Shown: piece after piece, positions 1 through 64,000 of the stretch
Layout of the letters: every line of letters starts with the position of its first letter
Position numbering within the stretch: position 1 is the first letter of the stretch
NCBI GenBank assembly: GCA_043803945.1
Contig: JAZDJN010000027.1
Coordinates: 7,931 to 71,930 of the forward strand
Length of the DNA stretch: 64,000 nt
Source: a bacterium
GTDB taxonomy: Bacteria > Bacteroidota > Ignavibacteria > UBA10030
Direction: 5' to 3'
Translations under genes and position numbers: made by a program
The notes under the pieces: model-generated
What the model was told of the DNA's origin: nothing
The model's database searches: none
Seen by the model: only the letters and a program-made list of their open reading frames with translations

Positions 1-962
1 CGGAGCCAGACAGTAAATGGTTCACGTTCTGCACTCGGAGTTTTCTTGCGAAGAGATCGGAAAGCATCCCGAGCACGCTCGAGAGTTTGAAATGGCTTGT
101 CAATGGTGCCCGTGTTGTGGTCATTCCCAGTTGGGGAAACAAACGCTTCCTGGGCTTGAATATGTGTGATTATTACGATTGTCAGAAGCAGCGAGAACAT
201 GCAGTTCATGGATTTTCCAGGATATATAAGTATGGATGGAAAGTTGTGGAGGAATGTAAGACGAATGTGTGGGGAAGTCAAGAACAGGTAGGATGCAGAA
301 TCATCGCTTTGCTGCTTCTTATTTTCTCAATGGCCTCTGCTTGACAATAGATCCGATACACGGTAAGTTTCAGGGAGATATATTCTGCTTTGGTGGGTGT
401 ATGATTAACATTATATTCACTACTTAGAAAGCGGAGGATCCAATGAAACGCTTACACTACCACATCATTTCCATCTTTCTACTTTGCGTACTCTCAGACA
501 CCGTCGAAGTAAAACATCTTACTCTAAACGAGAATGGTAAATTAAAAATTGAGAAAACCGGTGTTCTCACCGTCGCTCACTCGGGATCGTTAGACGTCTA
601 TGAGCCATTTGAAAATCAAGGTATAATTCATGTTCGGTGAGGTGGTGCATCGGCGGTAATGGTATTTCAGCCCTCTCGTCCTCTACTTGATTCTCTGTAC
701 GTGAGATGTACTCATCCCACTTCAATTCACTCACCAATGTAACTCAGAAAGAGAAAAGATCTTGATTCAAGAGATTATTCTTGTTTTTGACCTCCCCTTT
801 TTCTCCTCCTTGGCAAGCCTGCCTGCCGCAGGCAGGGAGGGGATATGGGGAGGTTTGGAGTTTATTAGGGAAAAGCTCCATTGATTGATTATCCTTTTTG
901 CGTAACGGGAGTCACTCAGATAAGTTGATAATGCCCTCCTAAGGTAGTATTTTATCAAAGTA

Positions 963-2501
963 ATGATTATTGTAATGCGATTTTTCGTTCTCCTCCTTTT
1001 GTTTTGTCTGCCGCTTTCACAGTGCTTGCCGGCACGGTTCTATGTCGCACCGACGGGGCTCGACACAAATCCCGGTACATTTGAACAACCCTTTGCGACG
1101 ATCACGAAAGCGGTCGCACTTTCTACCTCTGTGCTGCGGCCCGGCGACACCATCTATGTAAGAGGCGGCCAGTACATCTGCACTGCAACGATCTCTATCT
1201 CCAAGAGCGGCACTGATTCATTACGCTACCAGCTTCTCGCGTATCCCGGAGAACGTCCACTCCTCGACTTTTCTTCAATGTCCCGGGACAGTAAAAGTCG
1301 AGGTATGTCTCTGAGCGGCAGATATTGGCATGTCAGCGGTCTGGATATTAAATTTGCTGCTGATAATGGTATGTACATCCAAGGTTCGAATAACATTATT
1401 GAATATTGTTCTTTCTCCGAGAATATGGACACGGGATTGCAGCTCGATAACGGTGCATCGAATAACCGGATCATCAATTGCGATTCTTACTATAATGTCG
1501 ATATCACTCAAGGAGATGCTGATGGCTTTGCACCGAAATTGGGTGTAGGAACGGGTAATTATTTTTATGGCTGCCGTGCCTGGCAAAACTCCGACGACGG
1601 CTGGGATGGCTATATGCGCACTGCCAACGATGTCTCAACCACGCTGGAAAACTGCTGGTGTTTTAAAAATGGGTATCTCAAGAATAGTTCGCCAAGCACC
1701 GGTAATGGGAACGGTTATAAAATGGGAGGCAGCGATACCAAAGTTCTCATTCATAACTTCCTGCTTATCCGGTGCCTTGCCTTTGATAATCGGGTGAAAG
1801 GTTTTGACCAGAATAATAATCGCGGATCGATGACACTCTACAATTGCACCGGCTATCGCAATGGTACCAACTATCAGATTGCCGACACGCTCGCGTACTC
1901 AAAAGGGAAGGTGCTGACGGTAAAGAACTGCGTTGCGCTCGGTACGTATGGCACACTGAGGAGCGGATCAATTCAACAGACGAACAGTTGGATGTCCCCA
2001 TTCTCCACAGTCACAGCGGCAGATTTTTTGAGTATCGATACTCTCGGGATGAGAGGGCCCCGTAAGCCCGATGGCAGTTTACCGGATGTCCGATTTCTTT
2101 TCCCTGCACCTGGCAGTCAACTGATCGATGCCGGCACGGACCTGGGAATGCCATTTAATGGTAAAGCTCCAGACCTGGGGGCTTTTGAGACAGGAGGGAG
2201 TACCACGGAAATTCTACAGGAGAATTCCACACCTCCCCCTTCAGCACTACTTCTCCAATGCTATCCAAATCCTTTCAATTCTTCTACGACTATATCGTTC
2301 ACAGTACCTCAAACTTCATATGTCTCTTTAACCATATTCAATTCGCTCGGTCAGGTTATTGCGCAACTGGTGGATGAAGAAAAAGGAGCAGGTGAATACC
2401 TGATTCACTGGGATGCAGGTTCAATCGCGAGCGGTGTTTATTTTTCGCGTCTCTCTGCTGATGGTCATACAGCGACTAAGAAGATGATCCTGATGCGGTA
2501 A
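963..2501 (+). CDS. Secreted right-handed beta-helix (pectate-lyase-like) protein with T9SS C-terminal sorting domain
   Basis: 512-aa ORF with an N-terminal signal peptide. The beta-helix/pectate-lyase-like motifs are 'ARFYVAPTG...GDTIYVRGGQY' and 'NSDDGWDGY'. The C-terminal ~80 aa, 'CYPNPFNSSTTISF...SGVYFSRL...KKMILMR', is the canonical Por/T9SS CTD pattern. Confidence 0.7.
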   Translation: MIIVMRFFVLLLLFCLPLSQCLPARFYVAPTGLDTNPGTFEQPFATITKAVALSTSVLRPGDTIYVRGGQYICTATISISKSGTDSLRYQLLAYPGERPLLDFSSMSRDSKSRGMSLSGRYWHVSGLDIKFAADNGMYIQGSNNIIEYCSFSENMDTGLQLDNGASNNRIINCDSYYNVDITQGDADGFAPKLGVGTGNYFYGCRAWQNSDDGWDGYMRTANDVSTTLENCWCFKNGYLKNSSPSTGNGNGYKMGGSDTKVLIHNFLLIRCLAFDNRVKGFDQNNNRGSMTLYNCTGYRNGTNYQIADTLAYSKGKVLTVKNCVALGTYGTLRSGSIQQTNSWMSPFSTVTAADFLSIDTLGMRGPRKPDGSLPDVRFLFPAPGSQLIDAGTDLGMPFNGKAPDLGAFETGGSTTEILQENSTPPPSALLLQCYPNPFNSSTTISFTVPQTSYVSLTIFNSLGQVIAQLVDEEKGAGEYLIHWDAGSIASGVYFSRLSADGHTATKKMILMR

Positions 2502-2612
2502 ACCTCCAAGACCTTCGGAAGGTTTTAACTGCTGGGAGGGAGCTCCCGCCAAACAACGGCGGGACAAGCCCTGCTCCCGACCAGCGCGGAATAAATTAAA
2601 ACAAGAAAAAAT

Positions 2613-2756
2613 CAGTGTTCCCAAAATGCTTCAGTTTGGGATCTGCTACGCGGAATTAACATGTAGCGTTTAATTGATCCCCCCGATATAAAGCATCCCG
2701 AAATAAAGCATCGGCACAGGTCGGGGCAAGCCGACAGAAGCACTCGGGGAACACTG
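2613..2756. repeat. MITE-like intergenic repeat, copy 1, with terminal inverted repeats CAGTGTTCCC / GGGAACACTG
   Basis: Directly visible TIRs and an internal hairpin 'cccaaaatgcttcagtttggg'. It is homologous to two tandem copies at 41300-41548. Confidence 0.6.
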
Positions 2757-2934
2757 ATGGGTGGAGGAAATTTATCCCTTCGTCACTAAATACCGCAAGT
2801 CATCTCAAAGTGCTTGACGCTTTGCTCGAAAAGATTAATTTAACCGATAGATTGCTTCTTGACACAAAGATTATCGTGTTTGTTGCACTGCTTGACGGAA
2901 GTTGTACGGCCGGTGATATACTAGAGAGGACTAG

Positions 2935-3693
2935 TTGATGAGAACGATGATTTTCCGTTTTTCCCTCGATTTCATAATTCTCCTGATGTTTACTGCTTGC
3001 AGGGAAGGAGTAGTGTTGCCTCAGACCGTTGATGAGCTGTCGAATTCCACACGTGTGAATTCCACAGCGTTCCAGTTTGTCATCTACGGTGACGTCAGCA
3101 GCAGCCAGGTGTCGGGAGTCTATGAAGCATTGGTATCAAACAATGAGAGGATAAAAAAACATCTTCATGTAACCGACATGCCTCAGGTGAAAATCTCTCT
3201 CTGGTCGGAAGCTCAAAGCAGCGATTTCTACAGCCAGATGAAATCCCGAATCGGTCAGATCTACCCCGGAGCCACGGGCTACACTCCCAGTGCGAGAGAG
3301 ATCTGCCTGCTTTGGAATTCTTCCGCTCCCACTGGAGTAGTGCATGAATATGCTCATCTCGTATCGATTGCTCTCAGGCCGACGATTGGTAATAATCCCC
3401 GCTGGTTGTGGGAGGCAATAGCTCAGTATGAAGCGAGAATGTTCGACCATCCATCACGCTGGTCTTTAGAGCAACGAAAGTTTCCCGGCTTTTCAGCACT
3501 CAATCAGTTCAACTCGGAGTTACCTTATCGCTGGGGATATTATCTCGCGGCATTCATCCTTGAGCGCTGGGGGGATGACGGATATATTAATCTCATCCTG
3601 ACCAACGGAAATATTTCCAATTCGCTTGGCGCGACGGAGAAGGAATTTGGAATTCTCATGGAAGAGTATATCAAGCGGCTTGTGAATTCATGA
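2935..3693 (+). CDS. Peptidase MA-like (zincin, HExxH...E) lipoprotein
   Basis: Signal peptide plus lipobox (LLMFTAC). The motif 'VVHEYAHLV' is followed ~20 aa later by 'PRWLWEAIAQYEA', the HExxH-(n)-P.WL.EG.A.Y pattern of the Peptidase_MA_2-like family. Confidence 0.5.
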   Translation: MMRTMIFRFSLDFIILLMFTACREGVVLPQTVDELSNSTRVNSTAFQFVIYGDVSSSQVSGVYEALVSNNERIKKHLHVTDMPQVKISLWSEAQSSDFYSQMKSRIGQIYPGATGYTPSAREICLLWNSSAPTGVVHEYAHLVSIALRPTIGNNPRWLWEAIAQYEARMFDHPSRWSLEQRKFPGFSALNQFNSELPYRWGYYLAAFILERWGDDGYINLILTNGNISNSLGATEKEFGILMEEYIKRLVNS

Positions 3694-3754
3694 AAGGGAG
3701 GAGACGACGGTCCAAATCTGCTAAACCTTCAACTTGAAACCTGTAATTACTTTG

Positions 3755-4582
3755 CTATTGCAGGTACACCTGATAATTCCGTTGGGCTTGCGCACTGAAG
3801 TAACCCAAAGCGTTATTTGAGAGATTGGATTTTGGATTGAAGTCTTTGATTTTAAAAAAGTCGGACACTTCGATGTCGCCTTCGCCTATAATCTCTCTGA
3901 GTGAATGGAAATACTCATAAGTTGCCTTGTCAATAGAGATCAGCTCAATACGAATTACATTGCCGGTTGGAGAAAACGAAGGGCTGTTGACAATTACCTG
4001 CTGACCGTCAGAATATTTATCGCTGTAGAGTGTCCAATAGAATGAAGTGCTGTTCTGGTTGTACGCTTTGATCAGGCAGTATTCTTCAACCCCCGGTTTG
4101 TTTGTGAGATAATATTGAAGTTTGGTCTCACTGAAAAATCCCCAAAATGTATTGACATCAGTGTGTTTGATGGAATCCATCGTCATTGGCGACGGCATGT
4201 TTGAAACGGCAGTGTACTGCATACCGTTTACCTCGACTCTTAGAGTATAGATCCGCGGGGCAATCGGGTACGTTTTGGCAGGGAGATAGAGTCCAGGTTG
4301 TGTTTCAGCGAGAGTCTCGCTATTGCCGGCATCATCGCTTATGGTGACCTGCGCTCCGCGAATATCTTTTGGCTGCGACTTTTGGAAGATACTTTCGGTC
4401 ATGCTGATCTTGATCTTGTTCAGAGTGTGATTATCCGAGAGAACACCCTCGATAACAATTTGGTCGTGAACCTCATCGAGATCGATGTCGATTACTTCCT
4501 CGCAGGAGAGAAAGAGGAGCGAAATCAGCAGAATGGCGGCGTGCCGGAATGATTTCGAACGGCCTCTTCGAATTGTTCCCAT
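3755..4582 (-). CDS. DUF4249-like lipoprotein, the usual partner encoded downstream of CarbopepD_reg TonB-dependent receptors
   Basis: 275 aa with a lipoprotein signal (LLFLSCEE). It lies immediately downstream of the TonB-dependent receptor on the same strand with an 8-bp gap. Confidence 0.45.
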   Translation of the reverse strand: MGTIRRGRSKSFRHAAILLISLLFLSCEEVIDIDLDEVHDQIVIEGVLSDNHTLNKIKISMTESIFQKSQPKDIRGAQVTISDDAGNSETLAETQPGLYLPAKTYPIAPRIYTLRVEVNGMQYTAVSNMPSPMTMDSIKHTDVNTFWGFFSETKLQYYLTNKPGVEEYCLIKAYNQNSTSFYWTLYSDKYSDGQQVIVNSPSFSPTGNVIRIELISIDKATYEYFHSLREIIGEGDIEVSDFFKIKDFNPKSNLSNNALGYFSAQAQRNYQVYLQ

Positions 4583-4589
4583 AGTTCTT

Positions 4590-7220
4590 CTACAAAGTAA
4601 ATGTGTAGCTGAGCGATGGAATCATAGGGAATAACGAAAGTTTTACTGCTTCCTTCATACCCGGTTGATTAGATTTATCGCGGAAGAGCACAGTATAAAT
4701 GTTCCGCCTTCCAAGCGCGTTATAAAAATTCAGGCTCCAAATTCCCCCGCCATCGGTGATGTAGGTAACCCCCAGATCGAGGCGATGATACGAGGGGAGG
4801 CGGTATCCATTCCGTTCTGTGTATGCCAGCACCTCTTTGCCAAACACAGAATACCTGCCATAGGGCAATGTTATGTTAAATCCGGAGGCGTAAATAGAAT
4901 TTGCCGAGAATGACCAATGATCGCTCACTTTGTATTGAGCAACAATATTCAGTTCGTGGGTCTTGTCGTTCGCGGCAAAGTAGGGCTGACCTCCATTGAT
5001 TTGCTCAAACTCTCGTTTCGATGTCGAGAGCGTGTAGGCAATCCAACCTGTCAGGTTTCCGGAATTCTTTTTTACAAGAAGTTCTGTACCGTACGCCCAT
5101 CCCTTGCCGAAGACTAATTCAGAGTCGAAGTAATTCTTAAAAAGAAAATTCGCTCCATCTTTGTAATCAATCTGGTTTCTGAGATCTTTGTAGTAGATCT
5201 CCGCTGAAAGTTCGCATGTGTTATCAAGAACAGATCTGACATAGCCCATTGAGATTTGATCGGAGATTTGCGGCTTGATGGCGGAGCTGCTGGGCTGCCA
5301 GATATCGAGTGGAGTGCCGGAATTCGAATTGCTGAGCATGTGTAAATATTGGAAATTTCTGGCATAACCAGCTTTTATAGAACTGAATTCGTCCAGCGTG
5401 AATGTAGCACTAATTCTGGGCTGGAGATTGGCGTACGTCTGATCTTCTTTGCGATGGAAATCGATATACAATTCGCCTGCATCCTCGATATCGAAATTAT
5501 CCGCTTCTCCCGCAACAGTAAAAAGACTTGCACGAATACCATATTCCAGTTTGATGTTATCATTCCAGGTGTGCTCGTGAGAGGCATAGGTATTAAACTC
5601 GTTCGCGGTCTTTTTCCCAATGGTAAATTTGTAATTCGCACTTCCCATCACGGAAAACTGAGCAGGGAGAAATGAGTGATGGATATAGTTAAGGCCAAAG
5701 CCGAAGGTGTTCTGTGCATCCTGAAAATATTCGAAGTCTTCCTTCAATGCGATATTGGAGACTTCGGAGATCCACTCTACATGATCGTCATCCTGGGCTT
5801 CTCCGCCGGCGTCGAGTTGATACTTAAAATTACTGAGGATGAGCGAGGAATTCAGGAAGAGTTTATTGCTGAACAAGTGATTCCATCGTACTGTGCCGGT
5901 TGAATTGCCCCAGTTCATATCGAACGCATCCGAAAATCCTATGCCGTCTCTTCCGAAGTACCCCGAGAGATAGACTCTGTCTCTCTCATTGATTTTATAA
6001 TTCACTTTCGCGTTGAGATCATAAAAATGGAACTTCGCATCGCTCGCATCGCTTGAGAGCGCTGTGAAAAAATCGAAGTACGTGCGCCTGCCGGAAATCA
6101 GGAAAGAGGCTTTGTCGTTCAGGATGGGCCCCTCCAGCATCAGCCGGGAAAAGATAAGGCCGATGCCGGCTGTCCCGTTGAACTCTTTCATGTTCCCCTC
6201 CTTCATTTGCATGTCGATCACGGAAGAGACTCTGCCGCCATACTTTGCCGGAGCGGTACCCTTCATCATTCGTACATTGCGAATCGCATCGGAATTGAAG
6301 ATGGAGAAGAGGCCGAAGGTATGGAATGGACTGTAGATGGTAGCTTCATCGAGCAGGAGGAGATTTTGATCGGCATTGCCGCCGCGGACATAGATGCCGC
6401 AATCGCCTTCACGCGGATTGCTCACTCCGGGCAGCAGTTGGAGAATCTTCAGCAGGTCTTGCTCACCGAGGAGCAATGGGATGGTACTGAGTTGACTTGG
6501 ATTCAATTGCACAGTTCCAAGCCGGGGTGAGCGAGGGGAGAGTTCTTCGAACTCCGCAACGACAACAACGGTATCGATCTTAATGGAGGAACTTTGTAAA
6601 TGAACATTGTTTGTGACATCGGATTCCAGTTCAATCAATACCTCCGAAGTGATATAGCCCATGTACCTGAACTGAACAATATAATTACCCGGGGAGAGTG
6701 TGATTGAATAAAAACCGTATGCATTGGCTGTCGTACCGAGAGTAAGGTCTCGCAAGTAGACTGTAGCGCCCAACAGCGCTTCTCCGCTTTCTGCATCTGT
6801 AATGTAACCGCTCATCGTGAACGACTCTCCCAAAGCTGCACCGGAGCGGCTTTTCTTTTTCACGAGGATCACCTGGTTCTTGTTCATCACGATAATATCG
6901 ATGCTTTCGTCGTGCAGGATTTCCTTTAGTACGAGGAAAGCCGGTTGATGATCCATGGAGAGCGTCACCGTGGTTTCTTTATTCAGGAGGTTCTCGTTAT
7001 AATTTAATTTGAATTGGCCTTTCTCTGCAACAGTGTGCAGGGCTTCTTTCAAGGGTACGTTCTTGAACTGAACAGAAATTGAATCTAACAAAGCCAGCGG
7101 CACCTGTACATTCCTTGAGTCAACGATGGGGTGCTGTTGCCCGATCATCGTAGAAGTTCCTGCAACCAGAACAAGGAAAAGTATCCAGCATTGTCTCGGT
7201 ATGTTGATTTGGATTTCCAT
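4590..7220 (-). CDS. TonB-dependent receptor/transducer (N-terminal STN signalling domain, carboxypeptidase-regulatory-like domain, plug, beta-barrel)
   Basis: 876 aa. The N-terminal STN-like region is 'VPLALLDSISVQFKNVPLKEALHTVAEKGQFKLNYN'. The CarbopepD_reg region is 'SGYITDAESGEALLGATVYLRDL...GNYIVQFRYMGY'. The plug motifs are 'GVSNPREGDCGIYVRGGNADQNLLLLDEATIYSP...KGTAPAKYGGRVSSVIDM'. The protein has a long C-terminal beta-barrel ending in an aromatic-rich terminus, 'YTFTL'. Confidence 0.8.
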   Translation of the reverse strand: MEIQINIPRQCWILFLVLVAGTSTMIGQQHPIVDSRNVQVPLALLDSISVQFKNVPLKEALHTVAEKGQFKLNYNENLLNKETTVTLSMDHQPAFLVLKEILHDESIDIIVMNKNQVILVKKKSRSGAALGESFTMSGYITDAESGEALLGATVYLRDLTLGTTANAYGFYSITLSPGNYIVQFRYMGYITSEVLIELESDVTNNVHLQSSSIKIDTVVVVAEFEELSPRSPRLGTVQLNPSQLSTIPLLLGEQDLLKILQLLPGVSNPREGDCGIYVRGGNADQNLLLLDEATIYSPFHTFGLFSIFNSDAIRNVRMMKGTAPAKYGGRVSSVIDMQMKEGNMKEFNGTAGIGLIFSRLMLEGPILNDKASFLISGRRTYFDFFTALSSDASDAKFHFYDLNAKVNYKINERDRVYLSGYFGRDGIGFSDAFDMNWGNSTGTVRWNHLFSNKLFLNSSLILSNFKYQLDAGGEAQDDDHVEWISEVSNIALKEDFEYFQDAQNTFGFGLNYIHHSFLPAQFSVMGSANYKFTIGKKTANEFNTYASHEHTWNDNIKLEYGIRASLFTVAGEADNFDIEDAGELYIDFHRKEDQTYANLQPRISATFTLDEFSSIKAGYARNFQYLHMLSNSNSGTPLDIWQPSSSAIKPQISDQISMGYVRSVLDNTCELSAEIYYKDLRNQIDYKDGANFLFKNYFDSELVFGKGWAYGTELLVKKNSGNLTGWIAYTLSTSKREFEQINGGQPYFAANDKTHELNIVAQYKVSDHWSFSANSIYASGFNITLPYGRYSVFGKEVLAYTERNGYRLPSYHRLDLGVTYITDGGGIWSLNFYNALGRRNIYTVLFRDKSNQPGMKEAVKLSLFPMIPSLSYTFTL

Positions 7221-7244
7221 TCGGATATACCGATAAGAGAAGAC

Positions 7245-8000
7245 TCAGTTCACTTTCTGAATGATTGAACCGCCGCTGATCGTTGTTCTGCGGATGACAG
7301 GATTTCCTTTATATTTAAGAATCGATCCTCCGCTCAATGTCAGATCGAGAATATCGGAGACCTGAATATTGCTGATGCTTCCGCCGCTGAGTGAGACATC
7401 GCAATTCTTCACAGGAAAATTGAAGAGATTGAACACTGTGCCGCCGCTTCCATATAATCGCATTTCGCTTGCACTACCAGTCAAGTCGACGACGCTCGCA
7501 CCGGTTAAATTAAAGTTTACTTCCGTCGCTGTCAAATATCCTCTAATCACACTTGCCCCGGAGGATACGATGTCTATTCCGTTGTTAAGGTCGAATCCTT
7601 CCAATGTCACGGAAGCTGCACCGTTAATATTGAGAGAGGAGAGATCGGGTGATTCGATTGTGACGTCGAATGTGATATTTTTATAGCTCTTGTTATCCAA
7701 TCCAATCGATACTTCATTGGACGATTGATAGGCGTTCATGTATTTCTCAATATTATCGTCGAGTGCAATCTGTATCGAGTACGTAGAGCTTTTCCTTATC
7801 TTGGCCTTTGCAGAATTATTCAAGAGGATCTTTGAAAAATTCTTAAATGGGAATGTGGCCGTGATGATCTTCCCGGAGCCGATAATGGCATCCCGATCGT
7901 TGTCATTATCGGGCCCGTTCATCGAATCAATTACTATGCAGCCTGTGAAGGAGAGAATCAGGGTGGTCAGTATTGTGAGGCTAAAAGTTCGATAGTTCAT
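7245..8000 (-). CDS. DUF2807/DUF4097-like lipoprotein (putative adhesin head GIN domain)
   Basis: Lipoprotein signal (FTGC). The C-terminal half contains repeated 'LSGGSI' / 'TGASVV' beta-solenoid-like repeats typical of DUF2807. Confidence 0.5.
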   Translation of the reverse strand: MNYRTFSLTILTTLILSFTGCIVIDSMNGPDNDNDRDAIIGSGKIITATFPFKNFSKILLNNSAKAKIRKSSTYSIQIALDDNIEKYMNAYQSSNEVSIGLDNKSYKNITFDVTIESPDLSSLNINGAASVTLEGFDLNNGIDIVSSGASVIRGYLTATEVNFNLTGASVVDLTGSASEMRLYGSGGTVFNLFNFPVKNCDVSLSGGSISNIQVSDILDLTLSGGSILKYKGNPVIRRTTISGGSIIQKVN

Positions 8001-8036
8001 TGGTCCTCCGATGAAAAGAAATATGATGGATGTCTA

Positions 8037-8738
8037 CTATTCGCTGATGTGTACTGGAAAAGTGAATCCGAGATTGATGCTGAATCCTTTACTTTTATAG
8101 ACTGCATGGTTCAGGATATTCCCGCCTAATATTTCATCCGCAAATTCACCGTTGATTCTTCCACTCTTGATAATATTGTTTAAGCCATGGCTGTACCGTG
8201 CCTCGAAAGAGAGATCGAGAAATTCGTCAATCTGATACATCAGACCACCGCCCAATTCCAGAGAATATTCAAGGTCATCCACCAGATCGTTGGCATCGGC
8301 TTCAAGTTCGATCTGCGCAAACGGGAGTCCCTGGATCTCTGCCCCTAAGCTGGATGAGAGGTTGATCCCAAGCGTTGGTCCGAAAAGGATGTACGGCTTA
8401 AGCTTATTGCCCACAGAATATTTCACGAGAAGGGGAAGTTCCAGGTATGACAGATTGAATGAGATGGTCGGAGAGAACACCAGCGTGTGAAATGGGCTCG
8501 CGGATGTCTCTTTCTCGATGTATGTCGGATTTAGCAACACTGAGAGATTCCTTGTCAATGGGATATCAAGAACTGCTCCGAATGTATGCGTAGGTCGACT
8601 GACAGCATTTGAATAGTAGAAGTTGCTCTGGTTCGCCTGGGAGAAATGAAATCCCCCGTTGAGTCCAAGATGCACTTGCGCCGTGAGTGTATGGAAGACG
8701 AAGAGAAATACGATTGGAAGAAATTTTAATCTGGTCAT
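8037..8738 (-). CDS. Outer-membrane beta-barrel (OmpA/OmpW-like porin family) protein
   Basis: 233 aa with a signal peptide. Alternating hydrophobic beta-strand pattern and a C-terminal aromatic-rich strand, 'GFTFPVHISE'. Confidence 0.45.
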   Translation of the reverse strand: MTRLKFLPIVFLFVFHTLTAQVHLGLNGGFHFSQANQSNFYYSNAVSRPTHTFGAVLDIPLTRNLSVLLNPTYIEKETSASPFHTLVFSPTISFNLSYLELPLLVKYSVGNKLKPYILFGPTLGINLSSSLGAEIQGLPFAQIELEADANDLVDDLEYSLELGGGLMYQIDEFLDLSFEARYSHGLNNIIKSGRINGEFADEILGGNILNHAVYKSKGFSINLGFTFPVHISE

Positions 8739-8885
8739 GGCATGTCACCTTTTTTTATCGTTTGTAAGGGGTTCTTTCTCTTAAGACAAACGAGGAAGTG
8801 TTTTGGGTGACGAGCGATTGGGAGACTTAATAATATTCTTATCCTGGGATCGAGCTGTCTCATAACGTCCGGTGAGGGTAGAGAT

Positions 8886-9917
8886 TCATTGAGGCACAAA
8901 ACGGATTGTGTCTCCATGCTGCTTATAGGTACTACCGAGGAGGATAGAGAGAAGATGCAGGTTATCCTCAAGGGGTTTATTTTCGATAAAGATCGTAATG
9001 CGATTTTGATAGAGTGCACTATCGGCAGCCACGATCTGAATCTGGTACCATCGCTCTAATTGCTGGAAGACCTCCTTGATTGGAGTGTTTTGGAAATATT
9101 TCTCTTTCTTCATCCATGAAATATAGTTTGAGAAATCAATTTCTGCCGGAGGGGAGAGAGAACCTCCTTCTCCCAATGTGCTCATGGTGTTTTTCGTTAA
9201 ATAGACTACCGCCGCCGTATCGGTATTCCCTTCCGTCTGGAACGAAATCCTTCCTTCGTTAACGGCAACAACGATGTTCCGGTTTGCCTCCCAGGCACGG
9301 ATGGCAAATAGTGTTCCGAGAACTTCGATCTTTCCTCCGTTCGCATGGACGATGAAAGGTTTGTCGGCATTCTTTGCCGCCTCGAAGTACGCTTCACCCT
9401 GCAGATACACCTCTCGGAGATCAGTGTTGTTAAAACTCTGAGGATATGTCAAGGAGCTGCCCGCATCAACCGTGATTCTGGATCCATCGGAGAGGACCAA
9501 GCTCTGCATAGTGTTTGATGTCAATGTGACTTTTTCGGCATCTCTCTCCGAAATAGAATTCAGATACAGATAGAGTGCTCCAAACATTATGATCAGTACA
9601 GCAGCAGCGCGTAATGCAGGGGAGTGGAACGGAGTTGCATAGTGCGGCCTCTTCCTTCCAGATTGCGGGAGATGGAGTATGTTTGTACTCCTCACGGAAT
9701 CGGTTTGTTCAATTCTGGAGAGGACACTCTTCAATGCCTTTTCAGTATCTGGTTTAGGAACTGCTGAGCGATGTTCAAACCAAGCTGCCTTAATGCGATC
9801 GTAGAATTTCCGGTTTTCTTCACTCTCGGCAATCCATTCGGCGAGCCGTTGTTCGTCGCTTTCAGATGAAACGCCGGTTAAATGATTGATGAGTATGTCC
9901 AGGTCAAACGATTTCAT
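8886..9917 (-). CDS. FecR-family anti-sigma factor (transmembrane sensor)
   Basis: 343 aa. The N-terminal cytoplasmic region 'HLTGVSSESDEQRLAEWIAESEENRKFYDRIKAAW' is typical of Bacteroidota FecR. It has a single TM and a periplasmic FecR/DUF4974-like C-terminal region, and lies directly downstream of the ECF sigma gene. Confidence 0.75.
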   Translation of the reverse strand: MKSFDLDILINHLTGVSSESDEQRLAEWIAESEENRKFYDRIKAAWFEHRSAVPKPDTEKALKSVLSRIEQTDSVRSTNILHLPQSGRKRPHYATPFHSPALRAAAVLIIMFGALYLYLNSISERDAEKVTLTSNTMQSLVLSDGSRITVDAGSSLTYPQSFNNTDLREVYLQGEAYFEAAKNADKPFIVHANGGKIEVLGTLFAIRAWEANRNIVVAVNEGRISFQTEGNTDTAAVVYLTKNTMSTLGEGGSLSPPAEIDFSNYISWMKKEKYFQNTPIKEVFQQLERWYQIQIVAADSALYQNRITIFIENKPLEDNLHLLSILLGSTYKQHGDTIRFVPQ

Positions 9918-10007
9918 CGAGTCTATGGTGTAAACGTATCCGTTACAGTGATGACAATTATAAGAGTCTAAAGGGTGACAACATGTTATTCCAAAATGAA
10001 AAATTTA

Positions 10008-10580
10008 TTACTCTAGCAGAAACAGTATTAAATACAGATGCTGCAACGATTTACTCAACGATTTAATCGCTCGCTTCAGTTGGGTTTTAACTGTATTGAT
10101 ACTGACCTTTTCTATCTCAGCAATTTCCTGGTAGGAGAGGTTGTCATATTTTGCCATAGAGAATATCTGCCGGCACTTGGGAGGCAGTTTCTTAATGGCC
10201 TTTTCCAGTGCTTCGGCGAGTTCGTTCCGTTCCAATTGTGTGTCTGGCTGGGGATTGGTTGTATCAACTCGATCCTCTTCAAATTCCAAAGAAGTGAAAA
10301 AACTCTGGTGTTTGAGATAGTTCAAGCATGAATTCTTCACCGAGGTATACAGGTAGCTTTTCAGATTGCTCGTGATTTGCAGGGATTGTCTGACATCCCA
10401 GAGTTTCACAAAGAACTCTTGAACGATGTTCTCTGCGGCGCCAGGATCTCGAACATATCGTGCGGCAAAATAGTACAGCGGTTCGTAGTACGATCGGAAG
10501 AGCTCAGAAAACGACTCAAGATCACCCCGGCGAATGCCTTCAGTGATGTCGTTATCGCTATGTCGAGGAGAAGCATTCAA
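10008..10580 (-). CDS. RNA polymerase ECF-type sigma-70 factor
   Basis: 190 aa. The region 2 motifs are 'FSELFRSYYEPLYYFAARYVRD...ENIVQEFFVKLW'. Region 4 is the HTH 'LSYQEIAEIEKVSINTVKTQLKRAIKSL'. Confidence 0.8.
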   Translation of the reverse strand: MNASPRHSDNDITEGIRRGDLESFSELFRSYYEPLYYFAARYVRDPGAAENIVQEFFVKLWDVRQSLQITSNLKSYLYTSVKNSCLNYLKHQSFFTSLEFEEDRVDTTNPQPDTQLERNELAEALEKAIKKLPPKCRQIFSMAKYDNLSYQEIAEIEKVSINTVKTQLKRAIKSLSKSLQHLYLILFLLE

Positions 10581-11056
10581 AGGCTTACATCAATCTATTG
10601 GCCTATCGTGAGAATCGCTACCATCGCTGCGAAAACTATTCGCTCCAATAGAGCGGCGATGGATTGTCCAATACTACGGCATTGCTATTCCTAAGATACA
10701 TCAGGAAATCCTGAAATACTAAAGGGAGGGATTGAATCAACAGTTCAGTAAGATTCCAAGGCGTTTCCCTACTAGGTTCACAGAGGCGGAGAGTCTTTTA
10801 AGGATTTTAAATATCTTCCAGAAGTAATCTCCTATTCCGTTGCTAGTACAAATTATGTTTTATACTAGCGGATTTAACAAGGGGAAAATCGAACTTGACA
10901 TTATCTTTGATTTCAAGTAACCTTGTATGGAGCTAGCTTAAGATTTTTCTGATAGACTATGAGATGTAATACTATCTCAATTCTACTAAATTTCATATGT
11001 ATTACCCTTTCAATACTGTTTCATTTATAGGTCAAGAATTTTGATCAGAGAAACGT

Positions 11057-11914
11057 TTGATGAAACAGGTAATCATTCTATGTTCATTCCTAATTAATGC
11101 CGCTCTTCTTTCAATTGCTGCCTTTGCTCAAGAAAAATCATCAATCCAACTAGATTCGCTTTTTAAGTCTAGAGTACAACTAGAAGAACAGGAGCTTTTT
11201 GATTTTCTTACAAATTTTAAATTTATATACATCGATAAACAAAATGAATTTAACAGAGCTCGTCAATTGAAAAGGATTGATAGTATCACATCAATTCTTC
11301 GTGCTTCTTGGAGGACAAGAAGCAAGATAAAACTCCTTAAATCATCTATAAGTACAAATCCAAATTCGAATACGATGTTTCATATTGGTAAGTATGACTT
11401 CAAGCGAGAGGCATTTGAGATTAAGCTAGGTAAGGTACCTTTTGCAGATAAATTAGACGTTGAAGAAGAGATTCTCAATAAATATTTAAGGAATAAAATA
11501 CCGAGGAGCACAAATATTTTAGGCGCATATATACTGCTATTCCTTGACAACTTCCAAATGGATAAAAAATATTTTCTTCCAATGAATACTTCTAGTGCTG
11601 AAGAATTTAAGCGACGGATTGAAGAGTATGAAACACCATGTGAAGTCGTTATTGATTTTTTAAGCTTTATCAAAGAAAGCATTAGTCTTGAATCTACAAT
11701 TGGTTTCGATAATTACAAGAATTCTCAAAAAGCTAACTTTCAGGGGATGTCCAAAAACGAAAGAGAAAGAATTCTGTTACAGCGATACCGATCACTATAT
11801 CCATATAATCTATCGCACGAAGCATCTTTTTTTCTTGAAGTTACTTTCAGGATCGTAGCAATTAGATTTTTTGATGTTTTCACCGATAAATATATTGATT
11901 GGGTTCCGAGATGA
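11057..11914 (+). CDS. Hypothetical secreted protein encoded in the low-GC island
   Basis: 285-aa ORF with a signal peptide (LLSIAAFAQE). Composition is AT-rich and I recognise no family. Confidence 0.45.
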   Translation: MMKQVIILCSFLINAALLSIAAFAQEKSSIQLDSLFKSRVQLEEQELFDFLTNFKFIYIDKQNEFNRARQLKRIDSITSILRASWRTRSKIKLLKSSISTNPNSNTMFHIGKYDFKREAFEIKLGKVPFADKLDVEEEILNKYLRNKIPRSTNILGAYILLFLDNFQMDKKYFLPMNTSSAEEFKRRIEEYETPCEVVIDFLSFIKESISLESTIGFDNYKNSQKANFQGMSKNERERILLQRYRSLYPYNLSHEASFFLEVTFRIVAIRFFDVFTDKYIDWVPR

Positions 11915-12031
11915 ACATCAGTAAATAGTATTTCTTTTTCTTCTAACAAGCTTTAATAAATGCATCTTACCAAAGAGTAATAATAAAGACGTTTCAACAT
12001 TAGGATATATTTCCTACTTATTATAGAAAAT

Positions 12032-13480
12032 TTGTCCCAGACAATTGAATATGTAAAGGCGGGCAATATGAACGCATCTAAAGTAATTTATATGAGTACT
12101 CTAATATTATCCTTCCCGTTTATCTTAGTGGGACAACCTTCATTAGATTGGATAAATAGAACTTCCACAAAAGAAAGCAATATCTTTAACTCTAGAATAT
12201 TTTTCTTTCCAGACTATTTGTTCCATCCGCTTTCTAGATATCAATATTATATTTTTCCAGACGACGAATTCGAAGAACATAAATTGAAAGAAAATCAAAA
12301 GTCTTTTCAATTACTCTTCGCATCTCGATGGAAAAATGGTTTCTTACTACAAATACCAATCGATGTGGGGAATAAATTAACAAATAGTAGTTACTTTCAA
12401 ATGGGGGTATATGATTTTAGATCGGAGTCTTTTCCATTGAGATTTGTTGGTGGCAATTTGGATTTTCCACTTTATAGGGAAGATGTTGATCAAACGCACC
12501 TGCAGAATGTATCTCAAGCAAAAGGCACAAAATATGCGTATCCGGGCCGAGGTGCAATACGATTGAGATCGAGTAAACCTTCAACAACTTTTTTTTCTTT
12601 GAAGGTTCCGAAACATTTTGCTGAAATATTCAAAAGTGGTGTAATTTCAGAAGGAATTGGAATTCAACTAATAATTGATTTTGAAAATTCGATTTCATAT
12701 TCATCAGCTCAAAAACCTACAAATCATTTTAAAGAGCAGATAGGAATTTGGAAGTTTAATAAAATTAATGAACAAGCTCTTAATACATATTTGAAGGAAT
12801 TTGGAAAAGTATTTGGAAGGCCAATGGAATTGATTCAATGCTTAAATTTGACAATAAAAATTAGAGGTTTTAGAATTGTTGATTATGAACAGATTATCCT
12901 TTTCGAGTGGATAGACAATTTAGCAACTCCTGGTTTATGGAAGATTGATTCAAAGAATTCAACATTCAGTGATCAGCTCATTATCGCTGAGCAACCGTTA
13001 GATACATTTATATCACAATGGGCGGAGTATCCATGGCATAGAGAAACTATCATCTCAAGTTACTCTATAGATAAGAATCAGGTTTCTAAACAAGAATGGC
13101 AATCATTTTTATCTCGGGATCTATATAATACAAGGAATGGATTTTTGACTTCTACTTCAATGAGCTATCTATCAGATGAATTTTCTTGGTGGGATTGTGA
13201 TTTCTATTTAAAAAGAATTGGTAAAAGATTACCGTCGAATTATGAAATTCGGCAGGCCGTCTCAGATAAACTTAAAAGCACTAATTCCAATAATAAGGCC
13301 TTCATTACTTTGATTAATTATCATAATGAGATTTGTAATAATTCGATAGATTTCAATAACAGGGAACACCTCTTTATTTCACGTAATGAAACCGGTCGAT
13401 GGTCAAAGACCGAATTTGACATAGATGATGATTACTGGCATTGGTCGAACTCGATCGGTTTTCGCGGTGTACATCACTGA
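12032..13480 (+). CDS. Hypothetical secreted protein with a degenerate FGE-sulfatase (SUMF1/DUF323)-like C-terminal region
   Basis: 482 aa with an N-terminal hydrophobic segment. The C-terminal part carries 'EYPW', 'VSKQEWQSFL', 'WWDCDFYLKRIGKRLPSNYEIRQAV' (compare the FGE 'W..A.AYC.W.G.RLPTEAEWEYAA' motif) and a terminal 'IGFRGV' (compare 'GFRCV'). Confidence 0.45.
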   Translation: MSQTIEYVKAGNMNASKVIYMSTLILSFPFILVGQPSLDWINRTSTKESNIFNSRIFFFPDYLFHPLSRYQYYIFPDDEFEEHKLKENQKSFQLLFASRWKNGFLLQIPIDVGNKLTNSSYFQMGVYDFRSESFPLRFVGGNLDFPLYREDVDQTHLQNVSQAKGTKYAYPGRGAIRLRSSKPSTTFFSLKVPKHFAEIFKSGVISEGIGIQLIIDFENSISYSSAQKPTNHFKEQIGIWKFNKINEQALNTYLKEFGKVFGRPMELIQCLNLTIKIRGFRIVDYEQIILFEWIDNLATPGLWKIDSKNSTFSDQLIIAEQPLDTFISQWAEYPWHRETIISSYSIDKNQVSKQEWQSFLSRDLYNTRNGFLTSTSMSYLSDEFSWWDCDFYLKRIGKRLPSNYEIRQAVSDKLKSTNSNNKAFITLINYHNEICNNSIDFNNREHLFISRNETGRWSKTEFDIDDDYWHWSNSIGFRGVHH

Positions 13481-13644
13481 TAATTTCTCTACGCTTATGA
13501 TTAATTTGATAAATAATAAAAATACATCAAACCCTATAAATAATTGTGAAAAACCTTATTGAACCTAGGTATTGGATTATCATTGTAGATTCTGAAATTG
13601 TAATATCAAACATCACTAACTAATCTTTCTACTGGCACCATACT

Positions 13645-14298
13645 ATGCCACTATCTGAGTTGAGCTGGAAGTTAATCCTTCTTTTTACTCCTGGGATTAT
13701 ATGCACTTTAACGATTGACATGTTGACAATTCATGCTCGTTGGTCACCATTCGATTTTCTAATCAGGTCTTTCATTTATGGTATCATTACTTATTTATTT
13801 TTACAGTTGCTACTCTTTACATATTTTGGAATTTATAGCGTTTACCATCATGAACAAATAACCATCGCTTACTTATCTATTTGGCGATTAATTACGGAGC
13901 AAGGACAGACCGTTAATATCATTGAGATTACGGGGTCATCTATATTATCAATCATCGTAGGATTTATTGCTAGCAAGGTGATGAATGACAAAGTATTAAT
14001 TAAGATTGGAAGGAAGCTAAAGATTACCTCTAAATTTGGAGACGATGATGTATGGTCATATTTCCTGAGTGATGACGAAGTACACTGGGTTTGGGTCCGA
14101 TGTCCAAAAGACAATATTGTTTACGAGGGTTGGGTTCAGGCGTTTTCTGAATCAGAAAAATATCGAGAAATCGTTTTACGAGATGTCAAAGTCTATGCAA
14201 ACAACAATTCTTCCTTCTTGTATGAGATTCCCGCTGCTTATCTATCAGGGGAACCGAATGATTTATTCATAGAGATTCCACCAGATCCATTTTTATGA
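13645..14298 (+). CDS. Hypothetical integral membrane protein (~4 TM plus soluble C-terminal domain) encoded in the low-GC island
   Basis: 217-aa ORF with four hydrophobic helices in the first 110 aa followed by a charged C-terminal domain. Confidence 0.4.
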   Translation: MPLSELSWKLILLFTPGIICTLTIDMLTIHARWSPFDFLIRSFIYGIITYLFLQLLLFTYFGIYSVYHHEQITIAYLSIWRLITEQGQTVNIIEITGSSILSIIVGFIASKVMNDKVLIKIGRKLKITSKFGDDDVWSYFLSDDEVHWVWVRCPKDNIVYEGWVQAFSESEKYREIVLRDVKVYANNNSSFLYEIPAAYLSGEPNDLFIEIPPDPFL

Positions 14299-14621
14299 GA
14301 AAACATGTATTCATAAATCCCCATAATCCGATCGAAATATATATAGGAGATTATCATGCGAAAAATACTTGCTGAGGGAACCGACAAGAAATCGATAAAG
14401 CCAAAACCACAAAAGCCACGTCCCAGCACACCTCCTCCACCACAACCAAGGCCTCATGGTGGAAGATAATAATACAAGCACAATAACTTTAGTTGTAGAT
14501 ATTGACTTATAGCTATTTGAATTGGAAGAATATTCTTAACTAGTATCCAAATATCAGTAGGATCAATTGTATGAGTATGTACGCTAACAATTCTAATATC
14601 TTATTTTATGAAAGGTACATT

Positions 14622-17486
14622 ATGAGACGATATCTTTTTGCCTTCTTATCCTTGTTATTCTCCTTCAGCACACTCGCAGTTGCTGGTGAAAAGGGGAAAG
14701 AGTTTAAAATTCCGTATGAGAAATATAAGCTTGCCAATGGCTTGAATGTCATTCTCCATATGGACAAATCCGATCCCATCGCCTCGATCTACGTCTGTTA
14801 CCATGTCGGCTCGAATCGTGAGACGAAGGGGCATACGGGATTTGCTCACCTGTTCGAACACATTATGTTTCAGGAGTCGCAGCACATTCCACAGGATCAG
14901 TTCTTTAAAAAGATTCAGGGTGCTGGCGGGACGTTAAATGGCTCGACAAATAATGACCGGACAAATTACTATGAGACGGTTCCGAAAAATGCATTGGAGA
15001 TGGCGCTCTGGATGGAAGCCGACCGGATGGGATTTCTGCTGAGCAAACTCACGCAGGAAGCATTCGAGAATCAGCAGAACGTTGTGCAGAATGAGAAACG
15101 GCAAAACTACGACAACCGTCCACTCGGCAACTCAGGGTATGTGTTGAGCAAATTGCTCTACCCTGATATCCATCCCTACAACTGGCAGGTCATCGGCTCG
15201 TTGGATGATCTTGGTAATGCCAGCCTGCAGGATGTTATCGACTTCTATCGAAAATATTATGGCCCGCAGAATGCAACACTGGTTGTTGCCGGCGATCTCG
15301 ATGTGCCGCAAACAAAAAAATGGATTGAAAAATATTTCGGAGAAATCAAGGGAGGAGCAAAAGCTCAATCGCTTTCCAAGATGCCTGTGACATTGACGGA
15401 AACAAAGAAAGCATACTATGAGGATGATCTCACAAACTCCAATTCCTTTACAATGGCATTCCCGACGGTTGAAGAATACAACAAGGACTCCTATGCACTG
15501 AGGTATCTCGGTCAGTTGCTCGCGAGCGGAAAGAAATCTCCGATGTATCGTGTGCTTGTAGACGAGAAAAAACTGACTCCAAGCATGGGCGGAGGAGGCG
15601 GAGGCCGCGGTATGGGCGGCGGCGGTGGTGGAGCAATGAACAGGAGCATGGAACTGAGCGGATCATTCAACATCTCGGTGCAGCCTTATCCCGATAAAAA
15701 TCTTACCGATGTGGAATCCGCTGTGAAGGAAGCTTTTGAATTGTTCGAGAAAGAACGCTTCACCGATAAAGATTTGGAACGGCTCAAAACCGGTATTGAA
15801 TTACAGTTCTATAACAGTATCGCCGGTGTTGCCGGAAAAGCTTCACGCCTGGGCGATCTGAATGAATATGCTGGTTCTCCCGACTTCCTGAATTCCGACC
15901 TCAACAATTCCCTCAATGTGACGAAGGAAGATATCTGGAGAGTATACAACCAGTATATCAAGGGGAAAAATTATGTCGTGCTCAGTATCGTACCGACAGG
16001 GAAATCAAATCTTGTTGTACAAGGTTCAACACTGTTCGTTATACCTGAGGAGTCGATATCCAGGCAGGGCACCGCGAAGAAGAGTGCAACTTCTGTAAAA
16101 GTTGAGCCAACCCCGACAAAATTTGATCGATCGAAGGAACCGCCGAAAGGCTCTAACCCGGCTGTGACGATTCCAAAAATATGGACAGCGAACACAAAGA
16201 ACGGAATCAAGATTTATGGTATTACCCATAAAGAACTTCCGCTTGTTCAATTCTCTGTCTCGCTGAAAGGCGGAATGATGCTCGATCCAAAAGATAAGAT
16301 CGGCACATCTTCTTTGACCGCACGGCTGATGAATGAGGGGACCAAGACTAAAACTCCGGTGGAATTGCGTGAAACCATGCAGGACCTTGGTGTCAGTGTC
16401 TCGATGAGCAGCGGCGAAGAAACGTTTACGGTCTCCAGTAGCTGCCTCGCAAACAAACTCGCTGATGCCGTTGCTCTTGCAAAGGAAATGATGTTTGAGC
16501 CGCGATGGGATGAGAAGGAGTTCGCCCTGGCAAAACGCCAAACTATGGAATCCTTTAAACGGAGTGAAAGCAGCCCTGCCAGTATTGCCACAAGAGTGTT
16601 CGACAAGCTTGTCTATGGTGCCGATCATATTCTGGCGAGTTCTGCAAGCGGGACGGCAAAATCGATCGAGAGCATTACCATCGACGATCTGAAGAATTAC
16701 TACAACAACTATTTCTCACCCTCCGTCGCTAAGATTATGGTGGTAGGGGACATTACCAAAGAAAAAGCAGTTGCTATGTTTGATGCATTGAAAGATTGGC
16801 AAGCAAAGGAAGTTAAGATTCCAAAGATTTCCGTCGAACCATCCAAAATGAAACCCGGCATCTACTTTGTCGATGTTCCGAATGCAAAGCAATCGGAATT
16901 CAGAGTCGGTCATTTGGGACTTGCCAGAACAAATTCTGATTACTACAAAGCGGTCGTCATGAATTACCACCTTGGCGGTAACTTCAATGGAATTCTGAAC
17001 ATGATCCTGCGAGAGGAGAAGGGATACACATACGGTGCCCGTTCCAGTTTCTCCGGAACAACAAATCCCGGTACTTTCCAGGCATCATCGAGCATTCAGG
17101 GAAATGCAACCTTGGAAACCTCAAAAATCATCCATTCGGAGATCGATAAATATCGTCAGGGAATATCCCCCGAGAATCTTGCCCTCGTTAAAAGCACAAT
17201 CCTGAATGGCGAGGCATTGAATTATGAGACTATTCGCCAGTTGGCTGGCATGCTTTCCCTGATTGTTCAGTACGATCTGCCGTTCGATTATGTCAAAAAG
17301 CAGCAAGAGATTGTCAAGAATATGAGCACGTCAGAGCATAAGGCACTCTCGGAAAAATATCTGCTGCCGGATAAGATGATCTATCTCATCGTGGGTGATA
17401 AAGCAACTCAGTTTGACAAGTTGAAGGAAGTCGGCCTTGGAACTCCTATCCTGTTGGATAAAGAAGGAAAACCGGTCGCACAATAA
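14622..17486 (+). CDS. M16-family (pitrilysin/insulinase-like) zinc peptidase, two-domain, secreted
   Basis: The inverted zinc motif HxxEH is 'GFAHLFEHIMF', with the downstream E in 'NVVQNEKRQ'. There is a signal peptide and a length of ~955 aa, typical of two-repeat M16 enzymes. The probable start is the ATG at 14622 (MRRYLFAFLSLL); the ORF is open from 14571. Confidence 0.8.
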   Translation: MRRYLFAFLSLLFSFSTLAVAGEKGKEFKIPYEKYKLANGLNVILHMDKSDPIASIYVCYHVGSNRETKGHTGFAHLFEHIMFQESQHIPQDQFFKKIQGAGGTLNGSTNNDRTNYYETVPKNALEMALWMEADRMGFLLSKLTQEAFENQQNVVQNEKRQNYDNRPLGNSGYVLSKLLYPDIHPYNWQVIGSLDDLGNASLQDVIDFYRKYYGPQNATLVVAGDLDVPQTKKWIEKYFGEIKGGAKAQSLSKMPVTLTETKKAYYEDDLTNSNSFTMAFPTVEEYNKDSYALRYLGQLLASGKKSPMYRVLVDEKKLTPSMGGGGGGRGMGGGGGGAMNRSMELSGSFNISVQPYPDKNLTDVESAVKEAFELFEKERFTDKDLERLKTGIELQFYNSIAGVAGKASRLGDLNEYAGSPDFLNSDLNNSLNVTKEDIWRVYNQYIKGKNYVVLSIVPTGKSNLVVQGSTLFVIPEESISRQGTAKKSATSVKVEPTPTKFDRSKEPPKGSNPAVTIPKIWTANTKNGIKIYGITHKELPLVQFSVSLKGGMMLDPKDKIGTSSLTARLMNEGTKTKTPVELRETMQDLGVSVSMSSGEETFTVSSSCLANKLADAVALAKEMMFEPRWDEKEFALAKRQTMESFKRSESSPASIATRVFDKLVYGADHILASSASGTAKSIESITIDDLKNYYNNYFSPSVAKIMVVGDITKEKAVAMFDALKDWQAKEVKIPKISVEPSKMKPGIYFVDVPNAKQSEFRVGHLGLARTNSDYYKAVVMNYHLGGNFNGILNMILREEKGYTYGARSSFSGTTNPGTFQASSSIQGNATLETSKIIHSEIDKYRQGISPENLALVKSTILNGEALNYETIRQLAGMLSLIVQYDLPFDYVKKQQEIVKNMSTSEHKALSEKYLLPDKMIYLIVGDKATQFDKLKEVGLGTPILLDKEGKPVAQ

Positions 17487-17513
17487 TTCTATGGTACATA
17501 AGTTTCATTAACA

Positions 17514-17545
17514 GAGTCCCGCTCAAAGCGGGACTTTCTTTTGGA
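17514..17545 (+). terminator. Rho-independent terminator after the M16 peptidase gene
   Basis: The hairpin 'gagtcccgctcaaagcgggact' is followed by 'ttcttttgg'. Confidence 0.55.
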
Positions 17546-17742
17546 ATCCTTTTCCTGATACCCTCGAGGCAAGAGTATTGAAGATGCTTTCCAAGCTGTG
17601 AAAGAAAGAATAACATTGCCTTTGACATCGTCTTTATCCCAGCCGGCTTGACGATGATTGTAAAATGATTATTTTGGCATAAAGTGTTGCATGTGGCCTG
17701 GCTGATAGCTCTGAAAAATGTTGAACATCACAAGGAGAAGCA

Positions 17743-18687
17743 ATGAGAAATCACATCGATCGTCGTCAATTTCTCAAACGATGTTCGGTGAGAAGTTTAG
17801 GGATTCTTGTCAGCCCCAATTTAACCGGCATGCTTGCAGGTCAGTGGAGCGATGGATCTCCAGAGCACACCGTCTCTGTTGTCGCAGGAGATCGATATTT
17901 CGAAAACACCATCAAGGCCATTGAAGCATTGGGAGGAATGAAACGATTTGTCAAGAAAGGTGCATTGGTCGCATTACTCATTAACTCCGTCTTCGACAGG
18001 CCCGGATCTGTTGTCCATACTGATATCCCTCTTGCTGTTCTCAAAATGTGCCTCGATGCCGGAGCGGGAAGAGTTCTCACCATCGAAAATACTCCGAGAA
18101 TATTTTGGAAGATGGGTACGATGTCTGAGAAGTTCACGAAGGAGATCAATGGCATCGGATATTCATCAGACAAAAAAAATGTGAACCTCCCCGGAGCTGT
18201 GTATCTAAAGCAAGGATCGGTGTCGTCTTCGCTTATCGCATGTGATGTCTTTATTAATATCCCGATTATCAAAGATCATAAGGGCACGCAATATACAGGG
18301 AACCTTAAAAACATGATGGGGGCATTCTCTTCAGCAACTTGCAGGCGTTGTCATTATGGAGATCAATCCCTTCTCACCCAAATATTCCAGGGTGCTTATG
18401 AGAAGGTGGAGTTGCTGACGCAATCCATAGCTGATTTAAACCTAGTTCGCACTCCTGACCTGAGCGTAGCGGATGTTACAGAGATATTGGCAACGAACGG
18501 TCCGGTCGGTCCGGGGAAAATTATCAGGCCGATGGAAATCGTCGCAGGTACGAATGCTCTTGCAGTGGATATGTATTGTGTAAAACATTTGGGACTGAAC
18601 GTCGAAGAGACCGTGACGATAAGACATGCACAAGAGCATCACTTAGGTCCGAAGAGTCTGGCAGAGGTGAAGGTCCTCTGGAATTAA
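17743..18687 (+). CDS. Tat-signal protein, DUF362-like
   Basis: The twin-arginine motif 'RRQFLKRCSVRSLGIL' is at the N-terminus. It is a ~300-aa protein resembling the DUF362 family; this recognition is from memory and has not been checked. Confidence 0.4.
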   Translation: MRNHIDRRQFLKRCSVRSLGILVSPNLTGMLAGQWSDGSPEHTVSVVAGDRYFENTIKAIEALGGMKRFVKKGALVALLINSVFDRPGSVVHTDIPLAVLKMCLDAGAGRVLTIENTPRIFWKMGTMSEKFTKEINGIGYSSDKKNVNLPGAVYLKQGSVSSSLIACDVFINIPIIKDHKGTQYTGNLKNMMGAFSSATCRRCHYGDQSLLTQIFQGAYEKVELLTQSIADLNLVRTPDLSVADVTEILATNGPVGPGKIIRPMEIVAGTNALAVDMYCVKHLGLNVEETVTIRHAQEHHLGPKSLAEVKVLWN

Positions 18688-18818
18688 GAATGGGATTTCT
18701 TGCTCTGCCTAACGATTTCGCTTCTCGATGCGCATTCGTCTTGAGAGCAAGCAATATGGTAGAACCTGGAAGAGTTATAGGCAGTTAGTATTGGAGGAGG
18801 GGTCGATCCTCATCCACA

Positions 18819-19217
18819 TTAGTTGAGTGTTCTGACAGTTATGCCAGAGGATCCCCTCTTTGTAAGGAGAACTGCCACAGGATTTAATCCATCCTCTCCC
18901 TTTACGGCATCTGCTCCATAACTGCAGGCGTAGACCTGGAGATTTTGCCCGGATCCACTCACCCAATATCCGATATCAGGCTCGTCAATAAAGAATTTAG
19001 TTAATACAAAGCCGGTGTATGATCCTCCGCCACCGCCGGTTTGAGTCGACCTAAGCTTGTATTGTTCAGCAAATTGGACAAGAAACTTAGCTTCCTGGAG
19101 TACCCTTTCCCTGGCACTGTCTGCATTGTAGTAGTCAAACATGCGTGTTCCTGCATAGATCGCCATGGAAATAATGATAACGCTCAAGACTATCAGCAGC
19201 AATTGTTGTTGTCCCAT
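18819..19217 (-). CDS. Small membrane-anchored hypothetical protein
   Basis: 132 aa with an N-terminal TM helix and a Gly-rich linker 'TGGGGGSYTG'. It lies 40 bp downstream of the 19257-19706 gene on the same strand. Confidence 0.4.
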   Translation of the reverse strand: MGQQQLLLIVLSVIIISMAIYAGTRMFDYYNADSARERVLQEAKFLVQFAEQYKLRSTQTGGGGGSYTGFVLTKFFIDEPDIGYWVSGSGQNLQVYACSYGADAVKGEDGLNPVAVLLTKRGSSGITVRTLN

Positions 19218-19256
19218 TGATTACCTCCAACATAATATTAAAATAAAAGTCGAACT

Positions 19257-19706
19257 CTATTGAACGATCGGGGGTGGAAGTTTCAGCTCGACCAATGGTG
19301 TTGTACTCTGGTTGCCCTTGATTGTGAGGACAGCCTTCGTCCTATTTATTTTTCCCATGTAATATGCTTTTAGCAGTAACACGACACCCATTTTTTTGTC
19401 ATCTGATATTGCATTCCACATTTCTTCATCGATGACCAGCGTTACGGTGGAGTCATTCTTTGACTTTACGAATCCTGTCTTTATCCACCCACTAATCGTT
19501 CCTTCCTGGTTGATGAAATTCAGAGAAATTCCAGGTTCGTTGCTGCTGGTGAACACATCGTACAGAATCAAAACCGCTCCAAGAACTACAACAACCAAAA
19601 GGTAACGAATAGTTCTCTTCAGCTTGGCGATCCGAACTCTTTCCCGCTGAGCAGCAGCTTTCTTTAAGCGCTTTATTTTCTCTGGGTCCCATTGTTGTAT
19701 GGGCAC
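19257..19706 (-). CDS. Small bitopic membrane hypothetical protein
   Basis: 149 aa with a basic N-terminal region, one TM helix ('YLLVVVVLGAVLILY') and a periplasmic domain. Confidence 0.4.
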   Translation of the reverse strand: MPIQQWDPEKIKRLKKAAAQRERVRIAKLKRTIRYLLVVVVLGAVLILYDVFTSSNEPGISLNFINQEGTISGWIKTGFVKSKNDSTVTLVIDEEMWNAISDDKKMGVVLLLKAYYMGKINRTKAVLTIKGNQSTTPLVELKLPPPIVQ

Positions 19707-20085
19707 AGAATACCCCCTCGATGGTTCATCAGATCGCCTGTAATAACTACATCATAGGCTTAATTAGATAAATTTCTTAGAAAGAATCCAGAGCATTAAT
19801 AATTAAACAATATGAATGCCTTCACGATGAAGCTAATCGAAGGAATCGAAAAGTGAACAGGCACGGGGTCATGGTTCTATTATCGTCTCGATTCCTTTGT
19901 ATTAACGCTAATTTTGAGACTTCTGGAGACAACGCCGCCCATCAATGTATCCTTCCACCATCCAAAGGGCGAGGATGTCGCCTTCCTTCAATCCAACCTT
20001 CTCCATTTAAACTTCTTCTCATCTTCCGCTGTACTGCCTTCCCCGTCATTGGGTTTGAGTTTGGTATATTGCACTACCCGCCATT

Positions 20086-21507
20086 TTGTGTGAACGCACT
20101 CCAATCGAAACTGAGAGTCAATGGGAAAGAAATATTTTCCTGCATCAATCCGAAGTGATATCATCCATTTACTTTCTTATATTCTGCACATTATTACTTG
20201 TCATGGATAAACCTCTGATCGTCATCGTTTATAATGGAACAATGGATCGACTGACAAAGGCAATACCTCCCAAATTGATTGCCGCCGGAGCAGTGCTGCT
20301 GCTCGCGTTGCCCGTGGTTGTGTATACACGGCTTGTATTTCTTTATATGGTCAACATTCCATTCCATGATGATTATGAAATCATTCTGGATTTCATGAAT
20401 AAGTATCTCCAGGCCGACACCCTTGGAGAAAAACTCTCATTGCTTTTTTCCCAGCATAACGAACATCGCATGGTGTTTGGGCGAATTGTGGCACTGGTTC
20501 AATATTCCTTGCGTCAGGAGATAAGCCTGAATGACTCTCTGCTGATCGGCAATCTCGGATGGATTTGTGCGATAGCGATTATTATGATCGTTGCACAAAA
20601 GCACTATCGTTTAACTCTGGTCCAACTGTTACCCATTCCCTTCATTCTCCTGATACCGACACACTGGGAAACGATGGTCTTTGCTTCTGCTGCAGCAAAT
20701 TACTGGGTGATCGTTTTTTCACTTGTTTTTATCCTTTGCGTTGTGCACGATCGATTCGTTGGGGCGTGTCTCTTCTACCTCGCGGCGCTTCTGACATTCG
20801 GCAATGGACTGTTGTTGGGCTTGTTGGGACTCTGGTTCTGGGGGCGCCAGAAACGATGGAAACCGTTCTTTGTGTTTGGTGCGCTGATGGTTGTATCTAC
20901 GCTTCTTTATTATGTGAATTACCAGAAGCCGGTCGATCATCCAATGGTTTTCGAAACGATTACACAACCAGGCGCAGTACTATCGTACATCGTTCTGTTT
21001 TGGGGCAGCATTCTCCCAATGAAAATCCCTGCCTTTCTGTTCGGCCTGGGAATGATCATCTACGCGATACTCCATATGCTGAAGAGAAATCGGGATCACT
21101 TCCTGATTATGATTATTCTTTTTGTTGCTCTGACGAGCCTTGCTGCTGCGATCACAAGAAGCGGATTTGGAATCGAGCAGGCGCTCTCATCGAGAAATTC
21201 AATCTACGCACTCCTCCTTGTCGCGTGCTGCTACATTTCTATGATCACCTCAATCAGTCAAACTCAAATCAGGAATGGCGTTGCTCTCGTGATGATTTTT
21301 CTTGCCATACTATTTTGGCACACCAATGCAGCACGGTATGAAACAAAACTGTCGTTAAGAAAGTCTGATCGAATTGCAGGTTTTGCTAAACTCATCGAGA
21401 GGAAAGATCCTGCAAGTCTAATTCATCCGGATCAAATGCGAGCCGCAGCAATTCTCTTTACTGCCGAGAGTTTACATGTTTATCAGTATAAGCACTGGAA
21501 TCGATGA
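20086..21507 (+). CDS. Polytopic integral membrane protein (>=10 TM), possibly a GT-C-like glycosyltransferase or polymerase, first gene of the exopolysaccharide-like cluster
   Basis: Continuous strongly hydrophobic ORF with a soluble C-terminal ~90 aa. The probable start is the ATG at 20203 (MDKPLIV). I recognise no family with confidence. Confidence 0.45.
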   Translation: MCERTPIETESQWERNIFLHQSEVISSIYFLIFCTLLLVMDKPLIVIVYNGTMDRLTKAIPPKLIAAGAVLLLALPVVVYTRLVFLYMVNIPFHDDYEIILDFMNKYLQADTLGEKLSLLFSQHNEHRMVFGRIVALVQYSLRQEISLNDSLLIGNLGWICAIAIIMIVAQKHYRLTLVQLLPIPFILLIPTHWETMVFASAAANYWVIVFSLVFILCVVHDRFVGACLFYLAALLTFGNGLLLGLLGLWFWGRQKRWKPFFVFGALMVVSTLLYYVNYQKPVDHPMVFETITQPGAVLSYIVLFWGSILPMKIPAFLFGLGMIIYAILHMLKRNRDHFLIMIILFVALTSLAAAITRSGFGIEQALSSRNSIYALLLVACCYISMITSISQTQIRNGVALVMIFLAILFWHTNAARYETKLSLRKSDRIAGFAKLIERKDPASLIHPDQMRAAAILFTAESLHVYQYKHWNR

Positions 21508-21532
21508 ATACCTCACCGCATGGGACTGTCGT

Positions 21533-22699
21533 ATGAAAAAAATTGCAGTCATATTCGGAACCAGGCCCGATACCATCAAATTGGCACCGGTGATTCTTGA
21601 GTTGCAGAAAAGCAGCAAGCAGTTCAAGGTGCTCACTATTGCCACCGCCCAGCATCGACAGATGCTGGATCAGGTTCTTTCGGTGTTTCATATTACTCCC
21701 GATTATGATTTGAATATCATGCAGGCAAAACAATCGCTTGCGAGCATCGTGCACAATACCATCAAAGCACTCGATGCGATTCTGGAGCAGGAACGACCTG
21801 ATCTCGTCCTGGTTCAGGGCGATACCACAACGACATTTGTCGGAAGCCTGGCAGCTTTTTACAGAAAGATTCCTGTCGGTCATGTCGAGGCAGGTTTACG
21901 GACGTATGATAAATTCAATCCATTTCCCGAGGAAATTAATCGCCGGCTCACAGGCACACTGACTGATCTGCATTTTGCGCCGACACAAACTTCAAAACGC
22001 GCTCTCCTCAAAGAGAACATCCATCCGAAATCCATCTTTGTCACAGGGAATACCGTTATTGATGCATTGAAGATGACGGTGACCCGTAGGCATACATTTT
22101 CATTGCCGGTATTGACTACGATTCTTGCTCAAAAGAAACGAATCATTTTGGTGACGCTCCACAGGCGGGAAAATTGGGGCGAACCGATGAAGAGCGCATG
22201 CCGGGCAATCCGAGCAATTTCTGAGCAGCATCAGGACATCAATATTATTTTCCCTGTCCACTTAAACCCGATAGTTCAGGAAGTTGTCCATGCAACATTA
22301 GGTAATCTTGATAATGTTTACCTGGTCGCTCCGTTGGAATACCCTGATTTTGTCAATGTGATTGCCAGGTCGTTTCTTATCATCACGGATTCTGGTGGAG
22401 TTCAGGAGGAAGGCCCGCATTTTGGAATACCGATTCTGGTGATAAGAAAAGTTACAGAACGGCCAGAGGCAGTTGAGTATGGGACTGTGAAACTCGTCGG
22501 TACCGGGGAGAAAAAGCTTTTATCCGCCGCAGAGCGTCTTATCACCAACACGCATGAGTATCGTAAGATGGCTTCTGCCATCAATCCTTATGGCGACGGC
22601 CTCTCTTCAAAACGAATTGTTCAGATCATAAAATACTCGCTTGGCATATCACGGACGAAAATCAAAGAATTTGTCCCTGGTAAGAAGAGAAAGCAATGA
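21533..22699 (+). CDS. wecB: UDP-N-acetylglucosamine 2-epimerase (non-hydrolysing)
   Basis: The N-terminus 'MKKIAVIFGTRPDTIKLAPVI', 'TAQHRQMLDQVL...DYDLNIM', 'HVEAGLRT', 'TGNTVIDAL' and 'ITDSGGVQEE' give a canonical WecB/MnaA motif series. Confidence 0.85.
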   Translation: MKKIAVIFGTRPDTIKLAPVILELQKSSKQFKVLTIATAQHRQMLDQVLSVFHITPDYDLNIMQAKQSLASIVHNTIKALDAILEQERPDLVLVQGDTTTTFVGSLAAFYRKIPVGHVEAGLRTYDKFNPFPEEINRRLTGTLTDLHFAPTQTSKRALLKENIHPKSIFVTGNTVIDALKMTVTRRHTFSLPVLTTILAQKKRIILVTLHRRENWGEPMKSACRAIRAISEQHQDINIIFPVHLNPIVQEVVHATLGNLDNVYLVAPLEYPDFVNVIARSFLIITDSGGVQEEGPHFGIPILVIRKVTERPEAVEYGTVKLVGTGEKKLLSAAERLITNTHEYRKMASAINPYGDGLSSKRIVQIIKYSLGISRTKIKEFVPGKKRKQ

Positions 22700-22730
22700 G
22701 TGATTCCAGAATTTATCCAGGAGAGAAAGC

Positions 22731-25700
22731 TTGATAAACCATTGCACGGAGATGTTTCACGGAAAAGCAGCAGTGATATCAACCGCATGCCGTTGTCTTG
22801 TTCTCATAGTTATTCTTCTATGGTGCTCAGCAACCACATCATATTCGCTTCCTCAATCCAAGACGAAAAATATAATCATTCTGGTAGAAGGGGATACCAA
22901 TCTTAAGAGCATTCCGATGGCCGGCGGGCGGCAGTTAGCAACTCTCTTTGGCCATTTCGATGTGAAAAGTACAATCAAAGGTGTTAATCAATATACCGCA
23001 GGAGAGATGAACGGTTATGATCTTGTATACTACCTCGGTGACAAATTCAAGAATACTCCACCAACGAACTTTCTGAACGATATTCTCACCACGCGCAAAG
23101 ATATTGTCTGGTTGAATACCGGCTTCGCTGAGTTCTCCAAGACCCATGATGTTCAGAAGACATTTGGATTTTCTGTCAGCGCCATTGATTCTTCCTCCGG
23201 CTATGAGATTGTCAAGTCCGGGACCAAGGTATTCACCAAAGGTGATAAACCGACTGCGGTGATCCAGATTGCCGATAGGGAATTAGTTAAGGTATTGGCG
23301 ACCACATATTCTCCCTCTCGAAAGAAAGAAATTCCCTACATCGTCAAGTCGAAGAACCTCACATATATTGGCGACTCTCCCTTCTCCTATGCCAGCGAGA
23401 CCGACCGCTATCTCCTCTTCGCTGATATGCTGCATGATATCCTCGGTGAGCAGCATGAGGAATCCCATTCGGCGATTATCCGTATCGAAGATATCAGTCC
23501 CATGGATGATCCAGAGAGACTCCGTGATATTGCCGATCTGTTTGCCTCCCACAATGTCCCGTTCCTCGTCGGCGTGATTCCGTTCTATGTCAATCCTTCC
23601 ACCGGAACCCGGCTCGGATTATCTGATAAACCGGAGCTGGTGGATGCGCTCAAATATGTGGTGCACAACGGCGGTGCGCTGGTAATGCATGGCAGCACGC
23701 ATCAATATAAAGGAGTGACAGCTTCGGATTTCGAATTCTGGAATCAGATGACGAATAAACCAATCGCCGATGAATCGGAATCAACCTTCTCGAAAAAGAT
23801 TGAGTCGGGCATTCAGGAATTCATGAAAAACGGCCTCTACCCGATCGTATGGGAGACCCCCCACTATACCGGATCCTTTCTATTGTACAAGACCATTGCG
23901 AAATACTTCAGCAGTGCAATGGAGCCGCGATTGGCGATTGAAGATATTGACCAAAGCCAGTTCTTCCCTTACATCATTGCGAAAGATCTCTTTGGTCAAA
24001 AGCTCTATCCTGAGAATCTTGGCTATGTTCCGTTCGATGAGGATCCACGAATCGGCGAGGAAGCAGTTCAAACGATTTTAAGAGGTGCCAAAGCAAACCT
24101 TGCTGTGCGTGACGGGTTTGCTGCTTGTTTTTTTCATTCCTTCAATGAACTCGATTTACTTGAAGAGCTCGTGGATGGTATTCTTGCGCTTGGTTATAAA
24201 TTTTATGATTTGCGTGATCAGAATAATTGGGTAAAGACATCCGACAGAATAATTCTGACCGGAAGCCAGGACTATACACTGAAACTCAACGGGCAGTATC
24301 TCTCCGAAGCGTACTACGATGTTGACGGGCAAATAAAACAGGAGCTGTATTCAGAGAACAGAATTGATGGCACAATCACCAAATCGATCTCACTGGCACC
24401 GGGTGAACTCTACCGCGCAGAACCGGTGGAGTACCGTGAACGGAAGCTGACGATGACTGAGAAACTTGCCAACAGCCTCGATCGTGCGTACCAGCATATC
24501 TTCACTTCAACCGATGTGTGGAAGGAAGCCCGTGTTGCCATTCTCTGGAATCATTATGCGCGCGGCTCGGCGTACAATGATCAGGCTTCTTTCGCTTCCA
24601 CATTTCAGAGCATCAACATTAAGGTCGATACTATTTTCCTTGGACAGCAGATCAATCTTCAACCGTATAACCTGGTTGTCGTACCGTATGTTTTCATCGA
24701 CTCCCTTTCGGAGAGTGATTACACAACTCTTGCGGATTACGTGAAACGTGGTGGGAATATGATCACCGACACGAAAAGCTCTCTGACTGATCATTTCGGC
24801 ATCAAGTTTAGTGAGACAAAAATCAGAATTCGCAGGATCCGCGACCGATTTTTCCCGGAAGAGGCAATCGCCTGGCGTTATGCCGAACTGGTCAATAAAA
24901 TTGAGATCGATGATCCCGACGAGATCTTGTGCTCTGATGAGGTTACCCAAATGCCGATGGTGATTGGGAAGCACGTTGGGAAAGGGAAAATCATCTTTTT
25001 CAATTCCCGATTCGATCCTTACTCTCAACAGGGCTATAGTCTCTACCCGTATCTTCTCGAGTATGTGAGAAAGTTCTTTAATCTCTCGCCGATTGTTCGG
25101 AGAGATAACCTCGAAGTATATTTCGATACTGGATTCCGGATAAATTTCAGTACAGAAAATCTGATCAAGCAATGGGTGACACAGGGGATTCGGATTATCC
25201 ATGCCGCCGGCTGGCATCAATACCCCCACTTTACATTTGATTATCGGCGCCTGATCGACCTGGCCCATGCCAATGGAATGCTGGTGTATGCCTGGCTTGA
25301 ACCGCCGCAGGTGAGTCAGAAGTTCTGGCTTGAACATCCGGAGTGGCGTGAGAAAAATTATAAAAATCTCGATGTCCAACCTTCATGGCGGTACCCTGTT
25401 GCGATGACAGATCCAAAATGCCTTGAAGCCCTTGCACAAGAGTTCAACACTCTTCTGGAGCAGTACGACTGGGATGGTGTGAATTTGGCAGAACTCTATT
25501 TTGAGGCTGGAAAAGGGCTGCAGGAGCCGAACCTTTTTACACCCATGCATCCCTCGGCAAAAAGTGAAATCTTTAGAAAATATGGAATCGATATGAATAC
25601 GGTGTTCGATTCAACATCGGCATCGTATTGGAAGCATCACCCTTCCGTCGAGAATTCCATTACCACATACCGGGTCAATAAGCTCCGTGAGGTCTATGAA

Positions 25701-26726
25701 CTTCTTTTGTCGATGTTCGAAAGGATTGCCCAACAGAAGGCTGGCTTCGAGATTATGGTCACAGCCATGGAAAGTCTCGGGTCTCCGGAATTGCGGGAAT
25801 ACATTGGCGTGGATATGAAGAGTATTCTAGAACTCCAGAAAAAATTTCAATTTACTTTACAGATAGAAGATCCAGAGCTTCGCTGGTCATCTAATCCGCA
25901 GCGCTATATTGAAATTGGGAATCGGTACAGGGGGCTTCTTGGCGGAGATTCCAAACTGGCACTGGACCTCAATATTCTCACCTTCAGGAAGGGAAATGTT
26001 GTCACACCGTTTCCCACATTGATTCAAACCGGTACGGAATGTTTTCAGTTGATTCGGGCTGCTGCTTTGGGTGCCCCACGATTCACGATCTATTCCGAGT
26101 CCAGTGTGAATCCTCAGGACATGACGTTCCTCCCATTTGCTGCCTCGCCGCACGTACAATATCGGTATATCCAAAATGGGTTTGAATTTTATTCCCCCTA
26201 TTCTTTTACCTTACAGCTTCCACCGGCAATCACCATCATTACCGTCGATGGAGCATTACTCGTACCACATCGCGAAAATCTGTTTACCATTCCGGCGGGA
26301 ACACATTCGGTTCGTCTGTCACGTGAGTCCATTGGTTCGTTTTCCGCAAGCGACCTCCAGGCAAAAATTCTTTCCTGCAGCGGGAATCTTACTTCTGTGC
26401 TGTACGGGATGCACGATATGAAGTTTACCTATGAATCAACGACCCGGACATTGATTTCGGTGAATCGCAAACCAACAGCCATCAAAGTCGACCAGCAGGA
26501 GTATCACCCCACCGTAATGAAGGGGAATGATTGCTTCACAATTTTCCTGCCGCCAGGGAACCATGAGGTTGAGTTAAGAGCGGGCGATGCTATTTCGTAC
26601 GGCATCAATCTGACATCCATCTGGTCGTCGACCGGCATTGCGATCTTTGGCACTCTCGCGGTAGCGATGCTTTTCGTTATGTACCTTCTTTTAAAAACCC
26701 TTCGAAAAAAGTATTCATCCGTCTGA
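22731..26726 (+). CDS. Giant (1331-aa) membrane-anchored multidomain protein with a deacetylase-like (DUF2334-like) region and a GH-like TIM-barrel (GHL10-like) region
   Basis: It has an N-terminal signal/anchor and a C-terminal TM helix ('IAIFGTLAVAMLFVMYLLL'). The region 'IRIEDISPMDDPERLRDIADLFASHNVPFLVGVIPFY...LVMHGSTHQY' resembles predicted polysaccharide deacetylases. The region 'IHAAGWHQYPHF...MLVYAWLEP...DWDGVNLAELYFE' resembles glycosyl-hydrolase-like TIM barrels. Confidence 0.55.
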   Translation: MINHCTEMFHGKAAVISTACRCLVLIVILLWCSATTSYSLPQSKTKNIIILVEGDTNLKSIPMAGGRQLATLFGHFDVKSTIKGVNQYTAGEMNGYDLVYYLGDKFKNTPPTNFLNDILTTRKDIVWLNTGFAEFSKTHDVQKTFGFSVSAIDSSSGYEIVKSGTKVFTKGDKPTAVIQIADRELVKVLATTYSPSRKKEIPYIVKSKNLTYIGDSPFSYASETDRYLLFADMLHDILGEQHEESHSAIIRIEDISPMDDPERLRDIADLFASHNVPFLVGVIPFYVNPSTGTRLGLSDKPELVDALKYVVHNGGALVMHGSTHQYKGVTASDFEFWNQMTNKPIADESESTFSKKIESGIQEFMKNGLYPIVWETPHYTGSFLLYKTIAKYFSSAMEPRLAIEDIDQSQFFPYIIAKDLFGQKLYPENLGYVPFDEDPRIGEEAVQTILRGAKANLAVRDGFAACFFHSFNELDLLEELVDGILALGYKFYDLRDQNNWVKTSDRIILTGSQDYTLKLNGQYLSEAYYDVDGQIKQELYSENRIDGTITKSISLAPGELYRAEPVEYRERKLTMTEKLANSLDRAYQHIFTSTDVWKEARVAILWNHYARGSAYNDQASFASTFQSINIKVDTIFLGQQINLQPYNLVVVPYVFIDSLSESDYTTLADYVKRGGNMITDTKSSLTDHFGIKFSETKIRIRRIRDRFFPEEAIAWRYAELVNKIEIDDPDEILCSDEVTQMPMVIGKHVGKGKIIFFNSRFDPYSQQGYSLYPYLLEYVRKFFNLSPIVRRDNLEVYFDTGFRINFSTENLIKQWVTQGIRIIHAAGWHQYPHFTFDYRRLIDLAHANGMLVYAWLEPPQVSQKFWLEHPEWREKNYKNLDVQPSWRYPVAMTDPKCLEALAQEFNTLLEQYDWDGVNLAELYFEAGKGLQEPNLFTPMHPSAKSEIFRKYGIDMNTVFDSTSASYWKHHPSVENSITTYRVNKLREVYELLLSMFERIAQQKAGFEIMVTAMESLGSPELREYIGVDMKSILELQKKFQFTLQIEDPELRWSSNPQRYIEIGNRYRGLLGGDSKLALDLNILTFRKGNVVTPFPTLIQTGTECFQLIRAAALGAPRFTIYSESSVNPQDMTFLPFAASPHVQYRYIQNGFEFYSPYSFTLQLPPAITIITVDGALLVPHRENLFTIPAGTHSVRLSRESIGSFSASDLQAKILSCSGNLTSVLYGMHDMKFTYESTTRTLISVNRKPTAIKVDQQEYHPTVMKGNDCFTIFLPPGNHEVELRAGDAISYGINLTSIWSSTGIAIFGTLAVAMLFVMYLLLKTLRKKYSSV

Positions 26727-26745
26727 CCAGGGAGCCCATCACACC

Positions 26746-28005
26746 ATGTCTGTTTTAGAAATCGATCTCAGTTTTCTCTTCCTCATCGCAGTCATCCTGA
26801 TCTGGTTTATGATCGGCTATCAGTTCGTACTGACGCTCTTTGGGTATATCAATTTTATCCGATCCTTAAGGGAGAAGAACGAGATCGATCAGATGTCGTT
26901 TCAATTCCCTCTTTGTACGATCCTCATTCCGGCACATAATGAAGAAAAGGTCATTGCCAAAACGATCGAGTCGATGTTGAAGCTGAAGTATCCGAAGGAA
27001 CAACTCCAGATTGTCGTTATTAACGACGGCTCGACAGATGCAACGAAGGAGATTAGTGCGAGATGTGCCAGAGAAGACTCACGGGTGGAATTGTACGATA
27101 TTCCCCTCGGTGAAGGCGGTAAAGGAAAATCGAGAACATTGAATCTGGGGCTCAGTGCTGCCCGCGGTGACATTATTGCCATCTACGATGCTGACAACAC
27201 GCCACATGAAGATTCACTCCGCTATCTCGTGTCGCAATTGCTTCTGCATAAGGAGCTTGGCGCTGTGCTCGGGAAATTCCGGACGGTGAATAAAAACAGG
27301 AATTGGCTGACGAAGTTCATTAATATCGAAACCTTAAGTTTTCAGTCCATGCTTCAGGCAGGGAGATGGCAAATGCATAACATTGCCACGCTTCCCGGAA
27401 CGAACTACGTGGTGTGGAGCTGGCTGATCAGAAAATTAGAAGGTTGGGATGAAGAGGCGCTGACGGAAGATTCTGAGCTGAGTATCCGGATGTACGAAGA
27501 GGGATATAAAATTAAATTCATCCCGTATGCTATTACCTATGAACAGGAACCCGAAGAGTGGAAGGTGTGGATTAAGCAGAGGGTTCGATGGGTACGCGGC
27601 AATAATTATGTGCTCTTAAAATTCCTCAAACATATTCCAAAGTTCAAGAATCGACGGCTGGCGTTCGACATCCTCTACACCCTTGCTCTGTACTATATCT
27701 TTTTTGCAGCTATTGTAGTCTCCGACCTTCTGTTCCTGATTGGATTGTTCAACCTAGTCAGTATCTCTCTTCCCGGTCCGTACACGTTTGTCTGGCTTAT
27801 TGCTTTTATCCTCTTCATCCTGGAAATCATTCTAGCAATCTCATTTGACGAAGAGGATAGTTTCAAGCAAATCTGGTTTATTGTGCTCATGTATTTCTCG
27901 TACTGCCAGTTGTGGATTTATATCGTGGTGAAGGCTGTCTATGCGGAGTGGATTAAAAAAGAAAAACGGACTTGGACAAAAACGATCCGGTTTGATACAG
28001 AATGA
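26746..28005 (+). CDS. Processive family-2 glycosyltransferase (PgaC/IcaA/NodC/cellulose-synthase-like polysaccharide synthase)
   Basis: N-terminal TM, then 'ILIPAHNEEKVIAKTIESMLKLKYP...IVVINDGSTD', 'IYDADNT' (DXD) and 'QRVRWVRG' (Q-x-x-R-W), followed by 3-4 C-terminal TM helices. Confidence 0.8.
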   Translation: MSVLEIDLSFLFLIAVILIWFMIGYQFVLTLFGYINFIRSLREKNEIDQMSFQFPLCTILIPAHNEEKVIAKTIESMLKLKYPKEQLQIVVINDGSTDATKEISARCAREDSRVELYDIPLGEGGKGKSRTLNLGLSAARGDIIAIYDADNTPHEDSLRYLVSQLLLHKELGAVLGKFRTVNKNRNWLTKFINIETLSFQSMLQAGRWQMHNIATLPGTNYVVWSWLIRKLEGWDEEALTEDSELSIRMYEEGYKIKFIPYAITYEQEPEEWKVWIKQRVRWVRGNNYVLLKFLKHIPKFKNRRLAFDILYTLALYYIFFAAIVVSDLLFLIGLFNLVSISLPGPYTFVWLIAFILFILEIILAISFDEEDSFKQIWFIVLMYFSYCQLWIYIVVKAVYAEWIKKEKRTWTKTIRFDTE

Positions 28006-28060
28006 ACCCGAAACCGGACGACTCCAAGAGATATCGCAAACTCGCTGACTAACAAAGACT

Positions 28061-29497
28061 ATGAAGAGATCTCCTCAACGAATACCATTCATCCTGTTTT
28101 GTCTTCTCGTGTGTGTTCTTTCCCTGCACTCTCAGAAAGTTCGGAACGATAGTCAAACGAAGAGCAACAACGCAGCAAGTACACTGAGAAGTCAGTATGA
28201 AACCCGGCTCTCTCAGATATTCCTCACCAACGTCACCCGTCAGAAGCACTACGTCGATTCGCTTTCACGAGAGATTATCAAGCTTCGTGATATACTGCAG
28301 AGAGGTGTCAGTAAAGTCCATGACACGCTCATTGTTGCTGCAGCTCGTCTGTTCAATGCTTTGAGGAGAGATTCATTGCAGCGAACCTCTTTCCTGTTGA
28401 CACAACCTTTTCAATCGTTGACAGATCGCTGGAACACTCTCTCAGGTAATTTACTCAATCGTGAAACAACGTTTCTTAAGGCACAGCAATCCTTATTCGG
28501 TCGATCGTCGATTTCAGATCAGGATGAATCTGTTGAAAGGATAGAGGAGTATTCATCGATTGCGGATAGTGTTTCTGAGATGGTTCTTGATTCGAGTTCC
28601 TGCTTTTTCGATACAATCATAGACAATCTCACCGAAGCTGCCGATGCTGCACGCGACTCGTTGGAGTCCGTCTATTGGCTTCTGGAGGAGGATCAACAGA
28701 AGGAGAATGATCTTCTTGCAGAGCGCCAGGAAGCGATTGCAGACAGTCTTGCCGAGGTGAAGGAACATGCTTCGAGACTTGTTGTTTCGATGTACTATAA
28801 TCACCATGCAACGTATCGCGGCCGCGATAATGGGATTAGCTATAATTCATTTGTTCCAACCCTCACGTATACTCATCGATCGGGATTTTCTCTTGGGCTG
28901 ATGGGAATCATTTTCCCCAATCACCCTGAGCGTCGTTATGAAGGTACCGGAGTAAGTCTGGGTTACTCGGGAGAAATTGCTGCTGTGGTGAGTTCCAGCA
29001 TTACCTATACGCATTTTTGGTTTGGCAAGAACAGTGCGGAACCGCGCTCCTATATGAACGATAACCTCTGGGCTGATTTGGATATAAACCTCGGCAGCTT
29101 TTCCATGAATCTTGCATCAACGTATGATATAGGATCAAAATCCGAATTCAATGGTATCCTTACTTCGATGGTTCTTCTTGATCTTGGTAAACCATTCGGA
29201 GCAGACAGGTTCGTCGGCGGCCCGGTGCTTTCGGCGCTCTACGGGCAACAGGATGCAACCTTAACGAGTGTTCGATTAACCATCTTGAAAAAGAGAACGA
29301 TCTCCACAACCGTCACCGAAGAGAAAAAAGTGTTTGGAGTTCTCTGCTATGAGCCGATGTTGATCCTCAGTTATCAGAAGGGGGGATTCAATCTGAAACC
29401 GTCGCTGGTATATGAAATTCCATTAAATGTTGTCGATAATAGCACCTCTCATCCCTTTCTCAATGTGACCTTGGAGATGAGTTATACCATCCGTTAA
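28061..29497 (+). CDS. Secreted protein with a helical N-terminal half and a beta-strand-rich C-terminal half; putative outer-membrane export barrel of the polysaccharide system
   Basis: Signal peptide (FCLLVCVLSLHSQ). Residues ~30-230 are Leu/Glu/Arg/Gln-rich helical sequence. Residues ~240-478 show an alternating hydrophobic pattern ('FSLGLMGIIF', 'GVSLGYSGEIAAVVSS', 'LTSMVLLDLG', 'KPSLVYEIPL', ...). Confidence 0.4.
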   Translation: MKRSPQRIPFILFCLLVCVLSLHSQKVRNDSQTKSNNAASTLRSQYETRLSQIFLTNVTRQKHYVDSLSREIIKLRDILQRGVSKVHDTLIVAAARLFNALRRDSLQRTSFLLTQPFQSLTDRWNTLSGNLLNRETTFLKAQQSLFGRSSISDQDESVERIEEYSSIADSVSEMVLDSSSCFFDTIIDNLTEAADAARDSLESVYWLLEEDQQKENDLLAERQEAIADSLAEVKEHASRLVVSMYYNHHATYRGRDNGISYNSFVPTLTYTHRSGFSLGLMGIIFPNHPERRYEGTGVSLGYSGEIAAVVSSSITYTHFWFGKNSAEPRSYMNDNLWADLDINLGSFSMNLASTYDIGSKSEFNGILTSMVLLDLGKPFGADRFVGGPVLSALYGQQDATLTSVRLTILKKRTISTTVTEEKKVFGVLCYEPMLILSYQKGGFNLKPSLVYEIPLNVVDNSTSHPFLNVTLEMSYTIR

Positions 29498-29636
29498 AGA
29501 TGATCTGCGGGTAAAATCGATCGTGCGCTTTCAGGTTTATGCACTGAACAATAGAAGATCGGCACTGAAAAAATTGTTGAGCACGATTAATCTTCGTGCT
29601 TGTTGAAAAACTATTCTTTATCGAAAGAGGCTCACT

Positions 29637-30158
29637 ATGAAAATCAGAATGTTGCTTGCGGTTCTTTTGGTACTCTGCTTTGCACAGATGCTTGTTGGTC
29701 AGCAATCGAATCCCGTCTGGGAGAAGTGGCAGTATTTGCTCGGCACATGGATTGGTGAAGGAAGCGGTCAACCGGGACAAGGTAGCGGCTCATTTACATT
29801 CCAAACTGATCTTAGCGGCTCGGTCATCATCCGGAAAAGTCAAACAACCTTTCCTGCGACCAAGGATAAAGGAGCAAGCCTTCATGAGGATTTGTTAATT
29901 ATCTATTTGGATTATTCTGGAGTGCCTTCAAAAGCAATTTACTTCGATAATGAACGACACGCCATCAACTATACCGTTATGTATCGTGATCAAGTGATCG
30001 TGTTCACCAGTGAAAGTATCAAAAATGCTCCACGATTTCGGTTATCCTACGAGCCGATTGATCGCAATATCGTGAATACCAAATTTGAGATCGCCTCGCC
30101 TCAGAATCAGGATGAGTTTAAAACCTATATCGAAGGGAAATCCAGAAGGAAAGAATAA
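29637..30158 (+). CDS. Small secreted hypothetical protein
   Basis: 173 aa with a signal peptide (LLVLCFAQMLVGQ) and a Gly-rich segment, 'GEGSGQPGQGSGSF'. Confidence 0.4.
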   Translation: MKIRMLLAVLLVLCFAQMLVGQQSNPVWEKWQYLLGTWIGEGSGQPGQGSGSFTFQTDLSGSVIIRKSQTTFPATKDKGASLHEDLLIIYLDYSGVPSKAIYFDNERHAINYTVMYRDQVIVFTSESIKNAPRFRLSYEPIDRNIVNTKFEIASPQNQDEFKTYIEGKSRRKE

Positions 30159-30763
30159 TATCAGCTTGGAGTTGTTTGGCTAATTTATCAATGGTCGGAA
30201 ATGCAGTTTGGAACTTGCATCTCATTCCGGAAATAGGTATCTATTACAGGGTGGAAAAAAATCGATGAATAGAAAATTCACACAGCATATTGCAGCCAGC
30301 GTCCTTCTGCTCTACCTCTGTGTGGGTTTCCTTGGTAGCCTCGAGGTGATATCGAATCTGTTCCGGCCTCCGACACCGGTCACCTCTTTCCGGGTATCGA
30401 AACCTCTCCCGCCAACATCATGCAAAATCATCTGGACTCAGTATAAGCATATCCCGAGCAGTCCAAAGGTGGTGGTTCAAACCCAGGCGATACTCACTGA
30501 TCCAATTTCGATCGAACGAAAAGAATTTTCTACTCTAGTCATTCCTTTTCAGGTTTCAGGATATACATCTCCTCAACATTCTTCCGGCTCTTCTCGCGCT
30601 CCACCTTCAGCATAACATTTCTCAAATCAATACTGTAGACGAATCTTAGAACTCAAGTCTGCTCGTGTTCTGATAAATTCATTTATACGAATTCATTTCA
30701 TGCGATGAGGAGCAGAAGAGAATCCTCTCTTGTTCTAAGTTTCTTTCCACTGAAGTAAGAAGG

Positions 30764-31996
30764 GTGAGTGTCATGATTCTATGGCATCGACGAGCTCTTA
30801 CAAAAAGCACGCAATTGGCAAACAATGTACTGCGTCCATTTCAGGAGTTCTTTCGAATTGAATCGAGTGCCGGGATTCTTCTGTTCATATGCACGGCAGT
30901 CGCATTGTTTTGGGCCAACTCACCGTGGAGTACAACCTACAGTTCCTTCTGGCAGTACAGCCCTGCGGTTGATCTCGGCAGATTCAAGTTCTCGAAATCC
31001 CTTGAACACCTTGTGAATGATGGCTTGATGGCCATCTTTTTTCTCGTTGTCGGATTAGAGATCAAACGGGAATTGTTAGTTGGAGAAATCTCTTCCTTGA
31101 AGAAAGCAGCACTGCCCGTGATTGCCGCGATTGGCGGGATGTTAGTACCAGCCTCGCTATTTCTCTCGTTCAATTCCGGCACTGAAGGTTCGCACGGATG
31201 GGGTATCCCCATGGCAACCGATATTGCCTTTGCCATCGGTGTTCTCTCGCTGCTCGGAAACAGAATACCTCTTGGATTGAAAGTCTTTCTGACAGCCCTG
31301 GCGATCATCGACGACCTAGGTGCCGTTCTGGTAATTGCCTTTTTCTACACCAGCGAGATTAATGGCTCGGCGCTTATTGTAGCAGGAATGATCTTCCTTT
31401 TGCTTCTCCTTCTCAATTACAGAGGAATCCGATTGATTTCGATCTATGTGGTACTTGGATTCTTCCTTTGGATTGCACTCTTAAAATCAGGCGTGCATGC
31501 GACGATTGCGGGGGTCCTGCTAGCCGCAACGATTCCGGCCCAGTTCAACCGGTCATTGGATCAGGAGGGAGAGGGGACCTCGCCGCTCCAAAAACTGGAA
31601 CACACGCTTCATCCATGGGTAAGCTATTTCATCATGCCGGTCTTTGCTCTTGCCAATGCCGGGATTGTGGTGAGTGCCGGCTTCTTATCGGCCCTGACAC
31701 ATTCTATTTCAGCGGGAATCATTCTTGGACTGGTCATCGGCAAGCAGGTGGGGATAACACTCTTCGCATGGTTGGCGGTGCGCTTGAAGCTTGCCTCGCT
31801 GCCGGCACATACCCGGTGGATTCAACTCTATGGAGTTGGCTGGCTGGGCGGTATCGGTTTTACAATGTCGTTGTTCATCGCCACTCTGGCATATGGTGAG
31901 TCAGAGATACTGGCAAATGCAAAATTGGCGATACTAATGGGTTCGGTCATTGCTGGATTTGGAGGATGGGCGCTGCTGCGCTCTGTACGATCATAA
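30764..31996 (+). CDS. nhaA: Na+/H+ antiporter NhaA
   Basis: 'FFRIESSAGILLFICTAVALFWANSPW', 'MAIFFLVVGLEIKRELLVGE' and 'GIPMATDIAFAIGVLSLLG' are canonical NhaA motifs. Confidence 0.85.
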   Translation: MSVMILWHRRALTKSTQLANNVLRPFQEFFRIESSAGILLFICTAVALFWANSPWSTTYSSFWQYSPAVDLGRFKFSKSLEHLVNDGLMAIFFLVVGLEIKRELLVGEISSLKKAALPVIAAIGGMLVPASLFLSFNSGTEGSHGWGIPMATDIAFAIGVLSLLGNRIPLGLKVFLTALAIIDDLGAVLVIAFFYTSEINGSALIVAGMIFLLLLLLNYRGIRLISIYVVLGFFLWIALLKSGVHATIAGVLLAATIPAQFNRSLDQEGEGTSPLQKLEHTLHPWVSYFIMPVFALANAGIVVSAGFLSALTHSISAGIILGLVIGKQVGITLFAWLAVRLKLASLPAHTRWIQLYGVGWLGGIGFTMSLFIATLAYGESEILANAKLAILMGSVIAGFGGWALLRSVRS

Positions 31997-32048
31997 TAAT
32001 ATTTCAACTTACAACGATTTTTTACTTCGAAAATAGAAGGGTTGGCAT

Positions 32049-32258
32049 ATGAAAAAGAATTTTCAATTGATAGACATTGTCTTCAGTCTCATAGTTTCTT
32101 TCGTTGTGAGCCTCATTCTCTGCGTTGTTTATAGTTTACAAACTGATGAGTATGTCCATATTCATTGGGAGCTCTGTGCAGTTCTTGCGTTGCTCATCGG
32201 AGTTGGAATTCTTTGGAATCAACGGCGCGACAGAAAAGCCCAGGTGAAAAAGCAATAA
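32049..32258 (+). CDS. Small two-TM membrane protein (hypothetical)
   Basis: 69-aa ORF with two hydrophobic helices. It sits between nhaA and the next membrane protein; support is weak. Confidence 0.25.
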   Translation: MKKNFQLIDIVFSLIVSFVVSLILCVVYSLQTDEYVHIHWELCAVLALLIGVGILWNQRRDRKAQVKKQ

Positions 32259-32362
32259 CCATGTGCAGTAGTTAGAAAGATCGTTTCATAACGAGGCTCG
32301 AACAACCAAGCATTTTATCCTGTGCTTACAGGCAATCAACATTTAAGCGAGATGAGGTATCT

Positions 32363-33034
32363 ATGCCTAGTCAAATAGAAGCAACCATCAATTCCCTAAA
32401 ATCTCTTTGGGAACAACTCCTCCAATTCTTACCTCAATTGCTTATCAGTCTTGGCATTATGGCAGTCGGATGGTTCATTGCATTATTGATACGGAAGGGA
32501 GTTATTGTCCTCCTTAAACTCCTCCGAGTCGATAAAATGGCAGAAAAAGCTGGGCTCGAAGGTATTCTCTTAAAAGGTGGTGCTCAGTATTCGACAGTGA
32601 ATATCCTGGCAAATCTTTTCTATTGGTTCCTGATGTTGGGGCTAACACTCTCCGTCCTTCATAGCCTCGGATTAGACACGGCAAAGGAAGTGTTCAATCG
32701 GATTATTCTCTACATCCCGAATGTCATTGCAGCTCTCTTTATACTTGTTTTTGGAATGTTTCTGGCAAAACTCTTACGGGGAGCACTGCTCACATACCTT
32801 ACGAATGTCAGAATTTCAGGTGCAGACTTTGTGAGCACGGTAACGTATTGGGCGATCGTTTTTCTTGTCTTATCAAGCATGCTTCAACAACTGTCGCTCG
32901 GTGGACAATTGTTGATCTCGGCGTTCGAAATAGCCTTCGCAGGATTGTGTCTCGCACTCGCCATAGCCTTTGGCCTGGCAGGAAAAGAGTGGGCTACTCA
33001 AATTCTGGAGAAACTCTGGAGAAGCAGTCGTTGA
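32363..33034 (+). CDS. Membrane protein with tandem conserved-TM-helix repeats (MscS-associated 'TM_helix'-like)
   Basis: 223 aa with two similar repeats, 'L..LL..L.I.A...FIALLIRK' and 'IPNVIAALFILVFGMFLAKLLR'. Confidence 0.4.
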   Translation: MPSQIEATINSLKSLWEQLLQFLPQLLISLGIMAVGWFIALLIRKGVIVLLKLLRVDKMAEKAGLEGILLKGGAQYSTVNILANLFYWFLMLGLTLSVLHSLGLDTAKEVFNRIILYIPNVIAALFILVFGMFLAKLLRGALLTYLTNVRISGADFVSTVTYWAIVFLVLSSMLQQLSLGGQLLISAFEIAFAGLCLALAIAFGLAGKEWATQILEKLWRSSR

Positions 33035-33089
33035 TGATACTCAATTATCATTGCGGGAGTGTCTAATTATACGATAGGATGGTGTAATT

Positions 33090-35357
33090 ATGAAGATTAC
33101 CGTTCGTCTTATTATATCGCTTTTCATAGCGGCCGCCTTTGTTGCTGCTGTGTTTTCCTACCTTCAGGTTCAGAATGAACGAGATCTCCTTGTTCAAGAC
33201 CTAACGAGCCGGGCGCGTGTCCTTGGTGAAAGTATGGAGGAAACCATCAAGGAATACATTCAAGCGAATGCAATGGCAAAACTTAAAAGCACGATATATC
33301 GATTCGGCAGAAGGACAAAACTCCTTGGAATTGCAGTTTATGATAATCAAGGGGCGGGTATTGCTTTCAGTCCAGCGCTGGATTCTACATTCTCGACAAC
33401 TCCCCCGGAAGTCTGGGAATCAATCACAAGCCTAAAAGCTGTCAGTGGAATGAAGGAGGTGAGCGGTAATACTGTCCATTTATATGTTCATCCCCTGATG
33501 GCTGACTCGTCGATTGTTGGAGCGTTACTGTTCTACCATGATGTTTCCTTTATTGATGCAAAGCTCCAGGGGATCTGGCAGACAAACTTTATTCGTCTGC
33601 TTACGCATTTTTTCCTAATTATCGTGACGACCATTCTTGTCGTACGATGGAGTATCAAAGGCCCCATTGCACAAATTGCCCATTGGATGCGCGGTTTACG
33701 AACGGGAAAATCTTATCAAACAATCCCAATTCCACGGGGTGATCTTCTTGAACCGTTAGCCAATGAAGTCTCACTGCTTGCAAAAAGCCTCACACAAGCA
33801 CGAACCGCTGCTCAGGAAGAGGCACGTCTGCGTATAGAAGCCGAGTCACTTTGGACCTCAGAACGGCTAAAGGAACATGTCAAAATTGAGTTAAACGGGA
33901 AAAATCTTTTCGTTATCTCCAACCGCGAGCCCTATATGCATATGATAATGGGAGGAACGATTCAGTGTATCGTTCCGGCGGGCGGATTAGTCACTGCCCT
34001 TGATCCGATTCTGCGTGCGTGCGGGGGTATATGGATTGCCCATGGGAGTGGCACTGCTGACAGAGAGACTGTTGATATGCAGGATCGCGTTCAGGTTCCA
34101 CCAGAGGATCCGACATATTCATTGCGACGAGTCTTTCTCACCAAAGAGGAGGAAGAGGGATACTATTACGGGTTCTCCAACGAAGGGATATGGCCGCTCT
34201 GTCATATTACACACACTCGTCCCACATTTAAATTACAAGATTGGGTTCATTATCAAAATGTCAATGAGCAATTTGCAAAAGCGTTGTTAGAAGAAATCCG
34301 AAATGAAGAATCTCCCCTGATTTTGATTCAGGATTATCATTTTGCTCTCCTTCCATTATTGATTAAATCCAAACGCCCGGATGCGAGGGTGGCGATCTTC
34401 TGGCATATTCCCTGGCCCAATCCCGAAGTGTTCGGCATTTGTCCCTGGAAACAGGAATTGCTGCTTGGTTTACTCGGCGCGGATCTTATCGGGTTTCATA
34501 TCCAATTTCACTGCAACAATTTCCTTGAGACAGTGGATCGTTACTTAGAATCAAAAATCAACTGGGATCAATTTTCCGTTGAGCGGCATGGACAACTCAC
34601 CTCTGTGCGTCCATTTCCTATCAGTGTCGCTCATCCGTATGAGTCTGAAATCAGCACTCAACGGCCAGTCTCTATCGCTACCAAAGAGTCCTTACTCAAA
34701 AAATCTGGAGTTGTTGCTCCCTTCATGGCGTTGGGCGTCGATCGGATAGACTATACAAAGGGAATCGTTGAACGATTCCAGGCAGTGCGGCGATTCCTGG
34801 AAAAATATCCAGAATATGTTGGGAAGTTTACATTCGTTGAACTCGGAGCACCGAGCCGTACGCATATCAAACGCTACCACGACCTGATCGCTGAATTGGA
34901 TGAAACAGTCGATCGCATTAATTGGTCGTTTCAAGCTAAAAATTGGAAACCGATCGTTTTTCTCAAAGCCCACCATGATCACAAAACCATCGGCGATTAT
35001 TATCGGGTTGCCGATGTGTGCATGGTCACTTCTCTTCATGACGGGATGAATCTCGTTGCCAAAGAATTTATTGCAACACGCACCGATGACGATGGTGTTC
35101 TCATTCTCAGTCAATTTGCAGGGGCGGCACGGGAGCTACCCGATGCACTCATCGTTAATCCGTACGATATTGAAGAAATGGCTGAAGCGCTTCATCTGGC
35201 ATTGACGATGGAGAAAAAAGAACAACGTGAACGAATGCAAGAGATGCGAACGGTGGTGAAAGAAAGAAATGTTTACCGGTGGGCAGCGAACATTATAACA
35301 ACCCTCACGCACTTGCGGATGCCCAAGCAACCTGCAGCGATGGAGTCACAACAGTGA
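33090..35357 (+). CDS. otsA: Trehalose-6-phosphate synthase (GT20, OtsA) fused to an N-terminal two-TM periplasmic sensor plus HAMP-like module
   Basis: The C-terminal ~480 aa carry GT20 motifs: 'LILIQDYHFALLPLLIK', 'IFWHIPWPNPEVFGICPW', 'LLGADLIGFHIQFH', 'GVDRIDYTKGI' and 'ILSQFAGAARELPDALIVNPYDIEEMAEAL'. The N-terminal ~270 aa comprise TM1 (res 7-25), a ~140-aa extracytoplasmic region, TM2 ('FIRLLTHFFLIIVTTILVV') and a HAMP-like helix-connector-helix ('GPIAQIAHWMRGL...PRGDLLEPLANEVSLLAKSL'). Confidence 0.8.
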   Translation: MKITVRLIISLFIAAAFVAAVFSYLQVQNERDLLVQDLTSRARVLGESMEETIKEYIQANAMAKLKSTIYRFGRRTKLLGIAVYDNQGAGIAFSPALDSTFSTTPPEVWESITSLKAVSGMKEVSGNTVHLYVHPLMADSSIVGALLFYHDVSFIDAKLQGIWQTNFIRLLTHFFLIIVTTILVVRWSIKGPIAQIAHWMRGLRTGKSYQTIPIPRGDLLEPLANEVSLLAKSLTQARTAAQEEARLRIEAESLWTSERLKEHVKIELNGKNLFVISNREPYMHMIMGGTIQCIVPAGGLVTALDPILRACGGIWIAHGSGTADRETVDMQDRVQVPPEDPTYSLRRVFLTKEEEEGYYYGFSNEGIWPLCHITHTRPTFKLQDWVHYQNVNEQFAKALLEEIRNEESPLILIQDYHFALLPLLIKSKRPDARVAIFWHIPWPNPEVFGICPWKQELLLGLLGADLIGFHIQFHCNNFLETVDRYLESKINWDQFSVERHGQLTSVRPFPISVAHPYESEISTQRPVSIATKESLLKKSGVVAPFMALGVDRIDYTKGIVERFQAVRRFLEKYPEYVGKFTFVELGAPSRTHIKRYHDLIAELDETVDRINWSFQAKNWKPIVFLKAHHDHKTIGDYYRVADVCMVTSLHDGMNLVAKEFIATRTDDDGVLILSQFAGAARELPDALIVNPYDIEEMAEALHLALTMEKKEQRERMQEMRTVVKERNVYRWAANIITTLTHLRMPKQPAAMESQQ

Positions 35358-36193
35358 AGAATCCGGTCTATCTATTTTCAGGACGACGAGAATCATGGGA
35401 CGCGATCGCCCGGAAATTACGCGCTGCTTCCGGCATAGCTCTATTTCTTGATTACGATGGAACATTGACCCCGATCCGGCGGACGCCATCAGCGGCAGTT
35501 CTTACACCGGACGTAAAGAACATTTTACAGCAGTTGGCACAACTTCCGGATGTGTGCGTCGCTATCGTCACCGGCAGGTCAATGAGGGATATCCAGAAAC
35601 TCGTTCGTGTAGATACCCTCGGATTTGCCGCAAATCATGGTTTCCATATGGATATCAATGGAATTGACTGGATTCATCCTCAAGCTGTATCTCAGAAGAA
35701 AGTACTGTCACGACTTCACTCGATTCTTTGCAACGCACTTGCAGCATTTCCTGAACTCTATATTGAGAACAAACAATTCACATTAAGTATTCATTATAGG
35801 AATGTTGCTGCACATCATGTCCGTTCCCTCAAAGCACTGGTTTCGAAAACCGTACACTCATTTAATCCGACACTACAAATAACTCGCGGAAAGAAAATAT
35901 TGGAAGTAAGACCTCAAATACCATGGGGAAAGGGAGATGCTGTTTTAGCAATGTTAAATTTGAGTAAGACTTCTCAACGCCGGATCCCGCTGTTTATCGG
36001 CGATGATACAACAGATGAGGATGTCTTTCGAGCCTTGCGTTCGAAAGGGATAACGATACGGGTGGGAAGGGCGCGATCTACAAATGCGCAATACTATGTG
36101 AAGAGCGTCAAGGAAGTTCACGATATACTTCGATTGATCATCTCTCTCAGAGAGAATCGTTCTATCCGCACTCGTTCACGTCAGAAGAAATAA
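35354..36193 (+). CDS. otsB: Trehalose-6-phosphate phosphatase (HAD superfamily)
   Basis: HAD motif I is 'LFLDYDGTLTP' and motif IV is 'FIGDDTTDEDVF'. The probable GTG start overlaps the otsA stop in a GTGA overlap, suggesting translational coupling. The ORF is open from 35279. Confidence 0.8.
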   Translation: MKNPVYLFSGRRESWDAIARKLRAASGIALFLDYDGTLTPIRRTPSAAVLTPDVKNILQQLAQLPDVCVAIVTGRSMRDIQKLVRVDTLGFAANHGFHMDINGIDWIHPQAVSQKKVLSRLHSILCNALAAFPELYIENKQFTLSIHYRNVAAHHVRSLKALVSKTVHSFNPTLQITRGKKILEVRPQIPWGKGDAVLAMLNLSKTSQRRIPLFIGDDTTDEDVFRALRSKGITIRVGRARSTNAQYYVKSVKEVHDILRLIISLRENRSIRTRSRQKK

Positions 36194-36208
36194 GGAAGGA
36201 ACATCAGC

Positions 36209-37417
36209 ATGCATGCATTAGAAGAATACCGGGACATTGTCGGTGATGATGTTATCGCAGAAATCTATCGTTTAGCTCGTCCGCTATATGGTAAGAAAAT
36301 CCTTCATATCAATTCCACCTACTATGGAGGCGGTGTTGCAGAGATCCTCTATTCACTTGTGCCACTTCTGAATGCCGCCGGTCTTGATGCCGACTGGAGA
36401 ATGTTGCGAGGTACTCCGGAATTTTTCAACGTCACAAAGAAATTCCACAACGCTATTCAGGGTGAATCGATCCGAATGACCGACATCAAGGCAGCGCTCT
36501 ATTCCGAGAATAATCAGGACTTTGCATCGTATTGCAAGATCGATGCCGATTGTGTGATCATTCATGATCCTCAACCATTACCACTGATCCGTTTTTATAA
36601 GAAACGCCAACCCTGGCTCTGGAGGTGTCACGTTGATCTCTCGCATCCAAACCAAGATCTCTGGCACTTTCTCAAAGGGTATATCCTTGCCTATGATGGT
36701 ATCATTGTCTCCGATGAACAGTATGTTCAAAAAGATCTTCCGATGAACTATACTATCATCGATCCTGCTATTGATCCACTCTCCTCGAAGAATAGAGTTA
36801 TCCCGGAGGACCTAATAGAACGGACGCTTCAGAAGTATGATGTCCCCACTGATAAACCATTTATTACTCAAATATCAAGATTTGACAAGTGGAAAGATCC
36901 TGAAAATGTTATTGAAGTATATAAACTTGTGCGGAAGGAATGCGATTGTCGGTTAATACTGTGTGGAAGCATGGCAACGGATGATCCGGAAGGCTGGGAA
37001 TATTTCGAGCGAACGAGGAAGGCAGCAGGATCGTACCTTGATAATAAGGATATCATATTGATTACAGTAGAGGACAATATTTTGGTCAATGCACTCCAGA
37101 GTAAGTCGACCATCATTCTTCAAAAATCGATACGGGAAGGATTCGGGCTCACGGTCACTGAAGCGCTCTGGAAGGGCAAGCCAGTAGTTGCATCGAATGT
37201 TGGCGGTATTCCCCGGCAGTTGATTGATAATAAAACGGGATTTCTCGTGGAGCCGCTAGATATCCAGGGTTGTGCCGATATCGTGAGTACGATTCTAAAG
37301 AATCCAAAGTTGGGTCAGGCACTTGGTGTGAATGGTAAAGAACACGTTCGAAAAAACTTTCTCATCACCCGGCATGTGATTGATGATCTAAAGCTGCTCA
37401 ATAAAATATTGAGTTGA
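36209..37417 (+). CDS. treT: Trehalose glycosyltransferring synthase (TreT-type, GT4; NDP-glucose + glucose -> trehalose)
   Basis: 'HINSTYYGGGVAEILYSLVPLL', 'FFNVTKKFHNAIQG', 'PWLWRCHVDLSHPN' and 'IREGFGLTVTEALWKGKPVVASNVGGIPRQ' closely match the motif set I recall for archaeal and Thermotoga TreT. Confidence 0.6.
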   Translation: MHALEEYRDIVGDDVIAEIYRLARPLYGKKILHINSTYYGGGVAEILYSLVPLLNAAGLDADWRMLRGTPEFFNVTKKFHNAIQGESIRMTDIKAALYSENNQDFASYCKIDADCVIIHDPQPLPLIRFYKKRQPWLWRCHVDLSHPNQDLWHFLKGYILAYDGIIVSDEQYVQKDLPMNYTIIDPAIDPLSSKNRVIPEDLIERTLQKYDVPTDKPFITQISRFDKWKDPENVIEVYKLVRKECDCRLILCGSMATDDPEGWEYFERTRKAAGSYLDNKDIILITVEDNILVNALQSKSTIILQKSIREGFGLTVTEALWKGKPVVASNVGGIPRQLIDNKTGFLVEPLDIQGCADIVSTILKNPKLGQALGVNGKEHVRKNFLITRHVIDDLKLLNKILS

Positions 37418-37435
37418 GATTGACTGTGGTGGACC

Positions 37436-37966
37436 ATGAATTATTTTGAACGTTTTTACAAACACAAGAAATTTTTTGATTTCCTGGACGAGCTAAAGAT
37501 AAAGCAGCGGCACTGGATTATCTTATCGATTCTCGTTGCAAGCGCCGATTTCCTGAGTGGCAACAAGATCCAATTTTCTATCCTCTACCTCTTGCCCATT
37601 GCTTTGGCTGCCTGGTTTGGTGAACGTCGTGAAGCATTGATTCTTGCTTTGCTACTTCCCTGTTCTCGATTGATCTTCCGAGCACAATGGGATATGCCAT
37701 GGTTCGTTCTCGATTCAATGATAAATCTTCTCATTCGCATTCTTGTCTTTATCATTATTGCATATTTAATTTCTTTCATAAAAGAGCTACACGTGTTGAG
37801 GGGATTATTGCACATCTGTTCGTATTGCAATCGGATCAAAAATGAAGATGGAACCTGGATCTCCGTGCAGGAGTATATCGTTGATCATTCAGAAGCTCTC
37901 TTGAGTCATGGCATATGTCTTGAGTGTGGTTCAAAACATTTCAGTCGACTGTTTCCGAACAAATGA
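37436..37966 (+). CDS. Membrane protein (4 TM) with a C-terminal CxxC...CxxC zinc-ribbon-like tail
   Basis: 176 aa. The C-terminus is 'CSYCNRIKNEDGTW...CLECGSKHF'. Confidence 0.4.
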   Translation: MNYFERFYKHKKFFDFLDELKIKQRHWIILSILVASADFLSGNKIQFSILYLLPIALAAWFGERREALILALLLPCSRLIFRAQWDMPWFVLDSMINLLIRILVFIIIAYLISFIKELHVLRGLLHICSYCNRIKNEDGTWISVQEYIVDHSEALLSHGICLECGSKHFSRLFPNK

Positions 37967-38142
37967 GATACTTTTTCGACATGAGTGATTTGACCAATAA
38001 GGATTGAGCATATAGTTAACATTACTTGATAAATGCTGAATTTCTTGATCTCAAAAACTAGGTACTATTCTCCGGTTTGCAGATGTAATGATTCCTTCTC
38101 ATATTCAATTCACGATCACTAATTCCAGTAAAAGTTGGAACA

Positions 38143-40137
38143 TTGATGCCAGTGGGATCAAAACGATTTCAACTCCCAAAATTATTAATGCGCCTCACTG
38201 CGCCTCCCAGAAACGCGGTAGAGAAGTGGTTTTATCATGGAGGAAAAGTTGATGCAAAATCCCGAAAGAGCGAAACGCATCCTTGGTACAGAGTACTCTG
38301 GCTCACCGGTGTTGATTATTTTTCTACGTTAGGATACCAACCGGGAATTGCCCTCCTTGCTGCAGGAGCTCTTTCTCCTTTGGCAACGGCTCTTTTAGTA
38401 ATTGTCACCTTGTTTGGTGCGTTGCCAGCCTATCTGCAGGTAGCACAACGTTCGTATGCCGGTCAGGGATCCATCGCGATGCTGGAGAATCTGCTTCATG
38501 GATGGAAGGGTAAAATCTTCGTTCTGATTCTCCTGGGATTTGCCAGTACAGATTTCGTTATTACGATCACACTCTCTTCTGCTGATGCAGTCCAGCATCT
38601 CCTCGAGAATCCACTTATCGGTCCCTTCTTTGGCGATGCACGCCTGACATTAACAAATATCATGCTGGCAATCCTTGCCGGTGTATTCTTAATGGGCTTT
38701 ACTGAGGCAATCAGAATTGCTGTTTTTGTTACAATACCATACCTGGCATTAAATGCCATTGTCATACTCCGGTGCATCGTTGAGATCATCCAGCGACCGG
38801 AACTATTCACCAATTGGTCAGCAATGCTCTCGCTTCACGGTGATCCAATCATGATCGTTCTGGTCTGTGCCTTGATTTTTCCGAAGCTCGCTTTGGGACT
38901 TAGCGGTTTTGAAACCGGTGTCGCAGTTATGCCGCTCGTATCCTCAGGAGGGGGTGTCTCCCGGGGTCAGATACCATTCGTCAGAATCGCTGCAACAAAA
39001 AAGCTACTTACCACGGCCGCTCTGATCATGAGCGTATTTCTTATCTCTTCAAGTTTTGTAACGACCCTGCTTATTTCGGAAAAAGAATTCGCCCTCGGAG
39101 GAATAGCAAGTGGAAGGGCATTGGCATTTCTGAGTCATACCTATCTTGGACATACTTTTGGAACGTTGTACGATATTTCCACGATCGCGATTCTCTGGTT
39201 TGCGGGTGCCTCAGCAATGGCGGGCTTACTCAACGTGATTCCCCGATATCTGCCGCGGTTTGGTATGGCGCCGCGATGGGTAGCCTACACCCGGCCCCTG
39301 GTTATTGTGATCTTTATTGTAAGCCTTATCGTGACAAAAATCTTCAATGCGAGTGTCGAAGCTCAAGGTGGAGCATATGCCACTGGAGTTCTTGTTCTGA
39401 TGCTTTCTGCAGCGGTCGCCGTTGCTCTCGAGCTGAAGCGTGAAGCGATGGATAAAGCAGAGTATCTTCTGGGAAGAATTAAAAAAGTTCTCTTAAGCGG
39501 ATATTTTTGGGTTATTACGTTGATTTTCACATTCACACTTATTGATAATATTTTCGTTCGCCCGGATGGAGTGATCATTGCAAGCCTGTTTATTATTTCG
39601 ATTATTGCACTGGGTGCATTGAGCCGCTACATCCGACAGACAGAATTACGCGTGGAAAGTATGTCGCTTGTGGATGAGGAGTCACTAGCCTTGTGGCAAA
39701 AAATTAAAGGGAAGAAGGTTAATCTTGCACCGTTAAAAGATGAGAATCAGGACTCTATAGTCAAAAAGCAGAGTGAAATTAGCAGACATTACAAAGTTCA
39801 GGGTCCGATAGCATTCGTTCATGTCCATCTTCTCGATAACCGCAGCGAATTTCTGACTCCGTTGCAATTGAAAATTCGTAGGCGAGGAAAACATTACATG
39901 ATTAATATCTTTGGCGCTGTAGCTGTCGCGAATAGTCTCGCCTATCTGAGCGAACAGATGGATCCAAAAACCATCTTCATTGGTCTCACAGGGCAGAACC
40001 TCATGACTCAATCACTAAACTATTTTATTTGGGGAGAAGGCGAGGTGGGACTTTCGGTGTACACCATTCTTGTTCGATATTGGGAATGGATCGGTGAAGA
40101 AAATGAACGGCCGCTAATTTTCTTAATGAGTGAATGA
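38143..40137 (+). CDS. APC-superfamily-like polytopic permease with a ~180-aa cytoplasmic C-terminal domain
   Basis: 664 aa with ~12 hydrophobic helices in the first ~480 aa, and a soluble C-terminal region. Confidence 0.45.
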   Translation: MMPVGSKRFQLPKLLMRLTAPPRNAVEKWFYHGGKVDAKSRKSETHPWYRVLWLTGVDYFSTLGYQPGIALLAAGALSPLATALLVIVTLFGALPAYLQVAQRSYAGQGSIAMLENLLHGWKGKIFVLILLGFASTDFVITITLSSADAVQHLLENPLIGPFFGDARLTLTNIMLAILAGVFLMGFTEAIRIAVFVTIPYLALNAIVILRCIVEIIQRPELFTNWSAMLSLHGDPIMIVLVCALIFPKLALGLSGFETGVAVMPLVSSGGGVSRGQIPFVRIAATKKLLTTAALIMSVFLISSSFVTTLLISEKEFALGGIASGRALAFLSHTYLGHTFGTLYDISTIAILWFAGASAMAGLLNVIPRYLPRFGMAPRWVAYTRPLVIVIFIVSLIVTKIFNASVEAQGGAYATGVLVLMLSAAVAVALELKREAMDKAEYLLGRIKKVLLSGYFWVITLIFTFTLIDNIFVRPDGVIIASLFIISIIALGALSRYIRQTELRVESMSLVDEESLALWQKIKGKKVNLAPLKDENQDSIVKKQSEISRHYKVQGPIAFVHVHLLDNRSEFLTPLQLKIRRRGKHYMINIFGAVAVANSLAYLSEQMDPKTIFIGLTGQNLMTQSLNYFIWGEGEVGLSVYTILVRYWEWIGEENERPLIFLMSE

Positions 40138-40508
40138 AAAGGATGTGAGACATGCATGATATAGCACCAATAATTCTTTTTGTCGGCTGCCTGGTGTTTC
40201 TTGCACATTTTTTTGTCCTTGCGTTTGAACGAACCCGTGTGCCCGACGTGCTATAACTTATCATGATTGGCCTATTTATAGTATAGTGGGGATGCGGATG
40301 ATTGTCGGATAACGAAGCGGTTCAACCGTGAACCTGCTGCATTACTGTTTCGATATGGGTTTCGCTGCGCACTGAGCAAATAGAAGGTAAACAATTAAAA
40401 ATTCTCCAATTAGCTTGGTAGAGGCATAGGAATATCATTTATGCCACATGACCATCGAGCTAATTCAATTGTCCATCGACTCTTCTTTAATATTTTACTA
40501 ACTTTGCT

Positions 40509-41252
40509 TTGGAAAAGAAGCATAGAATCGGGTGTGAAATGATTCTTCCAAATTTCATTCTCAAAAGCGTAATTATTCTCATCCTGCATGTTGCCATCGC
40601 CGCACGGGCCGGACAGGAACAGTATCTTCGCGAACGCACTATGATGGTACAAACTCAAATTGTGGAGCGCGGTGTTCGCGATACCTCCGTCCTGCGGGCT
40701 CTTCGAACTGTCCCGCGTCATCTGTTTGTTCCGGCTGAACAGCAGCAGAATGCATATCAGGATTCTCCTCTTCCCATCGGATATAACCAGACCATCTCCC
40801 AGCCCTACATTGTCGCATTGATGACTGAACTCATCAAGCCGCAACCATATTTCCGTGTGCTGGAAGTTGGAACCGGATCCGGTTACCAGGCTGCAGTTCT
40901 TGCCGCACTTGTCGATAGTGTCTTTAGCATTGAACTTCTCCCGGAACTGGCTACTTCTGCAGCGACACGATTGAAGCGGCTAAATATTCGTAACGTAGTT
41001 GTACGGCAGGGAGATGGCTACCAGGGCTGGCGTGAGCATGCGCCATATGATGCAATTCTGGTGACAGCAGCGGCTGATGAAGTTCCTGCTGCGCTGATCG
41101 ACCAGCTCAAGGAAGGGGGCAGAATGATCATTCCGGTTGGATCAGCAGGGTCGGTTCAGGAGCTTATGCTCATTGAGAAGAAGGGGAAAAAAGTTGTATC
41201 GACGTCTATCATACCGGTTCGATTCGTTCCTCTCATCCATCCTCGTAAGTGA
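40509..41252 (+). CDS. pcm: Protein-L-isoaspartate O-methyltransferase
   Basis: The SAM-binding motif is 'VLEVGTGSGYQAAVLAALVD'. 'AILVTAAADEVPAALIDQLKEGGRMIIPVG' is also present. The ORF as drawn begins with a hydrophobic signal-like segment. An alternative cytoplasmic start is at 40641 (MMVQTQIVERG). Confidence 0.8.
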   Translation: MEKKHRIGCEMILPNFILKSVIILILHVAIAARAGQEQYLRERTMMVQTQIVERGVRDTSVLRALRTVPRHLFVPAEQQQNAYQDSPLPIGYNQTISQPYIVALMTELIKPQPYFRVLEVGTGSGYQAAVLAALVDSVFSIELLPELATSAATRLKRLNIRNVVVRQGDGYQGWREHAPYDAILVTAAADEVPAALIDQLKEGGRMIIPVGSAGSVQELMLIEKKGKKVVSTSIIPVRFVPLIHPRK

Positions 41253-41299
41253 TTCCTCGCTTAATACCTACTGGTAGGAGTATTAATAACAGGGGAAAA

Positions 41300-41395
41300 A
41301 GTGATCCCAAAGTGACTTTGTTTGGGATCTGTAACGCGGAATCAATTTACACCGAATAGTAGATCCCCGATAAATACATTCGGGGAACACTAATG
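41300..41395. repeat. MITE-like repeat, copy 2
   Basis: 'agtgatcccaaagtgactttgtttgggatctgtaacgcggaat...cattcggggaacactaatgagttgg' is homologous to 2613-2756. Confidence 0.6.
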
Positions 41396-41420
41396 AGTTG
41401 GGAAACAACAAGCAAAGGAA

Positions 41421-41548
41421 AGTGATCCCAAAGTGACTCTATTTGGGATCTGCTAAATGGAAATGAATTGCACCGCATCGTAGATCCCCCACCTTCGCAT
41501 CGCTACGGTGGGCAGGCCGATAGAAGCATTCGGGAACACTAATGGGTG
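41421..41548. repeat. MITE-like repeat, copy 3, in tandem with copy 2
   Basis: 'agtgatcccaaagtgactctatttgggatctgctaaatgg...cattcgggaacactaatgggtgagg' is a near-identical start and end to copy 2. Confidence 0.6.
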
Positions 41549-41593
41549 AGGAACCAACAAGTAAAAAGCAGCAAGAAGTAAATTTACTTTTCT

Positions 41594-42958
41594 CTAAAAT
41601 CTTGGCGGCAGGCTTGCCTTCCATCTCCAATAATAATATGCAGGAATACCGAGAAGAATAATTCCCAATCCAAAGAGCGCATCACGAGGATCTTCAAACA
41701 GAGTGTTTCCAACGAGATAGAGAGAGAAAAGGATGAAGATTATCGGAGTGTATGGATATCCCCATGTCGCATACGCTCTCGGAAGCTCTGGCGATCGCTT
41801 ACGGAGGATCAGCACCGCACCCGCTGCCATCGCATAGAAGATCCACGATGCAAAAATCACATATGTGAAGAGTTGATCAAATGTACCAGAGAGCACCAAC
41901 AGGCATGACCAAACGCCCTGCGCGATCAGCGAAGGTATCGGTGTGTGAAATCTTGGATGCACCGAAGCCATGATCTTTGGAAAAGAATTATCGATACCCA
42001 TCGCATAATAAATCCGTGCACCGGAAAGGATAAAGCCATTATTGCTGCCAATCGTTGCTATCATTACAGTGATGGCTGCAATGGATGCTCCGGCTGATCC
42101 GATCAGCTTTGTTGCTGTATCGGCTGCAACCAGGGTTGACTGTCCAATCTTCTCAAGTGGAAGTACTCTCAGATATGTGATATTCACCAGAGTGTAAATG
42201 ACAAGAACGATAAGCATCGAAAGAATAATTGAGCGGGGAATATTCTTCTGGGGATTCTTAACTTCTCCGGCGACGTAGGTGATTTCAATCCAGCCATCAT
42301 ACGACCAGAGCACAGCTACCAGTGCGATGCCGAACGGTCCTAAAAAACTCGAAAAGGAGAAAGGAATATTCGTAAGTGATAAATCCAGGCTCTGAGCGTT
42401 GGTCATAGTAAATCCCAGGACGATGAGGGCAACGATGATGAGCAATTTGAGGATCGTGAATCCATTTTGCACGATAGCACCGAGTCTAATCCCGAAGCAA
42501 TTGATTGTTGTCAGGAGAATGATTGACCAGATGGCGATAATTTTTATTCCCATGGCAGAAAGAGGAATGAAATATCCGAGATATGTGGCAAAGCCGACCG
42601 CAACTGCAGAGATTGCCGCTGTCAGGATAACCGTGAATGCTGTCCAGCCGTAGAGAAATGCCGAAAGAGGGCCATATGCTTCGCGCAGGTAAACATATTG
42701 ACCACCAGCGTTCGGATACATCGCTCCCAGTTCTGCCACCGAAAGAGCTCCGAACAGGCTTATGATGCCGCCGAAAATCCAGACCAGGATAATTGAGGGG
42801 GAGGAGGGAAGGATTAACGCAATGGATGCAGGGACAAGAAAAATTCCCGATCCGATCATACAGCCAACATTCAGCATGGTTGAATCGAGAAGTGAAAGCT
42901 CACGTTTGAGTTCAGGAGTGTCGGCTGATGGAGAAGCTTCCTTCGGTATCAAATTCAC
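41594..42958 (-). CDS. APC-family amino-acid/polyamine permease
   Basis: 454 aa with 12 predicted TM helices and the typical APC N-terminal motif ('GCMIGSGIFLVPASIAL'). Confidence 0.7.
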   Translation of the reverse strand: MNLIPKEASPSADTPELKRELSLLDSTMLNVGCMIGSGIFLVPASIALILPSSPSIILVWIFGGIISLFGALSVAELGAMYPNAGGQYVYLREAYGPLSAFLYGWTAFTVILTAAISAVAVGFATYLGYFIPLSAMGIKIIAIWSIILLTTINCFGIRLGAIVQNGFTILKLLIIVALIVLGFTMTNAQSLDLSLTNIPFSFSSFLGPFGIALVAVLWSYDGWIEITYVAGEVKNPQKNIPRSIILSMLIVLVIYTLVNITYLRVLPLEKIGQSTLVAADTATKLIGSAGASIAAITVMIATIGSNNGFILSGARIYYAMGIDNSFPKIMASVHPRFHTPIPSLIAQGVWSCLLVLSGTFDQLFTYVIFASWIFYAMAAGAVLILRKRSPELPRAYATWGYPYTPIIFILFSLYLVGNTLFEDPRDALFGLGIILLGIPAYYYWRWKASLPPRF

Positions 42959-43177
42959 ACCTTGAGCTGTAATTGTCTGACTGGTAGAATCATTGCAAGG
43001 TAAACGAATCGATTGTGAATGTGAGGATAGTTTTTGAGAATAACAATTGTAAAAGAACTTTTGCTTTGTTCACCATAATCGATTATTTTCAAGAGTAAGT
43101 TCCGAAACGGTCAAGCCACAACCGGAGAGGAGAAGATTGTTCCAGTGGCAAGGTAAGCACAGAAGAAAGATGAGCGT

Positions 43178-44170
43178 ATGACACACTATAAAGAACTCGG
43201 ATTGGTGAATTCAAAGGAATTATTTCAGAAGGCCGTGAAGGGCGGATACGCGATTCCGGCATTCAATTTTAATAACCTTGAACAATTGCAGGCAATCATC
43301 GGTGCTTGCGTTGAAACAAAATCTCCCGTTATTCTTCAAGTCTCCAGCGGCGCCAGAAAGTATGCGAACCAAACGCTTTTAAAACATCTCGCCAAAGGTG
43401 CCGTGGATTATGCCGGGGAACTCGGCTATGCCATTCCTATTGTGCTCCACCTCGACCATGGCGATACTTTGGAGTTGTGTAAATCCTGTGTTGAATCCGG
43501 ATTCTCCTCGGTGATGATTGATGGTTCTCACCATTCGTATGACAAGAATGTTGAATTAACGCGCCAAGTTGTTGAGTTCGCACACTCGCACGATGTTACT
43601 GTTGAAGGTGAGCTGGGCGTATTGGCAGGTATCGAAGATGAGGTTTCCAGCGCGGTAACGCATTACACGAAACCGGAAGAGGTAGAAGACTTTGTGAAGA
43701 AAACGGGAGTCGACTCGCTGGCCATTTCCATTGGAACCTCGCACGGTGCGAACAAGTTCAAACCGGAACAATGCACACGGTCCGAAGACGGAGTGCTTGT
43801 CCCGCCGCCGCTCCGGTTCGATATTCTGGAAGAAATTGAAAGGAGGATTCCGGGATTTCCCATCGTGCTGCATGGTGCATCCTCCGTGCCGAGCGAGTTA
43901 GTGAAAATCATCAACAGCAATGGCGGCAAGTTGAAGGATGCAGTTGGTATTCCGGAGAGCCAACTCAGGAGGGCTGCCGCATCGGCGGTGTGCAAGATCA
44001 ATATCGATTCAGATGGCCGGCTTGCAATGACAGCAGCGATACGAAAAGTGTTTGGTGAGAGTCCGGGGGAATTCGATCCGCGAAAATATCTGGGTCCGGC
44101 CCGTGATCAACTCAAGGCATTATACAAACACAAAATTGTGAACGTGCTTGGGAGTGCTGATAGGGCATAA
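43178..44170 (+). CDS. fba: Class II fructose-1,6-bisphosphate aldolase
   Basis: 'PVILQVSSGARKY', 'IVLHLDHGDT', 'SVMIDGSHHSYDKNVELTRQVVEFAHSHDVTVEGELG' and 'IVLHGASSVP' are class II FBA signatures. Confidence 0.85.
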   Translation: MTHYKELGLVNSKELFQKAVKGGYAIPAFNFNNLEQLQAIIGACVETKSPVILQVSSGARKYANQTLLKHLAKGAVDYAGELGYAIPIVLHLDHGDTLELCKSCVESGFSSVMIDGSHHSYDKNVELTRQVVEFAHSHDVTVEGELGVLAGIEDEVSSAVTHYTKPEEVEDFVKKTGVDSLAISIGTSHGANKFKPEQCTRSEDGVLVPPPLRFDILEEIERRIPGFPIVLHGASSVPSELVKIINSNGGKLKDAVGIPESQLRRAAASAVCKINIDSDGRLAMTAAIRKVFGESPGEFDPRKYLGPARDQLKALYKHKIVNVLGSADRA

Positions 44171-44197
44171 CACAGTTCAATGCCGATGTACATTTGA

Positions 44198-44226
44198 AGC
44201 CCGTCTATGGACGGGCTTTTTTTTGG
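44198..44226 (+). terminator. Rho-independent terminator of fba
   Basis: The hairpin 'agcccgtctatggacgggct' is followed by T9. Confidence 0.7.
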
Positions 44227-44565
44227 GGGGACTGGACTACACAGTCATCAGTAATTGAATTTATGTGATAAAGTTTTTTACTCATTCGAAGAAGAAAGAG
44301 CAACCGCGAAGAATGCCAATAGTCCAAGAATAGAATGAAAGTGTTTTCCTCATAATAGAAAAAGTCAGGCAATGTGTTACCTGACTTTTAGTACGCCCGA
44401 AGGGAGTCTCCGCCAGGCGGATGAGCCTCCGGCTCAGAGCCCCTAACACCCATTTTGATTAATGACCGAAATCGTACTAATGCTTAATTCGCGGTAATAA
44501 AAATCCCGCCTCCCAGCGGGATCTTTTCTTCTCACTTCTCACGTTTTTCTTCTTACCTTCTTTTG

Positions 44566-44639
44566 TACGCCCGAAGGGAGTCGAACCCCTAACCCTCAGC
44601 TCCGTAGGCTGATGCTCTATCCAGTTGAGCTACGGGCGC
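44566..44639 (-). tRNA. tRNA-Arg (anticodon ACG)
   Basis: The reverse complement folds as a cloverleaf: acceptor GCGCCCG/CGGGCGT, D-arm GCTC..GAGC, anticodon stem TCAGC/GCTGA with loop CTACGGA, and T-arm AGGGG-TTCGACT-CCCTT. There is no encoded CCA. Confidence 0.8.
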
Positions 44640-44755
44640 AAAGGAATATGTAAATGTGGAAATGAGTAAATGAAGGAATTGTAGCATTGAAAAGACGTTT
44701 CTCTTAATTCCTCAATTTCCTAATTCCCAAATTTTCACATTCTCACATTTCTATG

Positions 44756-44828
44756 TAGCCCTAACGGGATTCGAACCCGTATTTTGGCCTTGAGAGGGCC
44801 ACGTCCTAAACCCTTAGACGATAGGGCC
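44756..44828 (-). tRNA. tRNA-Glu (anticodon CTC)
   Basis: Reverse complement 'GGCCCTATCGTCTAAGGGTTTAGGACGTGGCCCTCTCAAGGCCAAAATACGGGTTCGAATCCCGTTAGGGCTA'. The anticodon loop is CTCTCAA and the T-loop is TTCGAAT. Confidence 0.75.
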
Positions 44829-44944
44829 AAGGTAAATAAGTGAATGTGAAAATGTGGAATTGAAAAACAGTTTCTTTCAATTTCTCAATGCCATATTCTA
44901 CATTCTCATATTCCCCCATTCTCATATTTCCATTGCTGCCCCGC

Positions 44945-45017
44945 TAGGGCTCGAACCTAGACTCTTCTGATCCAGAGTCAGACGTGTTGCCAGTTACACC
45001 ACGGGGCAATTAAAAAT
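44945..45017 (-). tRNA. tRNA-Gln (anticodon CTG)
   Basis: Reverse complement 'TGCCCCGTGGTGTAACTGGCAACACGTCTGACTCTGGATCAGAAGAGTCTAGGTTCGAGCCCTAGCGGGGCAG'. The U1-A72 pair is typical of tRNA-Gln, the anticodon loop is CTCTGGA and the T-arm is CTAGG-TTCGAGC-CCTAG. Confidence 0.8.
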
Positions 45018-45305
45018 CAGTACTTTCGTAAGGGAAAAACCTATTCTTGATAAAATACATGTTACAGAATAGTAGCAGATTGTATAGGTTTGTATCTGCC
45101 GGTACTGATTTATGGCGCACAAATGTAGCAAGGAATTTCAAAACTATCAAGAAGATATATTTTGATAGATTCATTCCAAATAAAAAGAAGCTAAGTGTAA
45201 GATTCCAGATATGTATTCTTGTTGGTGTGAGGATGTTATGATAGAATCACAAATAAAGAAGCGCGTATTCTTAAAAATATATCAAATAGAAAATATTCGA
45301 TTGAT

Positions 45306-46382
45306 ATGGATGTTTTTACCATGATGCGCGGCCTCCCGATGGATTTCTCATCTGACGAAAAAAGCTACTCCATCGGAGATCAGTATATGTTCGGTCCCTC
45401 GATCATGGTTTGCCCTGTAACCGAGTACATGTACCATCGCCCGCCGGAGTCAAGCGAACTGGTGCAACGCGATGTTTTCAAAACTAACGACGGTAAGCCC
45501 GGGCTCCTGGCAAGATATTTCAAAGACGCCGACCGACGAATGTTGACACGAGAACAGATCGATCCCAACATCGACATCATATGGTATACAGGTCGCCCGG
45601 ACTATGTCACGGACTCGGCTTATGCGATCCGCTGGGAAGGAAAGCTCATACCGAAGGAGAACGGGAATCATCAATTTCATTTGTTGTGCTATGATAAAAA
45701 ACGTCTATTGCTGAATGGGGATACGCTTCGTATGGTGTACACCAGCGTCGAGCAGTACACTGAACTTGTGAAGTTGGAGAGAGGAAAAGAATATCCTTTT
45801 GTACTTGAAACAGAGAATAGGTCAACCGGAGCTGCACGAATGCGCCTGTTCTGGAAGACACCGTCGATATTCGCGAGAGAGCAAGAGAAGAAGAATAAAG
45901 AAAAAACGAGAACAGTCTATCTTCCCGCTTCTCACCTTTGGTACGATTTCTGGACAGGTGCTCCTTTTAAGGGAGGGCAGACGATCAAGGCTGATGCACC
46001 GATTGAGAAGATTCCTCTCTTCATAAAAGCCGGGTCAATCATCCCGATGGGACCTTTTCTCCAGTACACCACGGAGAAACCTGCCGATCCTCTCGAATTG
46101 CGTATCTATCCCGGAGAACATGGTCGGTTCACCCTCTATGAGGATGAAAACGACAACTACAACTACGAGAAGGGAGTGTATGCGACGATCGAATTCTCCT
46201 GGGACAATGAGCGACGGCAACTCGTCATCGGTGACCGCCAAGGAGAGTTCCCGGGCATGGTGCGTGAGCGCATCATCAAGGTAGTCCTCGTCTCAAAAGA
46301 CCGCGGGACTGGTATCGAGATCTCAGATCGATTCGATGCAGTCGTTACCTATCGTGGTACAGAAATCGTTTTGAAGTTCTGA
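45306..46382 (+). pseudogene. 5'-truncated glycoside hydrolase family 31 gene (C-terminal ~360 aa only, with PA14-like insert)
   Basis: 'DQYMFGPSIMVCPVTEY', 'RTVYLPASHLWYDFWTG...GGQTIKADAPIEKIPLFIKAGSIIP' and 'LELRIYPGEHGRFTLYEDE' are GH31 C-terminal motifs. The PA14-like insert is 'LARYFKD...IRWEGKLIPKENGNHQFHLLCYD'. The N-terminal domain, the catalytic (beta/alpha)8 core and a signal peptide are absent. The ORF starts ~290 bp from the tRNA cluster. Confidence 0.6.
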
Positions 46383-46975
46383 ATAGTTGAAGATCTTTAT
46401 AAAGGAGGAGTTCATTACGAGCAGTTGTTTTTGTGGGACGAGCAAGAATTCAATACAAGCCTACCGCGACACGCTTTAAGTCGGGATCCTATGTACCCGC
46501 TGAAGCCCCGAAGGGTTGAAGGTGGGCCCCATCACAATAGAGGCCGTTTCTGAAAAGACTCGACCTCTTTCTTTTCATGACCCCGACTTGTACCTGCATT
46601 TTGAAGATGGAGCAAACAATAAGACTTCTTTACAGAGCTAAAGAAAGCACGATGTATCACGCTTGATTGGTTTGATGCGGATAGGACAATAATCTGATAT
46701 GGAGTGGCCAACGGAGGAATCAATAAACAACAGATGATCTAATGAACACCAGAGTATCTGCAGACATCGGAAGGTGTGGGGAATGTAGAGACAGTAGAAA
46801 TCTGATGGGTCGTGCTTTGATGATTAAAGAGGTGAGAATGAGCGGAGAGGTCTTGACATTTGAATAATTGGTAGTAATCTTCCTTATAACAGTCTGGAAT
46901 TCTTTGAGCTGCAACGTTGAGCGGTTATACTGTGATGGACAATCGAGCTATAATTCTCTAAAGCGAGGATTGTGT

Positions 46976-48334
46976 ATGTTTCGTAAAATTTTCCTGGTTG
47001 GCATTCTAGCTTTGATAATGTTCTCGTCGTGTTCTCTCATCCAGTTTCTTTATGAGCAGGATGATTTCATTCGCGTGGAGAGGACTCAGTTTACCCACAA
47101 CGGTAAGCCGTACTATTTTGCTGGGATCAACCTCTGGTATGGCTGCTATCTGGGATCTCCCGGAGAAACAGGTGATCGTGAGCGGCTTTGCCGTGAACTC
47201 GATTCATTGCTCGCCTATGGCATTAACAATCTGCGTCTCCTGGCTGCTTCTGAAGATTCATACATACTGCGTTCGATCAAGCCGGCGATTCAACGAGCTC
47301 CCGGTGTTCTCAATGATTCCCTGCTGGTCGGATTAGATTTTGTCCTGGATGAAATGTCAGAGCGGCATATGCATGCTGTGATGTTCTTGAACAATTACTG
47401 GGAATGGTCGGGTGGAATGGCGCAGTATGTCGCTTGGGCCACCGGTGCAGATGGCCCCGATCCGGAAGATCCGGTAAAAGGCTACGGTGGATTTATGGAT
47501 TTTTCAGCGAAGTTTTATTCTACTCCCGAAGCGATGCGGCTGTATGAAGAGTATGTGAAACGGATCGTCACTCGGAGAAATACAATCAATGGCCGCTTGT
47601 ATGCCGAGGATCCAACGATCATGTCGTGGCAGCTCGCGAATGAACCACGCCCCGGCCGGGATGGAGAATCGGGAAAACGAAACCTTGCCGCGTTCAATGC
47701 CTGGATCGAACGGGCTTCGCAGTACATTCATTCCCTGGATACCAATCACCTCGTCTCGACTGGAAGCGAAGGGAAGGTTGGCTGTATTCAACTTGAAGAA
47801 GCGTTTCTCGAATCACACAAATCGGTGTATGTTGATTACCTGACATTTCATCTCTGGCCATTGAATTGGGGATGGTTCAATCCCAAACGCATTACGGAGA
47901 CTCTTCCCTCGTCGGAAGAAAAATCGTTGCAGTACATCAACCTCCATTTTACGCTAGCGAGACAGCTCAACAAGCCAATTGTCATGGAAGAGTTCGGCAT
48001 GGGGCGGGATAGTGCAAATATCCTTCCCGGAACACCGACGACAGCACGCGATCATTTTTATCGAGTTGTCTTCCAGGCACTCTATGATTCTGCACGGGCC
48101 GGTGCACCGATTGCCGGCTCGAATGTCTGGACGTGGGGAGGCGAAGGTGTTGCCCGGCATCCAGACGGTCAATGGCGCAAAGGCGATCCGTTCGTCGGCG
48201 ATCCTCCGCAGGAACCACAGGGAAGAAATTCAATTTTTATTTCGGATACCTCTACCCTAAGTATTCTGCATCGGCACGCACGACTGATGCAGCGGCTTGG
48301 CATTATGGATTCCCTGCTCACCTATAAGAAGTGA
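46976..48334 (+). CDS. GH5-family (clan GH-A) endo-beta-1,4-mannanase-like lipoprotein
   Basis: Lipoprotein signal (MFSSCS). 'WQLANEPR' carries the catalytic acid motif NEP and 'VMEEFGMG' is the nucleophile region. A Trp-rich TIM-barrel pattern is present. Confidence 0.65.
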   Translation: MFRKIFLVGILALIMFSSCSLIQFLYEQDDFIRVERTQFTHNGKPYYFAGINLWYGCYLGSPGETGDRERLCRELDSLLAYGINNLRLLAASEDSYILRSIKPAIQRAPGVLNDSLLVGLDFVLDEMSERHMHAVMFLNNYWEWSGGMAQYVAWATGADGPDPEDPVKGYGGFMDFSAKFYSTPEAMRLYEEYVKRIVTRRNTINGRLYAEDPTIMSWQLANEPRPGRDGESGKRNLAAFNAWIERASQYIHSLDTNHLVSTGSEGKVGCIQLEEAFLESHKSVYVDYLTFHLWPLNWGWFNPKRITETLPSSEEKSLQYINLHFTLARQLNKPIVMEEFGMGRDSANILPGTPTTARDHFYRVVFQALYDSARAGAPIAGSNVWTWGGEGVARHPDGQWRKGDPFVGDPPQEPQGRNSIFISDTSTLSILHRHARLMQRLGIMDSLLTYKK

Positions 48335-48499
48335 CAATGAATTTGAAGATGCAATGGAGATTCCTGCTGATGCGGAACAGTACTGATGAGTCGCTCTCAG
48401 CAGTTACTTGCTTAAAATCTGGTCAACGCCTGCTATGGCGCATGCGGACCAATCGTACGGTACTAATCCACACTTCAACGAATCGTGCCTTAGAATTCT

Positions 48500-51111
48500 A
48501 TGAACCATATCAAAGTCTTGACGTTACTTGCCGTATCGATGATGATCGTGCAGCTTTCAGCTTCCAACGGTGACCGTTCGATGAACATGAACCTGCACAC
48601 TCAATGGAGATTTAAACAGGAAGGAACCGATCGATGGTACTCTGCGGCTGTACCGGGGTGTGTCCATACCGACCTGATGCAAAACGGACTAATTCCAGAT
48701 CCATTTGTTGGAACGAACGAACGCGATCTCCAATGGATTGGTGAAAAGAATTGGATCTATGAGACAACATTCGGCATTCCAGCCGCATTCCTCCGACAGG
48801 ACCATGTCGAACTTATCTTCGAGGGATTGGATACGTATGCAGATGTTACCCTGAACGACAACACCATTCTCCATGCAACAAATATGTTTCGCACATGGCG
48901 AATTGAATGCAAAAGCCTTTTACGAGAGGGGCAGAATCGTTTGGCAATCCGATTCAAAAATGTGTTCGACGAAAATCTCCCTAAACATCGTTCTGCACCC
49001 TTCGAGCTGCAAGCCTTCGATAACAATGATCAGGCAGAGGCAAAGATTTCCATGCATTCCCGCAAAGCCCAGTTCCATTACGGATGGGATTGGGGGCCCC
49101 GGCTAATCACGTGCGGCGTTTGGCGTCCTGTGGCCCTTCAAGCGTGGAGTGGATTCAAGCTTAACCATGTGCATGTCCAGCAACAGAATGTCACAGAAGC
49201 TGGTGCTGATATCCTCTCTGTCATCGCCATCGACTCAGATCGGCCGCGGGAGGTTTCCATACTCATGACGATGGATGACCTCCAGCTTGTTACACAGCGT
49301 GTGAAGCTTCAACAGGGGAAAAATGTTATTCCTCTTACAGGGCATCTGGCCAATCCAAAACTCTGGTGGACGAATGGCTTAGGTGCTCAATACCTCTACT
49401 CGTATCGGCTTATCGTGAAGGATGATTCCGAATTGAGTGATGAGTATACCACATCCATCGGCATCCGTTCTCTGGAAATTGTTCGGGAGAAGGACACACA
49501 CGGTAGAAGCATGTATGTGAAACTGAATGGTGTACCGGTCTTTATGAAAGGGGCTAATTATATCCCGCAGGACAATTTTCAGAATCGGGTGACTCGGGAC
49601 CGTTGCGAACACATTGTTCGTTCTGCCGCAGAAGCGAATATGAACATGCTCCGGGTATGGGGCGGCGGTATTTACGAAGACGATCAATTCTATGAGTTCT
49701 GCGACCGGTACGGTCTCCTTGTGTGGCAGGAAATGATTTTTGCCTGTGCGATGTATCCTGCTGACGGTGACTTTCTGGAAAATGTGCGGCAAGAGGTGAT
49801 TGATAATGTAACCCGAATCCGCAACCATCCCTGTATCGCATTGTATTGCGGCAACAATGAGAATGAAGCTGCCTGGTTTCAGTGGGGATGGAAGCAGAAA
49901 TACGATACACGAACGCAAGAAATTTTTGAACGGAACGCAGAAAGGCTCTTCTATGAAGTAATCCCTTCGGCGCTCCGGGAAGCAGACTCGACACGCTATT
50001 ATCATCCCACTAGTCCGATTGCCGGAATCAAAAATACTCCATACAGCGAAGGTGATATCCACTATTGGGGTGTGTGGCATGGCAAAGAACCGTTCGAGAA
50101 TTTCACTTCCAACATTGCCCGCTTTGTGAGTGAATATGGATTTCAGTCCTACCCTGAACTCTCCACCGTTTCAAAATTCGCCCGGCCGGAAGATCGACAG
50201 CTTCATTCCGATGTGATGCTGTCTCATCAGCGTTGCATGGCGGATGCACGGCGTGACAAAGAGTATGGCAATCGCTTGATACAGACATACATGGATCGAT
50301 GGTACCGTACGCCGAAAGATTTTGAATCATATCTCTATGTCAGTCAGGTTCTTCAGGCTGAAGGAGTACAGGTAGCATTGGAGGCTCATCGCCGGGCAAT
50401 GCCATTTTGCATGGGAAGCTTATACTGGCAGATCGACGATTGCTGGCCGGTGGCATCATGGTCGAGTATCGATTATTACGGCCGCTGGCATCATGGTCGA
50501 GTATCGATTATTACGGCCGCTGGAAAGCACTCCACTATGCAGCAAAAAACTCTTATGCTCCTATTCTGGTTTCTCCAGCGATGTCGAAAGACAGTGTCAT
50601 CCTTATTCTAGTTTCAGATGCATTGAAAGCGTTTGAAGCGTTGCTCGATGTAACGGTGATGGATTTCAACGGCACTCGAATTTCACACCTTACGCTTCCC
50701 GTGACTGTACCGGCGAATAGCTCGGCGAAGATTCCTACCATCCCGAAACAGCAGCTTATCGGAGATGCAAACGAATCCCGATCTGTTATTCACCTGCAAT
50801 TACGACGGGGGCAGGAAACTCTCCACGAACGATACGCCTACTTCCGGCTGCCAAAGGAACTGGAACTACACAAGCCAACCCTGATGAGAGCCATTCAAAA
50901 AAATCTAACGGGATATACCATTGAGTTGGCCGCATCGACACTTGCGAAATCTGTCATGCTTGCCTGCGGTGACGATGCATGTTTCTTCAGCGATAATTAT
51001 TTTGACCTGGTGCCGGGAATTCAAAAGACTATAACGGTAACGACAACAATGAAACAGGATGAATTCGAAAAATCATTGAAGATTATCAGCTTGATCGATA
51101 GTTATCAGTAA
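48500..51111 (+). pseudogene. GH2 beta-mannosidase disrupted by a 35-bp tandem duplication (frameshift splits it into ORFs 48500..50611 and 50407..51111)
   Basis: The N-terminal 'WYSAAVPGCVHTDLMQNGLIPDPF' and 'LIFEGLDTYADVTLN' are typical of beta-mannosidases. The unit 'tggcatcatggtcgagtatcgattattacggccgc' occurs twice in tandem (50451-50485 and 50486-50520). Removing one copy restores the continuous frame '...CWPVASWSSIDYYGRWKALHYAAKN...' and a protein of ~860 aa. Confidence 0.75.
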
Positions 51112-51173
51112 CCTGAATTCTCCGTACTGCTAATTCGATTACAGTCCTCCGTATCCTGAACATTAAACGATCC

Positions 51174-52271
51174 ATGATGATTGTCATTATTCGATTGCTT
51201 GTCTATCTCGCCACACTCTTAGGATCGGCCACTATGCCCTCACCGCTGAAATTCATACCAGCCAACCATCCCTTCATTCAATATAGTGGAAGATGGGATG
51301 TATCCGACACGCTTCACCGCAAGCATTCCTGGCCCGGAGCGTATCTCCGCGCTTCATTCAGCGGTACGAGTATCGGGATCAGGATGAAAGATAATCTGAA
51401 CTATTACAATGTGTATATCGATGGAACGCTGTATAAAATTTTTCGTGGAACCTCGCCGGACGAAGCTGAGTACACCCTTGCGGAAGGTCTGGATTCTTCA
51501 GCGCATGCACTGCTTCTTAGTAAGCGAAATTTCATGTTCGATGCCGTTTTTTCGGTTTCAGGATTACTGATCGAGGAGGGGGCATCGCTTCTTCCTCCGC
51601 CACCGAGGCCGGAGCGAAGAATAGAATTCGTCGGGGATTCCTTCACGGCTGCTGAAGGGAACGAAGCAACCATGCAGGATGTCGCGTGGGAAGATCGTTT
51701 TCCACTCACCAATATTGATCGGGGATTTGCTCCCATCGTTGCCCGTCATTTTGATGCCGAGTATCACACAACCTGCCGCTCCGGCAGCGGGATGGTATGC
51801 AATTGGGAGGGAAATCCAGAGATCACCATTCCGAAGATCTTCAACCGTACATTGATGGAAGCCCCGGAACCGAAATGGGATTTCAGACAATGGAAACCCG
51901 ACCTCATCGTCATTTGCCTCGGCCTGAATGATCACTCGGGATTACGTGATTCCAATGGGAATATCTCTGAGGAAAAATCTTCTTTCTTTCGCAGAGGTTA
52001 TACAGAATTTATCAGTAGACTCCGAACGCTCTATCCCGGTGTGCGACTTCTTGCCGTTGCGGCTCATCCTGAATGGGTCAGAACGAACGTTCATCAGGTT
52101 GTTCAGGAGGAACTCCTCCATGGAATGAAGGATGTTGCATACACAACGTTCGATGAGGTTCCAGGCGGGTATGTCGCGAACAATCACCCAACAGTTGCCA
52201 CGCACGAAAAAATTGCTGAACAGATCATTGCTGCCATCGAACGGGAGAAAATATTTCCGGTGATGAAATAG
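51174..52271 (+). CDS. CE2-like acetyl esterase (N-terminal beta-sandwich + SGNH/GDSL hydrolase)
   Basis: Signal peptide. The GDS motif is 'IEFVGDSFTAAEGN', the SGNH block III is 'VICLGLNDHS' and a C-terminal 'NNHPTVATHEKIA' is His-containing. Size and architecture fit the CE2 family. Confidence 0.6.
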   Translation: MMIVIIRLLVYLATLLGSATMPSPLKFIPANHPFIQYSGRWDVSDTLHRKHSWPGAYLRASFSGTSIGIRMKDNLNYYNVYIDGTLYKIFRGTSPDEAEYTLAEGLDSSAHALLLSKRNFMFDAVFSVSGLLIEEGASLLPPPPRPERRIEFVGDSFTAAEGNEATMQDVAWEDRFPLTNIDRGFAPIVARHFDAEYHTTCRSGSGMVCNWEGNPEITIPKIFNRTLMEAPEPKWDFRQWKPDLIVICLGLNDHSGLRDSNGNISEEKSSFFRRGYTEFISRLRTLYPGVRLLAVAAHPEWVRTNVHQVVQEELLHGMKDVAYTTFDEVPGGYVANNHPTVATHEKIAEQIIAAIEREKIFPVMK

Positions 52272-52283
52272 CAGTCATATTCA

Positions 52284-53513
52284 ATGTATCCAATGAAAGA
52301 ATTACGAACGATGAGAAGGTGCACTCTACAACGGTTCTTGTTTTACCTAGCTTTGGTGATCTGGAATTCATTCTCCTATGGACAATCACCTCTCCCTCCC
52401 GATGCAAAACTGGAAAAACTTGCCACCGGATTCCTGCAGCCCGAGGGACCAGTATGGAAAGAGGGAGTCGGCCTCCTCTTTAGCGACATCAAACGCAACC
52501 TCATTAATCTCTGGTCGCCGGTGGATGGTTCGATAAAAACATATCTGCAGCCGTCGGATAGTTCCAACGGACTCACATTCGATCGCCATGGCCGTTTAGT
52601 GCTCACACAGATGCGATTGCGCCGGGTATCACGGCAGGAATTGGATGGCACGATCACACCGCTTGCCTCGACATATAATGGTAAGAAACTGAACAGCCCG
52701 AATGATCTCGTGGTGAAATCCGATGGCTCCATTTTCTTTACCGACCCCGATTTTAATATCCCTGTCGGGCAGATAAAAGAATTGAACTTCAAAGGGATTT
52801 ATCGGATTAGTCCCGCCGGCGCGTTGATTCTCCTGGATAGCACATTCGATAAACCGAATGGCATTTGTTTCTCTCCAGATGAACGGAAATTATACGTTTG
52901 CGAGTCGCCGCGCTGCGGCATTTATGTATGGGATGTGATCGGTGATTCCGCGCTTGCGAACAAGAAACTTTTCTTCGCAATCCCCGCAACCGGCTATGCA
53001 GATGGGATGAAAGTTGATGCAGCAGGCAATCTTTACTGCACAGGGCCTACGGGAGTCTGGATTATCTCTCCATCGGGACAATATTTGGGTAAGATTGCTA
53101 CACCTGGAAATCCATCGAACTGTGCCTGGGGTGATGCCGATAGGAGAACCTTATATATTACTGCGGACAGTTCACTGTATAGGATTCGGATGGTCACCAC
53201 AACAAAACAGGAAGAAGAAGAGCATCCAACACCCGACCACTCCGAGCTGTTTCAGAACTATCCGAATCCATTCAATGTCTCGACTATTCTTACGTATCGG
53301 ATTTCGGAAGCCTCGCATATCAATCTCAGGATCTTTGATTCGCTGGGGAATCTTGTCACAACTCTCGTCGACGAGAGGAGAGAGGCGGGTTTCCATGCTC
53401 GAACATTCGATTGCTCGGTGTTGGCGAGCGGTGTTTATCTTGCCCAGCTCATGGCCCGAACGGATCGGACAATCTCCACCTCGCAATCGAAAAAGTTACT
53501 GCTGATACGGTAG
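52284..53513 (+). CDS. SMP-30/gluconolactonase/LRE-like beta-propeller protein with T9SS C-terminal sorting domain
   Basis: 'FLQPEGPVWKEGVGLLFSDIKRNLINLW' and 'NSPNDLVVKSDGSIFFTDP' are propeller-family motifs. The C-terminus 'FQNYPNPFNVSTILTY...SGVYLAQL...KKLLLIR' is a T9SS CTD. Confidence 0.65.
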   Translation: MYPMKELRTMRRCTLQRFLFYLALVIWNSFSYGQSPLPPDAKLEKLATGFLQPEGPVWKEGVGLLFSDIKRNLINLWSPVDGSIKTYLQPSDSSNGLTFDRHGRLVLTQMRLRRVSRQELDGTITPLASTYNGKKLNSPNDLVVKSDGSIFFTDPDFNIPVGQIKELNFKGIYRISPAGALILLDSTFDKPNGICFSPDERKLYVCESPRCGIYVWDVIGDSALANKKLFFAIPATGYADGMKVDAAGNLYCTGPTGVWIISPSGQYLGKIATPGNPSNCAWGDADRRTLYITADSSLYRIRMVTTTKQEEEEHPTPDHSELFQNYPNPFNVSTILTYRISEASHINLRIFDSLGNLVTTLVDERREAGFHARTFDCSVLASGVYLAQLMARTDRTISTSQSKKLLLIR

Positions 53514-53672
53514 TTAATCGATGATCGTTTATATTGCTGCGCGTGAAGGTGAAGTATTGCCTCGCTTTGTATCGTCCGATAGATCCTCAAGAAAAAGAAG
53601 AGAATTTTAAAGAATAGGTGTATATTTGTTTGTCGTACTTGATATGTATGTTCATTCACAGGAGGGGACTCC

Positions 53673-55862
53673 ATGAACCTGGGTAAACATTTTTTCAACT
53701 TGCTTCTTGCACTTATCATTTCACAGGTATCATTTTCACAATCGAACCGGATCACCTATAACAATCAACGACTGTTTCTCAGCGGTGCTAATCTCGCATG
53801 GCTCAGTTTTGCGGGAGATATTGGACCGACACAGGCCAATTATGCAAAGTTCGGAGAAATACTTCTTATGATGCATGACAGCGGCGGGAATTCGATGCGT
53901 TGGTGGCTTCATACCAATGGCACTATCAGTCCGCAATTCAATGATTCGGGGTATGTTATTGGACCGGGAGATGGTACTCTTGATGATTTGAAGAAAGTGT
54001 TGGATCTCGCCTGGGAGCGAGAAATTGGATTGAAACTGTGTCTCTGGTCGTTTGACATGCTTCGCTCTTCCAATAATAGTACAGTTCTCAATCGAAACAG
54101 GCTGATGTTGAATGATACCAACTACACCCGCGCCTATATTAAGAATTGTCTCATTCCATTGGTCAATGCGCTGAAAGGGCATCCCGCGATCGTTGCATGG
54201 GAAATATTTAATGAACCAGAGGGCATGAGCAATGAATTTGGATGGAGCGAAATCCAGCACGTCCCCATGGCCTCTATTCAACGATTCGTTAATCTCTGTG
54301 CTGGAGCGATTCACCGTGCAGATCCGGCAGCTAAAGTGACGAATGGCTGCTGGGCGTTTCTTGCACTCACCGATGTGGCGACAACTTCCATCTCCTTGGG
54401 AAAGATTGGCATAGACCTCTCACAACTGGGTATTGCCGAGAGAGAGGATATGGAAAAACGGTTTACGGATAAATATGGGATAACGCTCACCGCGGAAGAA
54501 ATAGTGCAGCACTATCAACGCGCTGCTCTGCAAGCAAACTATAATTATTACTCCGACAGCCGTCTCATTGCTGCAGGTGGAGATGTTCAGGGAACACTCG
54601 ATTTCTACTCCGTGCATTATTATGATTGGGCAGGGACGTCTCTTTCTCCTTTCAGCCGGCCTGCACTGTTTTGGAATCTGGATAAGCCGATCGTCGTTGC
54701 TGAATTCCATATGAAAGATACATTCGGTGTTCCCAAACAGTATCTCTTTGAAGTCTTGTTCCAGAATGAATATGCAGGTGCCCTGCCATGGTCGTGGACG
54801 GATAACGCCGTCACGAAAGTTGAAGATATGCTGGCTGGAATGAAGTATATGTGGGATAATCATAAGAACGATGTGGATGTTCTCGGCATCGGGGGAGATT
54901 GGCCAATTGTAACGCTTACAGCTCCTGCTCCTGAAACAAAATTTGCCGACACTGCAAAAGTCGTCATTACAGCCGAGGCGTCGGATAAGGATGGTTCTGT
55001 AGCCCGGGTGGAGTTTTTTATCTCGGATACTGTGAGAATTGGAGAGGCCATAACACCGCCGTATACGATGACCTGGTCGAATTTGAAATCAGGATTATAC
55101 GTGATTACAGCAGCAGCGACCGATGACAAGGGTCACAAGCGGATCTCCAAGGGAGTTCAGATCCAGGTGGGTGCGCTTCAGATGACAAGACTGGAAGCCG
55201 AAGGTGCAATCCGATCTGGCACACCGACTGTTCGAAGCGATCCGACAGCAAGCCGTGGTTCCTATGTCACCATGCAGCAGACCGGCACTATTACATGGAC
55301 AATCCCCAGTGTGCCTAAAGATGGAGCTTATGAAATCGTGTTTCGATACAGATTATCTTATAATACACCAAAGAATCAGTATATCAATATCAATGGAGTA
55401 CGTATAACAGAACTGGCATTCACGGGAACAACGAATACATGGCTCGATAAATCATTAACGGTTAATCTTACTGCCGGGCAGAATATTGTACAAATGGAAT
55501 TATCCTGGGGATGGATGGATGTCGATTACCTCTCCGTCCCGGTCACATTCCTCACATCGGTGAAGAGCAACAATGAGCTTCCACTCTATTTTTCTCTTGA
55601 GCAGAATTACCCGAATCCGTTTAATGCAATGACAAATGTCGAATTCCGATTGCTGGTGAGGGCCAAGGTGAAACTGAGTGTGTACGATATCCTCTGCCGT
55701 GAAGTGGCAATACTGGCGCATAGCGACCTGGCGGCAGGAACCCATGCAGTACGGTGGGACGCTTCGAATTTCGCCAGCGGAGTTTACTTCTACAGACTCG
55801 AAGTACAAGATGGTTCACCGGCTGGTGTGATTCAGACAAGGAAAATGGTCCTGGCCAAATAG
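53673..55862 (+). CDS. Secreted clan GH-A (GH5-like) mannanase/glycanase with C-terminal beta-sandwich (CBM/Ig-like) domains and T9SS C-terminal sorting domain
   Basis: Signal peptide. The catalytic region carries 'LFLSGANLAW', 'SMRWWLHTNG', 'AWEIFNEPEG' and 'VVAEFHMKD'. The C-terminus 'EQNYPNPFNAMTNVEF...SGVYFYRL...RKMVLAK' is a T9SS CTD. Confidence 0.6.
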   Translation: MNLGKHFFNLLLALIISQVSFSQSNRITYNNQRLFLSGANLAWLSFAGDIGPTQANYAKFGEILLMMHDSGGNSMRWWLHTNGTISPQFNDSGYVIGPGDGTLDDLKKVLDLAWEREIGLKLCLWSFDMLRSSNNSTVLNRNRLMLNDTNYTRAYIKNCLIPLVNALKGHPAIVAWEIFNEPEGMSNEFGWSEIQHVPMASIQRFVNLCAGAIHRADPAAKVTNGCWAFLALTDVATTSISLGKIGIDLSQLGIAEREDMEKRFTDKYGITLTAEEIVQHYQRAALQANYNYYSDSRLIAAGGDVQGTLDFYSVHYYDWAGTSLSPFSRPALFWNLDKPIVVAEFHMKDTFGVPKQYLFEVLFQNEYAGALPWSWTDNAVTKVEDMLAGMKYMWDNHKNDVDVLGIGGDWPIVTLTAPAPETKFADTAKVVITAEASDKDGSVARVEFFISDTVRIGEAITPPYTMTWSNLKSGLYVITAAATDDKGHKRISKGVQIQVGALQMTRLEAEGAIRSGTPTVRSDPTASRGSYVTMQQTGTITWTIPSVPKDGAYEIVFRYRLSYNTPKNQYININGVRITELAFTGTTNTWLDKSLTVNLTAGQNIVQMELSWGWMDVDYLSVPVTFLTSVKSNNELPLYFSLEQNYPNPFNAMTNVEFRLLVRAKVKLSVYDILCREVAILAHSDLAAGTHAVRWDASNFASGVYFYRLEVQDGSPAGVIQTRKMVLAK

Positions 55863-55930
55863 GCGGGTGAGTTACAGGGTGTGCATACAAATAATTAAGT
55901 GTTGTCACTGTTTACTAACGAGATAGTATT

Positions 55931-58027
55931 TTGATTATAACAAAGGAATCAGCCGTGCAACCTTGCCGATTTTTTCTCTCTGCGGTATCATTGACAATAC
56001 TAACAGTGTCGAGTCTATGGTGCCAGCTTTCCAGCGACATTCGCTTGAATCAGATCGGGTTTTATCCCGCGATGCCAAAGATCGCAATTGTCCGCAATGT
56101 AAGTGCAGCGCCGTTCGCGATTGTATCAACGACAACGTTAGATACCGTCTTCCGCGGCACACTGAGTTCAGCGCAGACATGGCCCTATTCAAATGAGTCT
56201 GTAAGCCGTGCAGAGTTCACCGAATTGCAGACACCCGGCACTTATCGAATTGTGGTACCCGGCTTAGGAACATCGTACCTCTTCACGATTAAACCCCGCA
56301 TTCACCTGAATGTCGCGACCGCCGCGTTGAAGAGCTACTATTATCAGCGTGCATCGATGACGCTCGATGCTGCGTATGCGGGTTCCTGGGCGCGTGCTGC
56401 TGGGCATCCGGATAATAGTGTCCTGATTCATCAGTCGGCGGCAAGCGTGCAGCGTCCGGCAAACAGTACAATCTCCGCTCCTCGCGGATGGTATGATGCC
56501 GGTGATTATAACAAGTATATCGTCAATTCCGGAATATCGACATACACGATTCTTGCGGCGTACGAACACTATCCGGAATTCTGTGATCGACTGGACACAA
56601 ACATTCCTGAGAGCGGCAATGGCGTTCCGGATATACTCGATGAGGCGCTCTGGAACGTACGGTGGATGTTGGCCATGCAGGATCCGAATGATGGAGGAGT
56701 GTACGCCAAACTGACGAATGCGAACTTTGATGGTTTTATCATGCCCGCTGCTGCTACCACGCCGCGCTATGTCGTGAAAAAATCTACCGCTGCTGCATTA
56801 GATTTCGCTGCGGTAACGGCGCAGGCAGCACGGATCACAAAAAAATTTTCTGCTGCACTGCCGGGATTATCAGACTCTTGCTTGCAGGCATCGCTGAAGG
56901 CGTGGCAATGGGCAAGGAACAATCCAGCAGTGTATTATGATCAGGCGCAAATTAATGCTCAATATACTCCCGTAATCAATACGGGAGCATACGGTGATAA
57001 TAATGTCTCCGATGAATTTGCATGGGCGGCTGCAGAGTTATGTGTTACAACGGATCAGGATAGTTTTTTAACGGTGGCGAGCCCTCTCTCGGTCTCCTGG
57101 TTCAACGTCCCCGGATGGCCTGATGTTCGCACACTCGGACTGTACACACTCGCTCAGCATCGTAACACTCTGCCATCATCCATCGATACGAGTATTCTCG
57201 CAGTTCGATTGGTAACGCTGGCAAACATGCTTCGTAATGCTATGACAACTTCTGCCTACCGTGTCGTGATGGGCGCGCAAAGCTCTGATTTTGGATGGGG
57301 AAGTAATTCTGTGGCAGCAAATCAGGGAATGGTGCTCCTGATGGCGTTCAGGATGACAGGCGATACAAGCTATCTGCGCGCCGCCCTGAGCAATCTCGAT
57401 TACCTTCTCGGGAGAAATGGAACGACATTCTGTTTTGTTACCGGTCTTGGATCTCGCTCTCCATTGAATATTCATCATCGCCCCTCAGCTTCAGATGGTG
57501 TCCAGGCACCCGTGCCGGGATTATTAGCCGGAGGGCCGAATCCCAGAATGGAGGATAGTGTGAAGACCTATCCGTCATCGCTGCCCGCTCTGGCGTACAC
57601 CGATAATGTGAATTCCTATGCTTCGAATGAGATTTGTATCAACTGGAATGCACCCCTGGTATACCTCGCCATCGGAATAGAGGCGCACACGTCACCGAAT
57701 GGTTTACCGACCTCGTTGAATCCTGATCCCTCGCATCAGCCGATTCCCGGGTCATACGGACTGTTCCAGAATTATCCCAATCCATTCAATCCCTCAACGA
57801 CGATCAGGTATCAGATACCGGCGACAGGACATGTGACGTTGAAAGTGTTCGACACGCTTGGTTGTGAAGTGACAACCTTGATTGATGAAGTGAAAAGCGA
57901 AGGTTCCTATTCAGTGGTATTTGATGGTGCACATCTTTCGAGCGGTGTCTACTTTGGACGGTTGATGGCACAATCCCGGGATGGTAATCCTGTCGTTGAG
58001 ACAAGAAAGCTTGTCTTGACAAAGTGA
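55931..58027 (+). CDS. GH9-family glycoside hydrolase with N-terminal CelD-like Ig domain and T9SS C-terminal sorting domain
   Basis: 'IRLNQIGFYPAMPKIAIV' is the Ig-like N-domain. 'GWYDAGDYNKYIVNSG' matches the GH9 DAGD motif. 'DEFAWAAAEL' is present. The CTD is 'FQNYPNPFNPSTTIRY...SGVYFGRL...RKLVLTK'. Confidence 0.7.
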   Translation: MIITKESAVQPCRFFLSAVSLTILTVSSLWCQLSSDIRLNQIGFYPAMPKIAIVRNVSAAPFAIVSTTTLDTVFRGTLSSAQTWPYSNESVSRAEFTELQTPGTYRIVVPGLGTSYLFTIKPRIHLNVATAALKSYYYQRASMTLDAAYAGSWARAAGHPDNSVLIHQSAASVQRPANSTISAPRGWYDAGDYNKYIVNSGISTYTILAAYEHYPEFCDRLDTNIPESGNGVPDILDEALWNVRWMLAMQDPNDGGVYAKLTNANFDGFIMPAAATTPRYVVKKSTAAALDFAAVTAQAARITKKFSAALPGLSDSCLQASLKAWQWARNNPAVYYDQAQINAQYTPVINTGAYGDNNVSDEFAWAAAELCVTTDQDSFLTVASPLSVSWFNVPGWPDVRTLGLYTLAQHRNTLPSSIDTSILAVRLVTLANMLRNAMTTSAYRVVMGAQSSDFGWGSNSVAANQGMVLLMAFRMTGDTSYLRAALSNLDYLLGRNGTTFCFVTGLGSRSPLNIHHRPSASDGVQAPVPGLLAGGPNPRMEDSVKTYPSSLPALAYTDNVNSYASNEICINWNAPLVYLAIGIEAHTSPNGLPTSLNPDPSHQPIPGSYGLFQNYPNPFNPSTTIRYQIPATGHVTLKVFDTLGCEVTTLIDEVKSEGSYSVVFDGAHLSSGVYFGRLMAQSRDGNPVVETRKLVLTK

Positions 58028-58204
58028 CTTACGTGTCCCGCTAGAGCCAAGATTGAGAGTCTGAGATTGATACTCTGAACCACCAAGTTCACCAAAATGT
58101 AAAATATTTACTCAGCGTGATATTAACAGTCAAGGTGATTTCCATCTCAGCAGAATGCCGCAGGACCTGATTAATCAATTGTAGTTCTCATGCGGAGTAA
58201 ATTC

Positions 58205-58311
58205 CCCCTTTCGTAAAGGGGGTCCGGGGGATTTGGTTTTTGCTGCGTTAATCTGAGAAGTATTTACAGCTTCCAAAGAAATCCCCCAAATCCCCCTTTG
58301 GCAAAGGGGGA
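58205..58311. repeat. G5/C5 palindromic hairpin cluster between convergent genes (probable bidirectional terminator or REP-like element)
   Basis: There are two hairpins, 'ccccctttcgtaaaggggg' and 'ccccctttggcaaaggggg', in direct orientation ~70 bp apart, flanked by the inverted pair 'gggggatttgg' / 'ccaaatccccc'. Confidence 0.5.
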
Positions 58312-58473
58312 GATAGAAATGAAGGCACTCATTGGGCTGTCGGACATGCTGAGTAAATACAAATATTTTTATAATAGGATTTGAGGACCATTCAGTCAAT
58401 GATTGAAGAGGAGTAAACTTGTTCGTGCTAGAACATCAGGCTTGATATGCAACGCTATCTCGATATTGCTAGG

Positions 58474-60294
58474 TCAATCCGGATCGTACCCGATTTCCAA
58501 TCTTGAGAGTTGAATCCCATCCATCAAATGAATTTTTATGAAGCGATGATCCGGTGGAATATTTACAATTGAATACCGCATCGGGATAAAGGCTTTGTAT
58601 TCATTTTTGAATGGCTCGAATATCTCGTATTTCACCGACAGCGAGGAAGGTGTTTCGGGCGAAGCGCCGGAAAAAAATGTTATGCTGCTGTCCCGATTCG
58701 TTGTGGTGATGAAGACGTCGAGTTGAAGTACGGTTGCCTCTTCCGACAGGCGATAGAGAATGTAGTCGCTTCGTTTTCCTTCCAGGCGGTATTGATCTTC
58801 CTTGGCCTTGGCCGCATCCTTATTACGGATGAAGCTTACTCCAGAGGATTTTTCCACCATCAATTTATCATTCTCGAATTCATCGATAAGAATCCGATAT
58901 GGTGCTTCGATGGGTCCTGCAACGGCTGAGGCCTCCGATATCCCGGAAGTATTCTTTGCTCGAATACGGTACGAGTAACTGACACCAGGTTCTGCCGTGG
59001 TATCCGAAAAAAGAGGACGATATCTGACGTTTGCATCGCTGGCGTTGCTGTCGATAACGCTCCAGCGTGAAAAGAAGAGGAGGAACCGATCCTTCCGTTC
59101 AACAAGGTATGATGAGGCGCCTGTCGATCCTTGCCAGGAAATTTTATAGGGAGTCGTTATGGGCAGTATCGTTGGTGCCGCGGGTATCGGGAGAGGCGCA
59201 ACTGGAAGTCCATTAATAGCATAAGCCTTTTCTGTGAAGAGTTGAATGATCTTTTGCTCCTCCCATCGCTGTCCAGATTCAAAGCCGGGCCATCGGTAGG
59301 CATCTGTGTGGTAGTAATAGCCTCCATCACGATTATGCCCGCGCATACTCCACACCATGATTCCGGAAATACCTGATGAAATAACAGCATCGAGCACCAG
59401 GCGCATGCTATCCGCGGGCATGAAGCCAAACTCCCCGACAAAGTACGGTTTCTTCCCCTTTGCTTTTTCCCGCGCTGTGAGCATTAAAGTTATGGTTTGA
59501 TACGCAGGCCGATAATGATGTGTCGAGAGAATATCGATGTTGGGATCGGCAAGAGCTTCGTCCAAGATAGACTGGCTATGAGTTCCTTCGATGACCAGAT
59601 GGTTGGTATCGAGACTTTTGATATAAGCAGCAATTTCTCTTGTCCAAGCGAAGGTCGGTACATCAAGTTCGTTGCCGGTTTCCCATCCGAGAAGAGCTTT
59701 ATCGTCTTTGAAGGGGAGACCGGTATAGGTGTTGACACGATTGACCATGAAGGCAATCGTCTTCTTGAAATCGGCAATCACAACGGAGTCCGTCCAAAAT
59801 GCTTCACGCGGTTTACCGCGTAAACGCCCATAGTCGGTAACACCGCCCCACCACCACCAGTTATCGATCAGAGGGATAATAACACGTACGCCTACCTCAT
59901 TGGCAATCTGGAGAATTTTGTCGTACGCTTTGAACGCTTCTTCGTTAAACTGCCCCGGCCCTTCTACGTGCCTGATGATGCGTGGATCATCGTTCGCTTT
60001 TCGGATCGAAGGAGTATAGAGGCGAGTGACCATTCCGCCCGACTGCTTGATGGCGTTTAGTGCATCACGAATCTCGAATTCGTTCGCCACCCGCCATGGA
60101 TTCGGATCGTCAAATGCCTGATGGTCTTCAATGTAGTGCAGGTTCGGAATATTGTATGAAATGAACCGGAGCTCCCAATCTCCATCCATTAACTTGTCGC
60201 CTGCTGCCGTGATGAAGTGACTGAATTGTCCATTCACAGATTGAATGAGCGTGAAAACGCAGCAGAGTAGAAAGGTGACGAGATTACGGTTCAT
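58474..60294 (-). CDS. GH5-family glycoside hydrolase (mannanase/glucanase-like) with C-terminal accessory beta-sandwich domains
   Basis: Signal peptide at the probable start MNRNLVTFLLCCVF (60294); the ORF is open to 60411. 'LLGWETGNELD' carries the acid/base motif NEL. 'KPYFVGEFGF' is the nucleophile region. 'IDNWWWWGG' is present. Confidence 0.65.
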   Translation of the reverse strand: MNRNLVTFLLCCVFTLIQSVNGQFSHFITAAGDKLMDGDWELRFISYNIPNLHYIEDHQAFDDPNPWRVANEFEIRDALNAIKQSGGMVTRLYTPSIRKANDDPRIIRHVEGPGQFNEEAFKAYDKILQIANEVGVRVIIPLIDNWWWWGGVTDYGRLRGKPREAFWTDSVVIADFKKTIAFMVNRVNTYTGLPFKDDKALLGWETGNELDVPTFAWTREIAAYIKSLDTNHLVIEGTHSQSILDEALADPNIDILSTHHYRPAYQTITLMLTAREKAKGKKPYFVGEFGFMPADSMRLVLDAVISSGISGIMVWSMRGHNRDGGYYYHTDAYRWPGFESGQRWEEQKIIQLFTEKAYAINGLPVAPLPIPAAPTILPITTPYKISWQGSTGASSYLVERKDRFLLFFSRWSVIDSNASDANVRYRPLFSDTTAEPGVSYSYRIRAKNTSGISEASAVAGPIEAPYRILIDEFENDKLMVEKSSGVSFIRNKDAAKAKEDQYRLEGKRSDYILYRLSEEATVLQLDVFITTTNRDSSITFFSGASPETPSSLSVKYEIFEPFKNEYKAFIPMRYSIVNIPPDHRFIKIHLMDGIQLSRLEIGYDPD

Positions 60295-60568
60295 TGAGAT
60301 GGCTCTCGATAAGTGATTACGAGTAAGTGCTCTGCGCACATGGAGCGCAGACCATATCTTGAGTAATGTACTGTACAAGAAAGAAACAAAGTAGCAGAAT
60401 TCTCTTCTCAAGGTTGTTTCGGAATGAAGCTTACTCTGGAAATTATAATCAGAAAGGTAACGTTCTTGTAGTGTGGTTAATAAAAATCGCCCAATCTCCC
60501 TCTCTCCTTGTATTCACTCCCCCAATTACTTTCCTCTCAATCTCCTACACTCATACCCTCTCACACTC

Positions 60569-61756
60569 TTATTGTCGTTTTAAGATTGTAAGGTTTCTCT
60601 TAATAAGCTGTACTCTCTGCTGCACGCTCATTCCTGTGCGTAATCCATCCTCGGGTGTATGAAGCACATAGTCGAGCAGTTTCTCTATGCTTGAGACAGC
60701 GGCATGCATTCTTGTATCAGAAGAACCGTAATAGATAAGTACTTCCCCGTTTGAGCGCATGACCCAGCCACTGCTGAAGACCACGTTGGAAACATCGCCA
60801 ATTCTCTCCATTCCTTCGGGAGCCAGGAAGTATCCGGCCGGCCGGGTCATCACTTTCGAAGGATCTTTCAGATTGGTGAGAAAGAGGTAGAGAACATAGC
60901 GTAATCCGGCGGCGGTGTTGCGTACTCCATGCGCGAGCTGTAGCCAGCCTTTCTCGGTTTTCAAGGGGGCCGGTCCAAGGCCGTTCTTGGCCTCTTTGAT
61001 CGTATGGTATTCTCGGTCGTCGATAATGATCTCACTCTCGATGACAGCATTGTCGATACTGTCGCACATGCCCCAGCCGATCCCGCCGCCCGATCCGGCT
61101 TCGATGAATCCATCCTGCGGCCGGGTGTAGAAAGCATATTTTCCTCGAATGAATTCAGGATGGAGAACGACGTTGCGTTGCTGTGGAGACTTGGTCACCA
61201 AATCCGGTAAGCGCTCCCAGCTCATAAAGTCCTTCGTTCTCACAATTCCACATTGGGCAATCGCAGAAGAGGTGTCAGTTCTTGATACGTTCGGATCTTT
61301 TCGTTCCGTGCAGAAGAGCCCGTAAATCCAGCCGTCTTCATGCTTGACAAGACGCATATCGTATACGTTGATATCCGGATCCGGGGTTTCCGGGAGTACT
61401 ATCGGAAAATCCCAGAATCGGAACTGATCAACACCGCTGCGCGATTCTGCGATGGCGAAGAACGACTTGCGGTCCACGCCTTCCACACGGACCATAAGAA
61501 GGATTTTGCCATGATACTCGATGGCGCCTGCGTTGAAGGTGGCATTCACACCGAGACGCTCCAGCAGGTGCGGATTTGTTTTGTAGTTCAGATCGTATCG
61601 CCAGAAGATAGGCGTATGGTCTGCTGTCAGTACAGGATTGGTATACCGTTGATAAATGCCGTTTCCCGAACTTGACTTTTTATTTTTCTTTGCAAGAAAA
61701 AGCTTCTGCGCAGCAAGAAGCCGTTTGACGTTACGATTGAATTCAGCTTGTGTCAT
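60569..61756 (-). CDS. GH130-family beta-1,4-mannosyl-glucose / manno-oligosaccharide phosphorylase
   Basis: '[17 protein letters not shown]', '[23 protein letters not shown]', '[19 protein letters not shown]' and '[14 protein letters not shown]' form the GH130 five-bladed propeller motif set. The probable start is [13 protein letters not shown] at 61756; the ORF is open to 61825. Confidence 0.7.
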
Positions 61757-61805
61757 AACTCTTGTTCCTCTTCCATCGAAAACCGGTACTAGGCCGTTTT
61801 GTTTC

Positions 61806-63686
61806 TCACCGTGATGGCCGCACATCGACCGAATTCACAGGGTCCGGTCCGATTTTTATTCGATTGTCAAAATCCGGAGGCAATGTTTCTTTGCTCAACT
61901 CATCGAGTTTATTCCACCAGGTGAATTTTAAAATGATCGAAGTAATGATTATACTCACCGTCACGTTGAACAGCATATGATATTCTTTGGTGACCAGTGA
62001 TATTGGGAAGAGCACCAATGATACCTGCCAGGTGACACCCACGATGATGTTGAAAAGATCTCGTTTAAAATTTCGATTGGGTTCGAATGCCGGGTAATAC
62101 TTATTGACTTTATGCAAGATCGGTTTCCAAAATCCCCAGGGGCGGACCTGCATATAGAATCGCATAAGCACTTCATCCGCCTCTGGTTTGGTCAATAAGC
62201 TTCCCACGATACAGCCGATCAATGACAGAACGAAGACATAGGGGAACGCCATGATGGGAGCGATGGAAGGGAATGCGACCGGGATGATCATCGATGCAGC
62301 GATGCCGGTGATCATGCCCCAGAAATATCCGTGACCGTTTAACCGCCACCAGTACCATTTGAGCACATTCGATGCAGTATATCCACCATACAGGGCGCTC
62401 ACGATCCATAAGGTAACCTGATTAATCGAGTCGACCATAAAACCGAACACAAAACCGATCAGGACGAAAGCAATGGTTGTAATAATGCTCAACTGTACGT
62501 ATTTTTTTTCTTCTGCATGAGGATTAATGAAGCGTTTGTAAATATCGTTAACCACATAGGCAGGTGCGGCATTAATCGTCGCGGCATAGTTGGACATAAA
62601 CGCTGCAATCAATCCGGAGAGGAGAAGCCCAACCAATCCAACAGGAATGATATTCTTGATGATATTGGGGAGAATCATCTCGAAGTCAATGTTCGGTCCC
62701 ATGTCGCGTAAGTGAGGTGAGAAGTAGACAAGCGCGAGCACGGTAATGCCGGAAATCATCATGTAGCGTGGAAGGATGAGTACAATATTAACGAACCAAT
62801 TCATCTTTGCCGCTTCTTTCGGTGAACGTGTGGCAAGGACTCGCTGCATATCGTAGTTGGGAGCCGGGCCTGCCGCACTTTTCAGAATTCCCTGAAACAA
62901 GACCATCATAAAGAAAAATCCAAAAATGCCATAACCATCCTGTTGGATCTTGGTATTCACTGCGTCGATCAATCCCGTCCAATCCAGGTTCAAATGCCAT
63001 CCAAAAAATGGTGTAAGCCATCCTTCGGGGATCACCTGCCGAAGCTGCTCGGGCGAGATCGAGACGAACGCGAGAAATCCGATTGAAAGAGAAGCGATCG
63101 TCAAGACGATGAATTGGAGAAATTCTGTAATCACAACACTGAACATTCCTCCCTTTGCTGCATAAATGGCTGTCAAGGACATCAGGATGATGGCGTACAT
63201 ATCCGGTGAGATGTCCCATGGAAAAAATATTGCAGCGAATTTCCCTATTCCCTTAAATGCGTAGGCGATAAATCCGATGACGCTCACCAATGCGAATATG
63301 ACGACGCTGATATGCGATAAATTTGCGCCTGTACTGTTCCCAAAGCGTGTTTGGATCCATTGTGCGCCAGTCATGACATTGGATTTTCGCAGCCAGATAG
63401 ACAGAAATACCATGAGGAAAATTTGATTGAAGGTAGGCCAAATCCAGGGAAGCCACACGCTTTTAAAGCCATAGACAAACAGAACATACACTAACCACAT
63501 CGTGCCAGTGATATCGAACATCCCCGATGCATCCGAAACGCCAAGCATCCACCATGGCAGCGTGTTATTGCCAAGGAAATATGAATTGATGTTTTTTACA
63601 GCTCGTTTCGAGACCAGGATGCCCAGGGTGATCGCTACGACAAAATAGGTAATGATGATAATCAGATCGATTGGGTGAATTATCAT
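61806..63686 (-). CDS. Sodium:solute symporter (SSS family) transporter
   Basis: 626 aa with ~14 TM helices. The N-terminus '[46 protein letters not shown]' is a typical SSS family start. It is the first gene of an operon with GH130 and GH5. Confidence 0.7.
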
Positions 63687-64000
63687 AGATGAGTTCTTTC
63701 CATCAATGGAATAGTATTTCCCCGGTTTCAGGCATAAAGGATGCCAAACCTACAAAGGCATATTATGCTGTCATTCCCCAATAATACTATGCCTGATTTA
63801 TCAGCATAATAATCTTTTATGGAATTGATAAAAAATCGGGTTATGATAGCGAGTTACCGGGAAAAAGTGAGTGCAAAATGTGAAATTCTGCACCCATTTA
63901 ATGGCAAAGACTTTGCTCATTCTCTAATGCCTAAACTCTCAAATGTAACTCATTCAGGTGTGGAGGGTATATGTTCCTGTCGAGCGCCAGGATTTCAAGA

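Follow-up and report, generated by a model that had tools for sequence, protein, structure and literature searches.

REPINs and BIMEs, the closest described systems, are extragenic elements of Pseudomonas and the enterobacteria, associated with the RAYT/TnpA-REP family of Y1 transposases, in which a pair of inverted imperfect palindromes can form a long hairpin. REPINs are built of two inverted REP sequences separated by a spacer of variable length and sequence, which nonetheless folds into a hairpin in every case, and they are commonly found in ordered tandem arrays (PMC3337134). One REPIN class has conserved A/T runs at its ends, interpreted as a co-option as terminators (PMC3337134), and the REP sequences of active REPIN populations are 94–98% identical (PMC3337134, Table 2). 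The REPs of E. coli carry a GTAG tetranucleotide at the foot of the hairpin (PMC3479197). RAYTs exist outside Proteobacteria, Chlorobia included (PMC5581495). REPIN/BIME elements themselves have been studied almost only in Proteobacteria.

Palindromic intergenic elements also include ERIC and Correia (NEMIS), whose terminal inverted repeats (TIRs) lie at the true ends of the element; a TA duplication is found in Correia elements and in Yersinia ERICs. Among small RNAs, paralogous families with both tandem and dispersed copies are known, for example LhrC1–5 and PrrF1/2.

Three homologous units at two loci

The window, that is, the whole 64-kb stretch of DNA analysed here, contains, at two loci separated by 38.7 kb, three non-coding units that are homologous to one another, all on the + strand. 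The sequences that an earlier note on this DNA had described are present where it placed them, at 2613–2756, 41300–41395 and 41421–41548, and the homology it had proposed for the three copies was borne out, far above chance, by a pattern search and by pairwise BLASTN. The pattern GATCCCAAAGTGN6TTTGGGATCTG, with up to 3 mismatches allowed, matches exactly these three sites in the 64-kb window (0.00 expected), and the BLASTN E-values are 1e-13 for copies 2 and 3, 5e-9 for copies 1 and 3, and 2e-6 for copies 1 and 2. The family is the top-ranking direct-repeat family in the window.

Copy 1 spans positions 2600–2769 (+; repeat analysis, covariance model R1 and RNA fold) and is composed of an A-rich left flank (2600–2612), a palindromic core (2613–2756) and a purine-rich right flank (2757–2769). 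Copy 2 (41286–41405, +), a core at 41300–41391 with both flanks, is the minimal unit and contains no insert; copy 3 (41407–41554, +) comprises a core at 41421–41540 and both flanks. Covariance model R1 scores copy 2 at 134 bits, copy 3 at 75 bits and copy 1 at 57 bits over 2600–2718, where a 50-nt insert splits the match. No fourth copy was found in the window, either by nhmmer --max or by model R1 with its filters off. The weak matches obtained are not family members: the one at 54642–54784 is inside a glycoside-hydrolase ORF, those at 44639–44763 and 44825–44920 are tRNA spacers, merely rod-like and AT-rich, and at 63852–63912 the short hairpin alone matches.

Copies 2 and 3 are arranged in tandem with a period of 121 nt, a pair that was not reported by Tandem Repeats Finder in its scan of the window. 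They are 73% identical to each other, and each is 68–72% identical to copy 1. The three copies are roughly equidistant, so that copies 2 and 3 did not arise by a recent duplication, and at 68–73% identity all three are old.

The gene map agrees with the earlier description of the copies as intergenic. Copy 1 follows a pectate-lyase-like gene (Pel9A-like, with a T9SS tail), and copies 2 and 3 lie between pcm and an amino-acid permease gene, which are convergent. The units are also non-coding, as had been said: neither strand carries a conserved ORF, and indels of 1, 29 and 50 nt occur. A + strand ORF of 15 codons common to copies 1 and 2 was rejected, being cut to 7 codons in copy 3, as were − strand ORFs of 32–43 codons, whose translations part after 5 residues owing to a 1-nt deletion.

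Searches for relatives covered RNA families, public sequence collections and related genomes. At gathering thresholds Rfam gave no match in the whole window except three tRNAs, and at E<=10 only spurious matches at both loci; known ribozymes, riboswitches, 6S RNA and Y RNA were therefore rejected. A CUGAUG beside copy 1 does not represent a hammerhead core, and copies 2 and 3 have not conserved it. Retrons, DGRs, integron attC sites and type III toxin–antitoxin repeats were likewise discarded, because no reverse transcriptase, integrase or toxin gene is located close to the units and attC core sites are missing. An exact-core pattern scan of public collections returned one match in genome contigs (a Corynebacterium MAG), five in viral sequences and five in metagenomes, all of them chance hairpins, since none extends past the pattern. 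The pcm of the nearest relatives is at most 73% identical, and in ~70 kb around this gene in four of them there is no related element and no synteny. The sequence family is found nowhere else in the collections scanned, and the kind of feature is ordinary, species-specific palindromic repeats being common in bacterial genomes.

A locally duplicated regulatory or terminator hairpin, produced by tandem duplication plus one recombinational copy to a second site and belonging to no wider family, would account for the three visible copies, two of them adjacent, and for the empty scans of the public collections; the place between convergent genes would also suit a terminator. Copy 1, however, lies among unrelated genes at a distance of 38.7 kb, the equidistance of the copies speaks against recent duplication of the tandem pair, and many more copies would be implied should 3 units per 64 kb be representative of the genome. 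We regard this origin as very improbable.

Subterminal inverted repeats and conserved flanks

The ends of copy 1 are, as first described, perfect 10-bp inverted repeats, CAGTGTTCCC (2613–2622) and GGGAACACTG (2747–2756); the repeat in fact extends to 12 bp and is still perfect (ATCAGTGTTCCC / GGGAACACTGAT, 2611–2622 / 2747–2758). The ends of copies 2 and 3, noted as slightly diverged, are complementary at 9/10 positions; both copies start with AGTGATCCC (at 41300 and 41421) and end with GGGGAACACT / GGGAACACT, followed by AATG. Two interior motifs had been presented as conserved, which holds only in part. The motif ‘gatctgYtaMgcggaat’ is exact in copy 1 alone, copy 2 being off at one position and copy 3 reading GATCTGCTAAATGGAAA, and ‘tagatcccc’ is found in copies 2 and 3, whereas copy 1 reads TTGATCCCC.

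The units had also been taken to be bounded by their TIRs, which is not the case. At both loci the homology passes the inverted repeats, with shared sequence ~13 nt upstream (AACAAGnAAAnnA) and ~15 nt downstream (RATGRGTKRRGGAAM); the inverted repeats are therefore subterminal. The linker joining the tandem copies, AATGAGTTGGGAAACAACAAGCAAAGGAA (41392–41420, +; flank comparison), consists of a right flank and a left flank. The spacer between copies 2 and 3 is identical at 30/34 positions to the sequence that follows copy 3 (p<1/300). Comparison of the sequences preceding copy 1 and following copy 3 defines a partial third linker, AACAAGTAAAAAGCAG (41556–41571, +), which agrees at 14/16 positions (p about 0.05) with the copy 1 left flank plus the 3 nt that open its inverted repeat, and after which the homology ends.

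These boundaries bear directly on the first of the two identities proposed in the earlier note, a miniature inverted-repeat transposable element (MITE). A classical MITE would be an internally deleted derivative of a DDE-transposase IS, with TIRs of 10–12 bp, moved in trans by cut-and-paste. The perfect 12-bp inverted repeat of copy 1 (9/10 in copies 2 and 3) would fit such an element, as would the size of 92–144 bp, the non-coding and intergenic character at two separate loci, the length variants through internal insertion or deletion, and an AAATT pentamer found on either side of copy 1, 7–8 nt beyond its conserved flanks. In its strict form the MITE reading is nevertheless not supported: at either locus the flanks are conserved for 13–15 nt past each inverted repeat, no target-site duplication can be demonstrated, the window encodes no transposase, and the stems are preserved. 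No duplication around the copies is convincing or consistent: the AT/AT at copy 1 is a 2-bp extension of the palindrome, the AA/AA in copies 2 and 3 lies inside the conserved flank, and the AAATT pair is expected by chance, being an AT-rich 5-mer among ~100 possible offsets. The cognate IS that such an element would derive from was not found, the 64-kb window containing neither a transposase, nor an IS with matching ends, nor isolated ends of the repeat. In addition, the tandem pair has a regular linker in common, and at 68–73% identity the substitutions are concentrated in unpaired columns, which is not the neutral decay of a recent burst. A classical MITE is thus an improbable identity for these units, and an intergenic repeat that ends in inverted repeats should not be called a MITE until the ends of its homology have been checked.

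The units resemble ERIC and Correia (NEMIS) elements in being imperfect palindromes, which in those families measure 100–150 bp and lie in transcribed intergenic regions, in having size variants by indels at fixed points, and in forming long RNA hairpins, of a kind that can affect mRNA ends. They differ in that the inverted repeats are here subterminal and no duplication is seen; moreover, there is no sequence similarity and no related Rfam model matched.

Paired half-sites and predicted folding

Each unit is a doublet of two inverted half-sites of ~32 nt, each of them an imperfect palindrome with a 9-nt loop and a head that reads AGTGWTCCC-MRA-RTG. The palindrome arms are GATCCCAAA/TTTGGGATC in the left half-site and TCCCCGA/TCGGGGA in the right one. 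In copy 1, the left half-site (AGTGTTCCCAAA-ATGCTTCAG-TTTGGGATCTG; 2614–2645, +) contains a hairpin formed by GTTCCCAAA (2617–2625) and TTTGGGATC (2635–2643) around a 9-nt loop, and the right half-site (AGTGTTCCCCGAGTGCTTCTGTCGGCTTGCCC; 2724–2755, −) one formed by CCGA (2731–2734) and TCGG (2744–2747), also with a 9-nt loop. The corresponding hairpins of copy 2 are GATCCCAAA-GTGACTTTG-TTTGGGATC (41303–41329, +; 9 bp, 9-nt loop) and TCCCCGA-TAAATACAT-TCGGGGA (41364–41386, +; 7 bp, 9-nt loop). The left hairpin has 9 bp and a 9-nt loop in all copies, with 1 mismatch in copy 1; the right local hairpin, of 7 bp in copy 2, has only 4 bp in copies 1 and 3. When the left half of copy 2 is compared with the reverse complement of its right half, 22/32 positions are identical and 4 more are G-U-compatible. 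The head AGTGWTCCCMRARTG occurs exactly 5 times, always at the outer ends of copies and on opposite strands, and the sixth end, at the right of copy 3, departs from it by a 1-nt deletion. The hairpin pattern TCCCMRA-N9-TYKGGGA has 4 occurrences, against 0.29 expected, and is confined to the copies.

Between the half-sites there is a spacer of exactly 30 nt (TTTGGGATCTG-N30-GATCCCC), invariant in length though its sequence is rearranged. Two of the copies possess an extra hairpin, the inserts measuring 0 nt in copy 2, 29 nt in copy 3 and 50 nt in copy 1, and each insert forms a stem. The copy 1 insert (2681–2730, +; direct reading and fold) pairs CCCCGA (2681–2686) with TCGGGG (2721–2726) and holds degenerate internal duplicates of the right-arm module, GATATAAAGCATCCCG and AAATAAAGCATCGG. 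In the copy 3 insert (41488–41516, +; direct reading and fold), the stem is formed by CCCACC (41488–41493) and GGTGGG (41507–41512).

As RNA, the predicted folding energies are −56.1 kcal/mol (z = −4.85) for copy 1, −33.9 kcal/mol (z = −4.63) for copy 2 and −41.4 kcal/mol (z = −2.0) for copy 3. With DNA parameters copies 2 and 3 fold as separate local hairpins, and with RNA parameters as one rod. The unit, as a single strand, is thus predicted to adopt either of two arrangements, a set of small local hairpins or a single long rod, since the same GGGATC/GATCCC box is present in four segments. In the modelled rod, the TIRs of the earlier note are the outermost helix. With 388 occurrences in the window vs 246 expected, the tetranucleotide GATC is not rare, and its clustering was rejected as a methylation signal on that count.

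Conservation follows the stems. Among paired columns 45/54 are invariant, compared with 25/66 of the unpaired ones (Fisher p = 4e-7), a statistic that, like all others given here, rests on 3 related sequences. Standard pairs fill 93.8% of the pair cells vs 34–48% when the partners are slid; a shuffle control for the 93.8% was uninformative, the observed value being reached by 288/500 shuffles. Two pairs are changed on both sides, in a compensatory manner, and the optional stem is kept between copies 1 and 3 via changes in both arms. The two half-sites also differ by changes that are compensated within each hairpin (CCCAAA/TTTGGG vs CCCCGA/TCGGGG, by direct reading), and therefore the local hairpins are kept, not only the rod. 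In these alignments, the stems are selectively preserved while the sequence drifts.

The interpretation that we favour, tentatively and at a little less than an even chance, is that the units belong to a non-coding palindromic repeat family of the REP-doublet (REPIN/BIME) type, which is specific to this lineage and is represented here by three old copies. The earlier note had offered, beside the MITE, REP-like elements mobilised in trans, and with that suggestion the anatomy agrees far better: imperfect palindromes stand in an inverted pair, the spacer between them is variable and forms hairpins, and units in tandem are joined by a regular linker. Mobility of the units, by whatever route, is putative. 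As in REPINs and BIMEs, the units are extragenic, the inverted pair can close into a long hairpin, the region between the palindromes varies yet keeps its hairpins, ordered tandem repeats are joined by regular linkers, no target-site duplication is present, and there is an A/T run at one end with a terminator-like shape.

There are also clear differences. Only three copies are seen, at 68–73% identity instead of >94%; no RAYT is encoded among the ORFs >=130 aa of the 64-kb window; the loops have 9 nt; the ~32-nt half-sites match no described REP consensus; and the A-run is one-sided. The GTAG of E. coli REPs has at best a partial counterpart at the foot of the hairpins: it lies beside the right half only, where copies 2 and 3 read GTAGATCCCC, with a 1-nt overlap of the stem, and copy 1 has it 9 nt away, and the left half has GCAG or ACAG at this position. 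Finally, the host is uncultured and, instead of a proteobacterium, is suggested to belong to the Fibrobacterota–Chlorobiota–Bacteroidota (FCB) group by several T9SS C-terminal sorting domains encoded in the window, which we take to point to that group and which make the RAYTs of Chlorobia relevant here.

Terminator-like ends and possible function

On the − strand, every unit closes with a hairpin and, behind it, a U-rich tract (UUUUUUCUUGUUUU in copy 1, UUUUUCCCC in copy 2, UUUCCUUUGCUUGUUGUUU in copy 3), a terminator-like disposition. In copy 1, the 12-bp basal helix is followed by UUUUUU; in copy 2, the 9-bp left hairpin is followed by ACUUUUUCCCC, with AC before UUUUU; and the tract of copy 3 is poor, consisting only of UUUCCUUUG. 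A consensus terminator scan did not flag the sites at the copies, because their 9-nt loops exceed its loop limit of 8 nt. Copy 3 starts 45 nt past the permease stop codon on the − strand, and copy 1 is without a − strand gene immediately upstream that could be terminated. A role as cis-regulatory leader or attenuator was rejected, since at the locus of copies 2 and 3 neither strand has a gene downstream of the units.

These − strand features are the basis of the main rival to the REP-doublet interpretation, in which the units would encode, on the − strand, a structured small-RNA family whose members are genes in their own right or 3′-UTR derivatives. Each RNA would comprise a conserved CU-rich single-stranded leader (UUUCCUCCACCCAUC, GUUUCCCAACUCAUU and GGUUCCUCACCCAUU in copies 1, 2 and 3, respectively), complementary to Shine–Dalgarno-like GGAGG sequences, then internal stem-loops, and finally the hairpin GAUCCCAAA-N9-UUUGGGAUC with the U-tract as an intrinsic terminator; the four GGGAUC/GAUCCC segments would permit two alternative folds. 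The presence of the hairpin and U-rich tract at the − strand 3′ end of all copies, together with the conserved opposite flank, is consistent with this proposal, as are the compensatory pairs in stems far more conserved than the loops, the retention of old copies, and the location of copy 3 behind the permease gene, which is that of a 3′-UTR-derived RNA. The units also share with LhrC1–5 and PrrF1/2 a size of ~100–160 nt, tandem copies plus one distant, a pyrimidine-rich single-stranded segment, and a hairpin with a U-tract at one end.

Several observations argue against it, however. A promoter scan of the − strand revealed no conserved promoter, and by eye only copy 1 has a mediocre one (TTGCGG-N18-TAAATT). 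Invariant G-U pairs (columns 37-84, 46-75 and 27-94) become A-C mismatches on the − strand, and the folding energy favours the + strand in copy 2 (−33.9 vs −28.6 kcal/mol), copies 1 and 3 being about equal; the weak U-tract of copy 3 and the lack of any credible Rfam match even at E<=10 also count against it. No homologue appeared in the genomes and metagenomes scanned, which is unusual for a functional small RNA and usual for a genome-specific repeat. Unlike LhrC1–5 and PrrF1/2, the units have no detected promoters, their C-rich boxes lie within stems and not in loops, conservation stops at this genome, and the wobble pairs favour the opposite strand. A small-RNA family, which would constitute a new regulatory RNA if real, is in our opinion rather unlikely.

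A doubtful but more novel prospect is that the units are no selfish repeats and represent a new lineage-restricted structured RNA/ssDNA switch or, less radically, the first REPIN–RAYT-like system where none has been described. In the switch, the four interchangeable GGGAUC/GAUCCC segments could form either two hairpins (the terminator form) or one rod, and selection could keep the units at several loci, e.g., as a multi-copy regulatory small RNA with an anti-Shine–Dalgarno leader.

For the favoured REP-doublet repeat, spread would have occurred via a trans-acting enzyme that recognises single-stranded hairpins, putatively a RAYT-like Y1 transposase whose gene would lie in another part of the genome, and local tandem amplification would also have contributed. 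The single-stranded unit would be DNA at the replication fork, or RNA once transcribed. Today the units would be transcribed within 3′ untranslated regions: in the − orientation, the hairpin and U-tract may terminate transcription, for example that of the permease gene, which lies upstream of copy 3 at a distance of 45 nt, and in the + orientation the units may provide the pcm and pectate-lyase-like mRNAs with structured 3′ ends. If this reading is true, REPIN/BIME-like elements also occur in an uncultured lineage, probably of the FCB group, and the units provide a compact case in which local hairpins and a long rod are both preserved by compensatory change. Such repeats mark the 3′ ends of transcription units, can break MAG assemblies, and could serve as strain markers. 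At the locus of the tandem pair, the pcm protein (P0001) is 100% identical to NCBI MFH0989520.1.

Copies of the repeat and their neighbourhood

Direct reading of the sequence places the three copies of the palindromic repeat at 2613-2756 (c1), 41300-41395 (c2) and 41421-41548 (c3) on the + strand, where an earlier note made from sequence alone had put them. The inverted ends of c1 are perfect, as claimed there, and extend to 12 bp rather than 10 bp (ATCAGTGTTCCC...GGGAACACTGAT). Both c2 and c3 begin with AGTGATCCC and end with GGG(G)AACACT-AATG, and they lie head-to-tail, 121 nt from start to start. The similarity of the copies is beyond chance, since a 23-base degenerate core pattern allowing up to three mismatches matched exactly these three sites in the window (0.00 matches expected), pairwise BLASTN E-values range from 1e-13 to 2e-6, and the family is the biggest direct-repeat family of the window. 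Neither a maximum-sensitivity profile HMM nor a covariance model run without filters added a copy to these three anywhere in the 64 kb; the best extra matches, which fall in a coding region, in two AT-rich tRNA spacers and in a short hairpin close to the end of the window, were discarded on inspection.

All copies are intergenic, in agreement with the earlier description. The gene whose stop codon precedes c1 by 112 nt encodes a Pel9A-like beta-helix protein with a T9SS sorting tail, and a + strand ORF with its own promoter-like and SD-like signals lies 180 nt beyond c1. Copies c2 and c3 occupy the gap between the convergent pcm (+) and amino-acid permease (-) genes, c2 starting 48 nt after the pcm stop and c3 lying 45 nt from the permease stop; the pcm protein is MFH0989520.1, and the closest pcm relatives are at most 73% identical. 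Otherwise the window carries the ordinary chromosomal gene content of a polysaccharide degrader: genes for glycoside hydrolases and for trehalose synthesis, several T9SS sorting tails, and a gene of TonB-dependent receptor type adjoining those for an ECF sigma factor and FecR. Among the window ORFs of at least 130 aa, none encodes a transposase, an integrase or a reverse transcriptase.

Just upstream of c1, at 2508-2586, comes a small hairpin that resembles a terminator (CCTTCGGAAGGTTTT), and after it a long GC-rich one (GCTGGGAGGGAGCTCCCGCC...GCTCCCGACCAGC). The segment at 2779-2794 downstream of c1 (TTCGTCACTAAATACC) resembles that at 41253-41268 upstream of c2 (TTCCTCGCTTAATACC) at 13/16 positions (shuffle p ~0.05), a likeness possibly due to chance; the two sit on opposite sides of their respective units. 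The ORF at 2938-3693 is preceded, at 2815-2925, by a trio of CTTGAC boxes and a promoter-like TTGACG-N19-TATACT, then by GAGAGGA and ATG, which suggests that σ70-type promoters and Shine-Dalgarno sequences are in use by the organism.

Architecture and fold of the units

The copies had been described as bounded by terminal inverted repeats, a claim that fails because their homology runs past the inverted repeats on both sides. About 13 nt upstream (AACAAGAAAAAAT in c1, AACAGGGGAAAA in c2, AACAAGCAAAGGAA in c3) and about 15 nt downstream (GATGGGTGGAGGAAA, AATGAGTTGGGAAAC and AATGGGTGAGGAACC, respectively) are common to the copies, and at the c2-c3 junction the right and left flanks fuse to a 29-nt linker. 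After c3, AACAAGTAAAAAGCAG agrees with the c1 left flank plus the first three inverted-repeat bases at 14/16 positions, and there the homology stops. In the interior, the first 84 nt align without gaps, and exactly 30 nt separate TTTGGGATCTG from GATCCCC in every copy, despite a rearrangement of c1 within this stretch. The variability in length that had been noted was borne out: between GATCCCC and the 3' arm, c2 has no insert, c3 has one of 29 nt, and c1 has one of 50 nt that holds degenerate internal duplicates of the 3'-arm module.

RNA structure prediction, which the earlier note had proposed, gave a rod, a long single fold of the unit, for all three copies (c1, -56.1 kcal/mol, z = -4.85; c2, -33.9 kcal/mol, z = -4.63; c3, -41.4 kcal/mol, z = -2.0). 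The rod comprises a basal helix, formed by the supposed terminal repeats, a second helix (AGUGACUCUAU/AUAGAAGCAUU), a third (GGGAUCUG/UAGAUCCC) and, in c1 and c3, an extra stem-loop. Pairing was analysed in a 120-column alignment of the copies with the inserts left out. Standard pairs fill 93.8% of its 81 pair cells, a share that drops to 34-48% once the 3' partners are shifted by 1-3 columns, and two-sided changes occur at columns 33-88 (C-G/U-A) and 35-86 (A-U/G-C/G-U); a shuffle control, in which 288/500 shuffles attained the observed value, is uninformative at three sequences. The extra stem reads CCCCGA/TCGGGG in c1 and CCCACC/GGTGGG in c3, both arms having changed, so that its pairing is preserved. 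Invariant columns make up 45/54 of the paired and 25/66 of the unpaired positions (Fisher p = 4e-7; three sequences). Pairwise identity is 68-73% for all three pairs, the neighbours c2 and c3 being no nearer to each other than to c1; that the family is merely a local duplicated hairpin seems very improbable. Together with these identities, the way substitutions shun the stems marks the units as old copies with a maintained structure, not a recent burst in neutral decay.

The non-coding character of the copies, also claimed earlier, holds, with no ORF conserved among them: a 15-codon + strand ORF common to c1 and c2 has only 7 codons in c3, - strand ORFs are out of register through a 1-nt deletion, and insert lengths are not multiples of three. 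The feature is real, non-coding and under structural constraint, and of a common kind.

Each unit is also a doublet of inverted halves of ~32 nt. The 15-nt head AGTGWTCCCMRARTG occurs exactly 5 times in the window, always at outer copy ends and on opposite strands, and the sixth outer end departs from it by a 1-nt deletion. Each half is an imperfect palindrome with a 9-nt loop; TCCCMRA-N9-TYKGGGA has 4 matches in the window against 0.29 expected, every one inside the copies. In c2, the left half matches the reverse-complemented right half at 22/32 positions, with 4 further G-U-compatible. Left and right halves differ (CCCAAA/TTTGGG versus CCCCGA/TCGGGG) in a manner that is compensated in each local hairpin but loses pairs in the rod, which argues that the local hairpins themselves matter. 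Under DNA energy parameters, the rod gives way to separate hairpins in c2 and c3. As the same GGGATC/GATCCC box stands in four segments, pairings 1:2 + 3:4 and 1:4 + 2:3 are both possible.

A degenerate half-site head (AGTCATCTCAAAGTG, 2 mismatches) sits at 2798-2812, 40 nt downstream of c1 and within the intergenic region that holds c1, and could be what is left of a single half-site after decay; at 2 mismatches the head has four window matches, against 1.6 expected for all matches with up to 2 mismatches.

Affinities of the family

The earlier note had offered two readings, a MITE or a REP-like element mobilised in trans, of which the second agrees with the anatomy found here. A classical MITE would need inverted repeats that form its very ends, duplicated target sites and a parent IS. 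Here the inverted repeats are not terminal; no target-site duplication is seen beside the copies, as AT/AT at c1 just continues the palindrome and the AAATT pair lying a little way beyond c1 is within chance; and no parent IS was found within the window. The MITE reading is thus improbable.

In REPINs, two REPs in inverted orientation make a hairpin, the spacer varies in length and sequence among copies with the hairpin always formed, higher-order arrangements are most often ordered tandem repeats, and one class has A and T runs at its ends, interpreted as terminator co-option (Bertels and Rainey, PMC3337134). The anatomy of the three units agrees with this description, whereas the GTAG foot motif is only in part present and their identity is far under that of active REPIN populations. 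REP-type elements, where mobile, move via single-stranded hairpins recognised by RAYT/TnpA-REP and leave no duplications (PMC3479197), and RAYT groups are also found outside Proteobacteria, Chlorobia included (PMC5581495). We tentatively place the family among the small palindromic intergenic repeats, as one that may work like a REP doublet, short of a proven REPIN-RAYT system.

The main rival, a structured small RNA read from the - strand that starts in a CU-rich leader and ends in a terminator of its own, appears rather unlikely.

On the - strand, the conserved A-rich left flank gives, as its reverse complement, a U-rich tract behind each unit: UUUUUUCUUGUUUU in c1, immediately after the 12-bp basal helix, UUUUUCCCC in c2, two bases past a 9-bp hairpin, and UUUCCUUUGCUUGUUGUUU in c3. 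The predicted hairpin and this tract have the shape of an intrinsic terminator; a simple terminator scan did not report the unit sites because their loops exceed its limit. Canonical terminators occur in the organism, e.g. GCCCGTCTATGGACGGGCTTTTTTTT after an aldolase gene. Three wobble positions favour the + strand: those at columns 37-84 and 46-75 are G-U in all three copies, and that at columns 27-94 is G-U in c2 and c3 only, with an A-C mismatch in c1; on the - strand these + strand G-U pairs become A-C. By RNA folding energy, the + strand is preferred in c2 and the two strands are equal in c1 and c3, and a promoter scan found no σ70-like promoter ahead of the units on either strand.

Beyond the window, no Rfam family matched, even at E<=10. 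The exact core pattern matched once among 185,579 species genomes and five times each in IMG/VR and the JGI metagenomes; these are chance hairpins, as none extends past the pattern by HMM or covariance-model scoring. In four near relatives, ~70 kb around pcm holds no related element, and synteny there is not conserved.

Other repeats in the window

A second, unrelated palindromic doublet at 58203-58311 lies between convergent GH9 (55931-58027, +) and GH5-like (58474-60411, -) genes. Its two small hairpins are nearly identical (CCCCCTTTCGTAAAGGGGG and CCCCCTTTGGCAAAGGGGG) and stand on either side of a longer pairing (GGGGGATTT/AAATCCCCC); the doublet may represent a further REP-like class or serve as a bidirectional terminator.

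The 3' end of tRNA-Arg(ACG) (TACGCCCGAAGGGAGTC) is repeated directly over 22 nt (44387-44408 and 44561-44582, 174 nt apart, 95% identity), which could be the scar of integration or excision at a tRNA gene. In the same - strand Arg-Glu-Gln tRNA cluster, the AT-rich spacers flanking tRNA-Glu (44640-44754 and 44829-44934) are mutual inverted repeats (24 nt, 83%), each internally rod-like, which explains the weak false covariance-model matches there.

A 35-nt tandem duplication at 50445-50514, with copies 97% identical, breaks a GH2 beta-mannosidase-like gene into overlapping ORFs (48500-50611 and 50407-51111). In-silico removal of one copy restores a single 858-aa ORF ending at 51111, and the split reflects either a frameshift that left a pseudogene or an artefact of assembly.

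Follow-up and report, generated by a model that had tools for sequence, protein, structure and literature searches.

A 3.8-kb AT-rich islet in the genome of an Ignavibacteriota bacterium probably consists of two independent and unrelated two-gene cassettes, acquired horizontally. One encodes two secreted proteins (g1 and g2), and the other encodes a DUF6338 membrane protein (g3) and a small Pro-rich protein that proved to be a conserved partner of DUF6338.

Composition and distribution of the AT-rich islet

The analyzed window is a 64-kb stretch of a 100-kb MAG contig. The islet extends from position 10790 to 14620 (no strand assigned), with edges placed from 100-nt GC windows at approximately 10790 on the left and 14600 to 14650 on the right. 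It lies between an ECF sigma gene (10008 to 10580, minus strand) and an M16 peptidase gene (14571 or 14622 to 17486, plus strand), both identified with Pfam, and its three ORFs are present as first described, all on the plus strand. The initial annotation was thus correct in placing three same-strand genes between a sigma/FecR operon and an M16 peptidase. The M16 peptidase shares 60 to 67% identity with proteins of Melioribacter and other Ignavibacteriota MAGs, and the host is a Melioribacter-like member of the Ignavibacteriota.

GC content was 0.330 across positions 10800 to 14560. In 400-nt sliding windows, it fell from 0.46 to 0.30 to 0.37 between ~10.8 and 14.6 kb and then rose to 0.43 to 0.50. 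Relative to the rest of the window (mean, 0.463; standard deviation, 0.022; islet excluded), three 1-kb bins of the islet had z-scores of −6.1 to −6.7, and no bin outside the islet was below 0.41. GC3 was 0.27 for g1, 0.28 for g2, and 0.35 for g3 vs 0.48 to 0.55 for the TBDR, FecR, sigma, and M16 genes and the next ORF. Codons ending in A or T were more common in the islet for every amino acid (for example, 0.71 vs 0.26 for Leu and 0.70 vs 0.36 for Pro), and the FYMINK fraction was 0.36 to 0.39 in islet genes compared with 0.25 to 0.28 in their orthologs on metagenomic contig L001. The sharp GC drop that had been reported at ~10.7 to 14.5 kb was therefore borne out (33% GC; z, approximately −6.5), and the windowed GC and codon-usage analysis proposed with it revealed a large deviation, with GC3 and A/T-ending codons shifted throughout the islet.

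The genes are accessory, as had been presumed. None of the 80 loci with M16 orthologs, mostly from Ignavibacteriota MAGs, carried g1, g2, or g3 within 10 kb, so these are not core genes. The islet looks horizontally acquired and is compositionally foreign, resembling classical genomic islands in its sharp compositional and codon-usage deviation and its accessory genes. Unlike classical islands, it spans only 3.8 kb, is lodged in a divergent intergenic region, and is not accompanied by an integrase, a tRNA, or a flanking repeat. No transposase or flanking direct repeat was found at its edges, where there were only short repeats at chance level; no integrase ORF was present between 7 and 19 kb; and the closest tRNA genes map to 44.5 kb. 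Synteny around the M16 gene was lost even in the closest genomes (67% identity), and no empty site was found. Because of this, acquisition, which the initial annotation had also proposed, rests on composition and distribution, with no support from insertion marks. Since the signal peptides end in Ala before Gln and AT-rich relatives occur at loci L093 and L002, we infer that the source of the islet, or of each of its parts, was AT-rich (~28 to 35% GC) and probably another member of the FCB group.

It is very unlikely that the stretch was not acquired at all and is instead an assembly or binning chimera, or a native region subject to weak selection or AT mutational bias. Such origins would fit a MAG contig in which the edges of the block have no mobility gene or repeat and for which no empty site is available. 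However, the low-GC block is internal to the contig, with host composition on both flanks and the flanking divergent genes intact, and a chimera with two breakpoints is unlikely. GC3 and amino acid usage (FYMINK) shift together, and the ORFs remain intact, with conservation at 44 to 70% identity, which argues against decay. In addition, a g3 relative at locus L004 deviates from its host in the opposite direction (0.456 vs 0.375).

Secreted paralogs g1 and g2

Gene g1 (11057 to 11914, plus strand) encodes a 285-aa secreted protein (284 aa from the NCBI start at 11060), with a single N-terminal hydrophobic segment and a signal peptide that ends in AFA before Q. A search of a 5.8 G database with g1 returned only itself; it is 44% identical to the product of positions 339 to 1223 of L001. 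Gene g2 (12068 to 13480, plus strand) encodes a 470-aa secreted protein. The 482-aa length given initially corresponds to the longest ORF, from 12032; translation most likely starts at M13 (position 12068), as in the NCBI record. Residues 42 to 294 of g2 (482-aa numbering; 12155 to 12913, plus strand; limits from hhalign columns) form a g1-like module, in which the strongest motif is VP..[YF]AE.FK (invariant residues). The g1 sequence aligned with the g2 family over 247 columns (hhalign probability, 98.7%; E = 4.5e-16), and the g2 profile matched P0024, a g1-type protein. Judged by these alignments, g1 and g2 are paralogs that share a module of ~255 aa, which in g2 is followed by a truncated FGE-like tail.

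The g2 family is very small. An exhaustive HMMER search of 1.84 billion cluster representatives gave 18 matches at E < 1e-3, of which ~10 are true relatives. The g1-g2 pair was found on two further metagenomic contigs, L093 and L001 (28% and 46% GC, respectively), without g3, and at L093 the start of g2 is overlapped by the C-terminus of the g1-like gene. The homologs at L001, L007, and L094 match the 44 to 47% GC of their contigs, and the figure for L093 is 28.5%. An AF2 model of g2 was of moderate quality (pLDDT, 66.8), mostly 77 to 94 over residues ~160 to 300 and below 50 at the C-terminus. It had no fold match in the PDB or BFVD; because the model is only moderate, this is weak evidence for a new fold. 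Neither protein matched PADLOC-DB v2.0.0, and no defense systems or hotspots were found in the neighborhoods of g1 and g2.

The C-terminal region of g2 (13013 to 13477, plus strand; SWWDCDFYLKRIGKRLP ... GFRGVHH) matched the FGE-sulfatase family PF03781 at 27.8 bits, above the gathering score of 23.3. The degenerate FGE-like tail noted previously is thus genuine, although truncated and with no conserved Cys. Likeness to the FGE-sulfatase (SUMF1/SUMF2) fold, which can also serve noncatalytically as a binding domain, is confined to g2 residues 328 to 412 and the terminal GFRGV motif. The alignment covers only positions 22 to 124 of the 255 in the profile, leaving a domain cut roughly by half, and three of the 10 g2-family members matched PF03781 (best E, 7e-12). 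FGE and SUMF2 structures in the PDB matched g2 with E-values of 4e-4 to 1e-2. Conversely, generic FGE proteins matched the g2 profile only at columns ~340 to 400 in the exhaustive search, and FGE domains elsewhere were not found fused to the ~255-aa module of g2. Catalysis by FGE requires a pair of cysteines (C336 and C341 in the human enzyme). The last 100 residues of the g2-family alignment had no conserved Cys column and hence no conserved Cys pair. As read from these alignments, the tail is a truncated FGE/C-type-lectin-like domain without the catalytic cysteine pair.

The score above gathering and the PDB matches could be taken to mean that g2 catalyzes formylglycine formation or a related SUMF1/EgtB-type reaction on a secreted substrate, for which g1 or a sulfatase would be candidates. 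This is highly improbable given the missing half of the profile and the lack of conserved cysteines across the family. Its best PDB match, SUMF2 (1y4j; E = 4e-4), is itself a noncatalytic paralog from which g2 differs by the deletion of ~60 residues, and g2 has no DinB-like domain, unlike EgtB. The ORFs read at 4.6 to 19 kb include no sulfatase gene. For g1 and g2, we favor, although at less than even odds, a role as nonenzymatic binding proteins, periplasmic or secreted, that would operate as a hetero-pair in which the FGE-like domain binds the ligand.

DUF6338 protein g3 and its Pro-rich partner

Gene g3 (13645 to 14298, plus strand) encodes a 217-aa membrane protein that the initial annotation described as unrecognizable, with four transmembrane segments. 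It is very probably a DUF6338 protein (PF19865), and hydropathy predicts three TM-like segments (residues 6 to 29, 38 to 66, and 90 to 113), followed by a junction rich in K and R and then a soluble domain at the C-terminus (~115 to 217). DUF6338 is an uncharacterized family of integral membrane proteins of ~160 to 260 aa, a format that g3 fits. The direct score of g3 against PF19865 was 25.9 bits, 0.6 below the gathering cutoff of 26.5, but the family is precomputed for the identical NCBI protein ("DUF6338 family protein") and for homologs P0005 and P0008, and alignments of g3 with annotated DUF6338 proteins were full-length (tblastn E-values as low as 1e-29). Homologs were found at 70, 66, 53, and 28% identity. 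By the positive-inside rule, the C-terminal domain is inferred to be cytoplasmic. An SH3-like character of this domain would rest on a sub-threshold Pfam match of 23 residues.

The possible 37-aa Pro-rich micro-ORF noted previously (14356 to 14469, plus strand; MRKILAEGTDKKSIKPKPQKPRPSTPPPPQPRPHGGR) is a real, conserved gene. It is preceded by AGGAG 7 nt upstream, and its product is strongly basic with PRP-type repeats. At all 14 DUF6338 loci examined, the DUF6338 gene is followed by a small ORF that encodes an EGY/KGG motif and a Pro-rich tail; the position of its start ranges from 56 nt upstream to 58 nt downstream of the DUF6338 stop. Alignment indicated conservation of the N-terminal EGY/KGG motif, whereas the charge and the sequence of the Pro-tail vary; the tails at L002 and L005 are Ser/Pro/Gln-rich. 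The micro-ORF belongs to no Pfam or NCBIfam family, and no signal peptide was detected. There was no model for the pair in PADLOC v2, Pfam, or NCBIfam, and g3 and its partner had no match in IMG/VR or PHROGs. Individually, neither matched a PADLOC v2 (v2.0.0) model, with only a 26-residue alignment (E = 0.014) for g3. None of the DUF6338 family descriptions that we found includes a small Pro-rich partner. Proteomics of P. stutzeri detected Pro-rich small proteins in a predicted operon with a DUF6338 gene; the authors held such proteins to be restricted to P. stutzeri, raised antimicrobial roles for them, and stated that DUF6338 occurs in biosynthetic gene clusters (PMC10433244).

The two pairs do not travel together. 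Gene g3 was absent from all four other g2 loci, and neither g1 nor g2 was present at any of the 13 other g3 loci. The initial view of a single co-directional set therefore fails, as does the description of all its products as envelope-targeted, given the predicted cytoplasmic location of the g3 C-terminal domain and the lack of a signal peptide on the micro-ORF product. The four genes lie side by side on one strand with comparable AT richness, and they may have arrived jointly, but that they form one envelope-targeted accessory module is improbable. Other genes lie downstream of g2 elsewhere: a gene for a T9SS-type secreted protein at L001, membrane and thioredoxin-like genes at L007, a tRNA-synthetase-like gene at L093, and a gene for another protein at L094. 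Within the islet itself, a terminator-like hairpin with a T-rich run (13465 to 13489, plus strand; a consensus match only) at the end of g2 and a 164-nt AT-rich spacer separate g2 from g3.

Genomic contexts and possible role of the DUF6338 cassette

The 14 DUF6338 loci span Ignavibacteria-type contigs, Bacillus, Vibrio, Agrobacterium, E. coli, and a P2-like Yersinia phage. In the Yersinia phage vB_YenM_06.16-2, the DUF6338 gene and its small ORF occupy exactly the P2 gpA-gpQ hotspot, a known site of defense cargo including old and tin (Rousset et al. 2022, PMC9122126). In E. coli ET776, genes for GajB (E = 3.6e-235; Gabija) and a WYL protein adjoin the DUF6338 homolog. TIR-like and caspase genes adjoin the cassette in B. 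cereus pAH187_45 and Citrobacter pF217-5; a TIR and caspase pairing defines type IV Thoeris (bioRxiv 10.1101/2024.10.24.620036). The Vibrio locus is an integron-like cassette array with toxin-antitoxin genes. Small plasmids are also among the contexts, as in Oceanimonas, in which the cassette is on a 4.2-kb plasmid, and integrases occur near the g3 relatives at L002 and L004. The association with defense draws on approximately six informative contexts in the sample of 14 loci. The initial suggestion of a defense or toxin/immunity function thus gains contextual support for g3 and the micro-ORF (the P2 hotspot, Gabija with WYL, and TIR with caspase twice) but not for g1 and g2.

The cassette resembles P2 gpA-gpQ cargo and membrane-effector abortive-infection or toxin-antitoxin cassettes in its mobile two-gene layout, which pairs a membrane protein with a tiny partner, and some of its loci have defense-island neighbors (Gabija, WYL, and TIR-caspase). 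Like toxin-antitoxin and addiction modules, it consists of two adjacent, co-oriented small genes on mobile elements. It differs from known defense systems in having no PADLOC v2 model match and, in the window itself, no known defense genes flanking it. By association, we tentatively regard the g3 cassette as a candidate mobile conflict module that would act in abortive infection, superinfection exclusion, or addiction. Speculatively, the small cytoplasmic Pro-rich protein would bind and restrain, or regulate, the cytoplasmic C-terminal domain of g3, and release would then allow the membrane protein to damage the membrane.

A pair for peptide production and immunity or export, in which the small protein is a Pro-rich antimicrobial (PrAMP- or bacteriocin-like) or signaling peptide and DUF6338 its exporter or immunity factor, seems unlikely. 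The strongly basic, PRP-repeat peptide of the window, the mobility of the cassette, which recalls bacteriocin loci, and the antimicrobial roles and biosynthetic gene clusters raised in the P. stutzeri study (PMC10433244) would suit such a pair. However, no signal or leader peptide, maturation enzyme, or ABC exporter is encoded in the conserved unit at any of the 14 loci. The partner family also departs from proline-rich antimicrobial peptides in that it keeps the N-terminal EGY/KGG motif rather than the PRP tail and charge, and the soluble domain of g3 is probably cytoplasmic under the positive-inside rule.

Read as a conflict module, the cassette may, at somewhat longer odds, represent a previously unrecognized, phylum-spanning two-component system for anti-phage (abortive-infection) defense or addiction, in which a tiny, intrinsically disordered Pro-rich protein gates a three-TM effector through the cytoplasmic C-terminal domain of the latter. 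Separately, and at similar odds, the N-terminal module of g1 and g2 would be a new fold confined to a few FCB-group bacteria.

In itself, the islet looks like a common outcome of horizontal transfer. Genes g1 and g2, which represent a very rare family of secreted proteins with a noncatalytic FGE remnant and possibly a new fold, are of interest mainly to protein-family curators. The association of DUF6338 with a tiny Pro-rich protein, conserved across Ignavibacteria, Bacillus, alpha- and gammaproteobacteria, and a P2-like phage, indicates that the Pro-rich small proteins found beside DUF6338 in P. stutzeri reflect a general pattern and not a peculiarity of that species. Its occurrence where defense cargo accumulates makes the cassette a concrete candidate for a new membrane-acting defense or addiction system, which would be cheap to test because E. 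coli and Yersinia phage versions exist.

Composition and setting of the islet

GC content falls to 0.30–0.37 (400-nt windows) in an islet at ~10.8–14.6 kb, compared with ~0.46 before it and 0.43–0.50 after it. All 1-kb bins outside the islet had a GC content of 0.41–0.51 (mean, 0.463; standard deviation, 0.022), and the islet, with bins at z = −6.1 to −6.7, was the sole such region in the window. The shift was strongest at third codon positions, with GC3 values of 0.27, 0.28, and 0.35 for the islet genes g1, g2, and g3, respectively, versus 0.48–0.55 in neighbor genes. Synonymous choice was shifted for every amino acid, and the FYMINK fraction was 0.36–0.39 in the islet proteins versus 0.25–0.28 in mid-GC orthologs. 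The AT-rich island described in the initial annotation is thus real, with GC and GC3 both deviating. Its three ORFs are as described there, with two corrections: g2 probably starts at position 12068, and g3 has three hydropathy-predicted transmembrane (TM) segments, not four.

The islet occupies a divergent intergenic region, with flanks identified by Pfam. The minus-strand cluster on one side (4590–10580) encodes an ECF sigma factor, a FecR anti-sigma factor, and a TonB-dependent receptor of 876 aa, together with a 233-aa protein resembling outer membrane beta-barrels and a 251-aa protein resembling lipoproteins, and is a typical FCB-type trans-envelope signaling cluster. The sigma factor gene starts ~210 nt from the islet, which lies upstream, and its promoter region may therefore have been displaced or altered. 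On the other side is a plus-strand M16 peptidase gene (14571–17486) with two possible in-frame ATG starts (14571 and 14622), the product of which is 60–67% identical to orthologs in Melioribacter and other Ignavibacteriota MAGs. Within the peptidase, a glycine-rich insert (...MGGGGGGRGMGGGGGGAMN...) separates the two halves. Elsewhere in the window, four plus-strand ORFs (948–2498, 52272–53510, 53643–55859, and 55919–58024) have a C-terminal segment in common, to which ORF ends from related Melioribacteraceae loci are similar as well; these segments are probably T9SS-type C-terminal sorting domains.

At the islet edges, flanking repeats occurred only at chance level and no integrase was found. 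The nearest tRNA genes, a cluster of Arg(ACG), Glu(CTC), and Gln(CTG) on the minus strand (44565–45008), are 30 kb away and unrelated to the islet. A 7-bp inverted repeat (GCTAGTA...TACTAGC) with a 14-nt AT-rich loop is present at the left edge, upstream of g1 (10842–10875). An Rfam scan of 9.5–15.5 kb returned only sub-threshold noise.

A rare pair of secreted paralogs

The first two genes, g1 (285 aa) and g2, encode secreted proteins and are hereafter called cassette A. Translation of g2 from 12068 gives 470 aa, the length of an identical NCBI protein. By profile-profile comparison, residues 26–283 of g1 are homologous to residues 42–294 of g2 (probability of 98.7%, E value of 4.5e-16, 247 columns), meaning that g2 combines a g1-like module with a C-terminal extension.

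The g1/g2 family has extremely few members. Among 5.8 billion proteins, a word-indexed search returned only the query itself for g1 and, for g2, the query and one relative (49% identity). A HMMER profile search run exhaustively against 1.84 billion cluster representatives gave 18 hits at E<1e-3, ~10 of them true relatives and the remainder generic FGE-domain proteins matching columns ~340–400 only, and a JGI metagenome scan added one further g2 locus. No copies of g1 or g2 were found on plasmids, in phage, or in IMG/VR, and the family showed no defense neighbors. PADLOC, PHROGs, and NCBIfam gave no useful match to either protein, and the g1 profile matched nothing among PDB sequences.

The g1-g2 gene order was found on two other contigs: L001 (44% and 49% identity) and L093, in which the C-terminus of the g1-like gene overlaps the start of the g2 homolog. 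Downstream of the g2 homologs, every locus differs: L001 has a gene for a T9SS-type secreted protein, L093 one for a tRNA-synthetase-like protein, L007 genes for membrane and thioredoxin-like proteins, and L094 (1238–2035) one for a protein of 265 aa that contains two D-T-G motifs (LDTGSP and IDTGLF). This last protein, which has no Pfam match, is reminiscent of pepsin- or retropepsin-like aspartic proteases. No Pfam domains were detected on neighbors of the g2 and g3 homologs in L001, L002, L004, L005, L007, and L094. Contigs with g2 homologs have 44–47% GC (28.5% for L093), and each homolog matches its own contig in GC.

The g2 extension exceeds the gathering score of PF03781 (FGE-sulfatase). 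The match spans only positions 22–124 of 255, the closest relative of solved structure is SUMF2, a non-catalytic protein ~60 residues of which are missing from g2, and no cysteine is conserved in the FGE-like region across the family. Because this is a half-domain lacking the Cys pair, catalysis was rejected as extremely improbable. We infer that the extension is a reduced C-type-lectin-like binding domain. A GldK/PorK-type T9SS lipoprotein was also rejected, from reading of the sequence only, for want of a lipobox and because of the different N-terminus. A SusD-like identity was rejected for g1, which scored 16 bits versus a cut-off of 27. AF2 modeling of g2 reached a pLDDT of 66.8 with a 10-sequence alignment and 28 with a 2-sequence alignment. 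The g1/g2 module is possibly a new fold. Our best guess, a tentative one, is that cassette A encodes non-enzymatic envelope binding proteins that would act as a hetero-pair.

A DUF6338 gene and its proline-rich partner

The 217-aa product of g3 scored 25.9 against the Pfam DUF6338 model, versus a cut-off of 26.5. It is named DUF6338 by NCBI, and tblastn aligns it over its whole length with genes annotated as DUF6338 (E values down to 1e-29); we assign it to DUF6338. By hydropathy, a K/R-rich junction comes after the three TM segments and leads into a soluble domain of ~100 residues (about 115–217), which the positive-inside rule would place in the cytoplasm. The g3 profile had no credible match among PDB sequences (only lambda tail-tube, at an E value of 0.6), PADLOC, PHROGs, and NCBIfam offered no useful match, and an IMG/VR scan for the family found none.

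The initial annotation had also noted a possible 37-aa Pro-rich micro-ORF. It lies at 14356–14469, has AGGAG 7 nt upstream, and together with g3 forms what we call cassette B. A small same-strand ORF (~37–91 aa) is present in 14/14 DUF6338 loci with downstream sequence, its start lying anywhere from 56 nt upstream to 58 nt downstream of the DUF6338 stop. These loci comprise the window, three metagenomic relatives, a Bacillus cereus plasmid, an Escherichia coli chromosome, a P2-like Yersinia phage, and other plasmids from Vibrio, Oceanimonas, Agrobacterium, Pantoea, Acidiphilium, Methylobacterium, and Citrobacter. In the small proteins a shared motif, ~EG[YT]x[KR]..(KGG.N).P, precedes a tail that is rich in Pro and usually basic, and none has a Pfam or NCBIfam match. 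Digest-free proteomics in Pseudomonas stutzeri found three well-expressed Pro-rich small proteins whose predicted operon includes a DUF6338 gene, and the authors of that study judged them not to be conserved outside the species (PMC10433244). The same association across the 14 loci suggests that the pairing is general rather than restricted to P. stutzeri.

In several loci, cassette B is found beside conflict-related or mobility genes. Yersinia phage vB_YenM_06.16-2 carries it as genes 015/016, with gpA/tum on one side and the portal gene gpQ on the other; this cos-proximal hotspot of P2-like phages was identified as a reservoir of anti-phage systems (Rousset et al., PMC9122126). In E. coli ET776 (NZ_CP100909, DUF6338 gene at 1138290–1138973), its neighbors are genes for a GajB helicase (PADLOC E value of 3.6e-235), a WYL regulator, and an endonuclease of the OLD type. 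TIR-like and caspase-family genes, a pairing that defines type IV Thoeris (bioRxiv 10.1101/2024.10.24.620036), are next to it on B. cereus pAH187_45 (L088, 4843–6222) and on Citrobacter pF217-5 (L100, 3338–4704), with all five genes on one strand in the latter. The hosts of these two plasmids belong to different phyla, and the adjacency could reflect simple defense-island clustering or a functional link. On a Vibrio plasmid, cassette B belongs to an array that resembles integron cassettes and is full of toxin-antitoxin pairs, and on a 4.2-kb mobilizable Oceanimonas plasmid its only annotated companions are the genes for a relaxase, a RelE/ParE-family toxin, and a DUF6290 protein. The Pantoea copy is followed by ADP-ribosyltransferase and RES-domain genes, and the closest metagenomic relatives are near integrases. 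No defense gene is adjacent to cassette B in the window.

The g3 homologs have GC contents of 0.35–0.53 and can deviate from their hosts in either direction. In metagenomic contig L004, the homolog (3674–4384) has a GC content of 0.456 and a GC3 of 0.52 versus 0.375 for the contig, opposite to the deviation in the window, and is closely followed by an integrase fragment. Single-TM proteins of ~190–260 aa without a Pfam match are encoded upstream of the g3 homologs in L002 (1542–3063) and L005 (1326–2120); by eye, they look unrelated to each other or to g1/g2.

Origin of the islet and possible roles of its two cassettes

The 80 related M16-ortholog loci, which include up to 10 kb of flanking sequence each, contain no copy of g1, g2, or g3. 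Synteny beyond the M16 gene is lost even in the nearest genomes, and for this reason no empty site could be defined. The islet is composite, compositionally foreign, and accessory, and its horizontal origin, proposed in the initial annotation, is very probable on the basis of composition and distribution rather than of an insertion scar. An assembly chimera or a native AT-rich region is very unlikely. A 33% GC copy in a 46% GC genome, from a family that spans very different GC contents, makes the g1/g2 copy of the window look imported from an AT-rich carrier. The signal peptides of g1, g2, and their relatives share an ...A|Q ending. Bacteria of the Bacteroidota type usually show this pattern at signal-peptidase-I sites, and it fits a donor within the FCB group.

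The three genes had been viewed as one envelope module, a reading that is not well supported. Cassettes A and B do not co-occur outside the window, and a terminator-like hairpin and a 164-nt spacer separate g2 from g3; the islet is thus two systems, which may have arrived jointly from one AT-rich donor or successively in a permissive intergenic site. For cassette B, the neighborhoods give, through guilt by association, the profile of a mobile conflict cassette, and it may be a defense, exclusion, or addiction module. Speculatively, the small Pro-rich protein would be cytoplasmic and bind the cytoplasmic C-terminal domain of g3, an idea for which a weak 23-residue SH3_16 match is a hint only. 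Cassette B might also be read as a pair for peptide production and immunity, which we consider unlikely.

As a genomic islet, this one is ordinary. Its cassette A adds a very rare secreted paralog family with a non-catalytic FGE remnant, and the cassette of DUF6338 and a Pro-rich microprotein, which spans phyla, is a testable candidate for a new defense or addiction system.

Follow-up and report, generated by a model that had tools for sequence, protein, structure and literature searches.

Among the systems closest to the one considered here, PgaB/BpsB of E. coli and Bordetella combine a CE4 deacetylase with a GH153 hydrolase in the PNAG system. PelA, of the Pseudomonas Pel system, is likewise a multidomain enzyme with hydrolase and deacetylase parts, but has a reversed domain order (hydrolase first), a GH166 barrel, no transmembrane (TM) anchor and a GalNAc-rich polymer. 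Cwp19 of C. difficile is a structurally characterised GHL10 protein, in this case a lytic enzyme of the cell wall that carries cell-wall-binding repeats. Bacillus and Listeria require DUF2334 (YdaL/PssB-type) proteins for their c-di-GMP-controlled polysaccharides, YdaL and PssB themselves presumably being the DUF2334 carriers. A literature search returned almost nothing on DUF2334 and no report of measured activity for YdaL/PssB-type proteins, and we know of no demonstration of DUF2334 deacetylase chemistry on any substrate. The Pss polymer of Listeria is β-1,4-ManNAc, and PssB is given as the enzyme that deacetylates it (PMC6307706).

The stretch analysed here (the window, 64,000 nucleotides) encodes a protein of 1331 residues (22731..26726, stop codon included; + strand, as are all features given below) in which a deacetylase-type domain and a PgaB-like barrel share one chain. 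The TTG start is preceded, 7 nt 5', by AGGAGA, and the identical protein at NCBI (P0001) is the 1331-residue form; starting instead at the in-frame ATG at 22752 would shorten it to 1324 residues, and it is from this ATG that residues are numbered here. The peptides quoted in the initial annotation are all present, at residues 250 (IRIEDISP...), 319 (MHGSTHQY), 823 (IHAAGWHQYPHF), 851 (LVYAWLEP) and 913 (DWDGVNLAELYFE) in that annotation's numbering, which exceeds ours by 7. Searches with NCBIfam assigned the protein to no family, and neither the single protein nor a 113-sequence profile found a meaningful match in PDB sequence searches.

That the long reading frame is a real gene, and not two genes joined by an assembly error or by a missed frameshift, the latter allowed for in the initial annotation, is clear from its homologues. 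Over 100 full-length ones (48-67% identity) are found in Ignavibacteriota/Bacteroidota metagenome-assembled genomes (MAGs), and 113 of 1300-1355 residues align end to end at 55-66% identity; in over 100 independent assemblies the alignment is unbroken at every domain junction. When one genome per species was scanned, relatives turned up in 316 species, the best 80 loci each giving a near-full-length match. The one observation in keeping with an artefact, i.e. that the C-terminal module also occurs as a separate protein of ~720 residues, does not rescue that reading, which can be regarded as refuted. The protein fuses a YdaL-type module to one that also occurs alone.

The first folded part of the protein is an α/β domain with a class-I glutamine-amidotransferase/ThuA-like fold (residues 36-215; 22857..23396), which is probably non-catalytic. 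It is followed by a DUF2334 domain (residues 240-480; 23469..24191) with the distorted (β/α) barrel fold of CE4-like deacetylases. The initial annotation had described this region as polysaccharide-deacetylase-like or DUF2334-like, and the Pfam match is clear (PF10096, 165.4 bits, cut-off 26; model positions 2-202 of 203 aligned to residues 241-476), being found also in all of the 36 homologues, from the 113, that were scanned with Pfam. Similarity to the classical CE4 family is much fainter: Polysacc_deac_1 gave no match at E<=1 in the 1331-residue protein and matched just 4 of the 36 homologues (best E 0.074), and an hhalign comparison of the DUF2334 sub-alignment with the single E. coli PgaB domain was insignificant or mis-registered. 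The residues that are invariant over the 113 sequences (R244, E246, D247, H313, H317, ETPHY 368-372, R453, D454 and H462) include, by inspection, candidates for an Asp-His-His metal triad and for a catalytic base and acid, in the order of the CE4 motifs MT1-MT5, namely E246/D247, H313/H317, PHY 370-372, R453/D454 and H462 (codons of D247, H313, H317 and H462 at 23490-23492, 23688-23690, 23700-23702 and 24135-24137, respectively).

Secondary structure in an AF2 model of the N-terminal half places a small β-sandwich domain after the DUF2334 region (residues 492-559; 24225..24428), then a helical linker. A second α/β domain follows (residues 595-775; 24534..25076), which resembles the middle (trimerisation) domain of GH42 enzymes and is again GATase1-like; the Glyco_hydro_42M match, at 31.2 bits against a cut-off of 25.8, spans part of the model (positions 33-97 of 207), and recurs in 36 of the 36 homologues scanned. 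Two further β-sandwich domains (residues 1136-1277; 26157..26582), assigned from secondary structure in an AF2 model of the C-terminal half, lie beyond the barrel described below.

The TIM-barrel hydrolase region of GHL10 type that had been proposed from the sequence is borne out as to fold. Residues 776-1130 (25077..26141) form a (β/α)8 barrel, the nearest structures to which are PgaB/BpsB GH153, Cwp19 and E. coli PgaB, the best match being the PNAG hydrolase domain of PgaB. At the sequence level, by contrast, Pfam, PDB sequence and profile searches and hhalign gave no significant homology to GH153; GHL10 (PF02638) did not reach its gathering cut-off, with no match at E<=1; the C-terminal, glycosidase-like half reached no Pfam or NCBIfam threshold; and the barrel sub-alignment, compared by hhalign with the single E. 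coli PgaB domain, gave insignificant or mis-registered results.

The absence of sequence-level family membership is one reason to consider that the barrel may not cut at all, but serve as a polymer-binding groove, export chaperone or transglycosylase, leaving DUF2334 as the only catalytic domain. The hydrolase activity of PgaB was overlooked for years, its C-terminal domain long being seen as a binding/export module; that domain does also work in polymer binding and export, so a binding-only role is conceivable for the barrel here. GH153 and GHL10 enzymes, moreover, have no second catalytic carboxylate of the canonical kind (PMC5933820, PMC5765458). We consider a non-cutting barrel quite unlikely, given that many polar residues at the strands' C-terminal ends (D908, E914, D1040, D1072, N1074, E1096, Y1114 and D1123) are conserved in 122 distant cluster representatives, a pattern typical of an active site. 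E914 (25491-25493), the candidate catalytic acid, is 92% conserved in these representatives (26-56% identity) and directly follows β4 (GVNLA, 909-913, in the AF2 C-half model), i.e. the position of D474 in BpsB, D466 in PgaB and D196 in Cwp19 (PMC5933820, PMC5765458). The suggested equivalence is by motif alignment and strand position, DGVNLAE here aligning with DGILFHD in PgaB, with Glu instead of Asp as the acid.

Hydropathy analysis identifies just two hydrophobic segments, at residues ~8-28 and ~1293-1315 of 1324, the second ending 9 residues short of the C terminus. The initial annotation had the protein tethered at both termini, a proposal that holds for the C terminus but probably not for the N terminus. 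The N-terminal segment (residues 1-32; 22752..22847) looks like a cleavable signal peptide, with a likely signal-peptidase site directly after ...TTSYS, AxA-type sites ~6 residues ahead of the first β-strand in homologues, and poor conservation (majority-residue frequency 0.21). A lipoprotein N terminus was also considered, and was dropped as no canonical lipobox was seen by eye. The C-terminal region (26583..26723), comprising a juxtamembrane stretch, the TM helix and a basic tail (KTLRKKYSSV) predicted to be cytoplasmic, is well conserved, with majority-residue frequencies of 0.81 for the juxtamembrane stretch and 0.66 for the helix, and K/R-rich tails in all homologues displayed. A C-terminal TM helix is present in 25 of 28 fused forms, compared with 7 of 76 stand-alone forms. 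Given the signal-peptide-like N terminus, the mature protein is probably held by the C-terminal helix only.

The gene is tightly linked to a putative polysaccharide synthase. Directly downstream, starting 20 nt past its end, is a gene (26746..28005) for a processive, PgaC/IcaA-like GT2 synthase with a QRVRW motif, assigned by Pfam GT2 families. Among 82 related loci (L001, L002 and the best 80 from the 316-species scan), such a GT2 lies directly downstream on the same strand in 75, i.e. in 75 of the 76 loci where the contig continues. Directly upstream is wecB (21476..22699), for a non-hydrolysing UDP-GlcNAc 2-epimerase (TIGR00236, 497 bits against a cut-off of 210), which occupies this position in 47 of the 82 loci and is not in the immediate neighbourhood in the other 35; in one MAG wecB and a gene of the 1331-residue type read as a single ORF. 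It is this coupling to a processive GT2, almost always on the same strand and within tens of bases, that makes a non-biosynthetic role, such as cell-wall remodelling or degradation of foreign chitin/peptidoglycan-like material by a peptidoglycan deacetylase joined to a Cwp19-like lytic enzyme, very improbable. The inner-membrane anchor argues in the same direction, as the degradative enzymes in the window are secreted by the T9SS.

No outer-membrane porin is conserved beside the large gene and its GT2 in the 82 loci, and tblastn found no match there to the flanking upstream membrane protein or to the downstream ORFs of 478 and 173 residues; phmmer gave one weak match to the flanking genes (L069), the jackhmmer score of which is inflated by iteration. 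The 478-residue ORF matches no family and is, by hhalign, unrelated to a conserved downstream family of ~440 residues at other loci. Promoter and terminator scans over 19.5-30.8 kb did not rise above shuffle background, and no operon boundaries are therefore drawn.

The wecB linkage and the GT2 together point to a ManNAc-containing polymer rather than PNAG, the substrate envisaged in the initial annotation, since WecB would supply UDP-ManNAc. The same argument from wecB linkage was used in proposing NfrB as a polymeriser of UDP-ManNAc (PMC8669469). An otherwise identical system making a PNAG-like polymer, the protein being the equivalent of PgaB acting on poly-β-1,6-GlcNAc, is unlikely. Among named families the GT2 is closest to the PNAG synthases, aligning over its full length with PgaC_IcaA (TIGR03937, E=3.4e-44) and being 28% identical to E. 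coli PgaC; the best structural match of the barrel is to a PNAG hydrolase; and wecB is missing beside the large gene and its GT2 in 35 of the 82 loci. However, the PgaC_IcaA score (151.4 bits) is far below the cut-off of 422.3, a dedicated wecB is present directly upstream here and in 47 loci, YdaL-type DUF2334 proteins elsewhere accompany wecB and Nfr-type ManNAc synthases, and PNAG systems employ a CE4 enzyme, PgaB or IcaB, instead of DUF2334.

The analogy with PgaB and PelA drawn from the sequence at the outset is apt, and the order of deacetylase then barrel is that of PgaB. By comparison with PgaB/BpsB, however, the deacetylase is of DUF2334 rather than Pfam CE4 type, with sequence similarity undetectable; the chain is double the length and carries two amidotransferase-like and three β-sandwich domains as extras; a TM anchor is present at its C terminus; neither PgaA nor PgaD is encoded next to it; and the wecB linkage suggests ManNAc, not GlcNAc. 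The short YdaL/PssB-like forms (550-615 residues) are homologous to the first ~450 residues, i.e. the α/β domain and DUF2334, with an identity of 32% (E=2e-75 and 1e-71), or of 28% in the case of B. thuringiensis; homologues are named 'YdaL' by JGI. Like the gene for the 1331-residue protein, those for the short forms keep company with a GT2 synthase gene and in many cases with wecB as well; the trio recurs in other phyla, in an nfrB/nfrA-like operon of Ralstonia and, in Streptomyces, on a plasmid. The pairing of a YdaL-type protein with a GT2 is thus shared with Yda/Pss-type operons, but the short forms are without the entire C-terminal 750 residues, and in their systems the glycosidase is a separate, unrelated protein, e.g. 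YdaJ or PssZ. Small GH-A-like ORFs were seen by eye at the Ralstonia and Streptomyces loci. The Firmicute systems (B. subtilis ydaJKLMN, Listeria pssA-E) also have a c-di-GMP receptor, YdaK/PssE, whereas among the ten flanking ORFs here (14571-35357) no Pfam domain was found for a degenerate-GGDEF receptor of this kind, for a BcsB-like YdaN/PssD or for a GH8-type hydrolase.

With some confidence, the 1331-residue protein can be assigned as the processing subunit, located in the periplasm, of a synthase-dependent exopolysaccharide system; the domain pairing, together with the almost invariable adjacency to a synthase gene, makes it most likely that a single enzyme here carries out all the finishing steps on a sugar polymer secreted for biofilm. 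WecB would make UDP-ManNAc, and the PgaC-like GT2 would polymerise an N-acetylhexosamine chain, probably containing ManNAc, and push it over the inner membrane. The 1331-residue protein would be exported via its cleavable signal peptide and retained in the inner membrane by the C-terminal helix, its tail in the cytoplasm. The CE4-like, presumably metal-dependent DUF2334 domain would remove some N-acetyl groups from the emerging chain, which, partly deacetylated, would be cut or trimmed by the GH153/GHL10-like barrel, a division of labour as in PgaB. The two amidotransferase-like and three β-sandwich domains are probably non-catalytic and may be polymer-binding or assembly modules.

It may further be, although this is doubtful, that the protein is not only a modifying enzyme but an obligatory structural subunit of the synthase. 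The unusually conserved juxtamembrane segment and C-terminal helix would then pack on the PgaC-like GT2, in the manner of BcsB, whose C-terminal helix packs on BcsA, or of PgaD on PgaC, and the protein would form a periplasmic conduit for the chain. On that basis the two genes would constitute a complete minimal inner-membrane machine, which polymerises, translocates, deacetylates and trims a ManNAc-based polymer.

The fusion puts DUF2334 in one chain with a PgaB-like glycosidase barrel, and its gene in linkage with those for a synthase and WecB, which is strong guilt-by-association evidence for DUF2334 as the deacetylase of ManNAc-type polymers. The barrel family, of ~500 clusters, is an unannotated glycosidase-like group that falls under every Pfam threshold. 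PgaB and PelA serve as dispersal enzymes for PNAG and Pel and, if active, the soluble domains of the present protein may likewise be tools or dispersal enzymes against Pss-/Nfr-type matrices. The architecture had been called new at first annotation, which is correct in that it has never been studied, but less so in that the family is widespread and already carries the database label DUF2334/YdaL. The 1331-residue family is thus a widespread variant of the PgaB/PelA kind and, if the proposed function is correct, would be the third case in which a 'deacetylate then cut' design was assembled independently.

The large protein is encoded by a single uninterrupted ORF on the forward strand, running from a TTG at 22731 to 26726 (1331 aa, as is P0001, the identical NCBI entry), with AGGAGA 7 nt upstream of the TTG; an in-frame ATG at 22752 is an alternative start, giving 1324 aa. 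Residue numbers here count from this ATG, those of the initial annotation being higher by 7, and all the peptides quoted in the latter were found where it had placed them. With the large protein as query, 570 related clusters were retrieved; the best 120 of these are nearly all 1300-1355 aa long, with 55-67% identity over 90-100% of the query, and 113 of the 120 align end to end (mean column identity 64%). A scan of one genome per species located relatives in 316 species, the best 80 loci holding full-length copies from Ignavibacteriota, other Bacteroidota/Bacteroidales MAGs and a few others, the closest being from a Melioribacter sp. (67% identity). Judged from the full-length homologues in many clusters, the 113-sequence alignment and the species scan, the ORF is the product of neither chance nor a frameshift, and the earlier worry that a missed frameshift had created a fusion is not borne out. 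An artefactual fusion of two genes is refuted. A 290-aa antisense ORF (24507-25379, reverse strand) lying wholly within the gene is most likely spurious. One Ignavibacteriaceae genome (OY759785.1) carries two copies of the gene, at L035 and L065, the latter with neither GT2 nor wecB adjoining.

Pfam identifies a DUF2334 domain (residues 241-476, E=1.6e-48) and a partial, above-cut-off match to Glyco_hydro_42M (612-680, 31 bits), with no above-threshold match in the last 650 residues; sequence searches of NCBIfam and the PDB gave no match. The protein was modelled with AlphaFold2 as two halves, each with a 113-sequence alignment (residues 36-775, pLDDT 90.3, pTM 0.88; residues 776-1290, pLDDT 88.7, pTM 0.90). 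Read together, the half-models indicate that a signal peptide (1-32) is followed by an α/β domain (36-215), a conserved helix (216-239), the DUF2334 barrel (240-480), a small β-sandwich (492-559), a helical linker (560-594) and a second α/β domain (595-775). A regular (β/α)8 barrel (776-1130) then agrees with the TIM barrel anticipated in that region, and is succeeded by two β-sandwiches (1136-1277) and a juxtamembrane stretch, TM helix and basic tail (1278-1324).

The catalytic pattern of CE4 enzymes comprises an Asp-His-His metal triad with an acidic residue ahead of it and a His late in the sequence. The residues of the DUF2334 domain that are invariant across the 113-sequence alignment, i.e. 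R244, E246 and D247 (RIED), H313, G314 and H317 (HGxTH), W367, E368, T369, P370, H371 and Y372, R453, D454 and G455, and F460, F461 and H462, run in the order of CE4 motifs 1-5, as assigned by inspection; the motifs are also visible in distant Ralstonia and Streptomyces relatives. In the modelled C-terminal barrel, strand β4 (residues 909-913, GVNLA) leads straight into E914, an invariant residue. The probable catalytic acid of GH153 (BpsB D474) lies at the C-terminal end of β4, as do the equivalent residues, D466 in E. coli PgaB, D196 in Cwp19 and the acid/base Glu in GH42 and GH5 (PMC5933820, PMC5765458), and there is a local motif match between PgaB (FDGILFHD(466)D) and the large protein (WDGVNLAE(914)L). 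When 122 barrel-family cluster representatives sharing 26-56% identity with the query were aligned, D908 and G909 proved conserved in 100%, E914 in 92% and D1072 in 88%, with W821, H839, W848, R866, D1040, W1045, R1051, N1074, E1096, Y1114 and D1123 at 92-99%. This pattern would suit an active site or, at minimum, a specific sugar-binding groove; that the barrel merely binds the polymer seems rather unlikely.

Tethering at both termini, as originally proposed, is not supported. A 19-residue hydropathy scan gives only two hydrophobic segments, at residues ~8-28 and ~1293-1315. The N-termini of homologues are variable (majority-residue frequency 0.21), with a hydrophobic core and then a small-x-small site (e.g. 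...SFA|QEN, ...ATA|QDN) some six residues ahead of the strand that opens the first domain, and so resemble a cleavable Sec signal peptide, not an anchor. The C-terminal helix (0.66) and the 15 residues before it (0.81) are conserved like the catalytic domains, and a K/R-rich tail follows the helix in homologues. Thus, the bulk of the protein is periplasmic, with the mature form probably held only at its C terminus. Among cluster representatives, a C-terminal TM is present in 25 of 28 fused forms (≥1200 aa), compared with 7 of 76 stand-alone forms of 600-900 aa.

The gene order in the window is polytopic membrane protein, WecB (21476-22699, forward; TIGR00236, 497 bits against a cut-off of 210), large gene, GT2 (26746-28005, forward) and a 478-aa secreted protein. 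The GT2 partner (419 aa) starts 20 nt after the large gene, has a QRVRW processivity motif and shares 28% identity with E. coli PgaC; it gives a full-length alignment to the PgaC_IcaA model (E=3.4e-44), yet scores far below the family cut-off. Of the 82 related loci compared (L001, L002 and the 80 best loci of the species scan), 75 have GT2 directly downstream in the same orientation, with contig ends accounting for six of the other seven, and 47 have wecB directly upstream; tblastn found the remaining flanking genes of the window in none. This leaves (wecB)–large gene–GT2 as the conserved core. In 21-24 of the 82 loci, including L015 and L028, GT2 is followed by a ~440-aa secreted protein, the ...GIGF ending of which suggests an outer-membrane barrel, and then by a BNR/Ycf48-like repeat protein of 580-1000 aa that bears a T9SS sorting domain; this pair is absent from the window and unrelated to its 478-aa ORF.

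The polytopic protein (20086-21507, forward; probable start near 20212) has no Pfam or NCBIfam family, and at the locus of the homologue P0008 a different 533-aa membrane protein takes its place. The secreted proteins of 478 aa (28061-29497, forward) and 173 aa (29637-30158, forward) after GT2 match no family, the former having a helical N-half, a β-rich C-half and a single weak relative, in L069; an export component is possible. In one MAG (L037, JBGOVN010000017.1), a single called ORF of 1613 aa (P0097) spans wecB and the large gene, the wecB match stopping 4 nt before the large-gene match begins; this may reflect either a genuine fusion or a fault in the assembly. Elsewhere in the window, the first of the trehalose synthesis genes (33090-37417, forward) encodes a 755-aa protein in which an unexplained N-terminal extension precedes a GT20 (OtsA-like) domain (273-739); a 304-aa ORF and a TreT-type trehalose synthase come next. 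Secreted carbohydrate-active proteins bearing C-terminal T9SS sorting domains (963-2501, 53673-55862 and 55931-58027, forward), i.e. a pectate-lyase-like β-helix, a CBM35 protein and a GH9 cellulase, fit an FCB-group (Ignavibacteriota) polysaccharide degrader.

The first ~450 residues of the large protein are homologous to short α/β plus DUF2334 proteins, including those of Ralstonia (578 aa, 32% identity, E=2e-75), Streptomyces (615 aa, 32%) and B. thuringiensis (549 aa, 28%); JGI labels homologues 'uncharacterized protein YdaL'. The Streptomyces gene adjoins wecB and GT2, and the Ralstonia operon reads nfrB-like (GT2 plus MshEN), nfrA, wecB, hypothetical, DUF2334 gene, hypothetical. The E. 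coli nfr operon has YbcH (DUF4434) instead of a DUF2334 protein. The Ralstonia operon (L084; R. solanacearum megaplasmid CP047139.1, 3139-11471) also encodes a 299-aa protein with, by eye, GH-A-like 'GNE' and 'GEVG' motifs. The C-terminal-half family (504 clusters at 50% identity, 214 at E≤1e-30) occurs as the ~1300-aa fusion, as a ~1650-aa form with an additional GHL6/GHL10 barrel before DUF2334, and in many stand-alone proteins of ~650-840 aa (GH42M-like domain, barrel and sandwiches), one with a near-threshold GHL10 match (E=7.7e-6). In the ~1650-aa proteins P0131, P0134 and P0242 (1668-1697 aa), two glycosidase-like barrels flank the deacetylase. A 728-aa stand-alone paralogue adjoins the fused gene and GT2 in four Bacteroidales MAG loci (L076, L079, L081, L082); it has its own signal peptide without a C-terminal TM, and the L079 copy is on the minus strand, starting ~133 nt after GT2. 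These comparisons make the large protein a YdaL-type deacetylase module fused to a separately existing glycosidase-like module, with a membrane anchor added.

For synthase-dependent aminosugar polymers, PgaB (CE4 plus GH153) or PelA typically carries out partial deacetylation and trimming in the periplasm (PMC5933820, PMC6307706). Here, a single chain is predicted to combine deacetylation and cutting, and its gene is tightly linked to that of a PgaC-like synthase. The linkage of wecB to the large gene, repeated for DUF2334 proteins across three phyla of this dataset, points to UDP-ManNAc as substrate; the same argument has been used for NfrB (PMC8669469). The Listeria Pss backbone is β-1,4-ManNAc, with PssB listed as its deacetylase (PMC6307706), and in B. 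subtilis YdaL, YdaM and YdaN are described as together supplying the activities for making EPS (PMC9800504, PMC5422440). A PNAG-like polymer is unlikely, though it deserves some weight. A cell-wall or degradative role is highly improbable, being contradicted by the synthase linkage and inner-membrane anchoring. Given the predicted domains, the synthase and wecB linkages and the PgaB/PelA/Nfr/Pss parallels, the large protein would most likely be a periplasmic, C-terminally anchored enzyme that first deacetylates and then cuts a ManNAc-containing chain emerging from GT2, with the conserved anchor possibly contacting the synthase.

The initial annotation proposed a new architecture. The protein belongs with PgaB and PelA to a known kind, bifunctional EPS-modifying enzymes, but differs from both in its DUF2334-family deacetylase, extra domains and twofold size, C-terminal anchor, likely ManNAc substrate and two- or three-gene core; it would not surprise a field specialist. 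Members of the family are common among uncultured Ignavibacteriota and are catalogued already, though only as a DUF, and full-text literature searches yielded no functional description or measured activity for DUF2334/PF10096/COG5298. The large protein offers a directly testable lead both on the role of YdaL/PssB-type proteins and on an unannotated glycosidase-like family.

Follow-up and report, generated by a model that had tools for sequence, protein, structure and literature searches.

The locus analyzed here raises the question of how a polymer made by a synthase operon of an Ignavibacteria bacterium would cross the outer membrane. In the cellulose, PNAG, Pel, and alginate systems, the outer-membrane step is carried out by a barrel of 16-18 strands, with guidance from TPR repeats. 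To our knowledge, synthase-dependent exopolysaccharide systems are understood almost entirely from Proteobacteria. We analyzed a stretch of 64,000 nucleotides (the window), focusing on the gene that follows the synthase gene, referred to below as the target gene.

The operon and the gene following the synthase

The following features were identified in the operon region of the window.

20086..21507, + strand: polytopic membrane protein with about 10-12 TM segments, overlapping the start of WecB (TM scan)
21476..22699, + strand: WecB, UDP-GlcNAc 2-epimerase (TIGR00236, 497 bits against a cut-off of 210)
22731..26726, + strand: 1331-aa DUF2334 protein (PF10096 at 1.7e-48, and GH42M)
26746..28005, + strand: processive GT2 synthase, PgaC/BcsA-like, 419 aa (Pfam GT2 families)
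28061..29497, + strand: target gene, encoding a predicted secreted protein of 478 aa (three-helix bundle and 12-stranded outer-membrane beta-barrel)
29579..29601, + strand: stem-loop within the 139 bp that follow the target gene (8-bp stem, -11.6 kcal/mol)

The synthase scored 151 bits against TIGR03937 (PgaC_IcaA), which is under the cut-off of that family, while its match to BcsA covers residues 6-384. It carries the motifs of processive synthases (DAD148, TED240, and QRVRW278) and has 1+3 TM segments. The predicted role of WecB in the operon is precursor supply. The DUF2334 protein has a hydrophobic segment at each end (14-32 and 1303-1321), the first of which may be a cleaved signal peptide, and it is presumed to be a periplasmic polymer-modifying enzyme. 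YdaL of the B. subtilis ydaJKLMN operon is, we take it, also a DUF2334 protein. The polytopic membrane protein matched no Pfam or NCBIfam model and had no homologue in 68 GT2 loci; it is possibly an accessory specific to this genome.

The target gene starts with ATG, 55 bp past the stop codon of the synthase gene (28005) and on the same strand, which agrees with the placement immediately after the synthase given in the earlier note on this DNA. Homologues found by an exhaustive HMMER search, with E-values down to 3.8e-70, show that it is a real gene. The stem-loop behind it (z -2.49 against shuffles) is possibly a weak terminator at the end of the operon, a reading that is tentative because a strong U-tract is absent. 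Scans for promoters and terminators gave results at shuffle level. The only Rfam hits were three tRNAs located elsewhere, with no riboswitch or other RNA regulator close to the operon.

Predicted architecture of the protein

We then divided the protein into the following parts.

28061..28132, + strand: signal peptide, aa 1-24, with predicted cleavage between LHS and QK (hydrophobicity scan and AF2)
28172..28768, + strand: N-terminal helical module, aa 38-236 (AF2)
28775..29491, + strand: 12-stranded beta-barrel, aa 239-477 (AF2)
28814..28834, + strand: aa 252-258 (Y-R-G-R-D-N-G), signature motif of the family, within the first long loop (alignments A1 and A2)
29420..29443, + strand: aa 454-461 (P-x-N-V-x-D-x-S), conserved motif within the last long loop (alignments A1 and A2)

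The signal peptide consists of MKRSPQR, a hydrophobic core, and then HS before the Gln of the predicted cleavage site. Residues 4-28 were the sole hydrophobic stretch in a 19-residue window scan, and AlphaFold2 (AF2) modelled a helix at 8-20 followed by disorder at 24-32. Relatives of the protein have A/S-Q at the matching cleavage position in alignment A2; Gln at +1 after the signal peptide is typical of Bacteroidota. A lipoprotein reading was dropped, since by sequence and general knowledge LLVC is not a canonical lipobox.

The earlier note had described the C-terminal half as showing the dyad pattern of transmembrane strands, with a soluble protein lacking a barrel as the alternative. AF2 predicted a closed 12-stranded barrel with high confidence (pLDDT 93.3 for the protein), and the fold matches point the same way. 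The dyad pattern is real: the strands have L/Y/V/F/I on one face and polar S/N/T/E/D on the other, in a half that is rich in G/Y/T/S/F. The odd-numbered connections of the barrel are long and the even-numbered ones are short turns in the model, and the long connections are presumably extracellular. The C-terminal end LEMSYTIR does lack the terminal aromatic residue, as had been pointed out. In the 132 family members that could be aligned through to the last strand, however, the final residue is R/K in 52 (usually preceded by a hydrophobic residue) and F/W/Y in 40. The non-aromatic terminus is a family variant and does not count against the barrel.

The N-terminal half was modelled as a three-helix bundle (H1 38-97, H2 100-147, and H3 154-236). 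The helical domain suggested earlier therefore stands, while its shape is refined from a possible coiled coil to a bundle. H3 extends by about 36 acidic residues (201-236) beyond the H1/H2 hairpin and joins strand 1. The absence of TPR repeats was borne out: neither the whole protein nor its N-terminal half matched any TPR family even at E <= 10, and three long helices rather than a TPR solenoid were predicted.

Within the barrel, R255 and D256 of the signature are invariant across full-length family members. P454, N456, and D459 are invariant in alignment A2, and P454 is nearly invariant in alignment A1. In the model, the conserved long loops (the one with YRGRDNG and a 24-residue loop with a helix) could occlude the narrow pore. 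This is relevant to a reading that we regard as very improbable, in which the protein is an outer-membrane anchor or scaffold: its plugged barrel would only tether the bundle, which in turn would organise the DUF2334 enzyme in the periplasm or connect the system with the outer membrane. The conserved charged loop motifs could fill a lumen this small, but the lumen-facing sides of the strands are polar. The lumen of the predicted structure is net acidic (net charge about -6), and the pore of PgaA is also electronegative.

The best fold matches of the barrel were 12-stranded outer-membrane channels (COG4313, KdgM, FapF, and NanC) together with autotransporter beta-domains. KdgM, NanC, and COG4313 are uptake channels; unlike the target protein they have no N-terminal domain, and no sequence relationship to them was detectable. 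A signal peptide, an N-terminal domain, a long helix, and a C-terminal 12-stranded barrel make up the type Va architecture. The protein could accordingly be autotransporter-like, with the H3 overhang, whose 36 residues are long enough for spanning the barrel, threaded through it and the bundle displayed on the surface, for example to bind or retain exopolysaccharide. We consider this unlikely. The Pfam Autotransporter model (PF03797) matched neither the target protein nor any of 136 family members (0/136). Autotransporters aligned over a similar length with no better score than empty 12-stranded barrels, giving no sign of a matched lumen helix, and they were missing among the best 50 Foldseek matches listed. 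The overhang also differs in length by 8-17 residues among relatives (alignment A2). A weaker point is the pTM of 0.71 which, although both domains have pLDDT >95, suggests a loose geometry between them.

A family of barrels remotely related to TorF-like porins

At a threshold of E <= 10, neither the whole protein nor either half gave a usable match in Pfam or NCBIfam, and the PDB yielded no sequence match to the protein or to a family profile. Sub-threshold matches to Rv2743c and SMC3 were rejected as helical-composition noise. A word-indexed search for homologues found nothing beyond the protein itself and a single fragment; it was the exhaustive HMMER search that revealed the family. A degenerate DNA pattern derived from the YRGRDNG motif detected 14 loci, all in Ignavibacteriota/Bacteroidota MAGs. 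The family is uncharacterised, and the members found so far are confined to such MAGs.

Weak matches to TIGR02001 (TorF; 12 of 136 members, best E 3.9e-7 in NCBIfam) and PF09694 (Gcw_chp; 11 of 136, best E 4.8e-5 in Pfam) suggest that the nearest named relatives of the family are the TorF/Gcw_chp putative porins, at a remote distance. Like the target barrel, they are outer-membrane barrels of small size (about 240 aa). Many relatives of the target protein consist of the barrel only, as TorF does: we found 63 clusters of barrel-only forms (about 260-340 aa) against roughly 50 long forms. The target protein differs in matching neither model and in having an extra helical N-domain of 200 aa. We know of no characterised TorF protein.

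The genomic contexts of the family were variable. The GT2 operon was in view at none of 20 loci anchored on family members, where the neighbours included genes for a rhamnosidase, an amidohydrolase, M1/M61 peptidases, and an aldose epimerase as well as T9SS-cargo genes. Genes for a TonB receptor and a T9SS cargo protein precede that of the closest homologue of the target. Taken as a whole, the family is not dedicated to the WecB-DUF2334-GT2 operon, and the majority of its members are located elsewhere.

These findings bear on another explanation, namely that the protein is a general uptake porin for small solutes or oligosaccharides of the TorF/KdgM type that merely adjoins the operon, with the polymer leaving by another route. 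The TorF/Gcw_chp relatives, the uptake channels among the structural neighbours, and the catabolic contexts of the family-anchored loci all fit this explanation. We nevertheless hold it to be improbable in view of the loci found from the side of the synthase, described below.

Barrel genes at related synthase loci and the export reading

The WecB-DUF2334-GT2 core was found to be conserved in about 60 metagenomic loci (66-81% identity), and GT2 relatives above 70% identity fall into hundreds of database clusters. In nearly all related loci the DUF2334 gene immediately precedes GT2, and WecB is conserved upstream too. Literature on DUF2334, Gcw_chp, TorF porins, and Ignavibacteria with PgaC contained nothing describing this system.

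An outer-membrane barrel gene is tied to GT2, in the same direction, at at least 14 related loci. It abuts or overlaps GT2 at L022, L027/L029, L034-L037, L049, L089-L092, L094, and L095, and it is the second gene downstream at L058. For many operons no barrel gene is visible; in 14 of 45, a gene on the opposite strand follows GT2. The usual GT2-adjacent barrel, which we denote OMP430, is undescribed and 16-stranded, with fold matches that include PelB, BcsC, and PgaA. Distant homology between OMP430 and the target barrel was considered and dropped (hhalign probability 4%). Barrel-only relatives of the target protein were found 25 bp after GT2 at L064 and 4 bp before WecB at L071; OMP430 is not visible at either of these loci or in the window. 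The synteny with GT2 called for by the earlier note was therefore weak when sought from the family, and a link emerged when the search started from the synthase.

At L089 and L090, where GT2 is 78-79% identical, the genes directly after it encode P0056 and P0061. Both proteins carry an OMP430 barrel, and their N-terminal domain is homologous to that of the target protein (31% identity over 194 aa, with the overhang helix included). The helical module is thus shared by two different types of barrel, which suggests that it is portable. The same domain with its overhang on a 16-stranded barrel, together with the many barrel-only family members, further argues against an autotransporter-like protein. 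A portable module might be taken to favor the anchor, as the function would then reside in the helices and not in the type of barrel. However, most operons have a barrel without the module (OMP430 at L091, L092, L094, and L095; the short forms at L064 and L071), so that the barrel appears to be the conserved requirement. The uptake porin is opposed by three separate associations with one type of operon (in the window, L064, and L071) at positions that differ, by the location of the target gene where related operons encode a dedicated barrel, and by the N-domain shared with the fusions directly after GT2.

We think it rather likely that the target protein serves a synthase-dependent exopolysaccharide system (WecB, the DUF2334 modifier, and the PgaC/BcsA-like GT2) as its outer-membrane component, given that its gene occupies the position where related operons keep a barrel gene. 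Of the export component proposed earlier, the barrel is retained, with 12 strands and not the 16 of PgaA/BcsC/PelB-type porins, while export is inferred from genomic context; the protein probably represents an unusual kind of export pore, of the non-TPR type and so far undescribed. Like PgaA, BcsC, and PelB, it joins an all-helical N-terminal domain to a C-terminal barrel in one polypeptide, and its operon combines a processive GT2 with a polymer-modifying enzyme. It differs from them in lacking TPR repeats and a 16-stranded barrel. FapF, the functional-amyloid channel of Pseudomonas, resembles it in having a 12-stranded barrel, an N-terminal helical extension, and a dedicated secretion operon, judging by the predicted structure and gene context of the target. 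There is no sequence homology between the two (8-9% identity in structural alignments, no PDB sequence match). FapF exports a polypeptide and is held together as a trimer by a parallel coiled coil, whereas the helices of the target protein were modelled as a single-chain bundle and its presumed cargo is a polysaccharide.

Under the export reading, GT2 would assemble a polymer of HexNAc (GlcNAc and/or ManNAc) and pass it across the inner membrane, and the membrane-anchored DUF2334 protein would modify it in the periplasm. The polymer would then exit through the 12-stranded barrel, by analogy with the linear oligosaccharides of KdgM/NanC and the unfolded polypeptide of FapF. The helical bundle may hang into the periplasm, reach toward the inner-membrane machinery, and guide or gate the polymer, standing in for the TPR domains of PgaA, BcsC, and PelB. 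The barrel may have been recruited from the general TorF-like porin family, replacing the usual 16-stranded barrel of the operon. The narrowness of a 12-stranded pore speaks against export, as the known exopolysaccharide porins have 16-18 strands.

More tentatively, and as a possibility rather than a probability, we propose that the three-helix bundle serves as a portable adaptor in the periplasm, coupling unrelated barrels, either 12-stranded TorF-like or 16-stranded OMP430, to the PgaC-like synthase/DUF2334 machine. This would constitute TPR-independent polysaccharide export in Ignavibacteriota/Bacteroidota, with the target barrel as the smallest polysaccharide export pore known. A system that is widespread in these phyla thus appears to be built differently, from undescribed outer-membrane barrels without TPR repeats, with the barrel type swapped between 16 and 12 strands and a helical N-terminal module common to both. 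If the 12-stranded barrel conducts polymer, it would redefine how small a polysaccharide pore can be and provide the first functional handle on the TorF-like porins. The analysis also defined two unannotated protein families whose members are labelled hypothetical in current databases.

A helical bundle joined to a predicted barrel

The target gene follows the GT2 synthase on the forward strand:

28061-29497, +, ATG start, 478 aa

Searched exhaustively with HMMER, 1.84 billion cluster representatives yielded 143 relatives of its product at E <= 1e-3 (63 at <= 1e-10 and 19 at <= 1e-30; best 3.8e-70), and the open reading frame called in the earlier note is thus real. That note had described an outer-membrane export candidate directly after the GT2 gene, with a helical N-domain, a strand-rich C-terminal half, no TPR repeats and an unusual ...LEMSYTIR ending, and its description was borne out in every point. 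The start lies 55 bp from the GT2 stop. Residues 1-24 read as a signal peptide (MKRSPQR, a hydrophobic core, then HS/Q), and the sole 19-residue hydrophobic window spans residues 4-28. The N-terminal half is rich in S, L, R, D, E, A and Q and amphipathic with an alpha-helical period, and the C-terminal half is enriched in G, Y, T, S and F. TPR models did not match the target even at E <= 10, and none of the Pfam, NCBIfam or PDB sequence models covers it.

We built an AlphaFold2 model with a 136-sequence family alignment (mean pLDDT 93.3, pTM 0.71).

Predicted secondary structure of the target (aa, AlphaFold2)
Helices H1 to H3: 38-97, 100-147, 154-236
Strands 1-6: 239-247, 263-271, 276-284, 293-305, 310-321, 334-344
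Strands 7-12: 347-357, 361-371, 383-398, 423-440, 443-454, 466-477

Fold-match table for the target
COG4313 channel: 16.8
BrkA beta-domain: 16.6
KdgM: 16.3
FapF: 16.2
Hbp: 16.0
NalP: 15.0
NanC: 14.4
PgaA: 10.9
PelB: 10.1

The predicted assignment, a helical bundle followed by a 12-stranded barrel, is solid. The strands are two-faced, with L, Y, V, F and I on one side and polar S, N, T, E and D on the other, the polar face carrying a net charge of about -6. Of the connections between strands in the model, the odd-numbered are long (15, 8, 12, 3, 24 and 11 residues) and the even-numbered mostly short (4, 4, 2, 11 and 2). Extracellular loops and periplasmic turns usually alternate like this, from which we infer that strand 1 begins at the periplasmic rim. 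H3 extends about 36 residues (201-236) past the H1/H2 hairpin. This overhang is acidic (net -8), as is H3 as a whole (-19), and H1 and H2 carry +5 and +3.

A family with varied surroundings

The family comprises two architectures: full-length members (about 50 clusters, 420-490 aa) and more numerous barrel-only members (about 260-340 aa), which align only to residues ~225-478 of the target. R255, G275, P388 and P454 are nearly invariant across the alignment. Three motifs are common to the full-length members: Y-R-G-R-D-N-G (first long loop), G395-x-Q397, and P-x-N-V-x-D-x-S (last long loop). The ending of the target recurs. The last strand is reached by 132 members, of which 52 terminate in R or K, most commonly preceded by a hydrophobic residue, and 40 in F, W or Y. 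With each GTDB species represented by one genome, a degenerate DNA pattern of the loop-1 motif picked out 14 loci, every one in Ignavibacteriota/Bacteroidota MAGs. Judged by sequence, the nearest named family is the TorF/Gcw_chp putative porins, itself uncharacterised; TIGR02001 ('TorF family putative porin') was matched weakly by 12 of 136 members (best E 3.9e-7) and Pfam Gcw_chp by 11.

The closest homologue (P0003, 33% identity) comes after a cluster of ECF sigma, FecR, TonB-receptor and T9SS-cargo genes. Another relative, P0002 (L001:10001-11370), adjoins a divergent GT1 gene; it is broken by a frame change into 303-aa and 150-aa ORFs, and is a pseudogene unless the assembly is in error. 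Other neighbours include rhamnosidase, amidohydrolase, methyltransferase, M61 and M1 peptidases, aldose epimerase and T9SS cargo. Homologues of the window's GT2, DUF2334 protein, WecB and upstream membrane protein were found in 0 of 20 family loci. The family overall is therefore not dedicated to the GT2 synthase.

Five loci (L013, L014, L018, L019 and L010) share a block of rhamnosidase, amidohydrolase, family member, methyltransferase, M61 peptidase and M1 peptidase, which probably reflects shared ancestry of the genomes. T9SS cargo genes lie directly beside family genes in 3 of about 17 loci; this adjacency may be chance, because such cargo is common in these phyla.

L002:8100-9773, T9SS cargo (Por_Secre_tail Pfam)
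L007:4303-6453, T9SS cargo (Por_Secre_tail Pfam)
L020:1-1467, T9SS cargo (BLAST clustering with the L002 and L007 cargo)

The synthase operon and its barrels

The GT2 protein carries DAD148, TED240 and QRVRW278 motifs and 1+3 TM segments, aligns with BcsA across residues 6-384, and has PgaC_IcaA as its best NCBIfam model, under that model's cut-off. These features mark it as a processive synthase. Its close orthologues are many, with at least 71% identity in all 120 database clusters among the matches listed, and a metagenome scan found 68 loci. In nearly all of these a DUF2334 protein (~1310-1330 aa) is encoded immediately 5' of GT2, usually preceded by WecB. DUF2334 belongs to the deacetylase/glycoside-hydrolase superfamily. 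In the window's DUF2334 protein, residues 14-32 and 1303-1321 form hydrophobic segments. A polytopic membrane protein (20086-21507, +, ~10-12 TM) is encoded ahead of WecB, overlapping its start. Pfam and NCBIfam gave no match to it and the 68 related loci no homologue, so that it may be an operon component specific to this genome, e.g. a modifying or GT-C-like enzyme.

The gene after GT2 differs among related loci. A recurrent co-directional one, often overlapping the GT2 stop, encodes a protein of ~415-445 aa that we call OMP430.

Loci with OMP430 by hmmsearch (E 1e-85 to 1e-181)
L022, L027/L029 (example L027:9247-10560), L034, L035, L036, L037, L049, L058 (second gene 3' of GT2)

OMP430 also directly follows GT2 in L094 and L095, and in L091 and L092, which contain the closest orthologues of the window's GT2 (79-81% identity). 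DUF2334-GT2-OMP430 with overlapping stops and starts is found on CP065001.1 (NCBI, 4.6 Mb) and on a 3.0-Mb ENA contig as well. OMP430 has a signal peptide and a canonical ...G-I-G-F end, without Pfam or PDB sequence matches. Its predicted structure is a 16-stranded barrel (pLDDT 81) with PelB and BcsC among its fold neighbours. In a substantial subset of related operons, a predicted outer-membrane barrel is thus encoded directly after GT2. A relationship between OMP430 and the target family was undetectable (hhalign probability 4%).

OMP430 is followed by a ~700-aa protein in four loci (L027:10575-12671, L091:7995-10091, L094:9249-11342 and L095:9428-11608). It has BNR/YCF48-like and T9SS C-terminal sorting domains in L027, is absent from the window, and may be a further system component. 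In nine related loci (L045, L048, L050, L051, L053/L054, L056, L063 and L081) a shorter DUF2334-like paralogue, ~30% identical to the large protein, lies right after GT2 on either strand (725-762 aa complete; 597-679 aa where a contig end cuts it).

The exhaustive search also uncovered two proteins matching the target N-domain alone, ranking second and third among matches to that domain: P0056 (635 aa; query 8-257, E 1e-13) and P0061 (622 aa; query 54-237, E 1e-11). The OMP430 profile aligns with residues 245-635 and 247-622, respectively. Both are fusions of a target-like three-helix N-domain to the 16-stranded barrel, and both lie immediately after GT2:

L090:10001-11869, P0061, after DUF2334 (62% identical to the window's) and GT2 (78%)
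L089:763-2670, P0056, nine bp after GT2 (79%)

The N-domains of the target and P0061 are 31% identical across 194 aa, overhang helix included (DSLESVYWLLEEDQQKENDL in the target, DSIESVYYRLEENAQKEKDL in P0061). In addition, barrel-only relatives of the target occur within operons, 25 bp 3' of GT2 in L064 (304 aa, E 1.9e-42) and 4 bp 5' of WecB in L071 (286 aa, E 9e-44). We saw no OMP430 gene in L064, L071 or the 64-kb window. Synteny with GT2, which the earlier note had proposed as a check, fails from the family side, where 0 of 20 loci would by itself refute that note's reading; the link is recovered from the operon side through the fusions, L064 and L071.

The shared N-domain, the in-operon barrel-only relatives and the lack of a visible second barrel indicate that the operon's barrel was replaced non-orthologously, with a helical module common to two unrelated barrels and, as the fusions imply, portable between them. 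Such a swap with a shared module is unusual. The same three observations make it unlikely that the target is a general TorF/KdgM-like uptake porin standing beside the operon by chance, although the family-wide context agrees with that reading. About equally improbable is an autotransporter-like protein displaying the bundle on the surface: the architecture fits, but PF03797 is unmatched and the module is also carried by a 16-stranded barrel. A plugged barrel serving as anchor or scaffold is less probable still, since the part conserved directly after GT2 is the barrel, not the helical module.

A putative export route and other features of the window

By barrel fold the target is nearest to KdgM, NanC and the COG4313 channel, in overall architecture to FapF, and in operon role to PgaA, BcsC and PelB. 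Unlike the last three, it lacks TPR repeats, 16 strands and a match to their sequence models. Having failed these tests and the autotransporter one, it is placed outside those families and, as judged only from its context, probably works like an exopolysaccharide porin. We found no paper describing the operon, OMP430 or the target family.

In the proposed mechanism, WecB would supply UDP-ManNAc, GT2 would make and translocate a HexNAc polymer, and the DUF2334 protein would modify it in the periplasm. The chain would then leave the cell through the target barrel, an export role suggested by context only. As in PgaA, an acidic lumen would suit a polymer that is neutral or, being partly de-N-acetylated, cationic. 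The bundle would jut into the periplasm and serve as an adaptor or guide, in the role of the PgaA, BcsC and PelB TPR domains, reaching ~70-90 Å with the overhang adding ~50 Å (at 1.5 Å per residue). A periplasmic bundle is favoured because the module and overhang also sit on a 16-stranded barrel, barrel-only forms are common, overhang length varies by 8-17 residues, and pTM is modest despite both domains being modelled with high confidence.

Elsewhere, Rfam matches across the whole window were three tandem tRNA genes (44566-45008, -), with no riboswitch near the operon. An M16-like peptidase (14571-17486, +), recognised by eye from the HxxEH-type motif HLFEH, contains a glycine-run insertion, GGGGGGRGMGGGGGGAM. 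The region 10000-14000 has low GC (0.33-0.37 vs about 0.46) and three + strand ORFs (285, 482 and 217 aa) of unassigned function adjoining a minus-strand ECF sigma/FecR-like pair, and may be an acquired island.
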